Origin: Amphiscolops sp. MND2022
Taxonomy: Eukaryota
Assembly (NCBI GenBank): GCA_964187785.1
Contig: OZ076409.1
Coordinates: forward strand, 50,160,001-50,224,000
Direction: 5' to 3'
Length of the DNA stretch: 64,000 nt
Part shown: in pieces, positions 1 through 64,000 of the stretch
Position numbering within the stretch: position 1 is the stretch's first letter
Layout of the letters: each line of letters starts with the position of its first letter
Notes under the pieces: model-generated
What the model was told of the DNA's origin: nothing
What the model saw: only the letters and a program-made list of their open reading frames with translations
Database searches by the model: none
Program-made: the position numbers and the translations under genes

Positions 1-1889
1 GGGAACAGGCCTGGAAAATGTTTTTTGAGCCGATTATTAGCAAGAATTAGCAATATAACCCGATTGACGTGGGTATACGGCAACTACAGGGGTGCTGGAG
101 GTGTGATGTCAGAGGTGCTCACACACTGTCGTCAGCTGATTGGGGCCCTCAGCACTCGTCCTCCCGGTCCCCATACATTGCTAATTTACTGAAACGGAGC
201 TACAAAACCCTTTATAACCAGTTCCGGATAGGCCGGATTAGCATTTTCAACAGGTATTATCAAAATACAAGGGATACGCTGTCTGAAATCGTCGATTTTC
301 GGTTTCAGACCTCGGAAATACGCAGGACACGCAAAACAAACACTAGTACAGGGCCCACAGGGCTAGAATAAGGCAATAAAAACAATCTAGGACTCTCCAA
401 CAAGTTTTCCTAGATCCAGACCTAGCAGGGCCGGATAGCAGGACAAACTCCAATTATGGCGAAAAGATGGAAAAATGTCCCTTGTGGGGCGCCATAAAAA
501 CTACTCTAGATGTAACGTCAAGCAAGTAACGCACATACCAGAACTGGGACAGTACTTAGGTTGCCTAGACAGGAGACCATAGTCCTATAACAAGCCTAAA
601 TACTAGTTTTTCATCCCTAAAGGTCTCCTAGGGACTTTTCCAAAACACCGTGGAGACTCCTCTTGTTAGAGCTCCGTGGCGACGTGCCGGCACACTCAAA
701 GTCTGGACACGTCCCACAAGCGTGTAAAAACGTTCCTGAAGGCTTCCCGCGGTTCTACATACTTCCGAGGTCCGAAAACAGGGTTCTAGCTGAAATGCAT
801 TTTATTTCAGAAAATAACGTCTAAATACTCCATTACAAGGATCTGACAGATCCAACATCATCAAAATCTGTAAATCAATACTAATGACATTAGAATCAAT
901 CAAGATTGGTATTACTGGCATGCTTCTATCGAATTCGCGATTCTCTTCATCTTCTTTGCTGTGGGATATCGGAATCTCAGAACGTTTTTGTATTAAAAAC
1001 GCACTTTTCTGGGGAGATGACACAAATCCGAGCATTTTTCTTGTTCCTCCACATCGTGTCAGTGTCTTTTCTTCTTTTTTGGGTCGGGGATGGGTTCGTC
1101 TGTCTTCTTTTTTGCTTCCTTTTTGGTTTCAACGACCTGCCAGGTCGGCCATTTTGACTCGCACACTTTCTGGTTCTTGATCGAATTTTTCATCGAAAAT
1201 TTGGTGCTGACTGGTGGACGTTACATAACTGTGGGACGTTTATTCCAACCACCTACAAACTTCTCCAAACCTAATCTATTCATTTCACACATACATTTAT
1301 AACCAAGATTGGGTATTTCAGTTTCTTACTGTTATTTTTCATGCAATCTATATTAATATTTTTGTAAACCAGAAATGTTGCGCTAAATGTAGATGAAATT
1401 AAAAATCGAAGCCGTATTTTGAGTTAGCTGAATACCTCAAAGGAAACGCGTTCGAGTAGGCTATTACTCATTTCGACAATTCGACTTTTCGACGCACAGT
1501 CCGCCTTGTTAATCCACCAATCAAATATCAGCTTTCCTCTAGTTGCGTGGAACACATGTTTCTTACATTGCACTACTTTATTGAAAGCTAAACAATTAGT
1601 TCATTGTCATTCAAATGTTCTGATAACATTGTTCCCAATATTCTGACTGTCATGCAAATTTTACTACAATTAGGTTGCCCCAAGAAAAGGGGATACAATC
1701 TGATAAGCCTTATGCTGATCAACACTTGCGTTTAAAGAAATTTGCCATACCTTGAAAATACTTTTCGTTATTAAGATCCTCCGTTGAGTGTATTTGGTTT
1801 CGTTGAATTTTTTAGCTCTGTAATACAGTATTAATCAAGCAATCACTTCTTTAAATGCCTTCTATTAAAGAGCAGAAAGCCAGAGAGAC

Positions 1890-2530
1890 GTGCTCTAGGC
1901 AATCGGACGTCATGTACGGAGCTCACTCAAGGAATGAATTAGATAGCAACCAGAAAGATAGAAAAATGAAAATTTGACCTAGAGTCAAACGGTCCATCAC
2001 AAGATATAAACCCTCTTTCTGAAGACAGATAGTAGAGAAAATACTGGAATAACAATTGAGAATGCATCAATAACAAAAGCTCAAATCAACAGCCTAGTTG
2101 AAAGGAAACTAGATGGAATCAAAATTACCATGAATTCGCAAACTTTAGAGGCAATAGACGCAGCAATCACTGAAAAATACATCCTTTTATTCAGAATGCC
2201 ACTAGAAAGTCAGGAAAACAGATGCGGCAAAGTAAGGACCGAATGTCCGGCTACAAAGGAACACCGAAGCTAGAGATAGTAAGAAAATTGGGATAATTTG
2301 TCCAAATCGAAGACTCCCAGTGATATTGCTTACAACATGGTGAGCCAAATCGAAGTTTGTTCGCCACAAGAAAAAGTTGGACTGCAGAGAGAACAAGCGG
2401 TCATACTACAAACCAATTAACATCGCAGTCGCTGACGAAACTAACGAAAAACTGATAATATAGCTGGTGAAACTCGGCAGGTGTACTCAAAACATGTATT
2501 GAGACACTTGTAATCAAAAATTCAACTTCA
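1890..2530 (+). pseudogene. Decayed LTR-encoded/gag N-terminal ORF remnant, related to ORF 52900-53316
   Basis: Broken frames read DVMYGAHSRNELD...QINSLVERKLDGIKITMNSQTLEAIDAAITEK, resembling DVMLG...RLSQEMDSRMSMMHSQINRAINNAIAE; many stops, boundaries approximate. Confidence 0.35.
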
Positions 2531-2626
2531 CCATGTCACTCACTTTGTTTTCACACGTAAGTTTCTCTAATTTACATTTACGTAATCACCGTTAGTCAAA
2601 TTTCACGCTGAAAATTACGCTAATTA

Positions 2627-3152
2627 CACCTTTTCTAATTTAGATGAACAAAATTTCAAGTTAGATGAATTCACCAATAAGATGTAAGCGTTCCATTCAC
2701 ATGTGCTCGCTGATCGGTGTCAATTTAAATGAATAAATTTCATTTTAGATGAAGATGCGAGTGGCGATAAAACTAAATACGCAACAAAATTTCATTTTAA
2801 TTGGATGAAATTCCATTTCAGATGAATTAATCACCAATTTCCAATAACTTCTTCTTTCGATGAGACTGAGAATTTGGTGCGTTTACCGTAAGCAACTGCT
2901 GCTTGATTCTCGGCCATTCATTTTATTCAAGTAAAATGTAATTTTATTCAATCAAAGTGACAATTTGGAATGACTCTGTTTTAATTGGCTGCCGAGTTTT
3001 GTTAGCTTTCTGGTTTATTCAACTAAAATTAGCTTTCATTCATCTGAATTGGAATTGTGATAGCATTGATTTATATTGATTGTCATTGGCGGAATTTAGA
3101 AGCACGACATTCAACTAATGTGAAATTTTGTTCATCTAAATTAGAAACGGTG
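2627..3152. mobile_element. MITE with ~32-bp TIRs and TA target duplication
   Basis: TA|CACCTTTTCTAATTTAGATGAACAAAATTTCA ... TGAAATTTTGTTCATCTAAATTAGAAACGGTG|TA; internal AGATGAA/TTCATC subrepeats; no coding capacity. Confidence 0.85.
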
Positions 3153-4978
3153 TATAACAATTATCCCGTGACTTAAGTTGATTTGACTGAACGTGTAGTA
3201 ACGTCTCAGCTGCATTCGAAAACAGAACTGCTTCCTATTTCATGCGGAATTTCGTGATTCCGAGCGGATGCCAGAGTTGGATAGCGTCTTTTAGGCAGCT
3301 CAATAAACTTCATTTGAAACAGTGAGAGTTCGCTCCTTAGGCGTTTTCGTGTGAGAGACATTTACATGCATTTTGAAGTTGATTTCAACTTTCATCGCGA
3401 TTCTCTAAATCTATTACGCAATCTTTCTTGAGAAAGATGTTCCCTAATATGTTCGACTTTTATCAAGCAGCTTGAAAGACGATCCTAAGCTTCAGTTTTG
3501 CAAGTTTCATTAAGCAGCAGTTCTTTTTTTGCAAGCAATCACGACGTTATCACTTTTACCGCTATTTCAGAATGAATTACATTATTACCAAAGTAAACTG
3601 CAAACTAGGGTCATCTTCAATCTTCAACGTGCAATTAGAAAAAACGGTCATAATGTCAATGGAGTAGTGCAGAGAGCAAAACGGAAATGAACGTATTTGT
3701 GTCGGTATCGAAATGGGAAAGCTTTCGCATTTAATTTGAAAGTTGGAAAAAGCAGTGCAATTCTACCCCAATTTTTTCCAGCCCAAGAATGCAGATTTTT
3801 TGAGGTATTAGGCAACATTGGAATGTACGCAGGCCAATAACATGTTCAAAAATTGAGCAGTTTCATCCAAGGGACAAATAAAATCTTAAGTAGTGTTGAC
3901 TGACAAAACCAAATGTTCTTCATAGCGCTTTAGACAACAGGATTACTCCACAACTATAAAACTTTCCGAAAACACAGCTGATGTTGAAATGTGAAAATTT
4001 CGTCCAAAAATTTCCAATTACGTTTGCGATCAGAGTCTTGTGAAAACTTAAACAATAGGTTGAACCAATCGCAGAGAATGGAGACTTCAGTGTAAGCCCT
4101 TGTTGAACATGTTTAAATTTTAAAACAATTTTGTAGAGCTCATCCGGAAATTATCATGTCAAAATACATTCGTTTGGATTTCCATACTTAACACGCTTCT
4201 TGAAAGATTCATCAACGTTTTGGCGACAGTTTCAAGCTGTGAAGTTCTGCATGTTATGCATCCAACAATGCTAATTTTGGATGCAGCTAATTTTGCCGCC
4301 CCTTTATTGCAGAGCAATTTCTGTCACGTTTATAAATAAATGCACACTAGAGTCATCTGCTGCGTTTTATTGGAAGGGCTTTGATCACATAAGAAGAATA
4401 TTTGAGAAAAAACCGCGTGATCGTGTCGGTATTGTATTGGGAAATATTTTCAATTTTAATTGCAGTAGTGGACAAGGCAATGTTATTCGTTATTCTACAA
4501 CGTTTACCGCCAGAATCTTTCTGAATTTGATGTTTTCTTGAAAATTACCCTGCCTACATGGCTGCTACATGTGAGACGTTCCTGCAGTCTCAACTAGGGA
4601 AAAGACTGTCATTCCAAATCAAGAAGGAACCGTTGGCGCAATTCTCTATCGAAAGTAGTGTTTTACTCGGAAATGGATTTTATTGAGACCCCAATTTTTC
4701 TCTCACTTCATTTTATCAAACGTTTACCTAGTGATCATTGTGAAGTCCTGGTAACGAAGGTCTTTATCACACCCACTTTAAAACCAAAGAATTTGTCACT
4801 GCAATTCAATTTTTATCTATTTTTTTTTCAACCAATAGAGATAGGTCCCAAGTAAATGCAAACATTTTTGTACGATCGATCACCAAAGCATTAGATTATA
4901 TCAGTTACCGATTATATCAGAATCTCGATTGCCTTTCAAAGGTCAGCATGCGGTTATTTTTTCGGCTTTCACAGAGCT

Positions 4979-5085
4979 TCAATTCGTTCCACAGAATTTC
5001 AATCCGCCATATTTCGCATTCTCTGGCCATTCATTCAGTCGTTTGGCTACCCCTTTGTTGAATGCTTGAGTTCCGACGAGAATAG
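4979..5085 (-). CDS. CAP/SCP-domain gene, last exon
   Basis: Acceptor ttcag|, phase 1 joins YDT to P-ILVGTQAFNKGVAKRLNEWPENAKYGGLKFCGTN*. Confidence 0.65.
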
Positions 5086-5382
5086 CTGAAACAATAACAA
5101 ATTAGAAAATTGTATCACTGGGATGTTTGTTTGAGTTTTGAAATTAACCCAATATTTAACCAAAGATTCACCAACCTTTTCTATGTAAAAACAATTTACC
5201 ACTCGTTTATCTTCATTTTGAATGAAGGGAGCTTCGGTTAGCATCTCAGTTTTTTATGATCTGGATTCTAGACAGAACTAGCCAGAAATTTTTTGACTTG
5301 GTAATAATCTGTAATCTTGATTATCAAGTTCCCGATAAGTAATCAATGTCTTCCAAACAAAATTTACATGATGATCACTAAC

Positions 5383-5669
5383 GAGTGTCGTAATAACAGT
5401 TGACAATGATCTTGGGCCAGGGAATGACATATTCATAGACTTCATCTGTTTTCTCAAAACAACTGGCGTAGCTGCAACCAATTTGACGGCCTTTCTGCCA
5501 CATCATCTGAATGAAGTGGACGTATTTGGGAAAGTCGTCACGAGGCAGGCAATCACGAAGAACCGCTCCCTCTGTTGGTGCGTTCAGGAATAACCAGCGA
5601 GTTATAAATGAAGAATTTTGAAATTCTTTCCGTGCTCTATTTTGAGAATTGTTTTCAGCACTTAAATAC
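5383..5669 (-). CDS. CAP/SCP-domain gene, exon 3 (5' boundary uncertain)
   Basis: HFIQMMWQKGRQIGCSYASC...IIVNCYYDT matches CAP motifs HFTQMVW..vGC and vCnY; donor C|gttagt; acceptor ttttttag| at 5670. Confidence 0.8.
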
Positions 5670-5858
5670 CTAAAAAATAATTTTGAACACTTCGGAACTG
5701 CAGAAAACTATCCAAACCTAACAGCAAGTAATATCACTTGCTAATAAAAGTTATTATCTATGCTGATCTTCGAACCTATTTAAAAAAAACCTTCTCAAAA
5801 ATTACTCGTGAAAACATCGTGTTTCGAAATAATTTCAGATGACTGAAAATTTCAAAAC

Positions 5859-6078
5859 AAATTTTTAATCTTCCGAAGTTCATTGGTAATCCCTGTCAGT
5901 GGATAGGTGTAATATCGGATCTCTCTGTACCATTCGTCAACTGCATTTTCGGCGTGATAGCCTATGTCCCTTTCCTCATCGTAAAATGCGAAGATTCTTG
6001 TCATGTGGTAGAGGTTCTCGCCAACCCAGTGCTTTTGGTTGAATTCATATCGGTGTTTGTCTTGGCAGTCGTTCTCTC
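5859..6078 (-). CDS. CAP/SCP-domain gene, exon 2 (3' boundary uncertain)
   Basis: Acceptor tttgtctcag| in phase 1 matches the exon 1 donor; VGENLY...AVDEWYREIRYYTY is a CAP signature. Confidence 0.85.
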
Positions 6079-6957
6079 CTGAGACAAAAATCATATAGTT
6101 TACCTTCAGTTAGGTTTCGTTGAGTAGTTACCATACATGCATGCATTGAACATTGTTGTTCAAATTCTCTGAATTTTTTTTCTCAATTTCAAGACTTTAT
6201 GGATGCCATCTGTTGTTTACTGGTGTCATTCTGACTTTTGTTTTCACCTTAGTTGTTACTTGAACCTGCTTTGTCTAACCGCAAATTTTCTAACCATTGT
6301 ACTTCAGTCAACATGTTCATCATTTCTATTCCCATCAAAAAAGTTTGAAGTCCAAATCAAGTACGGCAGCTTTTGCGCTGGCATATTCTTGAAACTTTTT
6401 GAAATTCTCTTTAGATTGATAGCCCATCAAATTGGGCGTCCAAAGATGTATCGTGTCCTAAAAATGGCAACATTTGTTTAACATCTGAATTTTTTTTCAA
6501 AAAAACAATGGCGAATTTTGATAAATTGTCCAGGAACTCGAAAAACACCGAGCCAAAGATGCAGGATGTTTCTCAGTTTGAAGCAAGTTCTTTAGAGATA
6601 CCGTCAATTTTTGACGCCTGAATTTCATGCTTAACAACATATTTTTCTTTATGTAACTAGCGGAGAGAATTAAATTGTTTGACATTAATCCGAAAACAGC
6701 AATGCATACCATATGTTTTGATTGATCTTAGCAATATCAACCAAAATATCTAAGAAAAAAGCCAAACTCGAACACTTATGCAATACCAGAGGTGAGTTTC
6801 TAATTGAATCTATGCGCTGGCTCCTGAATTTGTTGTTGAGAAACAAAAAAAACTTTTTCAAAATAAGGAACAAGTAATGAAACAAGACGCCGGCTCAGCG
6901 TCTCCTGCACTCCTGAAATACATTAGCAGCAGAATCCTTGCACTTGTTCATAATTAT

Positions 6958-7357
6958 TGTTACGACTTACGGTCGGGTCGTTGTTTTGGATTGAGTTGAT
7001 TCTGACAGATTTTGTAGGAGTGTAGAAACTCTTGGTTTCATTTTCCGTTTCTTCTTCGATGTTTTCTCGCACACTTTCTCCTGTTTTAGGTTTTAGCAGT
7101 TTCAACATTTCTTTCTGGGATTCTATGAGGAGGCTCTTAATTTCCGAAGTTATTTCCTCTTTCAAAGAAACTCTCAAATTCTCTAAGAAACTATTTTCAA
7201 TCCTGGGAGTTTTTGGTCTTGACGGTCCCGCAATGCTTACGTCCTGATCCGAGAAACAAGAATTTTCTACTACTATTGGTGAAACTGGATCTTCACTTAC
7301 ACTTTCGATGCTCTCCTGTTGTTTGTTCTTCCTCTTTTGGCTTCTTGTAGTTGACAT
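6958..7357 (-). CDS. LTR-encoded ORF, probable Gag N-terminus (MSTTRSQKRK..., coiled-coil-like), truncated at LTR end
   Basis: Open 133 codons to the LTR end (...VSRN); the remaining ORF codons come from flanking DNA. Confidence 0.5.
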
Positions 7358-7986
7358 AATGAATGAAGAGATTCAATTTGAATTTCCAATTTCGATTTGT
7401 ATTTTTCAACAAAGTTGAGAATTAAACGGAGAATTGAGAAATCGTAACACAACTGATTTTTACAGATGAGAGAAGACTGAGTCCTTCGAGAACCGAAGTT
7501 CTCCACATTTATACCCTCCTAGCATCATTTGATCACGTATAAATCCCTAATTCTCTTCAAACAATTAGTCATTTCCTCTATTTTTGATGAAAAATCATTT
7601 AGATCCCAAATTTGCGTCAACATTGCGTCAAACTTTGAGACACGACAATTTCAATCTAGTATTAGTCATCAACCATAATCAAATCATTTCATTCCGGCGT
7701 CCTTTTGTTTCCTCCCAAGCAGGAAGTAGATAGTACTTCAGTCTGTCAAACCGGAAATTCTTTCCTGTTTTACTGCTTTGGTTCGTAGGAAAATCGACGC
7801 GTAGATGACGCTGACGTGAACAACTAGCGCTTGAACTTGAATTTTGACTTGAAGAAAAGTATGACTGATTCTGTTCTGCTTGAAATCTTCGGAGATGCTA
7901 GGAAAATAGAGGGACTGGTTAACTGATGAGAGCACTTAATTTAAGGATGGATTAATATGCGTAATCTTTACATCTGATTTAACACA
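6958..7986 (-). mobile_element. Probable solo LTR (~1.03 kb) with an ORF running off its 3' end
   Basis: TGTTACG...ACACA termini; flanks ATTAT/ATTAA (4 of 5 match); same organisation as the 9676-11333 LTR. Confidence 0.6.
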
Positions 7987-9209
7987 ATTAATATAATTAT
8001 AGCTCAACGTGTCAGCGACGTCAGACTAGATTAACAAAACTGAAACACTAAACAGTAACATCAACTCACAGTGATAAAATAGTCGATTAAAACTCGCAAT
8101 GCATAGTTGGAACGGCATTAAAACATGAACATAGCAATGAGATACAAGTGCAGTTTTTGGAAAAATATAGCTCCATTATCAAAATATTGTTTTCTTTGAT
8201 TTACAACGTTTGATTTGGCAAGTACGTTGAGCCAGCGTCATTTCGTACACAATAATATCAAAGGTTTACAGTGAGCAGTTTAAGTATCCGTATTAAGCAC
8301 CTTGGAATAAACTGTGACTTTTTCGTCTCAAAGATTGTGGAAAAGTTTCGACTATATTAAGTCTTAACGCAAATACCTAAATTGGCAATATTTTATTTGA
8401 CGACAGGTAGACGATTCCTAAAAACCCTTTTAATCTTATTCTAGTTAATTATGCGTGTCTTAAGCGCCTTCCTGGTACTAAGGTTATTGAAGCTGCATTT
8501 CTTTCATTATATAGAATGGACTGAAACGGTTATTTTGATGGATTTGCGTCGTAGCGTTGACAAGTTTTCTCAACTAGTTTAGTAGACTTACTTAATTGAT
8601 TCGATTTCATAAACTTGTCAAAGTCATGTTGACGAATTTTCTAGGCAGAAGTAGGATTTTCACTAGTTTGACGCAATACTGACGAATATTTAAAAACAAT
8701 TCCTGGCTAGTTGTCAAGTCCATGACGTCATACCGGCGGAAAATTGGATAGATTTCTAATATGGCCGTTAGTACAGGCGGATAATCGGAATGATTTTCTG
8801 GTGTGCATGGACCGAGCAGTGACATCACTTGATATACTTCCAAAACTTGTCTGCGTCCTAGTGACGACAAATGTACATGTATGTGTATTCTCACTGCCGC
8901 TTTGTTTACTTAGCGCAATATCGTCGTTCTAAAACACACTAATTGTTGCTCAAAAAGCAATTAAGCTGCCTGTTCTTAGAAGAGGAGTAATCTTCTCAGT
9001 GTCATCTCAGTGCCATCTCAATTTTTGGGACTTTGAAATACTGATCAAAAATTTATAGAATTCTAATCAGGTGAACAGCTTCGAGAGATTCTAGGGATTT
9101 CAGGTGAGTTGTTTTTTTGTTATCATCCAGTGATTTTGCCCCACTATTTAGAAACAGAACAAATATTTTACTGCTCAGTTGGAAAAACACTGATGCAACT
9201 TTGGGATTA

Positions 9210-9516
9210 GGTACCAAATAACATAAGAGCAAATATCATAAAAATGAACATATTTCATTTTATTTTTCATTTAAACGCAGTCCCGTTTAACATAAAAATG
9301 AAATTAGTTTCATATAACATAGAAGTAAAACCGAAAACGCGGTTTAACAATTGAACTCACGAAATTTAATTCTTTAATTTCTTTCTTTTTCAGTGGGTTT
9401 TTTCAAATTGTGAATGCTTTTGACCATTGAAACTTTCTCGTAAGCAATTCAATTTTCATGTTGAATGAAACGCATTTCATTTTTATGTAATTTACTCTTA
9501 TGTTATTTCGGAATCC
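9210..9516. mobile_element. Small MITE-like element with imperfect inverted termini
   Basis: AAATAACATAAGAGCAAATATCATAAAAATGAA (9216) is inverted as TTCATTTTTATGTAATTTACTCTTATGTTATTT (to 9508). Confidence 0.6.
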
Positions 9517-9675
9517 ACGCAACTTTGGCACAACTGTTGACAAGGAAATAGACAATCTCAAGAATGGTAAAATTGCTTTCGTCAATAACTTGAACACTAC
9601 AGCTAGTTGTGTAAACAAGTAACTACGTCTAAAACCGACGTGATCGCATATTCAAGACAACATTCCACCACCGGG

Positions 9676-10006
9676 TGTTCGACGACCGTACCGTGAACGA
9701 AGATGTTGCGGCATTGGTATCCGTTTGTCTATTTCTCTCCTCGTTTTGTTCTAGCAACTTTTCCATCATAGCTTTCAGCATAGACATTTCTGATTGTAAG
9801 TGGCTAAACCTTTCGTCATTTGCTCTCTGAGAATCTATCTCAGGATACGATGAACTTTGTCCCGACTGGGCTTGTTCATTTGTATTTTCATTGTCATTTT
9901 CCATGTTAACGATTCCTTCACCGTAAGTAAGATTCGTTGAATCTACTGAATTAGTGCAAGTTAGTGTTTTCCCGTTTCTCAATGTTATTTGGGAATTAAA
10001 ACTCAA
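9676..10006 (-). CDS. LTR-encoded ORF of element 1, probable Gag N-terminus
   Basis: ITLRNGKT...RFSHLQSEMSMLKAMMEKLLEQNEE...VRSSN, open to the LTR end. Confidence 0.55.
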
Positions 10007-11333
10007 ATGATGAAGAAGAGATGACTATTGCGGATAAGAGTTGAATTGTTGTAAAAGCTGGAGTAAGATACGTATAAAGGATGAGTAATACAAGTACTTG
10101 TACAATGTGGCGTTAGTTATCTTGTGTGTCTCCAAGGTAGCCTTCCACCAGTTCGATGGTAAGACTCAATTCTTACCATCGTTTCGTTCTTATTGGTTAG
10201 TTAGCAAGGTGCTAATTAGCACTTGGTCACTAGACCGGTTGTACCGCATGTCGCTGGAGGGCTACCCAACTGAAATTGCGCGCTAAATCTATTTGAATCA
10301 AATACTATGAATATCTAATGCATTCGAATTAGTTAACTTGTAGTAAGCACAATCTGAGTCACGGCAAGTGTCGAAATCACATCAAAATGGGGTACAATCT
10401 AACGGGGGGTCAAATAAATCAATTTTAAAGAAGTGTGATGTAAAAACGATGAATCAATAGCACTAAGTTAACTGGAGATACGGGATTCAGTAGTTTTGTC
10501 GTTTTGGCATCGTTTTCACTAGTTGATTCTGTTTATGTGGCTGTGGATGCAGGAATGATGAATGAGCTTCGCTCTAGTGTTAAAGCGATCAACTAGATGT
10601 GAAAACGATGAAATGAGTTGTGGGGAGAGCACTGTATATAGTTCTGGAGTACTTACATCGCTTTATCATCGTTATAGGTGAATTTTGATTATAGATGAGA
10701 AAACGATGAAAGATTTCCATCGTTTTTCCATCGTTCTCGATTTCAGCACTATTCTCAGGTTTTAGAAGCGTGAGTGATGCACAAATGATGAAACATATGG
10801 CAACAAGTATTCAATCAAGTAGTTTTCTCTCGTTTTCTGGCGTTCTGGTCACGGTTAAACGATGTAATATGGATGAAACTTGTTAGATTGAGTTGAATTA
10901 TTAGTTCTAGCACCAATAACATCGTTATTTCATCGTTTCGTGTATTTCAAAGAGAGGAGGCTTGTCGCGCTAGTTTCCTCTGAGGCGGGAGTTCCCTAGC
11001 GAGTGTCAATCTCGTCTATTCGTTATGGCGGCCCAGTTTGACCGAGTAACTACTTTCTTTTCTCGTGACAAGCCATTAAATGTAGAATAGCATCATTTGC
11101 TTATTAGCACGATCATGAATTGTGGACAAACGGAACTAGAATGCTCAGTATTAAATAAATAAATAGCTCAAATCTCACTGGGGAAATAGTGGGTTAGGTA
11201 CAAGTAACGTAGGGTTGCTCATAACCATAGGTCTTATTACATGACATCATATTGCCCATATCTAAGTACATAAGACATATTATTTACATTACAGATTTGT
11301 AGTAGATTATATTTCCATCATGCTGGCATGACA
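9676..11333 (-). repeat. 3' LTR of element 1 (1658 bp)
   Basis: Minus strand TGTCATG...CGAACA, abuts the TSD; its first 500 bp repeat at 23482-23981. Confidence 0.85.
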
Positions 11334-11349
11334 CTCCCGGGGGGAGGGA

Positions 11350-12170
11350 TTTGGAAGGGGAGCGCAGGGGCCAAATGTGCAGAGGATGGTTGTCGCAGCG
11401 TAGGCTTTGACATGTTCCTTCGTTGGTCTCAGGGGAATTGCCTTCGTTGGTTCTCAATTCTTTGGTGCCTTCGTTGGTTTTGTCTCATTTGTATCTTCTC
11501 TGGGAAGGAGACATCTTTCATCGGGTTAATATCGGCTGTGAACTTGGTTATATCGGTTAAATTGTGGACGCGTCAGTTCTAGTTCTTGGCCCGTCGAATG
11601 TCCGCGGATCGGCTTGTATGGCTGTCAGAAGTGATTGTAGAGTCTCGTTTGATATCTGGTTTGAATGGCAAATGGTCAGGTCTTGTAAGTGGGTTGACTG
11701 GAGAGTGCATTGAGCATTTGACTGAGAAGCGGATGAACGTGCGGTTGGAATTTCAGAACAAGCGTGAATGAATGTGACGTAATCATATGCGCGGGAGTGT
11801 TGTAGGTAGGCCAACTGTGTGCGAGGAGGAAATGTTCAGTTGTTTTAATAGTCATTGAGTAAATAAAGTAGCCACAATTTCGAGTGCGTCTTTCCGCTGT
11901 GTGTGTAAATCATTCAAATTGCTAACGACGCTGGCAGCTGCATCTAACACTTTGATAAGATTTGCACGGAAATTTTAAGTAAATTTGTCGTTTTGCAAAC
12001 AGTAATTTCCTCTGCTAGTTGGCGGAAAAAAGCAATAATGTTGAATCTGTATTGAAGATTTTTGGCAGATTTTCCATCTTTTGATCTCGGAATTGTTAGA
12101 TGTAGTCGAAACGTTGTTGTTTCTTTTAGTATATGAGCTATTAATCGGGTCCATATCACGGGTGATCAGT
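11350..12170 (-). pseudogene. Decayed extra sense ORF between cargo gene and 3' LTR
   Basis: Frame MDPINSSYTKR...ANLIKVLDAASVVSNLNDLHTQRKDALEIVATLF...QMRQNQRRHQRIENQRRQ with several stops; same position as 54225-54953. Confidence 0.35.
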
Positions 12171-12418
12171 CCATTCCATGTTGTCGATTATTTTGATTGT
12201 CATATCTTCAAACTAATTCCACCGTTATTGTCTGTCTTCATTCGTGTCATGTTTTTTCAGATTGCAATCGTTTTGTCGTTGTCTCATCGTCACGATGTCG
12301 GATAATCGAGAGTTACTTGAGATGAATGTATTGAGTTAGTCATCGAACTTTCATCGTTATTCTATGTTTTGGGGACGTGTATTTTGATGTTACGTTTCAT
12401 TTAGCTGCTGAAGAGGGA

Positions 12419-15400
12419 ATGACGCCGTCTCTGTCTGCAAGTCCAAGAGTTTATGCAGAACTCACTAGTGTAGGACCGATTGCTCCGGCCCAAACTCCAA
12501 TCCCGCAGTATCCGCTTGTGCCAATGTAACCCCAATGTAAGGTGTTTACCGTCTGTTGATCAATTCCGTCGGTTATTCATCGCCAATCAATCACAATGTT
12601 ATTTCAGTATACACGCCTTGGCAACAGTCTTTGGGTTCTCTGTCGTTGGGGTGGTACGATGGTTATCTGCGCAATACAGTGAGAGAAGAACTTGCTAGTG
12701 CCAGTAAGTCAACTTTCATGTGTGATAGCGCTTTCAGCTGTCTCTGCTGTTGCATTCGTGTTGGTCGAATAGGTTTCATCGGTTGCCCATCGTGAATGTG
12801 GTGTCGATGTAGGGACGATGGATCTTGTTATTTTTAGTCCCGCGTGATGTGCAATCCGTTGGAAGACCTGCATTTCGACATTTTGTGTCTGTTGCCTGTG
12901 GACCGGAAGCGTCGGAGTCGTCACGTGATGTAGCGACACAGACGCGTCGCGAGTTTGTGGTGGAGTCGCCTTCCAGGGAGTCAGAGGACATCGAGGCTGT
13001 CTCTGAAGATGAGCAGCGGGAGGCAGATGCGATGATCCTTGATGATGAAGACATTGCCGAGTCATCTGGAAATGTTGCCGCTGTGGGTGAGGCTGGTACT
13101 TCCATCGTCAGTTCATCTGTACAGCCTGGTCCAGTTGTTGTCAGGCGGTCAGTTCGGGCAGGTAAACTAAACAACTTCATCGATCACGTGACTTGCAAGT
13201 TATGTGCTTTTTCGGAATACGTAGTGGACGTGTGTAGTTTTATTTTCAAGTGTGTTTTGAGGTCATTTCTCTATACTGTCTTTTCAGTTGTTTTAATTTT
13301 TCACTCGGTAGAAGTTTTCTTTTAGCTAATTTAACTAAAACGTCGTTTTTACATCAGTGGGGCTATTTTGGATGAATTCCATTTAGTCCTATGTTCAGTT
13401 AAGTAGTTTCATCGTTTGGCCATCTGGTTTTGTTTTAGTCGCTTTGAACAGCATTAGAGCGACCTGGTTTCAACACCCGTATGCCGGAATCTCGCTTGGC
13501 TTCGCTCGTGAGCATCGTTCATCTGATGCTTATGTGCGGTGTCTTTTATGTCGTCGCGATTTGAAGGTTGGCAGTCGCGGGATTTCAACCTATTTGGAAC
13601 ATTGTCGCGGCGTGATCCATCACAAGTTAGACTGTCTGGTGCGTCTGCGACGTGGATTGTTGCTGAGACGTCCAACTGGTGCTGTGATGGGCGTAGTAGA
13701 AGCGGCGCAGATGGTTGAAGAGTTACGTGGGCTGTCAGTGCCTGACGTGGAAGTGTGTCCTGCTTTGTCAGTGCAGGATGTGTTCCGGATTGAGTCAGGA
13801 GGCGGAAGTATCTGGAGTTCAACCGTGCAGGAAGTGCCCGATACAGAACGCAGTCTGAGGATGTTCCTGTGTGTCGTCGTGGACGCGCTTTATTGAGGTG
13901 GTGACGTGACGGGTCTCACCGATTTGTGGGATTCCCTGTCGACGACGGACGTGTCGTACGGAAGTCTTTTCGGTGGCGGATGCCGGAAGGAAGACGTAGT
14001 GGTAATTATATGTTTCATGAATTACCTGTATACATGTTATTACATGTTTGGAATTTCCTAATGGCCTTCATGCTGTGTCTATAGACGGGTAAATGGTCTA
14101 GGTTCTGAGGGGGGGTTTGTGTGCTATTGTCATGAGGCTGATTGGTGTTTTGGAATATGTTTTAACTTTTCCAGGCGCTTCTGATCTTCGGAGTGTGGCC
14201 TTATGTCGTCCGCACACTCGCAGCTTCGCTATGTGGTGAAAATCCTGTTGGACTATACCTGGAGTTGGATAGGAGTGTCGTTCGGTGCTCTGTCAGTGTG
14301 GCTGAGGCAGATGCAGTGCAGGGCGTGGTCTTGTTTGAGGTCGTAGCTACTGGCGACTGGGAGAGGCGAGTGTCTGAGTGGCTCGCGGACTACTGGAGTT
14401 GCGTCGGAGATGACTTTGTCCCAGTGGGGATCAGTTGTGGATGTCTCTCAACTGTTGGAGGGTTGTTAGAAGGAGATGGCGGCCGACGCGGGTTGCAGCT
14501 GAATCCGTTACAATTGAATGCCGTATTGCAGATTATCACAACCGCTGGATTGTCTGTGTTCGTCGGGCAGGACGTTCATGTGGTGATGAACTTTCTTCTG
14601 GGGAAGCTTCGCGACCGTTTGACGGATCCTGTGTTACGCAGTTGTCCTGCTTTGCTGCATGTTAGTGAGTTCATATGTTTGGTTTTGGTTCGGCAAGACT
14701 AATGGAGTTAGGAAGACGTGGTGGGCGTCATGGAAACTTGAAGTGAGGTGTGTAAGTAATGTGTTTTTTATTTCAGTGTGTCGTAGCCGGTGAAATCTCT
14801 AATTGGGAGATTGTCTCTGTCCTGGAGGATTTACATCATTCGTGGGACAGTCTTGTGGCGTTGATACAGCGTCTTGACCAGTTGGGAGGAAGTGCAGATC
14901 CCAATCGGATGGAGTTATTAATCTTGCAGGAATCAGGGCTAGCTTTGAAATTGCATGCTATGGGAGTGGTATACTTTATTGGTTAGATTTTGCTTTTGTT
15001 ACAATGTAATTACGTTTATACAGGTTTTATCGGTTATACGTCGTGTTATTTGAGGGTTCGGGGAAACTGTCTATCGTTATCATCGGAAAAATGTCAGGTG
15101 GCGTGGAAATACCACTTCGAGTCATTTGTTAGGTCTGTACTAGGTGAGGACGTTGTTATACAGTGTACATCGGATTAGCATCTGGTCATTGACGTGTTGT
15201 GTTCTAATCGTTTTGTTTTAGTACTCAAGAACATGAAACAGACTTTCAGTGGAAGTATGCATCGCGGATTGTATACGGTCAATGAATTGCTGAGTACCGT
15301 CCGAGAACTTTGTTTAATGGTTACTCAACCTGCGACAGTACCGGAATCATTTGAGATGCACCGCTGGGCCGGTTTTCAAGTAGCTGATCTACGGTTAAGT

Positions 15401-16180
15401 GCAGCGAGAGAGTCGCAGTTGTATCGGACTTTCGAAGCTCATCGCGCCCGTTATGCTTGTGGGGGGGAGTATCGAGCGGCAGTTACCGTTGTTGAAGAGT
15501 TCCTTATTACCATTGCTATGAACTTGCTACGGATGCCACAGATTTCTGATCAAGTCAATATGGCCCTAGCATGTTGGTGTCCTGATGTGCTGATGCGCGG
15601 AAGTGTCAATGAAATGCAGGAAACCATTGGCTACTTTCTTGAGGCTCTAGAGGGAAATGGAGTTATAGCTGAAGAAGAAAGGATTGCGATGTCTGACTCT
15701 TATGTACAATTTGTCAGAATAATTCCGAGATGACCATACGAGTGAGTATGCATCAGATCTCCATGATAGGGAGCTGTTGCAGTATGGTACTAACGATGCT
15801 AATTTGCGGCGGATGATGCAGCTGTCGTTGTGTTTGAGCGGCAGTGTAATTCAAAGTGTTCAGATGGTCAATATTTGCTTGCCAACTTTATCTTCATAGT
15901 CCCGAGAAGTATTTTCCTGACAATTCTCAGTTGGTGTGAGGCCCGAAATGTGCGGGGTTTACAGAGTATTCCCGATGGCTTAGTGATGGAAAGTAGCGAA
16001 GTGATTGGAAGAGCGGAAGATTTACGAAACGTCACGCTAGGCAGTTTGTGGGATGAAATCGGCAGAGAATCTCCTGATGGTTATCGTGGTGCAGTTTCGG
16101 AGCGGTTGGGTTTCACGTCGGATGGTGGAAGGGCTGCGAGTCCGGAAATTGGTGGAGCGCATCGATTTCGAAAACTATTT
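12419..16180 (+). pseudogene. Antisense spliced cargo gene: acidic N-terminus, BED/TTF-like zinc finger, degenerate hAT-transposase-like body
   Basis: Phase-matched GT-AG exons 12419-12536, 12608-12703, 12838-13161, 13439-14001, 14175-14660, 14777-14968, then probably 15024-15127 and 15222 onward; CLLCRRDLKVGSRGISTYLEHCRGVIHH; EFLITIAMNLLRMPQISDQVNMALACWCPDVL; a few stops and frameshifts. Confidence 0.8.
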
Positions 16181-16406
16181 ATTTCACACTTATTTATTCG
16201 TTGTTTTAACTTTGATTGAGTATGTACACGATTATTAGAGAGTGCGAAGCACTAACATTTGTGTTGGGATTTGGTTATAGTTGTTTGTTTTTATTTTTTT
16301 TCTGTACTTTGTGCGAAAGTTATTAGAGCTTTTCTGAATTGAACATTTAGTTAGAGTTTTCATGCGCTATAAGATAGAAGTTAGTTGGTAGGCGAGCCGA
16401 TGAGGG

Positions 16407-17705
16407 TGATGAGAGGGCGATGGAACATTTCCATCGTTCTTTCATCTGTAATTGCCTTTGTGTGTTATTTTAGTATGAAACCTTTGGATGATAAGTAAAC
16501 GATGAAACATTCTCATCGTTTTTCCATCGCGCGGCTCAGTTGCATGTATTCACAGTGTAGGTTACGAGACTTAGGTAGTTTTCATGTTAGGTTGTTACCA
16601 GTGATTAAGTGATGGGGGAACTCCATCTCTTATACATCGTGACTGTTGTTGTACTCGCGTGCGTGAAAGGTACATGTATTTTGAATTGCATGAGTAGCCT
16701 GAGTTTCATGTTAATTTTTCGGAACGATGTGTACGCGATGAAGTATTTTCATCGTGTAGGCATCGATACAGAGGCTTGAGTGGGTTTTGGCGTTGAAATA
16801 TGTAAAGGTGAGTGGAACGGTGGAGTATATCCATCATTCCATCATCGTTGACTGAGAATTGGTTCATTTGAGGTGGAAATTCTAGAAGCAATGAGTAACC
16901 GATGAAATATTTCCATCGGATTTCCTTCAGGGGGATTTTCGTGCGTTCTTCAGGAGTTGTGTGATACGGTGGAGGTTTTCCATCATTTTGTCATCGTGGC
17001 GATGAGTTTGTTAAGGTTGTTCGACAAACTGTGCGACGATGCGGGTAACGATGAAACATTTTCATCGTTTTTCCATCGTCGACTGATAACTAGTTAATTT
17101 TGCGTTGAGGAGTGGAAGCGATGAACTAACAATGAAAGATTTCCATCGTTTTTTCATCGGCGTGTGTCTGTTGGTGTGTTAGCCTTTGAATAGCAGTTGT
17201 ATCTTTTCGGTGTCCTCAATCAGGGCGGTAATGAACCGAATGTCAACCCAATGCAAAGCCTATGGTCTGTTGACGATTGAGGATTATTCTCTCTTGACTG
17301 AAGGTAATTGTAGAGAGAAGGGAGATGTAGAAGTGATGGAGAAACTCCATCTCTTTTACATCGTGCTGTTACAAGTTTTCAGTCAATTACGGTGGTTTGT
17401 CTAATTGCCACTTAGCTGTTGGTAATCAAGTTTTCCTCAACTGAGATTCGCTAATCAGATGTTGACTCGAGGCAAAGCCTACGAATTATCAACAGACAGG
17501 TCATGGAAACTCAGATTGTTTTGTGGCATGGTCAGAGAGAAGGTTGTGATGAGAAAACGATGGATGTTAACCATCGTTAAGCTCACTTAAATTTTATGTG
17601 TTTCTGGAAGCGATGTGGTGCCGATGGAAATGTTCCATCGGTTTTACATCGTTTCTGGTAATTTCACTGTTTCTTCACGATGGGGTGTTATTTAACCATC
17701 GTTTT
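16407..17705. promoter_or_regulatory. Array of ~13 spaced palindromic sites CGATG-N6-CGATG-N9-CATCG-N6-CATCG
   Basis: Exact geometry at 16725-16765 and 17611-17651, near-exact at 17119-17159; spacer sequences vary while pentamers and spacing are kept. Confidence 0.75.
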
Positions 17706-17744
17706 GATGTGAGGTTGTTGTTTACATGTTGTTTCTATCGTTTT

Positions 17745-19590
17745 CTACTGCAGAGTAGTGTTTGTTTTGCGTAGGGCGCTTCGAGCAGTTGAGATTTCAT
17801 GAATTAGGAAGTCTGAGTAGCGTTTCGGCTGAGGGTTTTCGCGTAGACTATATTTGCTTTTATTTGTCCTCGTTGCTATCAGATTTGGCGTTTCATCATC
17901 GTTCACCTGTTGGGGTGTCTCGGTGTTGGCAGGTTTTGTTGATTGTTCTGGCTGTTTCGTTGTATCTTGAATGATTTCCTGTGGACTTATCTCATCATTT
18001 TCGTTGAATTGCACCTGTGGGGCGTTTCGGGGCAGGTCGTCTATGATTATTTCCGGTTGTGGTGTTAACGACAGTCGGTTCGGTAGTCGATTCAGTGGTC
18101 TGTCGTGTTTGATTGCCTGCCGATAATCTGGCGATTTTAATCGAATGACTCTTTCAACTGGTGTTTTTTTTCATCAGTTTCTGGTTCGTCCGAATTGGAG
18201 TTTAATTTTGTTTGTGTGGGAATGTGGGAATCGAAAATATCAGAATCTTCCGTTTGGTCCGTGTCAGCGTATACTGGTTGGTTACTGATGTCCACGTCTT
18301 CTACAGGAAACTCCGGTTTGAAGATTTTCAGTCGTATCCGGTGAACGCATTGTGTTTTGAATGTTCCTACCTTTCGTATGATGTAGTTACTGTCGGACAG
18401 CACTTTCATCACTTTGAACGGACCTTTCCAGTGGAAGGTCTTGAACTCTTCTTTGCAACCCTGAGAGTCGTATTTGGGGTCAAGTAGGAAAACAAGATCG
18501 TTCACTTTGAGCGGTTGTGCTTTGGCTTTTCTGTCATAGTAAGCCTTGTACTTGTGGTATGCAGCTACTATGTTGTCTGTGTTGTTTCGGTAGATTTCGT
18601 TCATGCGGTTTAGGATCTGATTGATGTCTCCAAACTTGGTGTCGACTCGTCTTTCAGAGTTAGAGTATTTTAGGTCCAAAGCGTTGTATGGAGTGCGTCC
18701 GTGAAAGATTTCAGTTGGTGAACATTTCAGAGAAGTGTGGTACGTTGTGTTATGGGCCATGTTTGCTTTGTCGACATAGCGGTCCCATTGTGGTCTGTCT
18801 ACGTTTACATGTATTTTTAGGATCTTTTTTAGTTTTGCATGACTTCTCTCAACCATGCCTATGGTTTGTGCATGTTTTACAGTTGCATGGGAGATTTCAA
18901 TGCCAATGGCTTTGGTCAGTTGTTGGAATAGTTCGGCGGTGAACACGGACCCTTTGTCAGTCAGGATATGCGTTGGGACGTACGCGTGTTTGGCGAATAC
19001 CGACAGTAGAGCATTAACTACGGATGGTGTATCGGGTTTTCGTAGCGGTACAGCAAACAAATAACGCGAGAATACGTCTATTGCGGTCAGGATATGTGTG
19101 TATCCGTTTGATGCAGGCAGTGGTCCGACTATGTCAACTTCCATCAGATCAGTAGGGCCGTTACACGGGTCGTATATTTTCTGTTACGGTGGGCGGATCT
19201 TTCATTCGTTCGTCAATTTCGATCGCATGCAAGTTTCACAGCTTTCGAGTACTTTTTGTGTTTTCTCAGCAAGACTTGGAGAGTAGTAGCGTTTGCGTAG
19301 TTCATGTAACATCTTTTTAGAACCGAGGTGTCCCTGTACAGGGTTACTGTGTAAGGACCTGAATATTTCTAACATCACTTGATCAGGTACGACGATTTGT
19401 TTATGGGACTCAAGGCCAGTAAGGTGATAAAAGATACGGTACAGAACTCCGTTTACATTTTCAAGGCGTTTTCTGTTTTTGTAAAGTTTTTGGAAAAACG
19501 TTGACATCAAGTTCACAGGGTGGGTCAAAGTTGTTTCGTCAGACAAAATTTTAAACATAAGTTGAATGTCACTATTCGTTTTTTGGGTTA
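17745..19590 (-). pseudogene. Element 1 integrase (HHCC, DDE core, C-terminal tail), frameshifted
   Basis: HSNPVQGHLG..CETC; EVDIVGPLP; LTDKGSVF; GMVERSH; WKGPFKV; tail KYSLRENPQP. Confidence 0.93.
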
Positions 19591-19593
19591 AAA

Positions 19594-21360
19594 TTAGATC
19601 GACTCCCCTGGGGGGCTAACCTCCTTCGTTACCGGGTGTAGTAACGATGTTTTTACGATGAATCTAGTGTACTCTGGTAGGTGAGCGTCAGTCATTAGCT
19701 GGTAGATCTGAGGGGAGCTTGTGTGATCATTCTCAGAGGCCAGTGGTGTGGAGTGTACGTAGTTCATCGTTTTGTCATCGTCACAGGCTGTCGTCGCTAC
19801 GTCAACTGTTCTCATCGGTTTGCCATCGTCGATCGTCACTGTCTCAGAGTTGATCACTTTCATCGGTTTAGCATCGTGTGACCTCTTCTGTCTCAGTGAT
19901 TCGCTAGGAGGGAAGTATTCTGGTTCGTCTTCCTCCTGTTTTGGTGTCTTCGATGCGATTTCGATTTCTATGTGGTGTACTGGAATGGAATCAGTTAATT
20001 TTAGATGGACACGTTCTTCAGGTCGAATTTCCAACCTGGAAAAGTAATCCGCTGCGGGATTCTCTACACCTGGTACATGTGCTAAAATAAAATTAAACTG
20101 AAGCGTCTGGTCGCAAAAATTCCAAAGTGACGGTGGTATGTGTTTGGCCTGAAAGAAACGGGTGAGTGCTTTATTATCTGTCATTACAATTATAGGTTTC
20201 TTTCCCACAGAATGTGGCCGAACTCGTCGAACGCGAAGTGCATGGCTAAAAACTCTTTAGCGTACATTGTTAATGACATCTGTCCACCCTGAAATTTCTT
20301 AGAGCCAAAGGCAACTGGTGCGTACATCTTCAAGCTACCCGATTGTGTTTCAGAGTAGTCTTCTATTAAAAAAACATAACCTGCTGCATGTTCACTCGCG
20401 TCACACATGATTACTAATTGTTTATCCGGAAGGAGAAGTTTCAATGACAGCTTAGTAGCCTTGAGTAAACTTTCGTTAATGTCAAAAATTACATCTTTGT
20501 GACGTTGTTCTAATTTAAAGGTAGTGTCTTTTTTGATTAATTCGTGAAGAACTGCTGTTTTGTCTGCCAACCGGGGAATGTAGGACCTGTAAAAGTTGAC
20601 AAATCCTAAGTACCGTTGGAGAGCTTTAACTGAAGTGGGAGGTTTGAGTTTCTTCAAATAATCAGTTATTCGTTTTTCGATGGGTGCTATTCCAGTGCTA
20701 GAAATTGATTTGCCAAGGTATTCAATTTGTTGTTGACCGAATTCACATTTATTCATGCTGAGTTTTAAACCAGCTTTGGACAACTGCTGAAAAACAATTT
20801 CTAAATTTTCAATCAATTCATCAGGCGTATTTGCTGCGATGCCTATGTCGTCAACATACTGGGCACAGCGGTCCGCTTTGACCAAGGAGTCCAAATACTT
20901 GCGGACTACGCTGGTGAAGGATGAAAGGGAACGATTAAGACCTTGAGCTAGTCTAAGAAAAGCAAAGGTACGGGATCCAAAGTTAAAAGACAACAGTTGG
21001 ATTGACTGCTCATCGGCCATTGGAATGCAGTGGTAGGCCTGGGAACAATCAAGTTTACAGAAATATTTTTTCCCGGCCATGTGTTGAGCAGCGTCTGAAA
21101 CTGTTGTGACTGGGTGGTTGTGTTCTCCGTAATCGTTCTTGATCAGGTGGTTGATTCTCCGCAAGTCAACTAAAATCCTTAGTTTACCACTCGGTTTACG
21201 CTGTACAAATATCGGTGACGAGTATTTGCTGTAAGGGAGAGTAGTTATAATCCCGTACTCCTGCATTGACGCTAATTCTACAAGCAAGTCATCTTTTAGG
21301 TTAGTAGGGGTAGGGAGACTTTGGGAGTACACCGGTTCTTCATGCTGGGGTGTTAATTTT
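19594..21360 (-). pseudogene. Element 1 reverse transcriptase and RNase H
   Basis: SPIFVQRKPSGKLRILVDLR; KLDCSQAY; AQYVDDIGI; MCDASEHAAG; AKEFLA; MTDNKAL; ADYFSR; frameshift near 20200. Confidence 0.95.
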
Positions 21361-21362
21361 AC

Positions 21363-22901
21363 TTAAAAATCAGTGTTCATGCCGATGTCTAAACGATGTC
21401 TAGCAAAAATGGAGTTGTACTTTACCAGCAACTCCTCTACCTGAGCTTGTTGAGACGGAGAAAGAAGTGATTCCTCCCACTTGAAGTTCTGCAGGAACTT
21501 GACTCGTTCTTCATGGGAGCGGGTAGGATCGAGCTTCTCCAGTTCTCTGAGGGCCAGAATCTCATCGAAAATGCGTCTTTCGATCTTGTTGAGTTTATCT
21601 GGTTCACTGCACGTCTCTGGTGTCGGGTACCATTTTGTAGACTTCATCTCTGGGTTCACGAAGAGTTGATTGATCACTGCTGCTGCATCATCTGGGTGAT
21701 CGGTGATCAACTTCAGGTGTTCGACAGGCATCGGTGTGATGTTGGCTGCTTGATGGGGCGTTGGTATTCTGAAGTGTGCCAGGTTGGTGTTGGCTTCAAG
21801 TGTGTACACGTGCTCATTGGGGTTGGTGACCTGAATCATCGTTTTTCCATCGTCTAGGTCAACCACTGCTGGAGACACCAAGAGACACGTTTTGCGCATG
21901 AAAGCTGGAGTCCCTTCTACCGTGCCAGTTGTACGTGATATGTCCGCGTCACTGTGGACCTCAATCAGTACTTGATGGTGGGGAGGGATGGTAGTTCTGT
22001 TGCTGGAATACAAATTAATTAACCCAGTTTTGAACTTTTTATTCGTCTGTTGTCTCACTTGCATTGACATCATATGGTTAGGAAAGTGAACTAGATGATT
22101 TATGATGTCAAGGCTGACAGAATACTTTTCAAAAAATGACATTCCGATCAGGATCGTTCCCATTGTTGGGAGGACCAAAAAGACTTCTTCGAAGACTTTT
22201 CCAGCTATAAAGAAGCGTAAAAGGACTTGTTTTTGAATGGGGACTAAGTTGCCGTTAGCTATCTGAACTTTAAAGTTAGGGGGTGGTAATTCGTCTAGTA
22301 CTGCTTCGGGATGAGCAGCGGTGATTTTGCGTAATTCTGCTTCCGAAAGTGCGCTTTGCACTGCTCCTGTGTCTAAAAGACCTTGGTTTTCGTAGCTGTT
22401 AAACTGGAGGGGAACAAACAACATCTTATCCTTTTTATTTATATGCAATGTGGGACTAAGTACGTGAAATTGATTATTGGTTGCATGTTTTTTAGTTTTG
22501 GTACTACTATTTTTGTCGTTTGCATGTGTTTTACTACTAAGCCGTTTTGTCGATTTGTCATCGGTTGAGAGTCGGTCCGTCTGTTGTAGATGTGAGTACA
22601 TCTCTTTGGCATCGTGCGCAGGCCTCAATGCGTCGTTATGCCAGTTCATCGTTTGTTCATCGAGTGAGTTTTCCAATGGAGTGAATCTGTTGGTGGTTTT
22701 CATCGCCTTCATCGGTTGTTTATCGGGTTTCCGGTATCTTCGCAGATAGACTTCGTCTGCTTTGCTGGAATCACCAGAGGGCTGCCAAGACCTCTGATGA
22801 CGATTGCGTTGAGTTTGTTGAGTCGAGTGAGATTTGGAGTCAGAGTGTGGGTGCGCACTTTGATTGTTCGCGGAGTGAAATTGTGGCTTTACTGAAAATC
22901 C
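21363..22901 (-). pseudogene. Element 1 pol N-terminus: aspartic protease and a dUTPase-like beta region
   Basis: LLDTGAVQS, ILIGMSF; frame open from the gag overlap at 22901 to a premature stop at 21363. Confidence 0.9.
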
Positions 22902-23490
22902 TGTTCTCCTTCTGAGGATGGATCTTCATCGTTGTCTTGTATTTCCATTTGGTTCATGGGGCGCTGTTGTTGTTTTAATTCTCGTCGTCGCTCTTTGTTC
23001 TCTTGTTCATCTGTTCGTTGGTATGGTAGTTGTCCGTAGGGTGTGCTGGTTTGCTTTGGGATTCTTTTTCTGCAGTCCCAGGTTGAGTGGCCAGTATACC
23101 CGCAAATCTGGCATACCAGTTTTGGGTTGTATTTTGGCTTATCTTCATCTTGCCGCTTGGTAGGTTGTATGGCGTCTGGTTTGTTAATGCCATTAGCTTC
23201 ATCTCTTTGGCGTCCTCTGCATTCTTGTTTCGTGTGGCCTTGTTTACCACAGTAGAAGCATTTTCCATCGAATCGTTTAGTGTCTAATTTGGGCTGAGAT
23301 TGGTCGGAGCGTGTGAATTCTCGTTTGGATTTGTTATCAGACATCTGGTTAAATGGCTGATATGTCGCTGCAGGTTGTTGTAGGACGTTCTGATATTGGT
23401 ATTTTCTGAGTAAGTAGGTTTTGATTTCTTCGGGGCTGCTGTCTTCTTTGTTCGCCATTGTCAGCTCTTGTTGGATTTCGATTTCTGGCG
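22889..23490 (-). CDS. Element 1 Gag C-terminus with two CCHC knuckles (N-terminus deleted)
   Basis: CFYCGKQGHTKQEC and CQICGYTGHSTWDC. Confidence 0.9.
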
Positions 23491-23981
23491 TTCTGGTCAC
23501 GGTTAAACGATGTAATATGGATGAAACTTGTTAGATTGAGTTGAATTATTAGTTCTAGCACCAATAACATCGTTATTTCATCGTTTCGTGTATTTCAAAG
23601 AGAGGAGGCTTGTCGCGCTAGTTTCCTCTGAGGCGGGAGTTCCCTAGCGAGTGTCAATCTCGTCTATTCGTTATGGCGGTCCAGTTTGACCGAGTAACTA
23701 CTTTCTTTTCTCGTGACAAGCCATTAAATGTAGAATAGCATCATTTGCTTATTAGCACGGTCATGAATTGCGGACAAACGGAACTAGAATGCTCAGTATT
23801 AAATAAATAAATAGCTCAAATCTCACTGGGGAAATAGTGGGTTAGGTACAAGTAACGTAGGGTTGCTCACAACCATAGGTCTTATTATATGACATCATAT
23901 TGCCCATATCTAAAAACATAAGACATATTATTTACATTACAGATATTTAGTAGATTATATTTCCATCATGCTGGCATGACG
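23482..23981 (-). repeat. Truncated 5' LTR of element 1
   Basis: Matches 10834-11333, then joins directly into mid-gag. Confidence 0.9.
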
Positions 23982-24353
23982 CCGGGACCTCGTATCATTT
24001 TTGAGGTAATGAAAAATACATTGCAAGTAGGCTTTGAGAATGCATAAGAAGTCTTGACAGGTAGAAGACGAGTAACAAAAAAACCCTTACATTGAAGTTG
24101 AACTGAACTTGGGTTCATCTTCATGTGTCAACTTCCAAGATGTTGACTGCTATTTGGTTCGAATATCAAACATTTTTACCAGGTATATTTTATTGCCAAT
24201 TTTATATATGGCTCCTAGTTGCAATATATGTTCAATTTACTTCTAGATAAGGAACAAGGGGACAAATGCAGACATAAACGATTTTCATGAACAATGAATA
24301 GCTGCGATTTTCATTAGAGCAATTGAATGTAAAGGAACGAAGGAAAAACTTAC

Positions 24354-24642
24354 TGAAATGCTTGGATGTCATATAAGCCAGTTTTGCCAAAGTGTTGTTC
24401 CACTTGAAAGGTTGTAGTTTCACGGCTTCTCTGTAGTAGTTGTGCCGGTCAAGAATAACTTTGGAGAACTTCATTCCCTTGCCCAACGTTCCATCAGGAT
24501 TTGGAATGTCTGGATTATCTGACGGAAACGATTCTACCGGAATCTTGCCCAGCGATGTCGCCTTTGATATTACAGCAAAAAATGCAAACGTCATGGTCGA
24601 TGAAATGAACAGCCTTGATTTGGCTGCATTCGTGAACATCAT
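24354..24642 (-). CDS. CAP/SCP-domain (PR-1/GLIPR/CRISP-like) secreted protein gene, exon 1
   Basis: Hydrophobic N-terminus (MTFAFFAVISKATS), ILDRHNYYR...FKWNNTLAKLA, donor A|gtaagt; splices to 6078 giving SKHF-R-ENDCQDKH. Confidence 0.85.
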
Positions 24643-25394
24643 TATGAGTCACAATTGGCCTAAACAAAAGAAGAACATAGGCGCAAAGGAGCTTTACGCA
24701 AAACTCGCATTGACGATGGGCTCACATCGGCATCGGCAAGCACGCAAAATCTATGAAAAGATTACCAGATACAGCAAACGGCGGCGTGGTATGCGAAACG
24801 GTAAAAATCGTGGGACAATAAATGTTTTAGAGCTAATAAACTTTCCTCAAAATGCTTTCCGCAGAAAATTTAATATTTTTTTGGAAAACTAACGGCCAAG
24901 TTCGCTGATCGAGAATATTTGCAGCGCTTCTCGACGCATTGCTTTTCATAACTCCCCGACGCATTGCTTTTCACAAAAGATGCCTTATTGGAGAATTAAT
25001 TGCTTTAACAGTTTAGCAGGAATTTTGCGAACATTTCTGAGAGTTAAGGGCAAATGTTTTGGTGACGGAAACCTTTTTTCAAAAACAAATGGAAAATCGC
25101 AGCTCTTCTTGTTCCTTCATTTCACATACCTTTCACGGTAATTGGCTTTGATTGAAGGCCTTGATGCGACTACAAATTTTACCTCCTCAAAATAATCATT
25201 TTTCAAGATTCATTCGCAGAAAAACAATCGACAAAAAATTGTGAAGACAACCAAACTTTTCACCATGGTCATTTGCAATTTTGATGTTTTTTCCTGAAAA
25301 AACGATCTGATTTTTGTGCTTCGAGATATAACGCTTCGACTAAACAAGTGTTATCTCACTTTCATACGGAAAGGTTAACAAAAACAAGTAAGTT

Positions 25395-26341
25395 TGTTGG
25401 CGCCAGTCAATTGCGAGATCAGAAACTCAAGTTCGAACGTGACTGATGAAGCTTAGAACTCAAAACTCTTAGAAAGTTGAACAAGAGTTTCGTTGGAAAA
25501 TTGCAACTTTTAGCAAAATTAGCCGTGTGTAAAAAACACCACCCCCCTTTTTGAGAAGCTCCTGTTCAATGACCCTGAAACTTAGCACGCATATACTAGA
25601 GGTGCTAACTCAACTTTTCACTCAGAACACTTGACCTCGTATCTCCCTTGGGTTCAGAGCAATTAACACCCAAAGTGACCTAGGTCGGACCCCATGAATT
25701 ACCCAATTTTGATGTATTAATTATTATAAGATTTTCTCATAAGACCTTGAAGGAAATGTAACTCTGTTGAAATTAATGATATTTACATTGTGTAAACATA
25801 CTTTCTAACCCACCTGACCATAATGCCAAAACCACCACATAGTTTATTTACTTAGCCAATAACTTCATTTTATGCTTTAAATGTCAGTTATTTATACCGC
25901 ATATTTCAACTGATATTTGCTTATATTCACTGTAGAATTGTAAACGATATGTATACCAATATTAGAAAGAGATTTTCTCCACTGAATAGCTATAGTCAAG
26001 TTGGGTCTCAGGACCGCGAGACTAATTAATCAACTTCTCAATCTTCACAACTTTTCGCTAGAGTCAGAGCGACTAAGTAGCTACTCTCATAGTTGGAGAG
26101 CCGGAGCGCGTGAAGATACAGTGAGGGAAGTGTGTGCAGGATCACATCGGATCCAAACCAGTGCAAAGAGGAATCGCAGGCGATTCCACGGGTCACATCG
26201 GACCCACCAGTCTAAAGATACAGTCCTTTAAACAAGAAAACCAGGAATTGTTTAGTGACGGTCCACAGCACTAAGCAACGGATCAGGGCGACGTAAAGCT
26301 TGTCAAGCCTCAGCGCAGGATAAGGGCAAGCAGCCGTTACA
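25395..26341 (+). repeat. BEL 5' LTR
   Basis: Direct repeat of 30995-31939. Confidence 0.95.
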
Positions 26342-26438
26342 TTTGGTTCGCCGACCCGGACTAGAAGAAGACGACTCGTTGGTGGACAACTGAGAAGATT
26401 GCCCAAGAAGAACAAGTGTCTGGATCTTGGAGTCTCTG

Positions 26439-26670
26439 ACTACGGTGTCTCTGGGAGTTTGGGCTACTGTGTCTCTGGGAGATTGGGCTACTGTGTCTCT
26501 GGGAGTTTGGGCTACTGTGTCTCTGAGTGATTGGGCTACTGTGTCTCTGGGAGATTGGGCTACTGTGTCTCTGGGAAATTGGGCTACTGTGTCTCTGGGA
26601 GATTGGGATACTGTGTCTCTGGGAGATTGGGCTATTGTGTCTCTGAGAGTTTGGGCTATCGTGACATTGG
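26439..26670 (+). repeat. 24-bp tandem repeat, about 9.5 copies, in the BEL leader
   Basis: Unit GGGCTACTGTGTCTCTGGGAGATT. Confidence 0.95.
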
Positions 26671-26812
26671 GAACTGAGTTCAATCAAGAAGAGAAGAGAT
26701 GGCTCAACCAAAACGATTTGATATCAACAAAGTTGAAAACTTCCTGAAGAACTCTGCAGATAACGCGCAAACGCGGAGTTATTAGAATGCAGCTGTCGAG
26801 CACGGAAAGACC

Positions 26813-29800
26813 GTGAAAGCAATTGATGAAAATCTAGCTAGCAATGATGACGACAAGCAGATAGCAGAGCTACTGTTACGACAAACAAATGCCATCAACA
26901 GGCGAGAACGACTCATTAAGGCAGTCGAAAATGCAATAAAATTCAAGTATCAACCGCTGATACCCGAAATATTCTCAACAGTGAACAAAAAAATAAAAAG
27001 TCGATTTGTTGAGTTGCAGCAGCAAAACTCTAGAATTGGAAAGATGATAATACTGATATCAGCATTGCAAGATGAAAATCAGATACTGAACTACCTGGAT
27101 CTTGAAGGAAAGAAACGTGTTATTGACGAAAGAATTGTACACAACGAAAAGTTGAGCGATAAACGAATTGGAAACGGCGAGGACGCCGAAGCAGATTATG
27201 CAGCAGCATGTCAAGAATTGCTTCAAGAGAGGTCTGACCTCAAACTAAAAATTGAAGCTCCCCTGAAATCAGGAGAAGCTGGAGCCATCTTGCGAAGCCT
27301 TGAGGACGCCGAACAAAGACTAGCAGACGTTCGCGCAAGCGTAGCCGCAGACAAATCAAGTAAAAATGGCACTTCACCACAAAAGGAGCCCGAACCAGAC
27401 GAGGAGCAGAAAGAAGACAATGGTCATAACGCGGGTGACAGCCAAGAGCGAAACAAATAAGCTAGATCATTGCCAATACAAGAATTGAGCATACACTCGC
27501 GAAGTAAAAGAACCAAAAGCAACAAAACGTCTGTGAATTCAAAAACATCAAGTGCAAGACGAGTTCTCGATTTGGAACTAAACGCTTTGAAAGAGCAAGA
27601 AGAATTGCAAAGTCGCCTGGAGAAACTCAGACGCAATGCGGAACAAAATGAAATAGCAGACTTACAAGAAAAGCTGGCCCGCAAGGCCAAAATAGCCGAA
27701 AAAGAAATAGAAAGGACTAAAGTTTCGAGTAGTTGTGGGTCTAGCTTCAGAAGTATCTCACCAGTCGGGACTCCAGATGACAATCTGACGAAAGTCTCAG
27801 ATTGGATGGACAAGACCGAAGAAGCTGAAAACGTGGCATCGCCGAATAAAGTGCCACCAGGTTACCAGCAAACGTCCGTCTCAGCACCAGTGATTACAGT
27901 ACAATTAACGCATGGAGGACAATGCTCCGCGCTAGTGAGGGACTTGAAACCATCAGTGAAACCGACCATATCCACAGAAGCCGCTGTGCGAGGTATTGGA
28001 ATGGAAAGAACAAAGACTGTCATAGGTGCTGGCAGTCAAAGAGCAACAGCACAACCAGAAGTGAAATTCGCCACATCGAAGCCGCCAAGGACCCTTATGG
28101 CAGGCCAAAGCTAGGTAACACCTACGAATGGAGGCAACCCGAATAGTGCGTTTCAAGTACCACAGCTTGCGAACACACAGACGCAGTATATGCCAAGTCA
28201 AGGGCCAAACATAGTGTCAAATGCGAGAGATGACTACAACATCAGATCTAGCTTGCCAAAACTGAAGTTGGCAGAATTTTCAGGTGACCCATTGGAGTGG
28301 CCAGAGTGGTCACAACTATTTCAAGCAACCGTCCACGCAGCAAACATGGACGACAGTGTAAAGATGAATCACCCGAGAACAATGGTCACGGGCAAAGCCA
28401 AGGAGGCGATTGCTGGCCTTGGGTACACAGCGGAGATGTACAATGTGGCGTGGAACGTTCTAGTTCGAAACTTTGGAAAACCTCAGATGGTTGTGAACGC
28501 CCAGTTGAAGCGAATCTATTCCTTTCCTTCGATGAAACCTTATGATGGAGCCGCATTGATCAAGTTTGCAAGAAAAGTGTCGAGTTGTGTGAACGTTTTG
28601 ACACAATTCAACTACGTGGGAGACCTAAACTCAGAAGGAGTTTTAGGCAGTGCCACAAGGAAGTTAACACTGGACATGAAAACGAAGTGGCTCACTTATG
28701 TCAAGCAAATGAACCTGTATCAACCGGGACTCGCTGTGTTCAGTGAATGGCCCAATGATATAGCAGATGTTCAAAATGAATTGCTATTGTATTCGAACCC
28801 AAATGCTGATTGCGCAAAGACGAGCTACAAGGAAAAGGCCGAACGCTCTACGTTTGCCACCTCTGCAGCAAACTCTGCAAATGACAATACGAAAACTCAG
28901 CGAGAGTGTGTGTTGAAAGATGGTCAACATCCAATATGGAAATGCGAAAAGTTCAAGAAGATGAACGTCGAAGAAAGAGGACAAAAGGCGAAAGAACTGA
29001 AGCTGTGCTTCAAATGTTTGTCAGACGCGCATCAGATGAGAAATTGCTCTGGTAGACTCTGCGACGTAGATGGTTGCGGAAAACCTCATCACAGATTGCT
29101 ACACAGATCATACAAGAACGTGGAACAAAAGAAAAATGTTAAAAATATCGACGAGGTCTCTAACCTGTCCTCAATGAGAAGCAGTGGTGTGCTTCCAGTC
29201 GTTCCAGTAACGATAGGGAGTGGGAGCAAAGCTCTGAAAACGTTCGCTTTGTGTGACTCTTGAGCCAGCCTGTCCATTGTGGCCGAGAGCCTGATGAAAA
29301 CGCTAATTCTGACGGGACAGACAGTGGATTTGAATGTTGCAGGGATTCATGGTACCTCAGATATTAGTAGTAAACGACTTCGAGTCAGGATTGGAGATCA
29401 AGACGGAAAGGTCAAAGAAGAAATCATGGCCTATAGTCACCCCAACGTAAATGCAGGAAATCGAACGTACAACCTCAAGAAATTGAAAGAAACATATCCT
29501 CACCTGTCAGTCTTGAAAGACTCAACCATCAACTTGAAAGATGTCAAAGTCATCTTAGGCCAAGATTGCTACCACTTGCATAGAGCAATCGACTTTAGAA
29601 AGTGTGGAAACGCAAAGCCGTGGGCAGTGCGGACAAAATTGGGTTGGATGCTCAGTGGACCCTTGCCTCAGCAAAAAACTGCTAATTTCGCCACTGAAAG
29701 TTTGGTTTTTGCAGATGTGGATCCATTGGTGGATCAGATGAAAACTCGGTCGAGCATGGAAATGTATACTTCCCACTGCAGCGTATCCGAAAAGTCCAAG

Positions 29801-30616
29801 GAAAATACGGAGAACTCACCAGACATATTCGTTGTAGAAAGAAACTGGCAGGAAGTCAGTACTAAACCCCTCCTTTTGGAGATCAAGCAAGTCTGGCAAG
29901 ACAAAATGTACCTAGCTGTGAGTGACCATATGATAGTCGAACAAGACGAAAACATGGGTTTCTCAATTGTAGAAGAAAAGAACGAACATGAAAGTTTTGC
30001 AATTAAACCAAACCTCCGAACCTTGGAAGAATTTACTGTGATGCTTGATTTGGTGAAACAGAATATGGATGTCGCCTCTGTGCGACAGCATGTGAAAGAA
30101 AAGCAATCAACTCAAAAGCAAGCAATTAAGCTCGCTGTCAACACTCTAACACTTGAAGAGGGAAGAAAAGTTTCTCAAATGAACATAGTTGTTGAATTCG
30201 TAAAAGAGTGTCAACTCGAACTTCATCAAGACTCAAGAGGAAAAGCGATTTATCGAAGACACCTCAGTGGTCTGTTGAAACGCAACCAATCGTCTAAAGA
30301 CAACGCAGTCGATGAAATAAAAGCCGTAAAGATGTCAATTTGGAGAAAACGCGATGTTGAGTTGAAAGAAAAACTGCTGGACAAAACCATTCCAAACGAC
30401 AGGGAAAATTGTAACAATTGGTTAGGTAATGGAAATTCGGGAATGGATGCAGTGGCACAAGCTAACGCTAATGCGTACACCAAACCCAAACTGAGCAATG
30501 GCCACCGCAAGCAATTCGAGAAACGAGTATTGAAGTTTGAACATAGCTCAAACCTATTACATGGAAAGTGTTCAATTGACAACTGGCATCCTTTATGCAA
30601 AGATTGTGATAGATGA
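26813..30616 (+). pseudogene. BEL gag-protease polyprotein with in-frame stops
   Basis: Coiled-coil-like N-terminus; LPKLKLAEFSGDPLEWPEW (DUF1759-like); knuckles CFKCLSDAHQMRNC and CDVDGCGKPHHRLLH; protease ALCDS* (stop at the DSG motif); VILGQD, AVRTKLGWMLSGP. Confidence 0.9.
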
Positions 30617-30729
30617 AATTCCAGATGAAATATCGCTAATATAAACGCGATTGGGTCCTTCAAAAGCACAAACAACAACAAGCGCGGAAAATGGGCCTCT
30701 GATAGGGCCGGCTGTATCATGGGACGAAA

Positions 30730-31046
30730 TGATGATGCAACTTCAATTTTTTGGAAAATGGAATAAAGAAGACGTACGACAACTGGGAGTCAATGATTTG
30801 GTTTGGATAGTGGATGAAAATGTGAAAAGAGCGCACTACAAGATGGATAGAGAGTTGGAAGTCTATCATGGAGGTGGTGGGCGAGTGAGATCAGCGCTGG
30901 TGAAAACTGAAGATGGAAAACTGAAACGACCAGTAGTGAAACTGGCACCCATGTTCTACGAAAGTGTTTTTCAGGAGAAAACCAGGGCCGGCAATGTTGG
31001 CGCCAGTCAATTGCGAGATCAGAAACTCAAGTTCAAACGTGACTGA
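30730..31046 (+). pseudogene. BEL integrase C-terminal domain remnant (DUF5641-like)
   Basis: LGVNDLVWIVDEN...GRVRSALVKTEDGKLKRPVVKLAP. Confidence 0.85.
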
Positions 31047-31939
31047 TGAAGCTTAGAACTCAAAACTCTTAGAAAGTTGAACAAGAGTTTCGTTGGAAAA
31101 TTGCAACTTTTAGCAAAATTAGCCGTGTGTAAAAAACACCACCCCCCCTTTTTGAGAAGCACTTGTTCAATGACCCTGAAACTTAGCACGCATATACTAG
31201 AAGTGCTAACTCAACTTTTCACTCGGGACACTTGACCTCGTTTCGCCCCTGGGTTCAGAGCAATTAACACCCAAAGTGACAGAGGTCGGACCCCATGAAT
31301 TACCCAATTTTGATGTATTAATTATTATAAGATTTTCTCATAAGACCTTGAAGGAAATGTAACTCTGTTGAAATTAATGACATTTACATTGTGTAAACAT
31401 ACTCTAACCCACCTGACCATAATGCCAAAACCACCATATAGTTTATTTACTTAGCCAAAAACTTCTTTTTATGCTCTAAATGTCATTTATTTATACCGCA
31501 TAATTCAACTGATATTTGCTTATATTCACTGTAGAATTGTAAACGATATGTATACCAATGTTAGAAAGAGATTTTCTCCACTGAATAGCTATAGTCAAGT
31601 TGGGTCTCAGGACCGCGAGACTAATTAATCAACTTCTCAATCTTCACAACTTTTCGCTAGAGTCAGAGCGACTAAGTAGCTACTCTCATAGTTGGAGAGC
31701 CGGAGCGCGTAAAGATACAGTGAGGGAAGTGTGTGCGGGATCACATCGGATCCAAACCAGTGCAAAGAGGAATCGCAGGCGATTCCACGGGTCACATCGG
31801 ACCCACCAGTCTGAAGATACAGTCCTTTAAACAAGAAAACCAGGAATTGTTTAGTGACGGTCCACAGCACTAAGCATCGGATCAGGGCGGCGTGAAGCTT
31901 GTCAAGCCTCAGCGCAGGATAAGACAAGCAGCCGTTACA
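30995..31939 (+). repeat. BEL 3' LTR
   Basis: Direct repeat of 25395-26341, followed by TSD AAGTT. Confidence 0.95.
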
Positions 31940-32428
31940 AAGTTCGTTCGTTTCCAGTGCGAACCGTCGCAAAAGATTTTTCTCATTCTACGCTACTATA
32001 GCCTAAAAACTAAACAATAGGGTATTTTCCTTCAAAGTATTTATCATATCTGTCGTGGGTGTTCTCCATATCTTCGTCACAACCTCGGTTTCGGGAGAGT
32101 TCACTTCTTTAACTACTTCTGACTTTCTAACTAAAAGTTTCTCCGTATCTTCGTTCCAGTGACTCGGACGAAGCGTCCGATCCTTTCTCAGTCATTTGTC
32201 CTGAATTGACTCCTAATGAAGCTTGAATCTGAAGCCGAACCTGATCATTCGATAAACTATTGAATCCTCTTGAGTTAAGGCTGTAACTGGCAAAACCCCT
32301 GATATCATTCCCTCTGGAGTAAGAGTGTGAATTCGATTGGTTATTTTACTAAGGCATTGTAGCTAGGACTTTCAGGCCTTCTGACTGAATTACTAAATTC
32401 ACGTTCTTCTCTCTCAAAGTGATTGGTA

Positions 32429-32628
32429 NNNNNNNNNNNNNNNNNNNNNNNNNNNNNNNNNNNNNNNNNNNNNNNNNNNNNNNNNNNNNNNNNNNNNNNN
32501 NNNNNNNNNNNNNNNNNNNNNNNNNNNNNNNNNNNNNNNNNNNNNNNNNNNNNNNNNNNNNNNNNNNNNNNNNNNNNNNNNNNNNNNNNNNNNNNNNNNN
32601 NNNNNNNNNNNNNNNNNNNNNNNNNNNN
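32429..32628. other. Assembly gap (200 N)
   Basis: Run of N. Confidence 1.
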
Positions 32629-35600
32629 AGGGAAAATTGCATGAATCCTGGTTACTACATTCTTGAAAAGTCACCTGACCGTCATCAGCTAAGAACATCA
32701 GAGCAGCGGGGAAGTCTAAGAATTACCACATAACATTTTGAAAGCAACTTGGGACGAAAACAACGTATCACTATTGATCAAAACAATCTCTCAATGCGTC
32801 AACAAATAGTAAAAGCTATTACAAATATGCATCCTCAATATTAGGCACGCGCTGACACGCGAGGCATGATAGGTTACAAAACAGAGCGAACTTCAAATTT
32901 TATGTATGGCGATTATTTATCGTTGTAGCCTAATACGGCCCTTAACTACAATTTTGCAACTCAAATAATAACCGGAATAGGTCCAGGGACTGGTACTTAC
33001 AACATCACAAAAACTAAGTAATTACCATTTCAAACATTATTACCAACTGCATTTAATCATATCACTGACAAATGCGCTCTAGAAACATAGAATAATAGCA
33101 TTATAGGTGAAATAATGGCATCAATACATCATTTGTTTGGAACCGGCCAATTAGATAATTCTAATTAAGCAGTATCAAAGAACAGTCACATGGCCGTAAT
33201 CAGCGAGTAATATTACTGCGAGAATATTTGAAGCGCTGTGATTGGCTACTTGTTTGCCAAAAAGTCTCGCAGCCGTAAAAGTACGGAAGCTCACTGGGAC
33301 TCGTTTCCATGCTTCTACTTAGTAATTCAATTTCGCATTGCAATTGTAATTTTACACTTAATTTTACCTTTCAACAATTCACTCATCAATTCGGATAATT
33401 TAGCAAACCTTAACAGACTAATAGCACATAACATCAAGATATTTTCGACTAGAAAAGTTTCATTCTAAAGTGTTTAGAGTTTTAGTATATCGGCAGTGTA
33501 CCTGTGGCGGCTTCTTGCCCGATTGCTGAGGTTGTAATTCTCGTGCCGTCATAGGCAGCAGCCTGCGACAATATCTAACTTGAACTATCTTGAGAATACT
33601 CGAATTCTACAATAATACAGACGCAGAGAAAAAAACACTTAGTTGGCCTGACAAAACTTTGTTTGACTTTTTACGATAAGGTCAAATAGTGACTGTGTGT
33701 TGAGTTACCTTTTCGTTAAAACCAATTTGAATATCAATCGGCAAGATACTGATGATCGAAAAAAAACAACTGATATGACTTCAATCGTAACCTCTTGTTC
33801 ACATCATTCACCTCTGTCAATTAAATCTCGACAAATTACGTGTTTATGTCTGTTGTAATAACCACTCAGATGTGAAAGTTTACATAGCACCATTTCTTAC
33901 CATTTGAGTTATACATCCCTTCACACGGAAGTATACTCTCTCCACATTAAGTTGCTCTCGTCGTAAAGACCTAACAAAGTAGCATCTATAAAGTATTTTA
34001 TCGTCCGACCTACCTCCATTCGAAATCTCAAAAACTTCAACTGACATCACTAGCGATTGAACTGTTGCGGCCATTTCGTCTTTCCTTGCTCTACCCGTAT
34101 TCTATATTTGTTCTCTCCTGACATGCTTGATTCGACTTCTTGGCGGCCGATAATTCCTCTTTTCTAGACTAACCAAAAACAACTGGTTCGAATTTTCCTA
34201 TATCGGCTAAAAATAATTCTTTCTGTACTAAGCAAATAAAATATTTATTCGATGTAGAAATATCGGTACCACCTTCTCTCTACTAACTTAAAAGACGGTT
34301 CGACAAATTGTTAGACGTTTTTTTCTAACTAATAAAATGGTTAGACTTCCTAGTCGTTACCTAAACTTCTCTTTACTAACCAAAACGTATAATTTGGTTC
34401 GAACATTTTTTGTTGTCAGTGCACCAATTTCAATTCTACTATCCCAATTTTTTGTATCAACTTCTGTTAGAAGAAGTTTGCTTTGAGTTTCAATTCAAAT
34501 ATTTCTACACTCTCGTCCTCAACGCCTTCTGCTAGTGACCTAGTTTGTTTTACTATGATCGTCTTTTTCTTTTTTTGATTTTCTTGCCCTGATAGCTCTA
34601 TGTTAGACAACGTTGTCATTGATTTCAATCCCTGATAAATTCCAACGCACCCGGAAACACCTTCTTTTCCCCTTTATAAATGTTCGCTCCTGAAAATTTG
34701 GTGACAAAAATCCCCTTTATTTCCTATCATTTTGCAGTGATGCTTTTTTTGATATTTCTCCTATAGAAATGATGGTACATTCATTTTCAGCATTACTTCT
34801 CCTTCATCAAATCGAATGCCTTCCTTCCACTCTCATCGATCCAATCTCTCTCACTTGAAACCTTGGATTACAACCCAACATATTGCACCTTCATATTGTA
34901 ATACGAACTCTTCGAATTTCAGAAACTTCTGCAAACAATACCACCATCTACTTCCAACCACTCCTCCTTGTCAAATCCAATTAACAACGCACCCCAAACG
35001 CAAAACCACATATCAAGTTTTTTCTTCATCAAACTTCGATCTTAACTTCTCACATAGTACATGATACCCTTTCAACACGTAATTTTTTTTGAAAAGTTTT
35101 TGTGTACTTAATTTAACTTTATGCGAACATGCATTGATCTCATGTGAAACAGTTATGTAATGCTGTTCTGAATACAGAATACGTAATGCTGTTCTGAAAA
35201 TTAAACATAGACCAATAGTAAGTTCGAGTTACTAAAATAAAAATCCTGATTCTGAAATAACTATGATGGCTCCTGGTTTGAATAATATGTACCAATTTCA
35301 ACATTTGAGAAACTTACAAAACAAAAGAAATTTATCATCTTTACTGTGAGGTTTACCAAGCCAATGTTCAGAAATACCAAATTTTTCAAAACTATCTGAA
35401 AGCAATATATGAGAAAATAGAACGTAGAGGAACGAACGAAGCTCAATCTGCTGGTGAGGTTACCTCAACTATTCCAATGGAATCTTCGGTCAACCCAGGT
35501 AGTACCAACCGGATCAACAAGGTTAGAACATTTAACAATTTCACGCGGAATGAGAGACAATCCCATTTAGTTTTGGGCAGCAGCATTGTGGCATTTTTAT

Positions 35601-36149
35601 ATACAGCATTGTGATATACAGGAGCAACCACTGAAGAGAAAAAGTCAATTGTGGAAAATTATCCCAAAATAAAACTCAAGACTGTGGTCGTGCAAGATGG
35701 CAAAATTCCAATCCTTGAAAAGAAACATTTTAACGTACCAGAACTTTTCCATAACTACAAAACTCTGACCGAAAATGTTTTCCATAAATTCCAGCCAGAA
35801 AAATTAGTGCTCTGCAGAAAAGTACCAGTATCAACGTAGACAATGTTCATTGCAACAGAGAAACCTATGGTGCCCTAAGCAAACATATAATTATGTTTGT
35901 GGATACGACTATGGAAGATTCTGAAACATTTCAACTCAACTTTGATTGGTTTCGTCGTCAATATTTCATTCCATATGCTGATCTTTATATTGTTACTGCT
36001 GGACGCAAATTCCCGTTATGAGAATGATCGTGTCAGCGTAAATCCAAACCAATGTTTTACTCATTTATTTACACTCAATCATCCAACACTTTCAGATAAT
36101 AATAGTTTTGAATGTTGAAACACAATGAACTAGTGAAAACCATTAATAT

Positions 36150-37880
36150 TTGTTTCAACAATTTCAATCATTGTCGAATAAAATGTCAGGTAACGTAAAT
36201 TCACCAAAACTGATATGAGAACACCATCGCGAGTGTTTACTACTAATTGATTTTTGATAAAAGCCATTATTGGAAATTATAATTTCGGGAATTACTTTCG
36301 CGAGCAAATTGAGCGCTTTTTATAGTCCAAATGGCGATGAAGGAATGTACACAATTTTTTAAAATATAATCGAAAATGCTCTTCGGAAATACATACAATT
36401 CGGAAATGCTGACTACAAAAAAAAGGTTTTAATCCGAAATGATAAAAGAGCCCTAAGATTACATGAGAGTTGGGTAACGAAAGAAACAAAAAATCTATCA
36501 AGAAATCATTTGCAATGCTAACTGGGCAATCCCCAATATATGGAACGTAAAAATCAATTTCTTGAAAACAATAATCAAGACAAAGTTCAACACCAACGCA
36601 AACTGTTCAATGGATTTACATCCGAAAAAGATAAATGGAACTTTATCAATGAAACCCGAAACACTGAGCGCACAAATGTTCGAAAACATAGCCTAAAAAA
36701 CTGCTTTGGTGATAATGTAACTGTCGATCTCCGAATGGCCAACCTTCTCAACTATTGTTTCTCCAAATTAGGCGAATACTCAGGAGTTGTGACAAATTTC
36801 AACCCCTCGGAACACCTAATCAATGTTGAATTCCAGCTAAAACCCATCAGCATTTATGAATGTCGTAAGCAAATAAACAGTTTGAACAACAATAAACCCT
36901 TAGGTCCTTCAAACATTCCAGCATGGTGTTCACAATTTTGATGCACTAAAACGGTACACGCAATGGTGCACTAAAAGACTCCAGATGTTCTTGCTGAGCC
37001 TCTCACCTTTCTGATAGACACGTTCCTAGAAGAAGACCGAAATAACCGCAAAAACCGCACATCAGACTGGATCGAATAACACCAAGGTATTCCTCAAGGG
37101 GTTGTTTTAGGGCCTCTGCTTTTCAAAACTTATGTCAATCGAATGAAGGAACAATCACGGACAATTGTGAATTGAAACAGTATGCTAATGATACTATGAT
37201 CTTTTCCGCAAAACTATCGAAAAGAAACTCTGAAAAACTTGGAAAAAAACTTCAAAAGATGGCGAATTTTTTGAAATCCATCATCTAACAATTAATGCGG
37301 ATAAAACTGATTTTAATACTTCTTGCAGAATGTCAAAAACAACATAGTGAGAGACATTGAAATCAAGTTAACAGCTAGACCATCTCACCTTCAAACCACG
37401 CGAATTATCTTGGAGAGTTTTTGGATCAAAACTTAACCCATCAGGATGAGGTCAAAAACGAATTGATGAAAATGTCTTGTGGTATTGAAACAATGTACTC
37501 GGTCCGCGATTAATTCTCGGAGAATACTCGTATCTTGCTACTCAATGCTTTGGTAATCAGCAATCTACATTATTCATCGGTACTACTGAATGGAATAACT
37601 GAGAACCTACTCACCACTCTAGAAACAAATTCGATCACACCTCAGACCTGAAAATCTACCATATTATCTCACCAGTTCGATATTTCCTTCAGTACAAGTC
37701 AGTTGTATACTTTTGGAAACTCAGGCATGGAATCTTACCCGCTTCTGCCAAAGTGAAACCAACTACAGCGGTTATCAAAAACAAGGAGCGAACGAACAAA
37801 TTGTACCTGAACTTCACACGCGAGTCATGAATATTTGCTTCTACAAAAAAGTAGTCCCACTATAAAACAACTTACCAGAC
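36150..37880 (+). mobile_element. Decayed non-LTR retrotransposon (CR1/L2-like) ORF2
   Basis: INSLNNNKPLGPSNIP; GIPQGVVLGPLLF; QYANDT; INADKT; YLGEFLDQNLT; NALVISNLHYSS, in broken frames. Confidence 0.85.
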
Positions 37881-37892
37881 AAAGTTAAAATA

Positions 37893-38100
37893 AACAAGCC
37901 GTGACCGGCCCAGCTCGGCACCATATCAAAGCTCAAAAATAGCAATAGGACTTCAAAAAGTCTACCTATTTTCTTTCAGAGCACCTGAAAAAGTTTTTTT
38001 GAAAAAGTCTTGCAATGCCAAAAAAACTGAAAGAGGGGATTTTTCAATATCCATTTATCGCACGACACCAAAAACTTTGAAGGGAAGACCCTTTGTGGGA
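37893..38100 (+). repeat. Truncated copy of AACAAG-starting interspersed repeat
   Basis: AACAAGCC...GGCACCATATCAAAGCTCAAAAATAGC resembles the start of the 41183 copy. Confidence 0.55.
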
Positions 38101-39989
38101 CAGCGAGAGAAGTGCCCCGCGAGAGAGAAAACGGAAACAGAACGTGTGTAAGACCGCGAATTGGTGAAAAAAGACAGCAAAAGTGCCCTTTATCCACGGT
38201 GTTTGCTTGCTGAATCCCGATTTTGCAGGACCGACCCGGAAAGCAGCATGACGGCATAATTGCAGTATCCGAGTCGGGGGTTGTACTCAGCTTGAGCGCT
38301 GGTGCCATGCCGCCTGGAAGCCCACCCACTTGGCCAAACTGGACTTTATTGTAGTAATCAAAGTATTTGCTTGATGAAATATTAGCTCGAGGGCTATTCT
38401 TACAAGGTGCTTTTACGCCGATTCCCAATGGTGAAATTCAGTTCTCCACTACCTTGTCGTTTTTATGAGCTATTTACGCAGTGGTTGTGAGAGGAAAGCG
38501 CAATTCCTGTGATTTTTAGCAGTTACAGACTGGTATCAGGTCAGAGAGCACCTATTAAGACGGTTCCCCCTCCCCGGGACCGGCTATCCTTAGGAGGACA
38601 AAGTGAGCTGGTGTTATGGTGGTTTGCCCCGGACCATATCCATGGTACCAGTTCCTCCATTCCAATGTCTCGTCACAAACTCTCAGCGCTTGCCGTTACA
38701 ATTCGTTCTACAATAAACCCAACTCGTGAACGCTCTAACCGAAACCATTTTGACAACAACTCTTCAACGTTACAAAACACCATGTCGACCAACACCTCAA
38801 CCTCGTTTTGAGAAAGACTGAAGTAAAGAAGTAGATCATTTTTAAACTCAACTTTGCGATGCCAACGTACTGTAAACGCAACACATAACACACATTTTTT
38901 GAAACAAAACCACGATTAATATGTACCACCCGAACTCATATGCCGACGCAATCACTTTTTCACGTTGGTTTTAATTCAATGTACATTTAAACACCCTGAA
39001 TTTTAATCATTATTTTTAAGAACAGACTTTTTCTAATGGTTGGTGGCGCTTTTATTTCTTTTTTGAATACGCCGACCTTCGCCATATCACCAGTCCAATT
39101 TTTTAAATGTGCCCGAAACCCCAATTTAAATAATGGTCACAAAACTCTAACTGTTACGAACAAAGTTGAAGAACCAAAACTTTTTGTTAGATCTCTCACA
39201 AAGATGCCTCTGTTACTGGTAAAACACGCACGTACCTTCATCGTTCCTTTTGCTGTTGCAAATACTGATCGAGCATTGCGTGATAACTCTCGTTAACAAA
39301 TGTCGCTAATTTCGTTAACAAATGTCGCTAATGTCGTTAACAAATTAAACAAATGTCGCTAATTTTTGAACAACATCATGAATCAAATACATATTAACAC
39401 TCTCCTTTCCACCGCTGATATAGAAAAATATTATCCCTTCTTCTATAAATATATCATAAAGTACCATAAAGACAACAATATAAACACAAGTTGTTGCTTT
39501 CCCTATCAAACCAATTTTTCCTTCAGTTTCCAAAACCACTGACATACAAACTATATTTCCATCTTTTCCCCACCTGTAGTCAAACGCTCGCACACTCTTC
39601 AGTGTGTATTTCAAAGATAGGAGTTGTGATAAAAGATCAGAGTTTTCGGAGGAAATTTAAGAGTAAATTACAAAACGTTGCTTTGGGGTTTATTCTTTAA
39701 ATCAGCGCTTTATTCCAGGACGTTTTTTTTATTTGTGTACACCATCAAGTAGCGGTTGCCATCACAGACGGCCGTCTGGAACTAGATTCCCCGTCAGATT
39801 TTGTTGATAAAATTCATCTGATGATCCTTCATGCTTCTCTCATACATTCGCGAATTAGCCACGTCTCAAATCCACACTAGATGAAGAGGTTCCAGTCGAA
39901 TACCAAAAAGATTTATATAACATTTTTTGTCCGTATGTAGCCTCTTAAGGCCTTTAGCCTTTGTCCGCAGCCTTGTTTTGTCCTCTTAA

Positions 39990-40788
39990 GAAAAAGGTCG
40001 ACTATAGTCATGGCTTTTCGTCAGTTTTTTTTTCGATACACCTGAACTGTCCAAAAGAGGTCTACCAAAAGTTCTACTTCAAGTTTTGCAAGGTCCCTTT
40101 TGGTCATCTACATACTACATTTGAACTGTAAAGGAAACCTATTCGACACTAACACAACAGAGACCGAATTTAGCGCAAACCGTATATAACGAATTCTGGA
40201 TACAACGTATACAAGATAAAACGTTCTTTGGAGAATTTTTTTATGTTACAAAAGGGTCGCTCCTTTCGATTCTTAGGATAATTAGAGTTGATGCAAAATC
40301 ATTTGAAGCCAAAGGATCCCTCTTTTTATTTTTGGTATAATTAGAGTTGATGCAAAATCATTTGAAGCCAAAGGATCACCCCTTTGGATTGTTTTCGGTA
40401 TTGTGAGATCTTATTCTTTTTCAACTTCACCGAACAGCTGTTTTATTCTCAATACTTTATGAAACGTCGTTGAAGGTTTTTTTTGGCTCTGTGATTTTTT
40501 TCTAAAACTTTCATTTGGTCAAAGGGTACCCTTCCGCTTTCATAGCGGATTTCGGCTTAACAAAAGGTAGTTTTTTGAGCTGAAAGTTCCTTTTTCGGCA
40601 CTATCAGATCTTTCCGCAAAAAAATCGTAAAGTGTTTTTCAAAGAATTAATTTTTCTGTTTCTACTTGGAGAGTTTTATGCATATCCTTTGAAGTATTTT
40701 TCGGCACTGAGAAAGTGATATAAGTGTAAAACAGTTATTCAAGGAACTTGACCGGCGGGGCGCCGACTTGGGCCGATCGCGGCTTGTT
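39990..40788 (-). repeat. Inverted copy of the AACAAG repeat family (left boundary uncertain)
   Basis: Minus strand begins AACAAGCCGCGATCGGCCCAAGTCGGCGCC. Confidence 0.45.
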
Positions 40789-41182
40789 ACTTTGAAACTT
40801 CGCTATTTCGAATGTTTGAAGTTTGTTGTTCCAATCACTGACTGGTCAGTCTGTCGTCCAACGGGCGCTTGAGTATTTTGATAATTAAAACAATGTAACA
40901 CTGCTGCGCAATAAATGCTACACAGTGCGAAAATGGACAACTTGACTGTTATATCCGAGCTCAAAAAGATGTGAAAAGCTTCACTCAGTTATTCAACGAC
41001 AAATTGCCGCAGGTCATTGTGTTCTGTATTCCTTGTTTTGAAGATTTCTGTAACCATTATCTTAAACTTTTAGCACATTTGTTGACGCCTGACAATTGCA
41101 AGATGAGAGACTCAAATTGGAACATCCTGGATGAAACATATGACTCAAAACCCTAAAAAAAACTTTGTCAAGGTTTCAGTTT

Positions 41183-41697
41183 AACAAGGCGGGAACAGTA
41201 AAGGTCGGCGCCATATCGAAGGCTCAAAAATAGCAAAAGGACTCCAAAGTGACAAGGAATCTTTCACAGTACCTGAAAAACCCAAAAGTTGAAGCGAATT
41301 AGCGCGCTGAAAGAAGGGCCCTTTCGGATTTTTTAAAACATCCATTGTTGCAAAAACTTCGAAGAAATGAAGGGTTGGATTTTTGGGAAAATTTTTTATT
41401 CAGAAAAAGTAGTCTCAAAATGCCGAAAAAAAATAGAAGCCATTCTGTCACCAAACATAATAGTCTCACAATGCCGAAAGAACCCAACGAGAGGACCCTT
41501 TAGTCTCGCCCGGAACTGTATGTCACGCGGAAAAACAGGAAAAACCTATTTGGTTAATTTCGCTAGGCCAAATGGTTCAATTTGACACCATAAAAGTTCG
41601 TAAAACTCTGTAGAACAATTTTGGTCAGTTCGTGTGGATTGAAAAGAAAGAGTCACTATAATAGACGCGTTTCACTTCATGAATCGCCGACTAAAAA
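41183..41697 (+). mobile_element. Non-autonomous Helentron/HINE-like repeat
   Basis: Starts AACAAG; ends CTATAATAG plus imperfect hairpin GCGTTTCACTTCATGAATCGC and CTAAAAA. Confidence 0.5.
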
Positions 41698-42099
41698 CAA
41701 GGTACTATTTTTGGCCAAATTGTTGGTGTGTCAAAAAAGCCCCTTTTTGAGAAACACTTATTCAATCATCTCGATGTATCAACTCTGCATGTACATACCA
41801 CAAATGCTAACGCAATTTGACTCAGAGCATCCGATATCGTATCTGTTCCCGGACAATTAGCATCGCAGGTGGGGTGAGTCGACTCCTTCGAAGCGCAATT
41901 TTGCAATACAGTTTTACATGTGATTTTCTCATACAACCTTGAAAGATAACGTTTCGAAGTGGTGATTTTTATATTGTGTAAACATACCATCTGAGAGCAC
42001 CTTATCAACGTTCAATACCCACCCTGTGGGGTTTCTACATAGCAAATAACTTTCAAAAAACACTAACATTACATTTATTTATACTTCATAGATTGACTT

Positions 42100-45000
42100 T
42101 TATATATCGAATGTATAACATTACACGGGATGTATAACATAACTAGTCAGATCCAAAACTACTGAAGCTGTATCACTCAAGTTTGATCTTAGGACTGTTT
42201 CATTTCCCAATTCAATTCTTCATACTTTTTTTCGACTTTTGGCTAACGATTAAGGGCGACTAGGATAGTTACTCTCATCTTGTGGAGAGTGGAACGTGTT
42301 AAGAGACAAGGATCCATATCAGTCAAGTTAAAGCTTTTGTATTCTAACGATCTGCGGTACCAATCAACGAATTCAGGTCGGCCAACGTTTGGTCAAGTGG
42401 ATATATCAAGCAGCCGTTACTTTCGGTGACCTACCTGACCCAGACATCATCAATTGGGCGGAGATCATGAAGAGGGCGGACAACTTGATTATCATTCATT
42501 TGCTGGACAGCCCGAAAAACACTTTTCGAACTTGTGAAAGAATACAGTCAACGACTACTGCTTAACCACTGTTCTCGAACTATACAAAGCAATGTTTGCT
42601 TCAAAGTGGTCTCATCTGGGCTCTTCTGGGTCTATAGTGTACTCTGCGGCTTGGGCTACTTTTGAAGACTCTGGAAGACTGTATTCGAAGTGAGGTTACC
42701 AGAGATCTAGGGTAAATAGTGTACTCTGGGGTTCTCGGGTTACTGCATCAGCTTGTTGGGAACCGTATCCGCAGTGGAGTATTTGGTCTCTTTTTGTCAA
42801 ATAGTGTACTCTGGCGTTGGTTCTTTTTCCAAAATAGCTAAACCTAAGAGAATCGCTGGCAAAAGAATTGACAACCAATTTAACTGTTCCTTGGACAAAC
42901 TCCAGTGGCAGAACAACATAAAAGCAATTCTAAACATTGAAGCAAAAGAGGATATTATACATGCTGAGCTGCGCGAAGAAAACATGACGAATGAGAACCT
43001 TGCAGACCTTCCGCCGAACCGACTAGACCTAATGAATAGATGGAACAAACTAAGCGCGGAGAACAAAGCGCTCTTGAAAACCAAGTATTACCCAGATAGG
43101 ACGGATAAGAAAGGCGACAGATTACACAGATATCAGTATGAAAAAAAAATATTAAAAGGACGACACTAAGACATTGGTCAGAAGCTCACTATGATGCGGA
43201 GCCTAAAAATAAAAGACATATAAAGGAGTTCCTACAACTTCAAAACTCTAAAGGGAAATGTGATTAACTGCTTCAAGAAAACGAAAAAGTTTTGATAGGA
43301 ATCGTTATATTGTTTGCATTTCAGAGGATCTCAATTTTTCAAAAGAAAACAACGAAGAAACTGTTAAAAGTTGAGCTGAAGTTTAGGTAAAACTGAAGGG
43401 GTGTTCATTACTAGTGACCATACTTCGATCTTCCGTGAATTGCTTTGTATGGATGAATCATGACCGGTGCAAGGGCGGTGGTGTAAGAGCAAGACTTCAA
43501 ATCCTGTGAAAATTCTCCTCGAAAAGTTGAAAAGTTGTGCATGAAAGAAGACTACAGAGTGCCATCAGACCCATTTCGTTTGTAGTGAATTGTCTTGTCA
43601 TTGACGTCACATCGCTACCAGGAGAAAGAGATCAGTGTGCAAGCAAGGCGCATTTGAAGAACAACCAAACAGAAACAGCAGTTAATTCTAAGCGATTAAA
43701 AGCGAGATCCAACGCTTGCAAACGTGAATAACTCTCGGGAAACAGTTCTGTCACGGAAGCCGCGCCTGTAAAGTTGAAGAAGGCTTTTCAGTTAGGAAAT
43801 TTTTCAACTCCCAATCTACCAATACCGAGTAACAAGTCGAGAATGATACAGTACCGCCACACGTGGCAACCCCCGTCTGCTTCACTGCTACCACACACAG
43901 TCAATTCCCACCCACACCAATCAAAACCATCAGTCTACCAGAAAGTTATCGCAACTGAAGTTAGCAGAGTTATCAGGTGGCCCATTAATGTGCCCCAATG
44001 TTCAGGTGTGTTTCTGACACCTGTACACGCTGCAAATTTTGACACCGCTCCAGGATGAACCACCTCAAGACATTGGTTACTGGGAAAGCTGAGGAAGTCT
44101 TTGCTGGACTAGCCTCTACCTGATCATTGTACAATGCTGTTTGGAAAACCTTGGTCGGGTGACACCACAAAGAGTAATTAACTCACAAGTAGACGAGTGA
44201 ACACTTTTCCAACAGTGAAAGCGTACGACTCTGTAGCATTGGTCATCTTCTCGAGAGTAGCTTCAAATGGAGTACAAGTTGTGAAGCAAAAAAGTATGGT
44301 GAGGATTTGCAGTCAGAAGGCGTCCTGTGTAGTGCAACCAGGAAACTGTCCGTGAACATGCAGACAAATTGATTGACTTACGTGACACAAGACGCCACTT
44401 ACTATTTCGGTCTTGAAGTTTCGTCTCATAGTTGAAAGAGTTGGCAGCGGTGCAGGAAGACTTTGTCATGACTGGCAATCCCAATGCCGGTAAATAAAAG
44501 TCAACAAGTAACGACAAACCAAAAACCAATAGACTCTCTACTTTTTCTGACAACAATACCGGCACGAAGACGATCAAAGATCTTATTTTGAAGTTTGGTA
44601 AACATTCTTTGTGGAAATGCGGTAAACTTTTGAGGATGACTTGTCAAACGCAATTTTGAAAAGGCTCAAAAGTTCTGCTTTCGAGAGTTACCTGAGAATA
44701 ATGGTGAAAAAATGCACAAAAAGGGCGTGTGGTGTCATGTGTTGTAGCAGCCGGAACCATCGATAGCTGCCTCGAAAGCAATCGGACGGCCGAAGAGAGT
44801 GGAGCAGAAGACCCAAAACAGAAAACGGGTGTGAAGTCAGCGTTTTGCCCAACAAAGAGCAGTAGAGATCATCTGGTTATTCCTGTCAGCGTCCAAAATG
44901 GCAGAAGCAATAATCAAGCTTGGCGTTCTGTGACTCTGAAGTAAATCTCTCGTTCATAGAAAGGATATTGGCAATCTAAGTGCACACGGTGAAAAAAATT

Positions 45001-45340
45001 GTCCTGAGTATGACTGAAGTACATAGGACAATTGACGTGAAATGTGAACAAATCAGCGTGTGGATTGATGGCTAGGCAAAGAGTGACACACAAAACTTGA
45101 CAGTCTACACTCAGCCAAACGTAGATTCTGTCACAAAGAACTATAACTACATAACTATCGAGAGCTCAACCATGCTTTTCCTCATTTGTCCATGCTAGGC
45201 AACAAAACTTTGAAACTCAAACATGTACAAAAAATATGGGTACAAAACTGCTACCATATACTTGGGCCGAAAAAATCGCTGCACCATTACCGAGCTGTTG
45301 GCAGTGAAAACAAAACTTGAATGGACACTCCGTCACAAGA
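42100..45340 (+). mobile_element. Second, heavily decayed BEL/Pao element (LTR end and gag-protease remnants)
   Basis: CAAGCAGCCGTTACA at 42406-42420 equals the BEL LTR end; MNHLKTLVTGKAEE near 44055; AVKTKLEWTL near 45300. Confidence 0.75.
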
Positions 45341-47465
45341 CATATCCCGGAAAAACGTATTTTGGTCACGCAGCGTAATCTGTTTAATACGTTCAATGGT
45401 GATTCGGCGATTCGGCGTATGACATTTAAGACGGTCTACTCCTGGGAGGTGTAGCTGTGTCAACGCGCGTAATGGAAATTAGTGTAAACTAGTCGAGGAG
45501 CCTAGTTAGTGAAAAGTGGAAGTTGGTCGAAAAATGCACTTTTCCGTAAGTCAATCAAACTTGGATTAACTTCCACTTATTACACTCCTTACAAGTATAG
45601 CTATCCACAATTTGCAGTAAGTGGAATGTGGTCAAAGTTTGAATAGGTTACACCAAGTATTTATGCATTTAATTTTCAGTCTTCGTTTTACTTCCAATTC
45701 AAACCAAGACATCATAAAACTGTCAAGTTAAGCAAAGATTCATTAAACAATTAGTTATCATTACATAGCAGTAACGTTCATTTTAAACATAAACTGCATT
45801 GCGCACGTGTTCGTGTGTATTTCATCCATGCATTACAAGTCGAATCTAATTACCTTGAAGCTACTAATTAGTAACAAGACCACAATTGATCGATCTGTCA
45901 CCGAGTTTTGGAACTAGTTAGTTTTGGTCCCTGTCAGAAACCAGTTGTTTAGGCTGATCATGGCCATCGGTCGCCCTTATCATCCTATTTTGAACTAGAA
46001 GAAAAATAGTGATTTCAAAGCTGCCCTCATGAAATAGTTGCTAAGCTATCTTTAAATTTGGTCTCTGTCGTTAGGTATGCTGACGTCACCGGAATGATTG
46101 GCCAACCAATTGATGATCTGGTTAATTAGGCGCAGGGTCTTTTGAGCCAGGGTAAAATCACTGATCAATTATAATTTCTGATTTATGAAATGTCCAATAG
46201 GAAAATTTGTGTTCCAGGAGGATCTTTTGAAGGAGTAAATGCAATTTTTCAATGAAAAAAGCCTCCAATTGAAACTTTCGATGAGTGTGATGGCTTAGAA
46301 TGTGAAAGCGTTCAAAAGGAAAAGCATTCGTTGTCGAAAAGGTTTTCCCGAAGAAATAGTTGCATTTTGTATTGAAATAATGCCTCAAAACTATATCGAA
46401 ATTAACAAAAACTCCAAACAATTCGAATTCTTTGTGTTTTAATAAACTTTTTGTGAAATTCTCGAAAGACTTGATGACTTTAATTGTTAAAATTGTGTAG
46501 TCCGGGAGGTTTTTCTGAAGCAATAAGCAATAAGGAAGAACCTTCTAAAAAAACATTCAAATTACAATCAAAAAAGACAAACAATGCAACGTAAAAACGT
46601 ACCGTAGATCGTTGTCCACGAGGATGGTGCGGGGAGATAAAAGAAGTTTGGTACGAAAAAATGCGACATTGACCAAAAAAATAGAAACGAATCTCATCTC
46701 TTTTACAATTTTTGTTTTCTAACGCATTTTTTGTAAAATTGTAAACGTTTCCTTTGATTCCAACTCTGACACTAAGTTTGTTGTCCAGTAGGCTTTTTGA
46801 AGGGATAAATGCAGTTTTCTGATAAAATTTCTCTGATTTAAGTTGACACCTAAGTTGTCGAAAAGTCCGAGATCTTTCAGTTTAGTTACCTTCTTCATGT
46901 TATTTGAGTACAACCTCTGAAAATTTTCGTGTTTTAAAAGTTTCAAAATGTTCAAAGGCGAAATAATAAGATAAGCAGTGTCCTTTTTGATGAGAAAATT
47001 ACTGCGTTGCGCATCAGAAACACTTCGAAACGACCCCAGTGAGTCGGAATATCAAAAATTAGAAACGTTTAAACGTTTTTGTGCAAAGTCTGTACACTTT
47101 TCGGAATGTTTCAAGAGTTAGAATAACAGAAGAGTGCAATAACAAATGCACTTCTTATTCAGTTGGGTTTTGTGGTGAGGCTTTGCTGGTTTGTGTTTGA
47201 AAAATGTCTCAATATGAACCGAAAAGTGTAATAAGCAAGTAAGCATTTTGAAGTAAAACCGTTTAGCTTTCTAGGTAGAAAAGGATCTCAGAATGACCGA
47301 AGTGATTCAAAAATCCTAAAATTTTGTAACGAGTTTTCCTAGAAATTTTGTACACACAATTCACACTTCGCATAAATTTACATTTTCACTGATCCCGAGA
47401 GTGTGAAATTAAGCGAAGTCGACTGTATCATTGAATTCTAGACAATCTGCAGAATCCGAAATCTA

Positions 47466-48245
47466 CATTACGACGCATAACCCTACACTTTTTGAAAACT
47501 GCGGAATGGACTGCTAACCGGAGGTAGCACCTACCTGACCTGGAATCCGCTGTTTAAAATGACGGATTTCAAAGACACACTTTATAACACGTGCAGCGGA
47601 ATCCGCTTGCAATTTTTTCTGGATTCCGGGGACAATCTCTTTACATTGAATTTTTGGTGGATTCCAGAGGCATATCTTATTATATTAGACTGCTGCTTTT
47701 ATTAGATTGCTTGCATTAGTCTGCGGAATCCGCTGTCACTGCCCCGGATTCCGCTGGTACTGTTCCGGATTCCGCTGTCACTGCCCAGGAATCCGCTGTG
47801 AGCAGCATTAGAGTGCACAGGCAAGCCTTATTTGCTCAAAGCGCAACATAGTGCTTTCAATATCTCGGATTCCGCGACCATACCTCTAACCGTGCAAAAT
47901 TGGCAAATTACGTCATTTGTCCCGGATTCCACAAACAAGCATTCCACGGACAAGCAGCGAAATTTTCGTGTCCCGGATTCCACGAAAAGCAGCAAAAAGC
48001 TTGCCTGTGCACTGTAATGAGCGGATTCCACGATTTCGAGCTGACCAATGCAGCGGATTCTGCGATTTTGCCTTATCGTCAACTGAAATTGCGAGAAATT
48101 ATATACTGCGGTATTAGTCCCTGAATTCCGCGCGGCGAATTTCGCTCTTTGCGGTTGGTATGTTTTAAAGCTTGGCCCAGGATTCCACTGCTCAAACGGC
48201 TCAACTTTGAGCCGCACAAAAAGTGTAGGGTTATGCGTCGTAATG
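47466..48245. mobile_element. MITE with 29-bp perfect TIRs, TA TSD and dense GGATTCC/GGAATCC internal motifs
   Basis: TA|CATTACGACGCATAACCCTACACTTTTTG ... CAAAAAGTGTAGGGTTATGCGTCGTAATG|TA. Confidence 0.9.
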
Positions 48246-50427
48246 TATGTTTTTGGAAAAAAATCCGAATACCTGTCCAAAACTGTGAAAAAATTTTACA
48301 AGTCTTCTTTCTGCGCCAAAGATTTAACTTGATGCGCCAATAAAAAATCAAAGGGAGGGCAATTAAGCAATTGGTTGATAACGACACTCAGCACTTAGGG
48401 GGACGATTTGTACTGTGTATAGGGGGGTTGATCACAGTATTGTACTTGAAAGCCATGACTTCGTCTTTCATATGTCATTTCAATTACATGCTTTTCTCGC
48501 GAACAGGTTAGAAGAATTGCTGTTGGGTGAAAAGGTCAGAAAAGGTATGAACAAATTTTGCCAATCCTTATCGAACACTGCAGCGCTTTGTTGGAGAAAA
48601 AATCAATTAACCTCTTGATGGGGTTTCGTTTTGAAAATTCATGGAAAATTCAATGGATTTAATATATGTTTATTCCGTGGAATGGGTTTATTATCTTAAT
48701 TCTCACTATATATCACATTCACATATTCTTAGTGAAAACTTGGTTAATCTTCATTTTAACGGAAAAATGAAAGGAAATACTAACTTTTCTTTTTATTCTC
48801 TCGCAATGACGGAATTTGAATATCAGTTTTTTGTGAAAATTTAGTTACATCTGCAGGATAGATAACTCAATTAGTTATCTGGAGACAGATGACCATTGCG
48901 TGAAATTCTATTATAGTCTATCACAGAAAAACTATAATGACAGCTATAATAATCACATCATAACTACTATAATAACGGCTATTATATATAAATATCGAAA
49001 TTCTATGATATAGTTCTAATATTACCGCGATTATCGAACACATTGTTAATATGAACTTACTTTATGAGCAATACAAATTATCAACATATTCCGCAACTAG
49101 GCATGGATACCTCTCAAAATGGTGAAACAACCAATTGATGATTGCTATCCAAACAAATTCATGTTCAATCATTATCCATTTTGTGATAAATTTTGTGAAA
49201 TCAGTTTCCCCAGAAAAGATTTTTTCGGGAAACTACTATAATCATACTGCTCTCAAAATATAAAGCTTTAAAGCTATCGTGGAGTTATTTTCACATGTTG
49301 TTTATAGTATAGCTATGTTAACGTGTATAATGAATGATAATGGGGTCATCTCTATAAACTTTCCAAGTATAAATGATTTCAATCAGTTTCCATTTTTCCT
49401 GAAGCGTTTATTGTTCTTTGACCGGCGAGTGAATCATTGGAGTTTTTAGAGTTCAAATGGCAAGAAGAGAATTTGAGAAGCTGAATTACTGATAAAAATT
49501 ATGACCTCGTTCTCTTTTTTTGTCTCAAATTGACTCAAAGTGAATCCGAAGAAAGGTACAAATTGTAGTTTGTGTTAAATTCCTAACATATATGAATGTC
49601 ATTACTCTACGGAAATACGTTTGTAATTTTTAGTACTGAATTTAATTTTCGGATTGGAATCTTGTCCTAATATCGGAAGAAGTTAGAATTCTGCATTAAA
49701 AAAGTTAGTTCCAGTTTTTAGGTATCTCTATGTTTTGTGTCGACACTTGAAGTTCGCGAACTCACTTTTTCTGAGAACCTTCTTGACCCAGGAAAATGAT
49801 AACACGATGAAATATTTTATTAAATGTCTGCCAACATCCTACAGTTTCAAAATACCCTCCACTTTTGTAAGTTTTCCAACCATCCACCTCATGCGATTTC
49901 TGTTTTCTGAAGATACAGCTGACTGCTTGTTTATGTTCATTAGATATCAAAAAAATCAAAACTCAATTATTGGTGCAAGCTTCTTCGACTCGAATCATCA
50001 AAGATTTGCGCAGTGTATATCTGTACAGAACATTATTGCTTTCAACATATTCAGTATAAAGTATTCCGTGGAACTAAGCTGATATCACTTTTCGACAATA
50101 TATTTTGGCTCAGGTTTTACTTTCTTGGAAAATAGAGGTATCCTGGAATTTTGCAGAATCCGGGCGGATATATTTCTTATACTTCCAATTTCACCGTTTG
50201 TTTTTTTCTTTTTTCCAAAATCAAAAAACACACTAATCACTTATGTGATATTTTTCAAAATATTATTTCAAAATTTAGTTTTTCACAGAAACAAATTGAG
50301 ATATAACCTTCGACCAAGCGTCCAGCAGTTTTCAAAGAATTCGGATTACTAAATGGCGACAACAACAAGCTGCAACCAGTTAGTCCAAAAAAGTTTCAAA
50401 TTTCGCCTTGAATATTTGTTATCAAAA

Positions 50428-51989
50428 TTAGAAGATTGTTTGTAAATCATTGTTGATTGTATTGATATGTATTCCTAGCCGTTCCTCCAATCTAATCCCA
50501 TCAACGGTGATGTTGTCTCTTTTGTTATAAGTAGTGGTAGCTTTATCATCTTGTTGTTTGTTTTCACCGATGCTTCTGTTTTTCCTATAAATTCGATTTT
50601 GATGATTGTTTACATCTCGGTATGTGGAAATTAGTGGTTCCACTTCAGTTGTTTTGTTGAATGAGCAATGTGGGATTAGTGTCACTGGTGATCCACTGTC
50701 TGTAATGAATTCGATTGGTCTCTCGTTGACCAATAGTATTGTATTGTAGAACACTTTCTTGATATTTCCGTTTATCTTCTGAATTTTGTTGTAATCCAAA
50801 TTGTCTTCTTCTGCTGAAGATGACTTTCTTCCGATGTGTTGTATTTTCTTCGTTGACCTGCACATCTTTTCGTAATGTCCCCTTTCTTCGACATTTTGGG
50901 GATTTAGCTAGACAGTTATGCATTCTTGACCAGTTTGATGCACCGCACTGCCCGCATCGGTTATCTCTCTGTCTTGGTTTTTGACTGTCCAGTTTTTTTG
51001 GGTCTTTCGTAACTGGATTTGTCTGACTATTTTCTTTTATATCGTCCGTCTTGGATGTGTTGTATTTCCTTGCCGTCGTTCGAGTTATTTGATTCGTTTA
51101 GTCTATCATACATGTACTCATATATCCAATCTGTGATTGTCTCGATGGTCATATCGCTTTTTCGTATTTTCTTCTCTAATTTACAATCACCCGTTGATCT
51201 ACCGATCCATGATAAATATTTTGAAGCGATTAATTCCGCGAAGGTCGCGTTCTCGAATTCGCAGTTTTTTTCTACTTGTAGGATTTTTGTCCAGACGTCT
51301 TCGGTTGTTTCATTTCTCTCTCTTGAAATTCCAAAAAAGTCAGCTCGACTGTGAAACTTCTTGCGTTCTTGAATAAAATGTAGTCTGAATAGAGAATACA
51401 ATTGGTTTTTATCCATTCTGTTTGGATCATTTTTGAACGGTCCGTGTCATCTCGGTAATTGCAGATTCCCCCAGTGCCCATATGAATAGGTCTCTAATCC
51501 GTTCCTCGAGTTTTGTTTGATATTGTTCCAGTATTTCTCTGTCGGTGGTCATTATGTTCAGATCGATGTTTTGTGTTATCTGTATGTATTTTGTAAATCC
51601 ACGCCACCACAGGTTGGTTTCTTGGATTCCTCTTTTTTCAAAGGTGGTTAAGGTGATTTTCTGGTGTGTTTTCTCGTTTTTTTTGTGGCTCCTCGTTCCA
51701 AGCCTTCTCCATTTGAAGAGCTTGTGCTCCAAATTTTTATTATTTACCATTGTCGTTCACTCTGACTGCGCCATGTTCTATACTAGGAAGTAAATGGTAT
51801 ATAGGCTTGTAACAATGTATTGATCTCTTGTTCTAAGTACAACTGATTGTAATCGAACGTATGCAAAATAATAATAATATACATGTACAAGCAGCATACA
51901 TTAATGAAACTCAAAGGCTGACAGCTACTTTACTATCAAAGTATAATGTTGACCTTTAATGAACTGAACTTAAATTGTGACGTAATACA
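50428..51989 (-). mobile_element. 5' fragment of a Mag-like Gypsy element: short LTR, PBS, gag, protease
   Basis: LTR ~51774-51989 ends AGAACA, followed by PBS TGGCGCAGTC (tRNA-Ser-like); knuckle CGQCG...C...GHYEKMC; protease FITDSGSPVTLI; frameshifted. Confidence 0.8.
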
Positions 51990-52758
51990 TAATGTCACAA
52001 TTCCTGATTTAAAGTATTCTAAATTGTACAAGCGTTTCGAAGGCTACATTTTAGTTTCCAAATCGTGTGAAAAGACTTTTCATTCTTGTGCCTTTTTGAG
52101 CAAAAACAATTATCAAAAACGTTGTCTGAAGACATAACGCTTTCGTTTTTCATGCACAAATACTGGATTCTTTTCAGTTTCATACTACTTTTTATTAGAA
52201 TCTCCTTATCTGAGACCAAATAAGTTCAAAGAGTTTGGGCCCTGAAATCAAACACAAACGGTTAAGCACCGTTAAACATTTTTGTCAGAAGCTAAACGGG
52301 ACGAGGCCTCGGGTGTATAATTTTACTTTTCGCGCAATTAGTGACATGTGGCATACTTCTTATCATACAAAGACATTTCTTTGAAGCTATTTTAGATTGT
52401 CATTTCGTGTTTTTTGTGTAAAGTTCTACAGTTAGGTTTGAAAACTTTAGAAAAGTCACAGCGACATTTGTTTTTTTTCAAAATAATTTGAAAATGTCGT
52501 AACTCCGCACTTTTGGTTGTAATCTTTTCGGTTTGACCTTTTGATCATCTTCGACGGCTCATTTTCTGGTTTCCTATCATAAGCAGCGACTCCGCACAAA
52601 GCTGGCGTTTCCTTTTGCCTGAGAAAAATGCTTACTCTTTAATGACCAAGTTAGCATTTACTGTTCCAAATTGCAGAACAAAATCAGGGCCATCTTCGAA
52701 GATTTCATTACACGCACCAGGACAAAGTGTCAATTACAATGCACCAATTGGCTGGAAG

Positions 52759-53316
52759 TGTAAGGACTACTGTCCCTGGGGATTCTCTAGTCACAAGCAG
52801 ACCTTGAGTCCTTCTTCGTAATTTTAGTTTCAAACCCACTGTTCCTTTCAGTACTCCCCTGACTGTTAGGGGACAAACTTGCCTCCGTGTCACGATTTCC
52901 TAAGAATGACATTGAACTAACCATGTCCTGAAACTTTCGGCTATGGCATTGTTAATTGCCCTGTTTATTTGGCTGTGCATCATGGACATCCTTGAGTCCA
53001 TTTCTTGTGAAAGTCTCATGTTGAACTCACTAGTGAAAGTTTCCATTGTCTCCTGGAACCTATCCCTATGCATTAGGATTGTGTTCTCATGAACAAAATG
53101 TCTGAAATCATTTTCATGAGAGTCTTTTTCTCTAGGCTGTAAGTTAGACCCAGCGTCACCATGATCTTCCGAGTTTCCAATTACATTTGGAAGTTCCCGC
53201 TCAATAGCATTGGCAATGTCATTTCCAAGCATAACGTCCATATTTTCAAAATCGGACATCGTGCCCATTTCCCTTGATTTTCTAGCTTTCGCTTTCTGTT
53301 TTCTTGTGGAAGGCAT
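52759..53316 (-). pseudogene. LTR-encoded ORF of element 3 (MPSTRKQKAK...), probable Gag N-terminus
   Basis: One frameshift near 52935 and one stop, then reads ...RDSSPY to the TGTAAGG terminus at 52759. Confidence 0.55.
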
Positions 53317-54224
53317 AAGAGGCTATTGCAAGAGGTAAGAGATCAATTGTCTTAGGCTTGCAAACAAACAGTAACTAGTCTTTGATAGGCTGCAACAAAA
53401 GGGTATTAAAATTGTGTCCCCCGGTCCACGAATCCCGGGTATATATAGTATGAGATGCAAGACTATCGAGAAATTCGTGGTCATCATTCCAAAAATGGAT
53501 TATCCAATGCTAAAAATAGCTCTGTCTAATTTTAGAGTAGGTTACGTCAGAACTTCAAAGATGATGCTCGCCGACAATGCCGGGTAACATAACAAAATGA
53601 CAAGCAGAGAGAGTATTACATGTATGGAAAGATACTAGCAACATTACATGTATGTCAATTGTACAAGTCATGTATATGTAAAACTGGGTGCATTGGGAGT
53701 GTTACTAGGGGGGAAAGGACAGTAAGTCCGGTCCTTAGTTAAAAGGGTACGTTCCTGTAGTGTCTACGTTTATCATGGGTAACGATTTACTACACGTCAT
53801 AAGGGCCGTATTCAATTATCAGCACAACGCTTTTCATATTATTCTGATTTGGACCGGCGGTCCCATAGCCGTGATGCATTGCTTCAATTAGTTGAATGGC
53901 CGAGTATGGCTTTTATGTAAATGCACAAGTAGCACAGTATTAAAGATGCTCAACTCTCTTTGGTTGAAATTTACTTTGGATTCGATGTCCAAGGCGACAG
54001 GCAAGGAAACATTTGAACACGTTTCCTCTACCTGTACGCATTGGTGTCCAGTTACAAATTATATAAATTCAAATCGTATAATTAATTGTGAAATTAAGTG
54101 ACTGCATGTTTTTACCGTACAAATGAAATAAATTACACGAAAGAAAATCTTTCATAGCTCCGAATATTATTACCAAACTAATAGCAACAGTAAGAGAATA
54201 ATAAAACAGAAATGAGTTTTAGTT

Positions 54225-55190
54225 TTATATTGTCTTTTGGACAGCGTGTCTACTTTCCTTAATCGAGGGGGATCGTACCAGGGAGAGTGTTGTAGTGATT
54301 GTACGCAATTGAATACCATTTGCCATCGCAGGCGACCGCCTGCGACACACCCCCTGGCATGAGCAGAAACGCCCCGCCGACATCCCGTCTAGGAAGGCTC
54401 TCTTCCTCGTCTCCCTATCGGCCAGAGTCTCTCCAAGTACTGTTGTCTCATTCATATAATCGTTCACGGCTTCTGATTGAATCTGCGACACTGATTTTCC
54501 GCATACCACACAGTCCGAGTAGCTAACCAGCATAGATTCTTCTGACACAGCAATCCCTCTGAAGTGATTGGAGATGGAATCCATTGTGACAGTCTCATCA
54601 ACATATGAGCAGCTAGGCGCATTCACCCCGTAGTCCGGGCCTCTGTCAGCGACGAGAGGAGACAATAGGGTGTCTAACTGAGGCACTAGGTTGCGGCACA
54701 CACTCAGGGGGTGGTTGTTCCTTACCCTGTCGTCACAGGCCAATGGGCCATTTCCATTCCCTAGGTTAAAATACTTTTGGCTAAAGGCAGGGAACGGTGG
54801 TCGATTGGGCCTCGGCGTTGGGCACCTCTTCTGTGAATCAGTAGTTCCAGTTGCTGGTATCTGTATAGGATCGGCCAGCTGCCTTTCCACGCATTTTGCC
54901 ATTATTTGTATTTCTTCCGTTTCTGCATCCGATGGAGAGACCAGATCGCTCACTCAGCCAGAACTGATACAGTCCATTTGGTCTTTTTTGTCGCTATACA
55001 GATATATAATGGCTGGTTCCCCTTCGGACTGAGCCGCACCAATAAAATCCATGGGAGAGGTTTCTTGCAGATCCATGGTGTATCTCCTTTCGAAAATCTT
55101 TTTCGCAATTTTGAAAGAAGGTTTCAATATTTTTCTGAGCTTGTAAGGAGCAGCTGAACAGAGCAGTTGAAATCAGGAAAATGGTGACTT
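54225..55190 (-). CDS. Extra sense ORF of element 3 with a CxxC motif, function unknown
   Basis: 242-aa ORF 54225-54953 (SDCVVCGKSV...RKRAFLDGMSAG); the frame appears to extend upstream past a stop. Confidence 0.5.
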
Positions 55191-56430
55191 CATTCTCTGT
55201 CGACCCGCGGGATTTTTATCGAGTTTCGTCTTCCCTTTCCAGGGTTTTGTGCTTCGTTTTGTGCTCCGAATGATTTCTCAACAACAAAAACTTTCCTTTC
55301 TTTCTTTCAATTTTCTTTCAACATTCTTTCAACTAACCGCTTAGGCCACTTTGAAATTACCGACAGCGCATTGTTGACTCTCATAATTTCTACTAACACT
55401 CTTAGTTCTGAAGCATAGCGATAAGTATTTGTTAACACTCACACTCCACTGGAAAGTTTCAAGTGGATGAAGATATGGCTGAAGGCCACGCTGTCTCGTT
55501 CCTTCTGAGGTGGCCAATTAAAACGCAGAGAAATATCTTTATTCAGAAAATGGCTGTCCAAGGTCGGAAATCCATATAAGAAATAAAATAAGATGACCTT
55601 GAAAAATATAATAAAATGAAATAATAATGGTGAAATGCTAAAATAATCGTGATATTATAGAATAATTGTATGAAGTAAAAAAGTTTTCGAAATAAGTAAA
55701 ATAATGTAGATATCGCTGGTTGACTTTATCCACATATCCTTGTAAATCCAAAATAATTGTAAATTTGACACCAAACTGTATAGCCACGAACTCCAATTTT
55801 GACATCCTGTCACTTTGTCGTTTCACCATTTCAATTTTTTAATATTTGATTCTTTTCAGTTTACTTCCTCATTCGTATTATTTAGTATTTATTTGTCATC
55901 AGTATTATACGTTAGTTAGTCGTGGAGATAGTCTTCATTTGTATTTATTCAAAGTCTTCATTTATACAATCTCCTTGGGACATCCTGTCCATATATCCCT
56001 ACTTTTGTGGATTTTTCTGGGTTACTCCGGATAATCGACATTGAATCCCCATTTGGTAACTCTCAGCCACTTCCAGAATTCCCTTCTTTCTTAAGGACGT
56101 TTGCAGCCCTTTTCCAATTCTGCAGTAGCCAAGAGATTGTGCACCGGGTCATTCTGCCGATACTTTACTGCAATTTCGCCTTGATCTACAAGCAGCGATA
56201 TCACATCCTTTTCCAGCAATTTTCACCTCGGCTTCATCTGATAGCACATTTCCTAGCAGATTTCAAGGAGCTCGGTAGACTTCAAGTCTCTTCTTTCAAT
56301 TCCATTTCAATATTGAACTAATTTGAGGCTTGATCAGGGCTCTCATTTCACTCACGTACTTCCCGTCCAATAACCCAAGTGTTCACTTTGAGCTCGGAAT
56401 ATCTACTTCCGGAAGACTTTTAACGCGGTA

Positions 56431-59400
56431 ATGGATTCATATTCAGGAGGGTTCCCGCTTGATTTTGTTTCTCTCTGTCGTATGAACAGCCAATTGATGA
56501 AACTCATACACAACCAGCTGACATTTCTACTGTAGTGCAAATCTTGCCAGACGTTCACAACACCGATCATTCCCAAACAATCAGCAGAAAAGGGCTAGAG
56601 CAACCTCCAGGACTGCGTCCCTTGTCCAATCTGTCCTCCAACAGTGCAAATACAGAAGGAAGTCGCTCATCTTTTGCAGATCAGACATTACGTACATTGG
56701 CTGCTTTAGACCCCAGCTTAGACATCACCTTCTTGTTAGCGCCAAGCCAGTCTTCACAACACGGCGGGATCGAACTAGCCCTTGGCAAGGCCTCAGAGTC
56801 AGAGGCACTAACACTTGGCCAGCCTGAAGTCCAATACGTAAGTACGGAACAGCAGGGTAACTCCAGGCAAAATGAGCTCCTTCGACTGGAGAGAAGAGCA
56901 CAAGAAGAATTACTTTGAGACTGATGCAAGTGAAGTGGAGGATTTGTACGACAGCGCTGGCGCCGAAGGGCTGGCTGAGGGGCCTACCTCCAGTATCGTG
57001 AAGTCTGAGCTTTTTTCAGCTCCAGAAGAAGATCGAGAGACGGACGATCAGAATATCAGCAAGCCTGAAGGATCTCATCTACATAGCGAGGTCAAGCTCC
57101 CTGTCCAGCTTTCTGCCAATGGTCGGATCATGCTACGAAAGTACTTCACTGAGACAGCTCCTATTGAGCTCCCTAGAGGACATACCTTGGTTGCATCCAG
57201 CGAACCCCAGATTCACGCAGTGCTTAAGACCATTTCGGATGAGACAGTAAAATCTTCTTTACATGCCATGCGTTCTCTAGACCTGCAGGCGGTTTATGGG
57301 GAAAGGGTCAGACCGCCGGAAAATTCAGAAAAGCCTTGATCCGAGGAATCACTGCAGCTAGGGGTAAGTCGGCGAGCTCTGAAGTGGAATCGGAGAGTGA
57401 TAGCTACTCTACTGCTGGCTACACTAGCGGAGCATTCGCTACAGACGAGGAAAGAGGAGTAGCTTCTTTCAGTCAGGGAGCCGAGTCCGATACAAACAAT
57501 TCGACTGGAGGGACGCAAACTAAAGAGAGGGGGAACGTTCGTAATTCTGGGCACGCCACAGTCCCTAGCCCAGGTTACATACGAGCATTTGGGCAAGCTC
57601 GACAAGATAACTGGGACCACGGTCCACGCCGTTAGGGGGAAGGACGGACACATACTCTCCGCGTATGAGCTGGAAAAGGAGAAGCCCCTATTTGAGTCTG
57701 CTCGTCTCGTAGATATCGGCCCCCGTTTCCCATTCTATGATGAGTACATGGCGAGTGCAGGAGGACTGACTAACCCTGATTGGAAGAATCGTGCCTTATT
57801 TTGGTGACATCGTCATACTGATAGGACTTTGGGCCATCGTCATACTGAAAGGTGGGCAATTTCACCAATCATCAAGCCAATTGGATTACCTCGTGAAGAT
57901 CCAAATTTGCCGATATAGCTTGATCTCTGATCCAGCTCGGAATCAGTTGCTTGTGATAGCTCGACTCTTTTCTTTTCTTTCTACTGCACCCCTAGTTATG
58001 TGCATGTCAGGATGTACTTCTGACGTCCTCCAAACAGTCGAGCAGTTGAAGAAGGGGATCGAGTACCCTTTTCGATACCAGGTCCTTTCGATGCATAAAC
58101 TGATGCATAAACGAGAAGGGAGTGTATTCGGACGGATAGACCTTCACATACAACTCAATACCTACTGGCTTACTTAGCTAATAGCCTTGACGAACCCTGG
58201 ATGGCCAAAACTCATGAAGTCTCCGCAGAAAGATTCGTTTCCAGTGTTAGGGATAGGTTACATCTTGTACACCAGTTCCATAGCATTGTTCTTTCTAGGC
58301 CATCGTCAGTTGTAACTCGCGACTTCGGTCTATCCCCACCGAATGCTCGGAGATCATCACAAATTTGCAGCCCTCCTTGGACCACATTACTAGGATTGCG
58401 CCTAGTTACGAGATGCTAGGGATCAAAAACAAGGTTGTGGTTTGTTCCATTGACTAATCCAATCGTTGACTTGTACTTTATAGTCTCATGGTCTGAACAC
58501 TATTGGCAAGTCTTGTTTTCTTTTAGCCTCGGAGTCTGGAATGGCAGATCGTCAGTGATGACTTCTTCCCAATCAAGCTGGTTTTTTATGGGCGAGTCGT
58601 GTACGATTGTAAGTATCTCTTCTTTCATTATTTACGTTTGGAGTAAGCCGGTTTTCGCAATGTTCCAACTCTTCTAAAGGCTCGTAGGTCAAGATATCTT
58701 ATTGTCGAATCTTTGTTGTTTAGATAATGTCTGACTCGAAAGGAGCCTAGTGGGTCATCGAGATTCTGGATTCTTCACTTTTGGCCAGCGAAATACTTTC
58801 GTCCGAAAACTCTGCTACCGATCTCTTCTTCTGAAGCACATTCCCAAAGAGACGGATTGGACACAATTGCCCGTGCTTCGTACTGCCGAGCTTCGGCAGT
58901 TGTCATCCAGAGATTTTCTCACCAGACTGAGGTTAAAATTGGACCTTGATGCAGCAGCGAGGACCTAAAGTGAAGCGAGGCAACAGCGACCGAGATGGCC
59001 CAATTCCTTATTTGGCTGAATAAAAACACCAAGGAGAAGTTCATTGCCAAGGCAAGAGGTTACATCGTTTTCTTGCTTGAGATCTTCCTAAACCACATTA
59101 GCCTGAATGCCAACATCGTGAGGGGGATGGCTTGGTTCGATCCCAACATACTTTTGTGTATTCCATCGGAGCAAGCCACACTTTGGTTTGCAGCCCTATA
59201 TCAGAGTTTCAGTCTCCGAGGCTGGTTGGAGAGTTCTCCTGAGGACGACTGCAGTGACGAATGTCTGGAGTTTGCAGGGCATTTTCGTCAGACCTACACT
59301 TCCTCGAAGCATTCGCCAGATGAGTTTCTCGACATGGTGGATTTATTGTCTGGAATGTCTGAGCTCCGTAATTGGCCCCATCTCTTTCGATTGTTTCGGC

Positions 59401-59887
59401 TGAATTGAATGTGTCTCGTCTCGCTGAGAACACCCCACTGCTTCCTCCCATCCGATTCTACGATGTCGATTCACACATGCCAAAGTGTAAGCTGGCAGAT
59501 GTTCTGTTACCAGCACAATCTTTTCTGGCCCGGGTTCCCGAATCCATTCCTATTTGCACGAAGGATGAGTCGTTGGCCAAATTCCGCGAATTAGAAGATC
59601 AAATCAATACAGGCAACGTAGCAGGCAATCCTTGGAGTCATGTCAACATATTTGGAAAAGCAGGCTTCTATACAATTCTCTGCCAAGTGCATAAGTCATT
59701 CACACAGAAGCCCAAGTCAGCGTTTTCCAGTCGTTCCTTCTCTGGTTCCAATTCGCCCAGTACCAGTGCACGACGTGAAGGATCCCCCGGAAAAGGAAAA
59801 CGGAAAGTTGCCTTTGAATCAAGAGAGCCTTCTAAGGAGGGTAGTGTCCCACAAAAGCCTGAACAGTCTACTGCATCTAAATCTTAA
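56431..59887 (+). pseudogene. Antisense cargo gene of element 3, degenerate hAT-transposase-like
   Basis: Acidic/Ser-rich N-terminus; VMCMSGC; FIAKARGYIVFLLEIFLNHISLNANIVRGMAWFDPNILL...DCSDECLEF...WPHLFRLFRL; GT-AG intron 58609-58723; internal deletions. Confidence 0.72.
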
Positions 59888-60142
59888 ATGTACATAGTGT
59901 ACATTTGTTGTCCCAAACTTCTGTCCATTTGTGACTCTGTTCTTTGTATTTATTGTGTTTATCTTGTTTTGATGTTATTTTGTATTGTCTTTGGTTGTTT
60001 TTGTGGGCCTTGTATTGTACGCCACTAATTCGCTTTGTCGACACATATTTATTCAAAAAAAATGCAGTCAGAATATTCCCAGGTAAAAATACATGTCCTT
60101 TGAGGACAGATAGCAAAAATGACCTGTAATTTGATATTCTGA

Positions 60143-63100
60143 CTAGTATCTGTATTCGTCAGTAAAGTTGGGGTTGGGGTTAGGTCGAAGAACATATTTC
60201 CCTCCTCTAGGGCTCGAATTTTCCTCAGGTTTTTCATTTTCCGACATTGCGGGCGCGGTAAAATCTGCGCCTCCATTTGAAGCAATTCCCGTGTTTTCTA
60301 AACCATTAGTGACGTCCTTTTTATTTTCTGTCCCACTAGGCAATTCATTCAGTGGGGACGTCTCGTCTCGGCTGCTGGCCGGTCTCGGCCTTATTTCATC
60401 TTCGGTGACGTCACTTTCATTCCTTTCTTCGCTGCTGCGTTCATCTTCATTCGTGTTGGAGCGGTCGTATTCGGTGACCTAATTGTCCACTCCGCCGGTG
60501 GCGGCGTCGCTTGGCAGACGCGTGGCCGTGTCCGATCAATTATCTTTTCCGGTTCCAAAAAACTCACAGTCGAAGTGTTCTTCCCATGAAATAGTATACA
60601 AGTCGTCTTGCGGTATTACTATCTCCTCATCAGACTGTAGTTTTTCACCAGAGTAATTATCCTGTAAAGGCGTATTAGATACCATTTTTTTCAGCCTAAT
60701 CCTTTGTAATATTTGCGTTTTATTGGTGTTTACCCGACGCACAATATAAATGTGATTTGACAAGACTTTTTGAATAACAAAAGGGCCAATCCAGTGATAG
60801 TGTCTGAATGGAATTTCCAATGCTTGTAGGTCAGCTTTAGGTTGTAGGATGAAACAATACTCCCCCTCCTTGAGCAGAGCAGCTTTGGCCTTCCGGTCAT
60901 GATAGTCCTTGTGTTTCAAGTACGACTGCATGATGTTTTTCTTTGTTTGATCGATGAGGATTTGTGTTCTCTGTTGTACTTCTTCCGCAAATTCTGTAGT
61001 TGGCAAAAAGTTTTTATCAGGATTATTTTCTAATCTTTGGTCAAGGACATTGTGGGGAATGCGTCCATGAGATACTATGCTTGGTTCACATCCAATACTT
61101 GAGTGGTATGTAGTATAATAATTGAGTACAGCTAATGGCAGGTATCTGTGCCATTGGCGTCGATATTCCCTTGAGGCCATTTTCAAATTTGTTTTGAGAA
61201 AGGCGTGCGTCCTTTCCAATTTGCCAATTGTTCGCGGGTGTTTTGTGGTAGAGCATTTGAGTGTTATACCCAAGATTTGTGTAATTTCCGCTACAATCGT
61301 TGAGGTAAATGCGGACCCTTTGTCCGTGATGAGGGTTGTTGGCAGGTATGAATGCTTTGTCATGATATCAATTAGCACCTTGGCTACATTTGTGTCTGTT
61401 GCCTCAATTAGCGGGTATGCAAAAAAAGTAGCTTGAAAAAACATCAATCGCCGTTATCATCGTCTGGTATCCCCCACTGGTAGATAAATTTGATATAACA
61501 TCATTTTGCATGACATCTTCTGGACCATTCCAGCAAGTTAAGTAATTCCGGTGTTAATATTATATTATTTGGGACACGTTTATCCTTGGCACATATTTGC
61601 AACCTTCTACCCATTTTTGACGTGTTTTGCTAGCCCCTGTAGCTTTATTTTTTGCAAAATTCCTGCAGCATTTTTGATATACCAGGGTGTTTGTGTGCCG
61701 TGCCATGTAGGGCAAGTAACAATTCTATCACCAAGTGTTTAGGAAGTAATATTTGATGATATTGGACTTGACCACTTTCATCATAATATTGTCTCGTGAT
61801 TACTTCGTCCTTGAGGACTTTGCGTTCGAAGTTGTTCAAGTAGTGCTTGTACCGTATGTCCTGTTGGAGAATTTCCTCAGAACACTCTTCATTCTGGATT
61901 TTCGCTTTAAGTTGGAGTAATCTTGGGTTTCTAGCCTGCTCCATCAGTATCTGATTAGTTCGTCGTAACTTTTTGGTGAAATTGGTTATTTCATCCACAT
62001 TATTTTCGGATATTGCATCAATTTGTATTATAGTCTCGTCGACTTTATGCCCTTCTTTGGACAATCGGTTGCGCTCCCAAGTTTGTTCTTCTGTCTCATC
62101 TCCTTCTTCAGTGAAGAATACTTGTTCTTCCTCGGACTCACCGGCCGATTGAACATTAACTTCAATAGGTCTGTATTCAACGTCCTCTCATATTTTCAGG
62201 ATGAATTTCTCATTTGGATCCATTTTCATACGAGACAAGTAGTCCGCCGCTGTGTTGTTTTTCCCTGCAGTGTGAGCTATGATAAACTTGAACTGAATCA
62301 CATAGCCACATGCATTCCAGAGTGGCGGTGGTATAACTTTTGTCTGGAAGAACCGCGTAACTGATTTGTTATCTGTGAGGATGATTATCGGTTTCGGAGA
62401 TCCCCATCTTGAGTTGTCATCTTGAGTTGTGAAGGAGATAAGTCTTTGATCCATTAGCTATGGGAGCATTGGACTTTTTGGCGGAAGTAAACTTTTGGTT
62501 TGGGTCGTCTTCGGTTAGAATGGCGTAACCGGCTGCCGTAAAGCTGGCATCTGACATCAGGACCAGTTGTTTGTTCGGCAATGGTTGCTTCAAGGCTAGT
62601 TGGCTACACCTGTCGAGATCCCGTTAGTTTCGTTGAATTGTTGTACTAATTCCGTGGTCACTAGGAAATTATCGTCCTTTTTAAGGAGTTGAAAAAACGG
62701 TACTTGTTTTTCGGATAAACTTGGGCTATAATTTCTGAAGTAATTGAGAAAACCAAGATAACGTTACAAGGCCTTCTTGGACTTCGGGAATTTTGTCTTT
62801 TCCAAGAAAATAGTAATTCTTTTTTGAGGCTTAACACCTTCTGGGGTGATGGTTCGTCCCAAAAAATCAATTTCGGTAGCGCCGAAGTGGCACTTGTGCA
62901 TCGTTAGTTTCAATCCAGCTTCTCTGATTCTTTCGAAGGTCGCCCTCAAGTTTTTAATAAGTTGGTCGGCGTCGCTGACTGCAATGCTGATTTCGTCGAC
63001 GTATTGGGCGCATTGATCCGCTTTGATGATTCGGTCAAGGTATTCCCTCATGAAACTGGAAAAGGCCGATAAGTCTCTAATAAGTCCCTGAGCCAATCGT

Positions 63101-64000
63101 CTATAGGCGAACGTCCTGCTTGCAAAGTTAAATGCTAGCATTTCTTTGGACCTCTGGTCCGCCATCCGAAGACAGTGATAGGCCTGGGAACAGTCTAGAT
63201 AGCAGAAGAGTTTCTTCCCTGCCATGTGTTGTGCGGCATCTGTCAGAGTACTGACTGGGTGGTTATTATTAATATAATCATCTGAGATGAAATTATTAGG
63301 TTTCCTCAGGTCGGTCAGTAGTCTGAGTTTGCCATTGGGTGTTTTCTGCGCGAATATGGGGCTGGCGTGTTTAAAAAATGGCAGGGTTGTAATAATGCCA
63401 TATTTGTGGAGTGATGCCAGCTCAACCAATATGTCCTCTTCTAAGTTCACTGGTGCTGGTAAACTTTGGCTGTAGGCTGGGGAATCATCCTTAGGGTTAA
63501 TTTGACTGTAAACTCTTCATTTATGCCAATGTTGAATCTGTGGCGTGCGAATATATCATGGAACTCTACCAAAAGTGATTCAATCCTTTTGCTCTCATGC
63601 TGTTGTAGCATCGAGTCCTTGCAGTCAAAGTTGCTGAAGATCTTGCGGCGAGATTCTTCGTCATCATTCGGGTTCAGTTTTTCCGCTTCTTGCAAGTTGC
63701 GTAATTCTCTGAGTATTCATTGCTGTATGGGTGTACGAGACGTTTCGTCTCCTGGTATTTCGGGTGTTGGGAACCAGTATTGTTCGTATTGGTCATTGTT
63801 CCGATTCGCTTTCAGGAGGCTGCTAATGTTTTGGATAGCATCCTCTTCATTCTCTTTTATTAAATGCCATGTAGACACTGGGTCTATTGGTCTGACATGT
63901 TTCATTTGTTCGAGAGTCAACACTGAGAAGTTTGCTATATGCAATCATTTTTTGAGCTTGTAAGGTTGATCAGTGAAATTGTTGACGCGTATTCCTATGG
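60143..64000 (-). pseudogene. Element 3 pol (RT, RNase H, integrase), disrupted
   Basis: AQYVDE (YVDD mutated); MSDASFTAAG; LTDNKSV; HGTAHKHPG; ITDKGSAF; GKLERTH; tail KYVLRPNPNP. Confidence 0.93.

Follow-up and report, generated by a model that had tools for sequence, protein, structure and literature searches.

Does the cluster of spaced CGATG words at 10430–10940 mark the promoter of an LTR retrotransposon, held there for a sequence-specific factor that controls transcription of the element, and what might that factor be? A sequence-only reading of this locus had proposed such control. Here we follow the motif across the window, that is, the whole 64-kb stretch of DNA that was analysed, and we observed that the LTR cluster belongs to a wider pattern, overwhelming in its statistics, that runs through the entire element.

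The most complete LTR site (10693–10733) has exactly the sequence first reported for it (agatg agaaaa cgatg aaagatttc catcg tttttc catcg), a 41-bp dyad with the layout 5-6-5-9-5-6-5 in which two inverted half-sites stand 9 bp apart. Each half-site is a 16-bp bipartite word, CGATG-N6-CGATG, with its pentamers 11 bp apart. GATG-N6-CGATG has 30 exact matches in the 64-kb window against 0.38 expected, and its geometry is strict: these 30 matches occur at a spacer of six, each other spacer from 3 to 12 yields 0–2, and the inner CGATG-CATCG pair has eight occurrences with a spacer of 9 and no more than one with any other spacer from 3 to 15. In the column profile the pentamers are fixed and the spacer is A-rich but variable, and sites are present in both orientations with free flanks and spacers. 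An unbiased spaced-word scan ranked this motif first in the whole element and again when pol/gag or the LTR was scanned separately; the same scan of the BEL element and the left flank returned nothing comparable. Chance origin was rejected on shuffle counts far below those observed, and a simple tandem-repeat satellite on the presence of only 2-copy units of 8–12 bp and of mostly unrelated flanks in the array described below. Because the 11-bp period is fixed, the orientation is not, the pentamers alone are conserved and the whole is restricted to one element, a sequence-specific binder is well supported by the pattern of the letters.

Near matches in the window number 45, and 44 of them, together with all 30 exact matches, lie inside a single Ty3/Gypsy element. 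Within 10340–23470 we counted 42 sites: 7 in the LTR, 1 in 11334–12300, 8 in an antisense cargo gene, 16 in an array at 16380–17720, 5 in 400 bp of the RNase H–integrase linker and 5 in the protease region and gag linker, with 1 more in ~49 kb of flanks; the RT/RNase H core and the integrase core have 0 sites each. Outside the element there is thus at most 1 site in ~50 kb, which is below the shuffle expectation. The array (16400–17660) is non-coding and forms the densest cluster of all, 1.3 kb long and 5–6 kb from the LTR, with ~11 dyads and its 16 half-sites (up to one mismatch) at irregular spacing between unrelated flanks. The linker sites comprise five half-sites at 19645–19966, three of them at an exact 48-bp (16-codon) spacing, and five at 21383–22725, in the protease region and the gag–protease linker. 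The open frames of pol and gag hold 7 exact sites against 0.51 under synonymous codon shuffling, a count reached in 0 of 3000 shuffles, and amino-acid or codon bias was rejected as their source on this test. Since sites appear to have been gained or kept wherever coding constraint permits, the distribution suggests that they were selected for a binder that acts over the length of the element. The 48-bp (16-codon) recurrence is found in both pol linkers (19765–19876 and 22599–22662), where at the protein level the sites read as D-x-K-[PT]-M-like repeats.

The element is Ty3/Gypsy by its Pfam matches, with gag followed by pol in the order PR-RT-RNase H-integrase on the minus strand; RVT_1, RT_RNaseH, Integrase_H2C2 and rve score above the cut-off, and gag-asp_proteas and the zf-CCHC families below it. 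Pol (17748–22925, minus strand) is disrupted by stops and frameshifts, and the 3′ part of gag with its zinc knuckles (zf-CCHC, below cut-off) occupies 22889–23477 on the same strand. The only long direct repeat around this element joins 10830–11332 to 23478–23980 (503 bp, 98%). The right-hand copy (23478–23981, minus strand) is a truncated 5′ LTR holding the first ~500 bp, as judged from its direct continuation into the gag interior. The left-hand LTR (10369–11333, minus strand, 965 bp, termini TGTC...GACA) is established by duplication over ~10830–11333; we infer the rest (10369–10829), 461 bp at its 3′ side that have no second copy within the window, from the TG...CA termini and the adjacent PBS-like sequence. 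It would be both the 3′ LTR of the main element and the 5′ LTR of a truncated downstream copy. The PBS-like sequence (10351–10366, minus strand), two bases past the LTR end, matches the tRNA-His 3′ end without the usual TGG, and 12 of 13 bases equal a His-type PBS core quoted in the literature (PMC4724089). The polypurine tract position before the LTR holds a 5-base purine run only, on the sense strand.

Beyond the PBS lie a leader (10007–10350, minus strand) with three palindromes or hairpins (10089–10102, 10154–10181, 10209–10222) and a gag-like 5′ fragment of the downstream copy (9676–10006, minus strand), which has no Pfam match and is probably gag by its position after PBS and leader. The 'LTR ORF start' that had been placed at 10006 is in fact a TTG codon in this fragment, outside the LTR, the first in-frame ATG being at 9904. 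The whole 14.3-kb unit is bordered by CCGGG, at 9671–9675 and 23982–23986, a possible target-site duplication of which the left copy may alternatively be native gag sequence. Of the two junctions (9671–9682 and 23975–23986), the left one, within the gag-like frame, resembles the true LTR end, hinting at integration via a cryptic end of tandem or circular cDNA.

Within the LTR, seven sites with up to one mismatch fall in 10430–10940, where 200 dinucleotide shuffles gave 0.04 on average and never more than 1. The clustering noticed by the sequence-only reading is borne out by these counts, and its location in the LTR is proven for the sites at 10860 and 10920, both within the duplicated stretch (10830–11332) and repeated in the second LTR copy at 23508 and 23568; the other listed sites would belong to the LTR by its termini and the PBS-like sequence. 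Besides the dyad, the half-sites lie at 10436–10451 (plus strand, 1 mismatch, putative U5), 10497–10512 (minus, 2 mismatches), 10545–10560 (plus, 2), 10595–10610 (plus, 1, directly downstream of the putative transcription start), 10656–10671 (minus, perfect, directly upstream of the TATA box), 10775–10790 (plus, 2), 10860–10875 (plus, 1) and 10920–10935 (minus, perfect). Among those listed earlier, the half-sites near 10436, 10596, 10656 and 10920 are exact to GATG-N6-CGATG, but those at 10860 and 10775 are imperfect, with 1 and 2 mismatches to CGATG-N6-CGATG, and the two at 10497 and 10545 had been missed.

The LTR sense strand has only one TATA[AT]A (10640), and with an Inr-like hexamer 26 nt downstream it forms a putative core promoter (10611–10640, minus strand), by pattern match only, with a putative start at ~10614. 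Counted from this predicted start, the sites fall into five groups on the upstream side, at −321 to −42, and four on the downstream side, at +4 to +178; the first 393 bp of the LTR have zero motif sites. A promoter position of the LTR sites is plausible, since five groups would thus stand 42–321 bp upstream of the start, and to this extent the proposed promoter or leader placement finds partial support. A purely promoter reading is at odds with the rest of the distribution: the LTR has 7 of the 42 sites, the densest cluster is kilobases away and the pol linkers hold 10. The U5 terminus itself (10369–10384) reads as a variant half-site, GATG-N6-CGACA on the minus strand, and the CGACA variant reappears at 10497 and 12274. 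A 20-bp inverted repeat with a 3-base indel (10508–10527/10588–10610) connects a pair of sites in the LTR and is base-paired when the sense strand is folded, suggesting a spread of sites through inverted duplication.

The cargo gene (12813–16170, plus strand) lies antisense between pol and the LTR and has at least five exons. Its predicted introns (13162–13438, 14002–14174, 14661–14776 and 14982–15221) have GT-AG borders, matching phases and homolog exons on their side. The gene is a member of a multicopy family and is broken in the present copy, by a stop at 13894–13896 and frameshifts near 15720 and 15900; the zinc-finger exon (13441–13893) is an open frame. This exon encodes a BED-like zinc finger, C-x2-C...H-x4-H (13540–13620, plus strand), whose ligands are invariant in all three aligned sequences. 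In the ESM Atlas the finger matches zf-BED and zf-C2H2_12 clusters at 0.92, with zf-BED on 12% of the members of one cluster; neither the finger nor any other cargo piece has a match in Pfam or among PDB sequences. The C-terminal part returned nothing from Pfam, PDB sequence, Foldseek-PDB (E ≤ 0.001), BFVD or the Atlas. The hAT transposase Hermes is its best structural match, though a weak one that stays under the caution level of the tool and that unrelated helical chains approach to within 1 Z unit; it suggests a hAT origin for the cargo. When the DDE triad was mapped by eye from hAT motifs, the first Asp was present in 10 of 13 aligned rows, the second-position Asp in 0, and the Glu was unconserved, so that on this mapping the protein would have lost catalysis.

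No terminal inverted repeats with an 8-bp duplication surround the cargo (starts at 10300–13450 against ends at 16150–18150). The scan gave eight weak candidates with 4 mismatches each, seven of which were the motif itself, and an intact nested hAT transposon was rejected as no pair had under 4 total mismatches. PF04195 (TRP28) has no match in the cargo pieces or the relatives scanned. The cargo locus was not found in viral, metagenome or prokaryote contigs, nor the exact dyad in viral contigs, nor a full-length cargo protein among longer sequences, the last being weak evidence; an RT search gave three loci at 25% identity with 0 motif copies.

These features suggest to us that the antisense zinc-finger cargo protein probably binds the motif copies. 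We put a little short of even confidence in the fuller proposal that the element has captured a hAT-derived protein without catalytic activity, and that this protein binds the DNA of its own element and controls transcription from the LTR. The motif sites would be double-stranded DNA targets of the element's own antisense cargo protein, a derivative of a hAT transposase that retained its BED-type zinc finger and lost the catalytic triad. Two fingers would contact the two CGATG pentamers, one helical turn apart, and a dyad would offer four. Because introns would otherwise be lost in the RNA intermediate, the gene would be held antisense, so that they survive reverse transcription. The LTR sites around the TATA box would be bound, with the 3′ array and the pol-linker sites as backup, and binding would mark the family's copies and raise or protect their transcription in trans. 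We infer cargo protein–motif binding, promoter position and direction of effect alike, and the predicted sites at +4 and +54 could equally repress. DNA demethylation of the VANC type is unsupported, since CpG observed/expected is 0.8–1.0 outside the element and few of the LTR-pair substitutions are of CpG type (only 1 of 9 and 3 of 26). Against the proposal stand the covariation of dyad arm spacers, unexpected from DNA binding alone, the weakness of the Hermes match, the lack of any Pfam or PDB-sequence match for the cargo, and plus-strand frames in the second Gypsy region of the window that do not resemble the cargo significantly. More tentatively, and with somewhat less confidence, we suggest that a Gypsy clade, probably living in an animal, took over a hAT transposase that no longer catalyses and made it a sequence-specific regulator of its own, giving family-specific self-recognition. 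Each family would keep a diverged antisense copy, with LTR, non-coding DNA and pol linkers rewritten for a private motif, and self-recognition would take the form of trans-activation or anti-silencing, via class II to class I transfer.

Arrays of host-factor sites are common in LTR elements, as with Su(Hw) in gypsy and the intragenic enhancers of Ty1, and this precedent favours a reading in which a host transcription or insulator factor, such as a host BED or other CGAT-reading protein, binds the sites and the cargo is unrelated to them. Host BED proteins such as BEAF-32B and DREF do read CGATA-type words, and the cargo–motif link is circumstantial; yet we consider this unlikely, given the near absence of sites outside the element, with zero in the BEL element and in the second Gypsy region of the window, and an element that has a candidate finger of its own. 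It is somewhat more doubtful that the cargo binds the sites for a job other than transcription, whether to coat the cDNA or the pre-integration complex, to serve nuclear import, to guide the choice of target or to insulate. That 35 of the 42 sites are non-LTR and run along 13 kb would suit such a role, as would the variant half-site at the U5 end, and nuclear import has been proposed for plant antisense ORFs (PMC7264820). Speaking for transcription instead, the single TATA box is bracketed by LTR sites, and the tested transposon self-binders (VANC, TnpA and AtMu1) act on transcription in the accounts available.

The symmetry of the dyads invites a different reading, in which they are selected because they form hairpins with a 19-bp stem and a 3-nt loop, in RNA or in single-stranded DNA, for packaging, reverse transcription or small RNA. 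Two-sided spacer changes within dyads number 20 against 8.6 in shuffles (0 of 500), and 40 of 72 spacer pairs are Watson–Crick against 26.7 in arm swaps (P ~1e-4, 12 dyads); the excess was also present in sets of 11 and 8 dyads, and 5 doubtful dyads of 17 were left out. Moreover, LTR 10369–10960 folds with a z of −3.5 on the sense strand and −0.7 on the other, and the 11-nt period equals one A-form turn. We nevertheless judge hairpin selection improbable: G-U pairs are not in excess on either strand, pairing does not extend past 41 bp, the array folds alike on both strands (z of −7.6 and −7.2), the majority of sites stand alone without a partner and in either orientation, and the spacers of opposite-strand neighbours are no more alike than random pairs (identity 2.18/6 against 2.39/6). 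Arm symmetry is explicable by fold-back duplication without selection, and birth of the dyads by fold-back copying is favoured over hairpin selection on the missing G-U bias, the equal folding of the array strands and the many singles. A known structured RNA was rejected by an Rfam scan, in which nothing came near the gathering score. Least probable by our reckoning is a hAT DNA transposon inserted in the retroelement whose leftover subterminal repeats, now neutral, are the motifs. Clustered BED-binding repeats have been described at hAT ends, and the large array does lie directly after the cargo 3′ end; however, the cargo is without a surrounding terminal inverted repeat and 8-bp duplication, and passive insertion is insufficient given sites in both LTR copies and in frame in the pol linkers.

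Retroelement-encoded regulators that act on repeated LTR elements are familiar from foamy virus Tas and HTLV Tax/HBZ, where an antisense gene adjoins the 3′ LTR. The present element is like these in having a candidate regulator of its own, repeated LTR sites and an antisense gene near the 3′ LTR; unlike it, those retroviruses have env, encode no protein of transposase descent and do not have response elements scattered along pol. In layout the closest comparison is with plant Retand/Tat Ty3/Gypsy elements, which have antisense ORFs and repeat arrays between pol and the 3′ LTR (PMC11963269; PMC7264820). As with the Retand TRP28 elements, the region from pol to the 3′ LTR is long and contains an antisense ORF predicted to be DNA-binding and family-specific arrays. 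For the Retand ORFs a regulatory role has been proposed, and the available text of these two papers states their origin and function to be unknown and derivation from other transposons to be unsupported (PMC11963269; PMC7264820). Our cargo differs in having no PF04195 and in being intron-containing and hAT/BED-like, and the arrays here are not tandem repeats as in Retand; they are spaced motifs with unrelated flanks that recur in the LTR and pol linkers.

In the mode of action envisaged for the cargo protein, the comparison is with VANDAL elements, whose VANC proteins bind motifs that are particular to each family and accumulate in the elements that encode them (PMC5735166). Both systems combine an element-encoded protein, here a candidate, with a short family-specific motif dense in the encoding element (here within the window), and VANDAL motifs differ between families (PMC5735166). 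VANDAL, however, is a Mutator-like DNA transposon, whereas the element here is class I; VANC motifs are described as mostly same-orientation and non-coding, whereas ours are bipartite, in both orientations and also in coding linkers; and VANC is reported to act via DNA demethylation, whereas the flanks here have little CpG depletion. Arabidopsis transposases and their non-catalytic derivatives have likewise been found to activate cognate copies (10.64898/2026.08.24.746577). The cargo would be like Spm TnpA, a transposase-derived, catalytically degenerate (here predicted) and motif-based regulator of cognate copies, but TnpA-type regulators, as described, serve DNA transposons of their own superfamily or the host, whereas here a class II protein would serve a class I element. 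In the available part of the Arabidopsis text the words 'LTR' and 'retrotransposon' have 0 occurrences (10.64898/2026.08.24.746577). As for the finger itself, the BED fingers of Hermes recognise subterminal repeats of 4 bp within AT-rich flanks and bind a quasi-palindrome cooperatively (PMC10368747), and the BEAF-32B finger binds CGATA clusters and activates promoters (PMC5021357, PMC12549938). The motif here likewise consists of clustered 4–5-bp words, CGATG being one base apart from the BEAF CGATA; in contrast, BEAF sites are described without fixed spacing and ours have a strict 11-bp and 9-bp geometry, and Hermes is a hAT element, whereas no hAT ends were found around the cargo. By analogy, then, the layout resembles that of Retand and the mode of action would be that of VANC or TnpA, but the element appears to belong to neither group.

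Antisense extra genes are common in LTR retrotransposons, and reviews, as far as their available text goes, call their origin and function unknown. The present element suggests where such a gene may come from, a hAT transposase, and what it may bind, a bipartite motif of 16 bp with 44 copies and strict geometry, and the idea that antisense genes regulate their own element becomes testable. The retrotransposon would then regulate itself in a manner that has to date been demonstrated for plant DNA transposons and complex retroviruses alone. If true, the proposal would extend VANC/TnpA-style self-recognition to retrotransposons outside plants, and the diverged cargo family would supply a ready-made set of BED fingers, each paired with its motif. 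In the open-access literature covered, which included PMC6431247 and PMC9911081, we found no description of an LTR retrotransposon that combines an antisense gene of hAT or BED descent with a matching motif throughout the element.

A second Gypsy region (50000–64000) offers a comparison within the window. Its pol (60143–64000) is on the minus strand and it has plus-strand frames of its own (56800–59900), together with a palindromic motif, GAC-N5-GTC, that occurs 13 times in the a-priori range 53300–64000 against ~2.2 expected; over a wider, post-hoc range the count is 17 against 2.3 shuffled and beats the best palindromic pair in 40 of 40 shuffles. The two motifs are nearly exclusive, GAC-N5-GTC occurring once in the first element and CGATG-N6-CGATG 0 times in the second region, and a private motif of this kind fits, at the level of sequence, family-specific systems. 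In the pol open frames GAC-N5-GTC occurs 3 times against 0.6 (45 of 3000 shuffles reach 3), and there is none inside the region's plus-strand frames. These frames have no significant similarity to the cargo, and homology of the two antisense cargos, collinear by eye, was rejected after failing every statistical test. A gag-like frame follows a probable LTR at 53316–50428, by eye much as at 10369–9676. The window also holds a BEL/Pao element (25395–31939; DUF1759 and DUF5641; LTRs of 947 bp, 96.8%) with a 24-bp tandem array (26392–26696) and zero motif copies, as well as MITE-like inverted-repeat elements at 9216–9508, 2625–3154 and 47459–48252. LTR elements are dense, a run of 200 N lies at 32429–32628, and flank GC is 0.35–0.37; a published acoel genome is reported to have a GC of 36.7% and to be half LTR (PMC9911081).

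Follow-up and report, generated by a model that had tools for sequence, protein, structure and literature searches.

The Gypsy retrotransposon in a 64,000-nucleotide stretch of the genome of Amphiscolops sp. MND2022 (contig OZ076409.1, positions 50,160,001 to 50,224,000; hereafter the window) raises the question of why an intron-containing gene should be placed between its integrase and 3' LTR on the strand opposite pol, from where it was acquired and what it might do for the element. The original prediction had read it as a captured, catalytically dead hAT transposase with a zinc finger. The carrier, spanning 9676–23981 and flanked at both ends by an identical 5-bp TSD, conformed to the Ty3/Gypsy type in its domain order (gag, then PR-RT-RH-IN) and in the presence of two LTRs and a TSD within the 4–6 bp range, the 5' LTR being truncated in the window copy. 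Its minus-strand gag/pol gave Pfam matches to rve, RVT_1, RT_RNaseH, gag-asp_proteas and zf-CCHC. A 503-bp LTR was rejected, as the full LTR is 1.66 kb long. An open frame within the 3' LTR may, when read from a 5' LTR, represent the start of gag.

Table 1. Features of the two Gypsy elements and of the antisense gene, in positions of the window.
Feature	Position	Strand	Remarks
Left TSD	9671..9675		5 bp
3' LTR	9676..11333	-	~1.66 kb; contains CGATG/CATCG motifs
Exon 1	12261..12334	+	ATG at 12295, coding part 12295-12334; conserved acceptor and donor (donor 28/29, ATG 28/29 copies)
Exon 2	12405..12536	+	Proline-rich; premature stop in window copy; dN/dS 0.27
Exon 3	12608..12703	+	Short, strongly conserved; dN/dS 0.05
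Exon 4	12838..13161	+	Acidic low-complexity region; dN/dS 0.40
Exon 5	13439..14001	+	BED-type zinc finger, then helices; premature stop in window copy; dN/dS 0.07
Exon 6	14175..14660	+	Probable RNase H-like core; catalytic aspartates not conserved; dN/dS 0.18
Exon 7	14777..14981	+	Helical; no significant hAT match; dN/dS 0.15
Exon 8	15222..16171	+	Helical C-terminal block; two frameshifts in window copy; dN/dS 0.21
Spacer	16172..17745		Non-coding; densest CGATG array
gag (3' part), protease, RT, RNase H, integrase	17746..23477	-	Stops and frameshifts
5' LTR, truncated	23478..23981	-	98% identity to 3' LTR
Right TSD	23982..23986		5 bp
Antisense gene, second Gypsy element	57600..59887	+	Degraded lineage-3 copy; start approximate
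pol, second Gypsy element	60536..63516	-	RT 59% identical to first

The antisense gene consists of eight coding exons with a predicted product of approximately 930 aa. Six exons had been proposed originally, missing the first exon and one more, and the proposed intron phases 1,1,1,0,0 correspond to the middle five of the seven introns, the full series being 1,1,1,1,0,0,1. The exon with the acidic region was present, as were the CxxC..H.....H finger and a helical block at the C-terminus, all three parts of the original description. The window copy is broken: exons 2 and 5 each carry a stop, exon 8 has two indels of one base each, and a stop has been lost. The eight exons were all open in 2 of 30 copies (926 and 931 aa). 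The ATG at 12419 was discarded as a start, since it falls within exon 2, downstream of an acceptor that 29/29 copies retain, and a supposed splice site near 15740/15900 was explained by the frameshifts of the window copy instead.

Splice sites were preserved in 26–30 of 27–30 copies (acceptors in 29/29, 28/29, 27/28, 29/30, 28/30, 29/29 and 27/27; donors in 29/29, 26/29, 28/29, 30/30, 28/29 and 28/30), compared with 41% for other intronic AG and 53% for other intronic GT in comparisons with distant copies. Between subfamilies (16 near versus 7 far copies) dN/dS of exons 2–8, seven of the eight, ranged from 0.05 to 0.40 (Table 1), against 0.82–12 in shifted plus-strand frames; the best reverse-strand frame gave 0.13–0.55 and equals exon 4 at 0.40. 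Exon 8 had 129 matches across the genome, and in 21 of 24 family copies, counted as distinct non-self gag-pol matches read by eye (20 reached via exon 8 matches and one via a separate search), the gene adjoined gag-pol on the opposite strand, an antisense placement between pol and 3' LTR like that of Retand-type ORFs; no adjacent gene was seen at the other three gag-pol copies. The antisense gene is an integral part of these elements, with conserved splice sites and frames under purifying selection and with its BED-type finger kept.

Two further lineages of the gene, which like the motif array described below were absent from the original prediction, were detected at approximately 10–25% identity with thousands of candidate matches. 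Three intron positions with their phases are common to all three lineages, and HHalign connected the lineages at probabilities of 99.3% over 687 columns, 95.5% over 557 and 78.2% over 296; judged from these alignments, the three are homologous. The gene lay opposite pol in 3/3 fetched lineage-2 loci and in the lineage-3 copy of the window. The RT of the other lineages' carriers was 76–77% and 59% identical to that of the first Gypsy element in the window, and across lineages the accessory gene diverged much faster than RT, the sequence of the finger also varying. A metagenome scan with a lineage-3 exon found no relatives among 127 pattern matches, all 82 inspected matches (35 of them read) from 1.84 billion proteins were exon-like pieces of the antisense-gene family or repeat protein, and searches for longer proteins returned nothing beyond members of this family.

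The origin of the gene was approached by profile comparison. The C, C, H, H of the finger were invariant in 9/9 sequences of the three lineages, and HHalign matched this N-terminal finger to hAT BED at E=0.00093. Pfam zf-BED remained under the cut-off (E=0.026, in 2/33), the Atlas feature matching the finger at 0.92 comprised zf-C2H2_12 in 76% and zf-BED in 12% of its members, and a PDB profile search placed the ZBED2 BED first of three matches (E=0.26), nothing in the PDB profile searches being significant. RNase H strands 1–4 matched the hAT profile at E=0.0033 over 90 columns, improving from E=0.042 with a shallower profile; the score of 35.5 was not reached by any of 62 block shuffles (mean 15.8, maximum 24.1; block shuffling is a lenient null) nor by the reversed sequence (17.4). 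Both matches fall in hAT order and spacing, their HHalign probabilities being low (10% and 22%), and the finger-to-end length of approximately 730–750 aa compares with 597–697 aa in host hAT frames. Exon 6 alone reached only E=0.42 in HHalign against hAT, a global profile alignment did not rise above its own null, and when one or two lineages were compared with host hAT frames by hmmsearch and HHalign, only the finger matched.

No exon of any lineage passed a Pfam cut-off, Dimer_Tnp_hAT (PF05699) included, and HHalign found no significant or in-register hAT match for exons 7 and 8 or for the C-terminal part of exon 8. A match of exon 7 near the TRW motif (E=0.43) was probably off-register and was left uncounted; the position of this exon would fit the start of the hAT insertion domain. 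The AlphaFold model of exon 6 had a predicted order of helix, three strands, helix, strand, helix (pLDDT 42.4) and that of exon 8 was mainly helical (pLDDT 49.5); Foldseek with these low-confidence models gave no match at E<=0.001. The best VIA Z-scores were 5.9 and 5.8 for exon 8 and exon 6, respectively, with no transposase listed for exon 6; among the exon 8 matches, Hermes 8edg ranked 13th (Z 5.0, rmsd 4.6, 89 residues aligned), with the same score as unrelated helical bundles. Atlas had no usable match for exon 8. Profile matches for the proposed resemblance to hAT transposases covered the BED finger and RNase H strands 1–4, in the expected order; neither Pfam and HHalign nor the fold searches detected the C-terminal dimerisation region. 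A hAT ancestry is probable, with support of moderate strength from these profile matches.

The predicted loss of catalysis agreed with the alignments: no acidic residue was invariant across the three lineages, leaving no DDE triad, the position of the first D varied between D, E and K within lineage 1, and CxxH and SERxFS, present in host hAT frames, were absent from the cross-lineage alignments. Nor were TIRs with an 8-bp TSD found around the gene, in line with the original observation: among perfect 10-bp inverted pairs between the flanks four were found, the best with 3/8 flank bases matching. The gene had also been described as captured rather than nested. It is an integral gene under selection and not a recent nested insertion, but the contrast itself is probably false, because an intron-bearing antisense gene would most simply be a nested DNA insertion that was later domesticated. 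The conserved introns point to capture as DNA.

The non-coding parts of lineage 1 carry an array of short motifs. CGATG occurred 32 times in the spacer against 3.1 expected, 11 times in introns against 1.5 and 14 times in the LTR against 2.8; outside the element the count was 60, with 65.5 expected. Of 28 same-strand pairs no more than 40 bp apart, 21 were spaced at exactly 11 bp, versus 0/2 outside the element; the spacer combined such direct pairs with inverted pairs at a 9-nt gap, and 11-bp pairs were also present between domains of the gag-pol region. In comparisons with distant copies CGATG was preserved in 178/265 cases versus 238/1437 for control CG 5-mers. The CGATG array of lineage 1 in LTR, introns and spacer is selectively conserved, which is a new observation. 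Short motifs that are specific to the family and enriched in non-coding DNA, of the kind known from VANC and TnpA, were found in lineage 1 only: four spacers of lineages 2 and 3, the latter barely sampled, contained 0–2 CGATG motifs, and lineage 2 had a weaker enrichment of ACATG. One lineage-1 locus (L034) had few motifs and was not counted against the array because of the AT-rich, foreign-looking sequence in its spacer.

The reading that we favour, with somewhat less than even confidence, is that an old, dead hAT-type transposase was domesticated and kept by a Gypsy clade as an accessory gene for a putative regulator that binds its own element. An intron-bearing DNA transposon would have inserted antisense between pol and 3' LTR of an ancestral element and would then have lost its ends and catalytic residues, while the introns persist since they lie in reverse orientation in the genomic RNA and are not removed from it by splicing. 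The protein, made from its own antisense transcript, would bind short repeated sites in its own element via the BED finger, the CGATG array of LTR, introns and spacer being the candidate site in lineage 1, and by analogy to VANC and TnpA it may regulate the transcription of its own family in trans, most likely as an activator or anti-silencer. A bolder form is conceivable but more doubtful: that a Gypsy clade with thousands of copies in one genome domesticated a hAT transposase together with its introns and uses it, spliced and antisense, as a factor for transcription or against silencing, the finger of each lineage co-evolving with its own site array (here CGATG at one-helical-turn spacing), so that a class I element would be running a class II-derived regulator.

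Other explanations were weighed against the same data. A selected, probably hAT-derived gene might have nothing to do with the array, which would represent RNA hairpins or sites of a host factor or Gag, the protein acting on host chromatin or proteins. We consider this rather unlikely, although lineages 2 and 3 keep the gene without the array, and in the four-part motif units, which are not independent, the arms were complementary in 65/138 cases versus 52.6 with permuted partners, so that an RNA hairpin also fits; on the strand of the gene, itself G/T-rich, there were 28 G-T pairs compared with 5 A-C pairs. However, 14 of the 21 11-bp pairs had no opposite motif at the 9-nt gap, an 11-bp interval that stays constant while the bases inside it vary is a usual mark of sites on double-stranded DNA, and the finger sequence differs between lineages, too. 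It is unlikely that a protein of the same dead-hAT origin functions in integration or particle biology, binding LTR and internal motifs on the cDNA and tethering or steering integrase. Integration of ordinary Gypsy elements needs no gene of this kind, the antisense gene diverges much faster than RT, and motif density peaks in the internal spacer and introns, remote from the ends; selection over the whole transposase-length body beyond the finger, the motif in the LTR and the oligomerisation of hAT transposases on DNA ends, given in the accessible text of PMC10368747, are in its favor.

A captured host gene or another protein with a BED-like finger, in which the RNase H match would reflect chance amphipathic patterns, is improbable: the absence of any weighty Pfam, PDB-sequence or fold match, the unmatched C-terminal half and the leniency of block shuffling would agree with it, but two matches in hAT order and spacing, the second improving with profile depth, a finger-to-end length near that of host hAT frames and the restriction of all inspected protein matches to the own family or repeat protein would not. 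The idea of a nested DNA-transposon remnant passively copied along with the retroelement could draw on the rarity of fully open copies and on the three gag-pol copies at which no adjacent gene was seen, yet it is highly improbable and was refuted by the low dN/dS, with which the conserved splice sites, the retention over three deeply diverged lineages and the failure to find TIR/TSD agree; decay after insertion hits pol as well.

The favoured reading, a domesticated transposase regulating its own element, has partial parallels. Plant Retand/Tat antisense ORFs (TRP28, PF04195, Transposase_28), Grande, RIRE2 and fungal Boty are comparable: in these Gypsy elements, too, an antisense ORF is conserved between pol and 3' LTR, often near repeats, and a DNA-binding regulatory role was proposed for it (PMC11963269; PMC7264820, accessible parts). 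The Retand type has a TRP28 domain, whereas Pfam searches found no TRP28 match in the Amphiscolops gene, and the main text of the Retand paper makes no use of the word "intron", in contrast to the seven introns and BED/RNase H match here. VANC of Arabidopsis VANDAL is likewise an accessory protein encoded by its element, whose non-coding parts hold short motifs specific to the family (PMC5735166, accessible part), and TnpA of En/Spm is transposase-derived according to the available portion of a preprint, which mentions neither "LTR" nor "retrotransposon" (10.64898/2026.08.24.746577). Both belong to self-regulating DNA transposons, whereas the probable transposase derivative in Amphiscolops belongs to a retroelement, and the motif is a candidate site known from sequence.

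In hAT transposases (Hermes), ZBED and DAYSLEEPER an RNase H-like region comes after the BED finger, an arrangement that is also probable for the antisense gene, which unlike hAT/Hermes lacks conserved DDE, CxxH, SERxFS, TIR and 8-bp TSD. Its pattern may resemble that of the ZNF862-like hAT subfamily (PANTHER PTHR37162). BED domains bind short interspersed repeats, some of them quasi-palindromic (PMC10368747, accessible part). ZBED and DAYSLEEPER were domesticated by hosts and the antisense gene probably by another mobile element. Accessory genes of invertebrate Gypsy-like elements also include the bdelloid ORF3s, whose description (PMC5408684) mentions neither "intron" nor "transposase", and the extra ORFs of planarian Burro, for which the accessible text (PMC6431247) lists apoptosis, Smc-type and env-like domains and uses neither "hAT" nor "antisense". 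A literature search limited largely to openly accessible articles listed no LTR element with an antisense gene that is both spliced and derived from hAT.

The accessible part of PMC7264820 states that known antisense ORFs of LTR retrotransposons have no similarity to other TEs and that their origin and function are unknown; here a probable donor can be traced. If the favoured reading is true, transposase domestication would extend from hosts to other mobile elements. The traceable probable donor, the conserved introns, the three deep lineages and the exactly spaced candidate site make self-regulation by an accessory gene directly testable. Such self-regulation may help to explain the abundance of the carrier elements in the 1.07-Gb genome.

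The antisense gene on the plus strand of the Gypsy element (the carrier) turned out to be far more common than originally known. A DNA search with 12300–16300 gave at least 44 matches with 40 of 149 candidates scored, and 30 loci at 75–100% identity. The spliced gene, predicted with six exons, proved real, and alignment of the genomic copies, with third-position variation in the exons, resolved eight coding exons separated by introns of phases 1,1,1,1,0,0,1. Splice acceptors and donors were retained in 26–30 of 27–30 copies, while the remaining AG and GT dinucleotides of the introns persisted in just 41 and 53% of comparisons with distant copies, respectively. The proposed dN/dS check, run on 16 near versus 7 far copies, indicated purifying selection on exons 2–8 (0.05–0.40, with 0.82–12 in shifted plus frames); the reverse-strand shadow frames reached down to 0.13–0.55, being equal to the coding frame at exon 4. 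The copy in the window contained two stops and two frameshifts, while 2 of the 30 copies were open throughout (926 and 931 aa). Four additional loci, with 53–57% identity in exon 8, matched exons 2 and 5–8 in order, and exons 3 and 4 were located in three of them. As read by eye, the gene adjoined 21 of the 24 distinct non-self gag-pol matches and was missing next to three. No TIR with an 8-bp TSD was found around it, in line with the original prediction. Single copies deviated: a tandem duplication at L034:3114–4627 took in exon 5 together with a portion of exon 6, and in the copy at L031:1339–1540 a fused stretch remained where exon 3 and the greater part of exon 4 seemed to be missing.

Apart from the carrier's gene (lineage 1), two remote lineages were recognized. 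The profile of exon 5, which encodes the BED-type finger, matched 82 proteins among 1.84 billion, and all ten looked up were unnamed ENA predictions. Lineage 2, reached from one distant exon-5 match, was represented by the best 150 scored of 3276 candidates in the 1.07 Gb genome and lineage 3 by the best 150 of 4977, candidates not being equivalent to copy number. The lineage-2 gene was antisense to Gypsy pol in all three fetched loci and had four introns around exons 5–8 at positions and phases identical to lineage 1. The two fetched lineage-3 copies, too short to include pol, retained three introns and the 486-nt exon 6, gained one intron in exon 7 and had none before the finger. In two lineage-3 copies outside the window the finger followed a long open acidic frame with no intron in between. 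The lineage profiles aligned over 687, 557 and 296 columns with 99.3, 95.5 and 78.2% probability, and the RT identity to the carrier was 76–77% for lineage 2 and 59% for the lineage-3 element.

On moderate profile evidence, the gene probably descends from a hAT transposase. The finger C, C, H and H were invariant in all nine sequences. In comparison with a hAT profile built from 13 host frames and 51 metagenome peptides, the finger gave a BED match (E=0.00093), followed, as in hAT, by a match to RNase H strands 1–4 over 90 columns (E=0.0033; E=0.042 with a shallower hAT profile), whose score of 35.5 exceeded all 62 block shuffles (maximum 24.1) and the reversed profile (17.4). Weak BED-type matches came from Atlas, Pfam and PDB, and the AlphaFold model of exon 6 (pLDDT 42) had the order helix, three strands, helix, strand, helix. 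Exons 7–8 had no match in the profile comparison. Exon 6 alone gave E=0.42, and fold searches with low-confidence models of exons 6 and 8 gave no clear match. An origin other than hAT, favored by the unmatched exons 7–8, by a global profile alignment not above the null and by the failure of every exon to attain the Pfam cut-off, is nevertheless quite unlikely considering the two matches in hAT order. The suspected catalytic loss was confirmed in alignments: none of the acidic residues was shared by all lineages without change, and both CxxH and SERxFS were missing, so that the protein is not an active DDE transposase. On visual inspection, sequences of lineages 2 and 3 presumably resemble the ZNF862-like hAT subfamily. 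Genome-wide, the open frames around many PF05699 matches were short, which suggests that there are hAT families with introns, among which the donor could be.

An array of CGATG/CATCG motifs had been overlooked in the original prediction. The non-coding spacer 16172–17745 contained 32 copies of the motif (3.1 expected), the introns 11 (1.5), the LTR 14 (2.8), gag-pol 27 (8.8) and the exons 11 (8.0), compared to 60 outside the carrier (65.5). Within the carrier, 21 of 28 same-strand pairs less than 40 bp apart were spaced exactly 11 bp with variable inner bases, versus none of two outside; inverted pairs preferred a 9-nt gap (178 cases, 34 related loci). In introns and spacer the motif was kept in 178 of 265 far-copy comparisons versus 238 of 1437 for control CG 5-mers. 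Because the spacing equals one turn, it suggests candidate sites for an oligomeric DNA-binding protein; one study describes Hermes BED domains binding short interspersed repeats, some quasi-palindromic (PMC10368747). The arms of four-part motif units, these not being independent of each other, were more complementary than permuted arms (65 of 138 versus 52.6), which makes RNA hairpins a possible alternative, although the facing motif was missing for 14 of 21 direct 11-bp pairs. Pairs with 11-bp spacing also lay inside gag-pol (19645–19872, 21383, 21837, 22647), one cluster being between RNase H and integrase. Spacers of lineage-2 loci L049–L051 were enriched in ACATG/CATGT (7–9 per kb vs 1.8 outside), possibly a lineage-2-specific motif.

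The best reading, tentatively held, is a putative DNA-binding regulator of its own element. Introns antisense to the genomic RNA are retained through retrotransposition. An ancient nested insertion would have brought in the gene at the DNA level, and an antisense promoter close to the 3' LTR would drive its expression; its protein might bind the CGATG array, with family-specific activation or anti-silencing as the possible outcome. A function unconnected to the motif, for which the lack of the array in the counted spacers of lineages 2 and 3 speaks, seems somewhat unlikely, a role in integration is unlikely, and passive cargo is hardly credible. Conserved antisense ORFs of unknown origin are described in fungal Boty and the plant elements Retand, Grande and RIRE2, sharing their position with the carrier's gene (PMC11963269; PMC7264820), as are element-encoded regulators with cognate motifs in DNA transposons (PMC5735166; 10.64898/2026.08.24.746577; PMC13547354) and extra ORFs in invertebrate LTR elements (PMC5408684; PMC6431247). 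No LTR element with a spliced antisense gene of hAT descent turned up in the literature searched, which lay outside Repbase, subscription journals and supplementary files.

The carrier frames had Gypsy domain order on the minus strand (Pfam rve, RVT_1, RT_RNaseH, gag-asp_proteas, zf-CCHC). All 39 non-self matches at the LTR end started at 9671–9696, and 9800–11333 was present twice, ~14.4 kb apart, in other copies; therefore, the LTR was delimited as tabulated, and the carrier 5' LTR is truncated. An identical 5-bp TSD abuts 9676 and 23981.

Coordinates of LTR and lineage-3 features in the window
Feature	Position	Strand	Identity	Remark
LTR (3')	9676–11333	-		ends set by other copies
Repeat pair	10830–11332 and 23478–23980		98%	part of LTR only
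Second, remoter Gypsy element	57600–63516			with lineage-3 gene
Lineage-3 gene copy	~57600–59887			antisense to second Gypsy pol

An open minus-strand frame inside the LTR (9629–10024), extending to the LTR end and resembling a retroelement gag N-terminus, may be the gag start in full-length copies, which would place the beginning of gag inside the 5' LTR. Directly upstream of the 3' LTR, 11334–11365 is rich in C on the strand of pol and in G on the opposite one, so a classical long polypurine tract is absent; the adjacent 200 bp were ~90% conserved in far copies. A strongly conserved non-coding block upstream of the antisense gene (11830–11990), with candidate donors, is possibly an antisense promoter or untranslated exons. 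The window also contained a BEL/Pao-type LTR element at 25395–31939, whose 946-bp LTRs are 96.8% identical and whose gag has DUF1759; an RT frame was not seen in it, and its segment 26392–26696 is a tandem array of 24-bp repeats. Further features were short minus-strand frames at 6923–7372 and 52900–53322 resembling gag N-termini of other retroelements.

Follow-up and report, generated by a model that had tools for sequence, protein, structure and literature searches.

Conserved antisense ORFs in Gypsy retrotransposons have been described mainly in plants, and their origin is a standing question. Plant elements of the Retand/Tat group (Grande gene23, RIRE2, TRP28/PF04195) carry such ORFs with unknown function (PMC11963269, PMC7264820). 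These ORFs are described as unlike other transposable elements, which gives no support to an origin from a nested element (PMC7264820), and the word "intron" is missing from the main text of both papers. Accessory genes of other elements have also been characterized. VANC of the VANDAL group of Mutator transposons is a fast-evolving anti-silencing accessory protein (PMC13547354). Fungal TET/JBP genes have been passed among unrelated DNA transposon superfamilies including EnSpm, and an anti-silencing role has been proposed for them (PMC12730594). The ORF3s of bdelloid rotifer LTR elements, which encode env, GDSL esterase or DEDDy exonuclease, are shared with Penelope-like elements (PMC5408684). 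Our searches of the open-access literature, Repbase entries and paywalled papers aside, brought up no animal Gypsy element described as carrying a transposase-like antisense cassette that is spliced, nor any such cassette shared with CACTA transposons.

The window, which is the whole 64,000-nucleotide stretch analysed here (positions 50,160,001-50,224,000 of G000:C1 in a 1.07-Gb assembly), was read together with the adjoining 10 kb downstream on the contig. With this addition, element 3 is seen as a complete minus-strand Gypsy element running from 52759 to window-equivalent 67910, and its GGAAG target-site duplication (52754..52758) is repeated just past the far LTR at window-equivalent 67911-67915. 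The 1.59-kb 3' LTR (52759..54347, minus strand, TG...CA) is 88.5% identical to its partner at window-equivalent 66312-67910. The pol gene (60143..64000, minus strand) is broken and shows the order RT, RNase H, integrase, with Pfam RVT_1 over the cut-off (E=4e-19) upstream of a weak rve match; it runs on past the window into protease and gag. A PBS-like (T/C)GGTGACAGGAG and a purine tract were found in element 3 by direct reading, and gag with a zinc knuckle and the PR-RT-RH-IN order of pol were established using the gag and pol of relatives. With these LTRs, target-site duplication, gag/pol order, PBS-like site and polypurine tract, element 3 is a Ty3/Gypsy LTR retrotransposon, and this copy is old and broken. 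Its relatives, whose LTRs are up to 99.5% identical, show the layout: gag starts in the LTR and is followed by a pol of ~1700 aa, then by the antisense gene, and last by a sense ORF of ~295 aa that extends into the 3' LTR. The sequence-only reading had given element 3 the order pol(-), convergent antisense cargo(+), sense ORF(-) and LTR, and both order and strands were correct.

Two smaller frames of element 3 required reinterpretation. An ORF is indeed present in the LTR, where a run-off ORF had been proposed, but it is really the N-terminus of gag (52784..53316, minus strand; 55-63% identity in tblastn with the gag of a relative); relatives share this layout, and gag starts within the LTR in both clades, that of element 1 (clade A) and that of element 3 (clade B). 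The sense accessory ORF (54225..55076, minus strand) is frameshifted in this copy. In clade B relatives it is ~295 aa long (for example L030:2857-3741), has an acidic N-terminus and a CxxC, crosses the polypurine tract into U3 and ends inside the 3' LTR, a position that is Nef-like. A Pfam search with this ORF gave no significant family. It is kept within the clade of element 3 at 31-85% identity and moves with the backbone rather than with the cassette. The proposal that it is shared with element 1 was not borne out, as no homologue was detected in the clade of element 1; the best match (E=0.018) fell on a fragment that reads in the cargo's reverse frame.

The window contains another LTR element, element 2 (25395-31939), of the BEL/Pao type, with 945-bp LTRs that are 96.8% identical, gag matches to DUF1759 and DUF5641, and a 24-bp tandem array at 26392-26696. 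It is probably non-autonomous, since it is just 6.5 kb long and no RT-like frame was seen in it. A neighbour of this type, like the spliceosomal introns predicted for the cargo described below, suggests that the host is an animal. A diverged (64%) remnant resembling its LTR lies at 41709-42052, and a 200-base run of N at 32429-32628 is an assembly gap.

The antisense cargo of element 3 (56431-59887, plus strand) lies between pol and the sense ORF and is convergent with pol. It is predicted to be a spliced gene of five exons. Exon 1 (56431..57841, plus strand) encodes a long acidic low-complexity region and has several frameshifts and stops. In relatives, a C2H2/BED-like finger is present, and the guess that it was deleted from this copy proved right: a deletion of ~100 codons at ~57579 removed it. 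A second deletion at ~57880 took intron 1 and the 5' part of exon 2, the remnant of which (57887..58219, plus strand) contains MSGC and a candidate degenerate RNase-H core. Exon 3 (58299..58433, plus strand; 135 nt, AG|...|GT, phase 0) and exon 4 (58527..58608, plus strand; 82 nt, donor GTAAGT, phase 1) are followed by exon 5 (58724..59887, plus strand), which encodes an all-helical domain of ~390 aa in relatives and carries frameshifts and stops in element 3. The finger has the pattern CxxC-x15-H-x5-H, its C and H residues being invariant in 20 sequences from clades A and B, and it is preceded by a basic KRRR-type stretch.

Splice sites were surveyed at 26 loci where each of the three large exons is open, 2 or 3 loci per site being unparsed. 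A GT stands at, or one codon past, the homologous exon end at every parsed site (23 first and 24 second donors), and an AG lies directly ahead of exon 2 in the 24 parsed loci. Two small conserved exons occur between the large ones, with an exon of 135-141 nt in 24/26 clade B loci and the 82-nt exon with its GT donor in 19/26. Exons 3 and 4 are fused in clade A, and exon 4 continues straight into exon 5 at two clade B loci, so intron gains or losses have occurred. An intron-bearing cargo would survive retrotransposition because of its antisense orientation, as the introns of an antisense gene stay in the genomic RNA of the element. Like Retand/Tat elements, the elements studied here have, between pol and the 3' LTR, a conserved antisense ORF that is predicted to bind DNA, as well as neighbouring repeat arrays (here in clade A). 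They differ in that the cargo has five exons, a zinc finger and a hAT-like architecture, and Pfam gave no match to PF04195 in the cargo sequences. Exchange of the cassette and its presence in a DNA transposon, both seen here (see below), are not among the features that we found described for the plant ORFs (PMC11963269, PMC7264820).

The clade A homologue in the window is the cargo of element 1 (12813..16219, plus strand), which begins with an acidic region, has the zinc-finger exon at ~13439-14001, and continues with an exon at 14175-14660, one at 14777-14968 that is equivalent to exons 3 and 4 together, and a last exon from 15222. All six peptide snippets on which the alignment of the two cargos by eye had been based were found in the translations. 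The two decayed window copies alone did not give a significant match: tblastn found no cargo match between them at E<0.01, six-frame BLASTP gave a best E of 0.16 with BLOSUM62 and 0.032 with BLOSUM45, and 58/1000 shuffles reached the Smith-Waterman score. The alignment stood when open-frame relatives of both cargos were used (BLASTP E=2e-06, 45/230 identical), and it reproduced the register read by eye (WCPDVL/FDPNVL, LRRMMQLS/LHRLFQLS). For the three large exons of these relatives, 0, 8 and 0 per 1000 shuffles reached the real score. Profile-profile comparison with hhalign was colinear, with E values of 0.007, 0.0005 and 0.0005 and probabilities of just 6-32%, and clade B profiles matched clade A frames at E ~1e-05 for two of the exons, but at no better than 0.1 for the one with the finger. 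These comparisons show that the cargos of clades A and B are homologous.

Element 1 is itself rearranged. Positions 17745..23980 (minus strand) hold its pol, what remains of gag, and a 5' LTR with an internal deletion; the 5' LTR (23478-23980) is 98% identical to 10830-11332 and is joined straight to mid-gag, so that the 3' part of the LTR, the PBS and 5' gag are deleted. The other LTR reaches left to about 10140. In two further clade A copies, other elements, with unrelated long ORFs, are nested in or replace parts of the copy (L048:12093-15424, L056:737-3525). The spacer between the cargo and pol of element 1 (16408..17651) contains dispersed AACGATG/CATCGTT palindromic motifs, which are found in clade A only. 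AACGATG, which contains a CpG, occurs in 20-37 copies per clade A element against 2-4 expected (about 10-fold), even inside pol, and is enriched for example across window positions 10100-24000. No such motif was found in clade B in the motif survey. The motif is a plausible candidate binding site of the clade A cargo. The cargo shares with VANC the character of a fast-evolving accessory protein encoded beside conserved core enzymes (PMC13547354). However, the motif does not vary among elements with divergent clade A cargos and is missing from clade B, and the survey found no cassette-specific DNA motif, so that the data lend no support to a strict specificity of the VANC kind. VANC also differs from the cargo in its relation to MAIN and in its carriers, which are plant DNA transposons.

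The cargo family is large. Genome searches with the last exon gave at least 100-129 matches for each of six different queries, with thousands of unscored candidates besides, and a profile search of public data gave 640 clusters at 50% identity. None of the 20 clusters looked up had a name. Two of the four public query proteins probably come from other genomes, since their best identities among the scored candidates in this genome were <=31% and <=40%. The finger search returned solely unnamed ENA relatives among the best 120 of 143 matches, and word-indexed searches for longer relatives of the last exon found none. Among 61 loci fetched by hand to span the subfamilies, all of them cargo-bearing copies, the cargo is antisense to and convergent with Gypsy pol in 59, and its place and orientation are the same in 59/59 Gypsy loci. 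In pairs with dS 0.2-1.5, the three large exons had a median dN/dS of 0.05, 0.19 and 0.23, and RT had one of 0.06. Judged by these substitution ratios and searches, the cargo is shown to be conserved, widespread and under purifying selection.

The sequence-only reading had proposed an old, vertically inherited module and not two chance insertions. We compared RT and cargo trees for the 33 elements in which both RT and the last exon are open (528 pairs), using a careful search for RT and a quick one for the cargo. Identity between clades A and B was 56-69% for RT and 8-19% for the last exon, and within clades 82-100% and 26-100%, respectively. The trees agree on the deep clades, A versus B plus two further well-supported groups in B, and together with the homology of the cargos this upholds the rejection of chance insertions and the age of the module. 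Strict co-inheritance was not supported by the comparison within this genome, as the trees are discordant at fine scale: 47/528 pairs have RT >=97% identical yet a last cargo exon <=75% identical. In L064/L070, L092/L110 and L073/L077, RT dS is 0.06, 0.02 and 0.01, whereas cargo dS is saturated or near 2-3. In L064/L070, the only pair with both flanks read, identity is 94-99% across the LTR, the sense ORF and pol, but only 38-61%, in a forced alignment, across the ~4.7-kb cassette between the flanks. The divergence pattern shows that old cassettes are exchanged among young backbones.

The same exchange bears on the possibility that the cargo assists integrase or targets integration, as a tether to chromatin or DNA, and has no anti-silencing or transcriptional role. 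The invariant C and H residues of the finger in both clades, the basic stretch ahead of it and the transposase-like ancestry would suit such a factor. However, cargos that are 55% identical go with RT that is identical and integrase that is 99-100% identical, evidence against close co-evolution of cargo and pol, and the second carrier described below has its own transposase. We regard a tethering role as improbable.

The cargo is not confined to Gypsy elements. A 35,303-bp element at G000:C2:29298732-29334034 (loci L136, L128, L124, L106 and L129) has 37-bp perfect TIRs starting CCCCAG, with termini CCC rather than CACTA, a 2-bp target-site duplication, long subterminal repeats and a Tnp2-type transposase (PF06869, 36.8 bits against a cut-off of 33.1; PF02992 and PF13960 weak). 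With these features it is a CACTA/EnSpm (CMC) DNA transposon. It also contains two weak SET-domain frames, one with GPLAFVNASC, and unidentified ORFs. A second copy near C2:56.41-56.44 Mb is 99.6% identical, and the transposon was therefore recently active. The L106 cargo lies inside this carrier, and L107 has 2.5 kb in common with the carrier's right end, at 94% identity. Both cargos have the same splice sites as the Gypsy cargo and fall in clade B (32-51% identity to B against 12-20% to A). Their placements inside clade B differ, with bootstraps of 50-96, so transfer may have gone in either direction. The cargo is present in both classes, and its gene appears to have moved at least once between Gypsy and giant CACTA-type transposons; the claim that the module defines a Gypsy lineage is thus not supported. 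Sharing among unrelated element types recalls the accessory ORFs of rotifer LTR elements, but those are shared among retroelements, and none of the kinds named above (PMC5408684) is a spliced antisense transposase derivative. The TET/JBP proteins are enzymes of fungal DNA transposons (PMC12730594), whereas the cargo is likely non-catalytic and crosses class I and class II.

Movement of this kind would also be expected of a self-serving passenger, a transposase-derived unit that spreads by recombination or residual activity and is selected for its own transmission. Its exchange as a block with both flanks fixed and its presence in two unrelated element classes fit that account. Nevertheless, in the alignments the cargo does not retain the canonical acidic residues of the catalytic site, place and orientation are constant in all Gypsy loci examined, and the deep tree agrees with RT, so that we consider a passenger quite unlikely.

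The cargo probably stems from a gene of a DNA transposon, and a hAT-type transposase is the likeliest source. Like hAT transposases such as Hermes, it has a finger, a putative RNase-H core and a putative helical insertion in the same order. The helical domain has a weak structural match to Hermes 361-609 (PDB 8edg), and the finger scored 0.88 by ESM to the zf-C2H2_12 and zf-BED clusters, with just weak Pfam matches to other C2H2 families. In contrast to hAT transposases, the cargo lacks the DDE residues, CxxH, TRW and ERxFS; by-eye equivalents of the D-D-E triad in the candidate core hold E and G/C/T. The alternative is that the cargo is a captured host zinc-finger protein or stems from another DDE family with a helical insertion, the Hermes match being a chance helical resemblance. 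Several searches gave no clear sign of hAT: Pfam placed nothing over the cut-off in any cargo part (0/70 last-exon and 0/25 exon-2 sequences for PF05699, PF14291 and PF04937), PDB sequence profiles did not match the cargo, Foldseek with re-alignment gave no clear match, cargo profiles showed no signal above shuffles against the hAT ORFs of 24 loci (from a PF05699 search of this genome, mostly Ac-like), and no hAT-type ends around the cargo were noticed in self-comparisons of element 3. A first AlphaFold model from 8 sequences was poor (pLDDT 51) and was set aside. On the other hand, language-model features and structure alignment, two weak types of lead, both point to hAT, and motif order is colinear over the five exons. 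We therefore consider a non-hAT origin unlikely. Matches to the hAT dimerisation domain number at least 150 in this genome, several in open frames of 600-700 aa, and hAT transposons are therefore abundant here. Domesticated hAT relatives include the ZBED and DAYSLEEPER genes; the cargo differs from these in being retained by mobile elements and not by the host.

Taken as a whole, we slightly favour the explanation that a hAT-derived antisense gene became an exchangeable, non-catalytic DNA-binding accessory factor. An ancestor of this Gypsy group would have taken up a DNA-transposon gene, antisense, between pol and the 3' LTR, where it may be expressed from its own opposite-strand transcript and copied along with the element. 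The protein would have retained the zinc finger and the helical insertion-like domain and not the canonical DDE residues. This pattern of loss and retention makes a non-catalytic DNA-binding accessory factor the most likely function, in which our confidence falls just short of even. Such a nuclear factor would aid its carrier, for example by binding to it and either relieving host silencing or controlling transcription from the LTR. Old variants of the cassette coexist in large number and are exchanged among backbones whose gag-pol is nearly identical; recombination would bring this about, probably through template switching in the course of reverse transcription, and conflict with the host or among elements may maintain the diversity of the variants. 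Only tentatively do we extend this to a shared cassette from a disarmed hAT transposase, encoding a DNA-binding factor of counter-defence or competition and exchangeable between elements, with arms-race alleles and trade between class I and class II, as an animal counterpart of VANC of different origin.

The presence of the cargo in both Gypsy and CACTA-type carriers hints at a shared helper protein. A disabled DNA transposase is a candidate origin for the conserved antisense ORFs of Gypsy elements. Many young copies with the same backbone and different cassettes provide natural near-isogenic comparisons of silencing, expression and copy number. The explanation favoured here would mean that one class of mobile elements has domesticated the enzyme of another, and that genes move between retrotransposons and giant DNA transposons within one genome.
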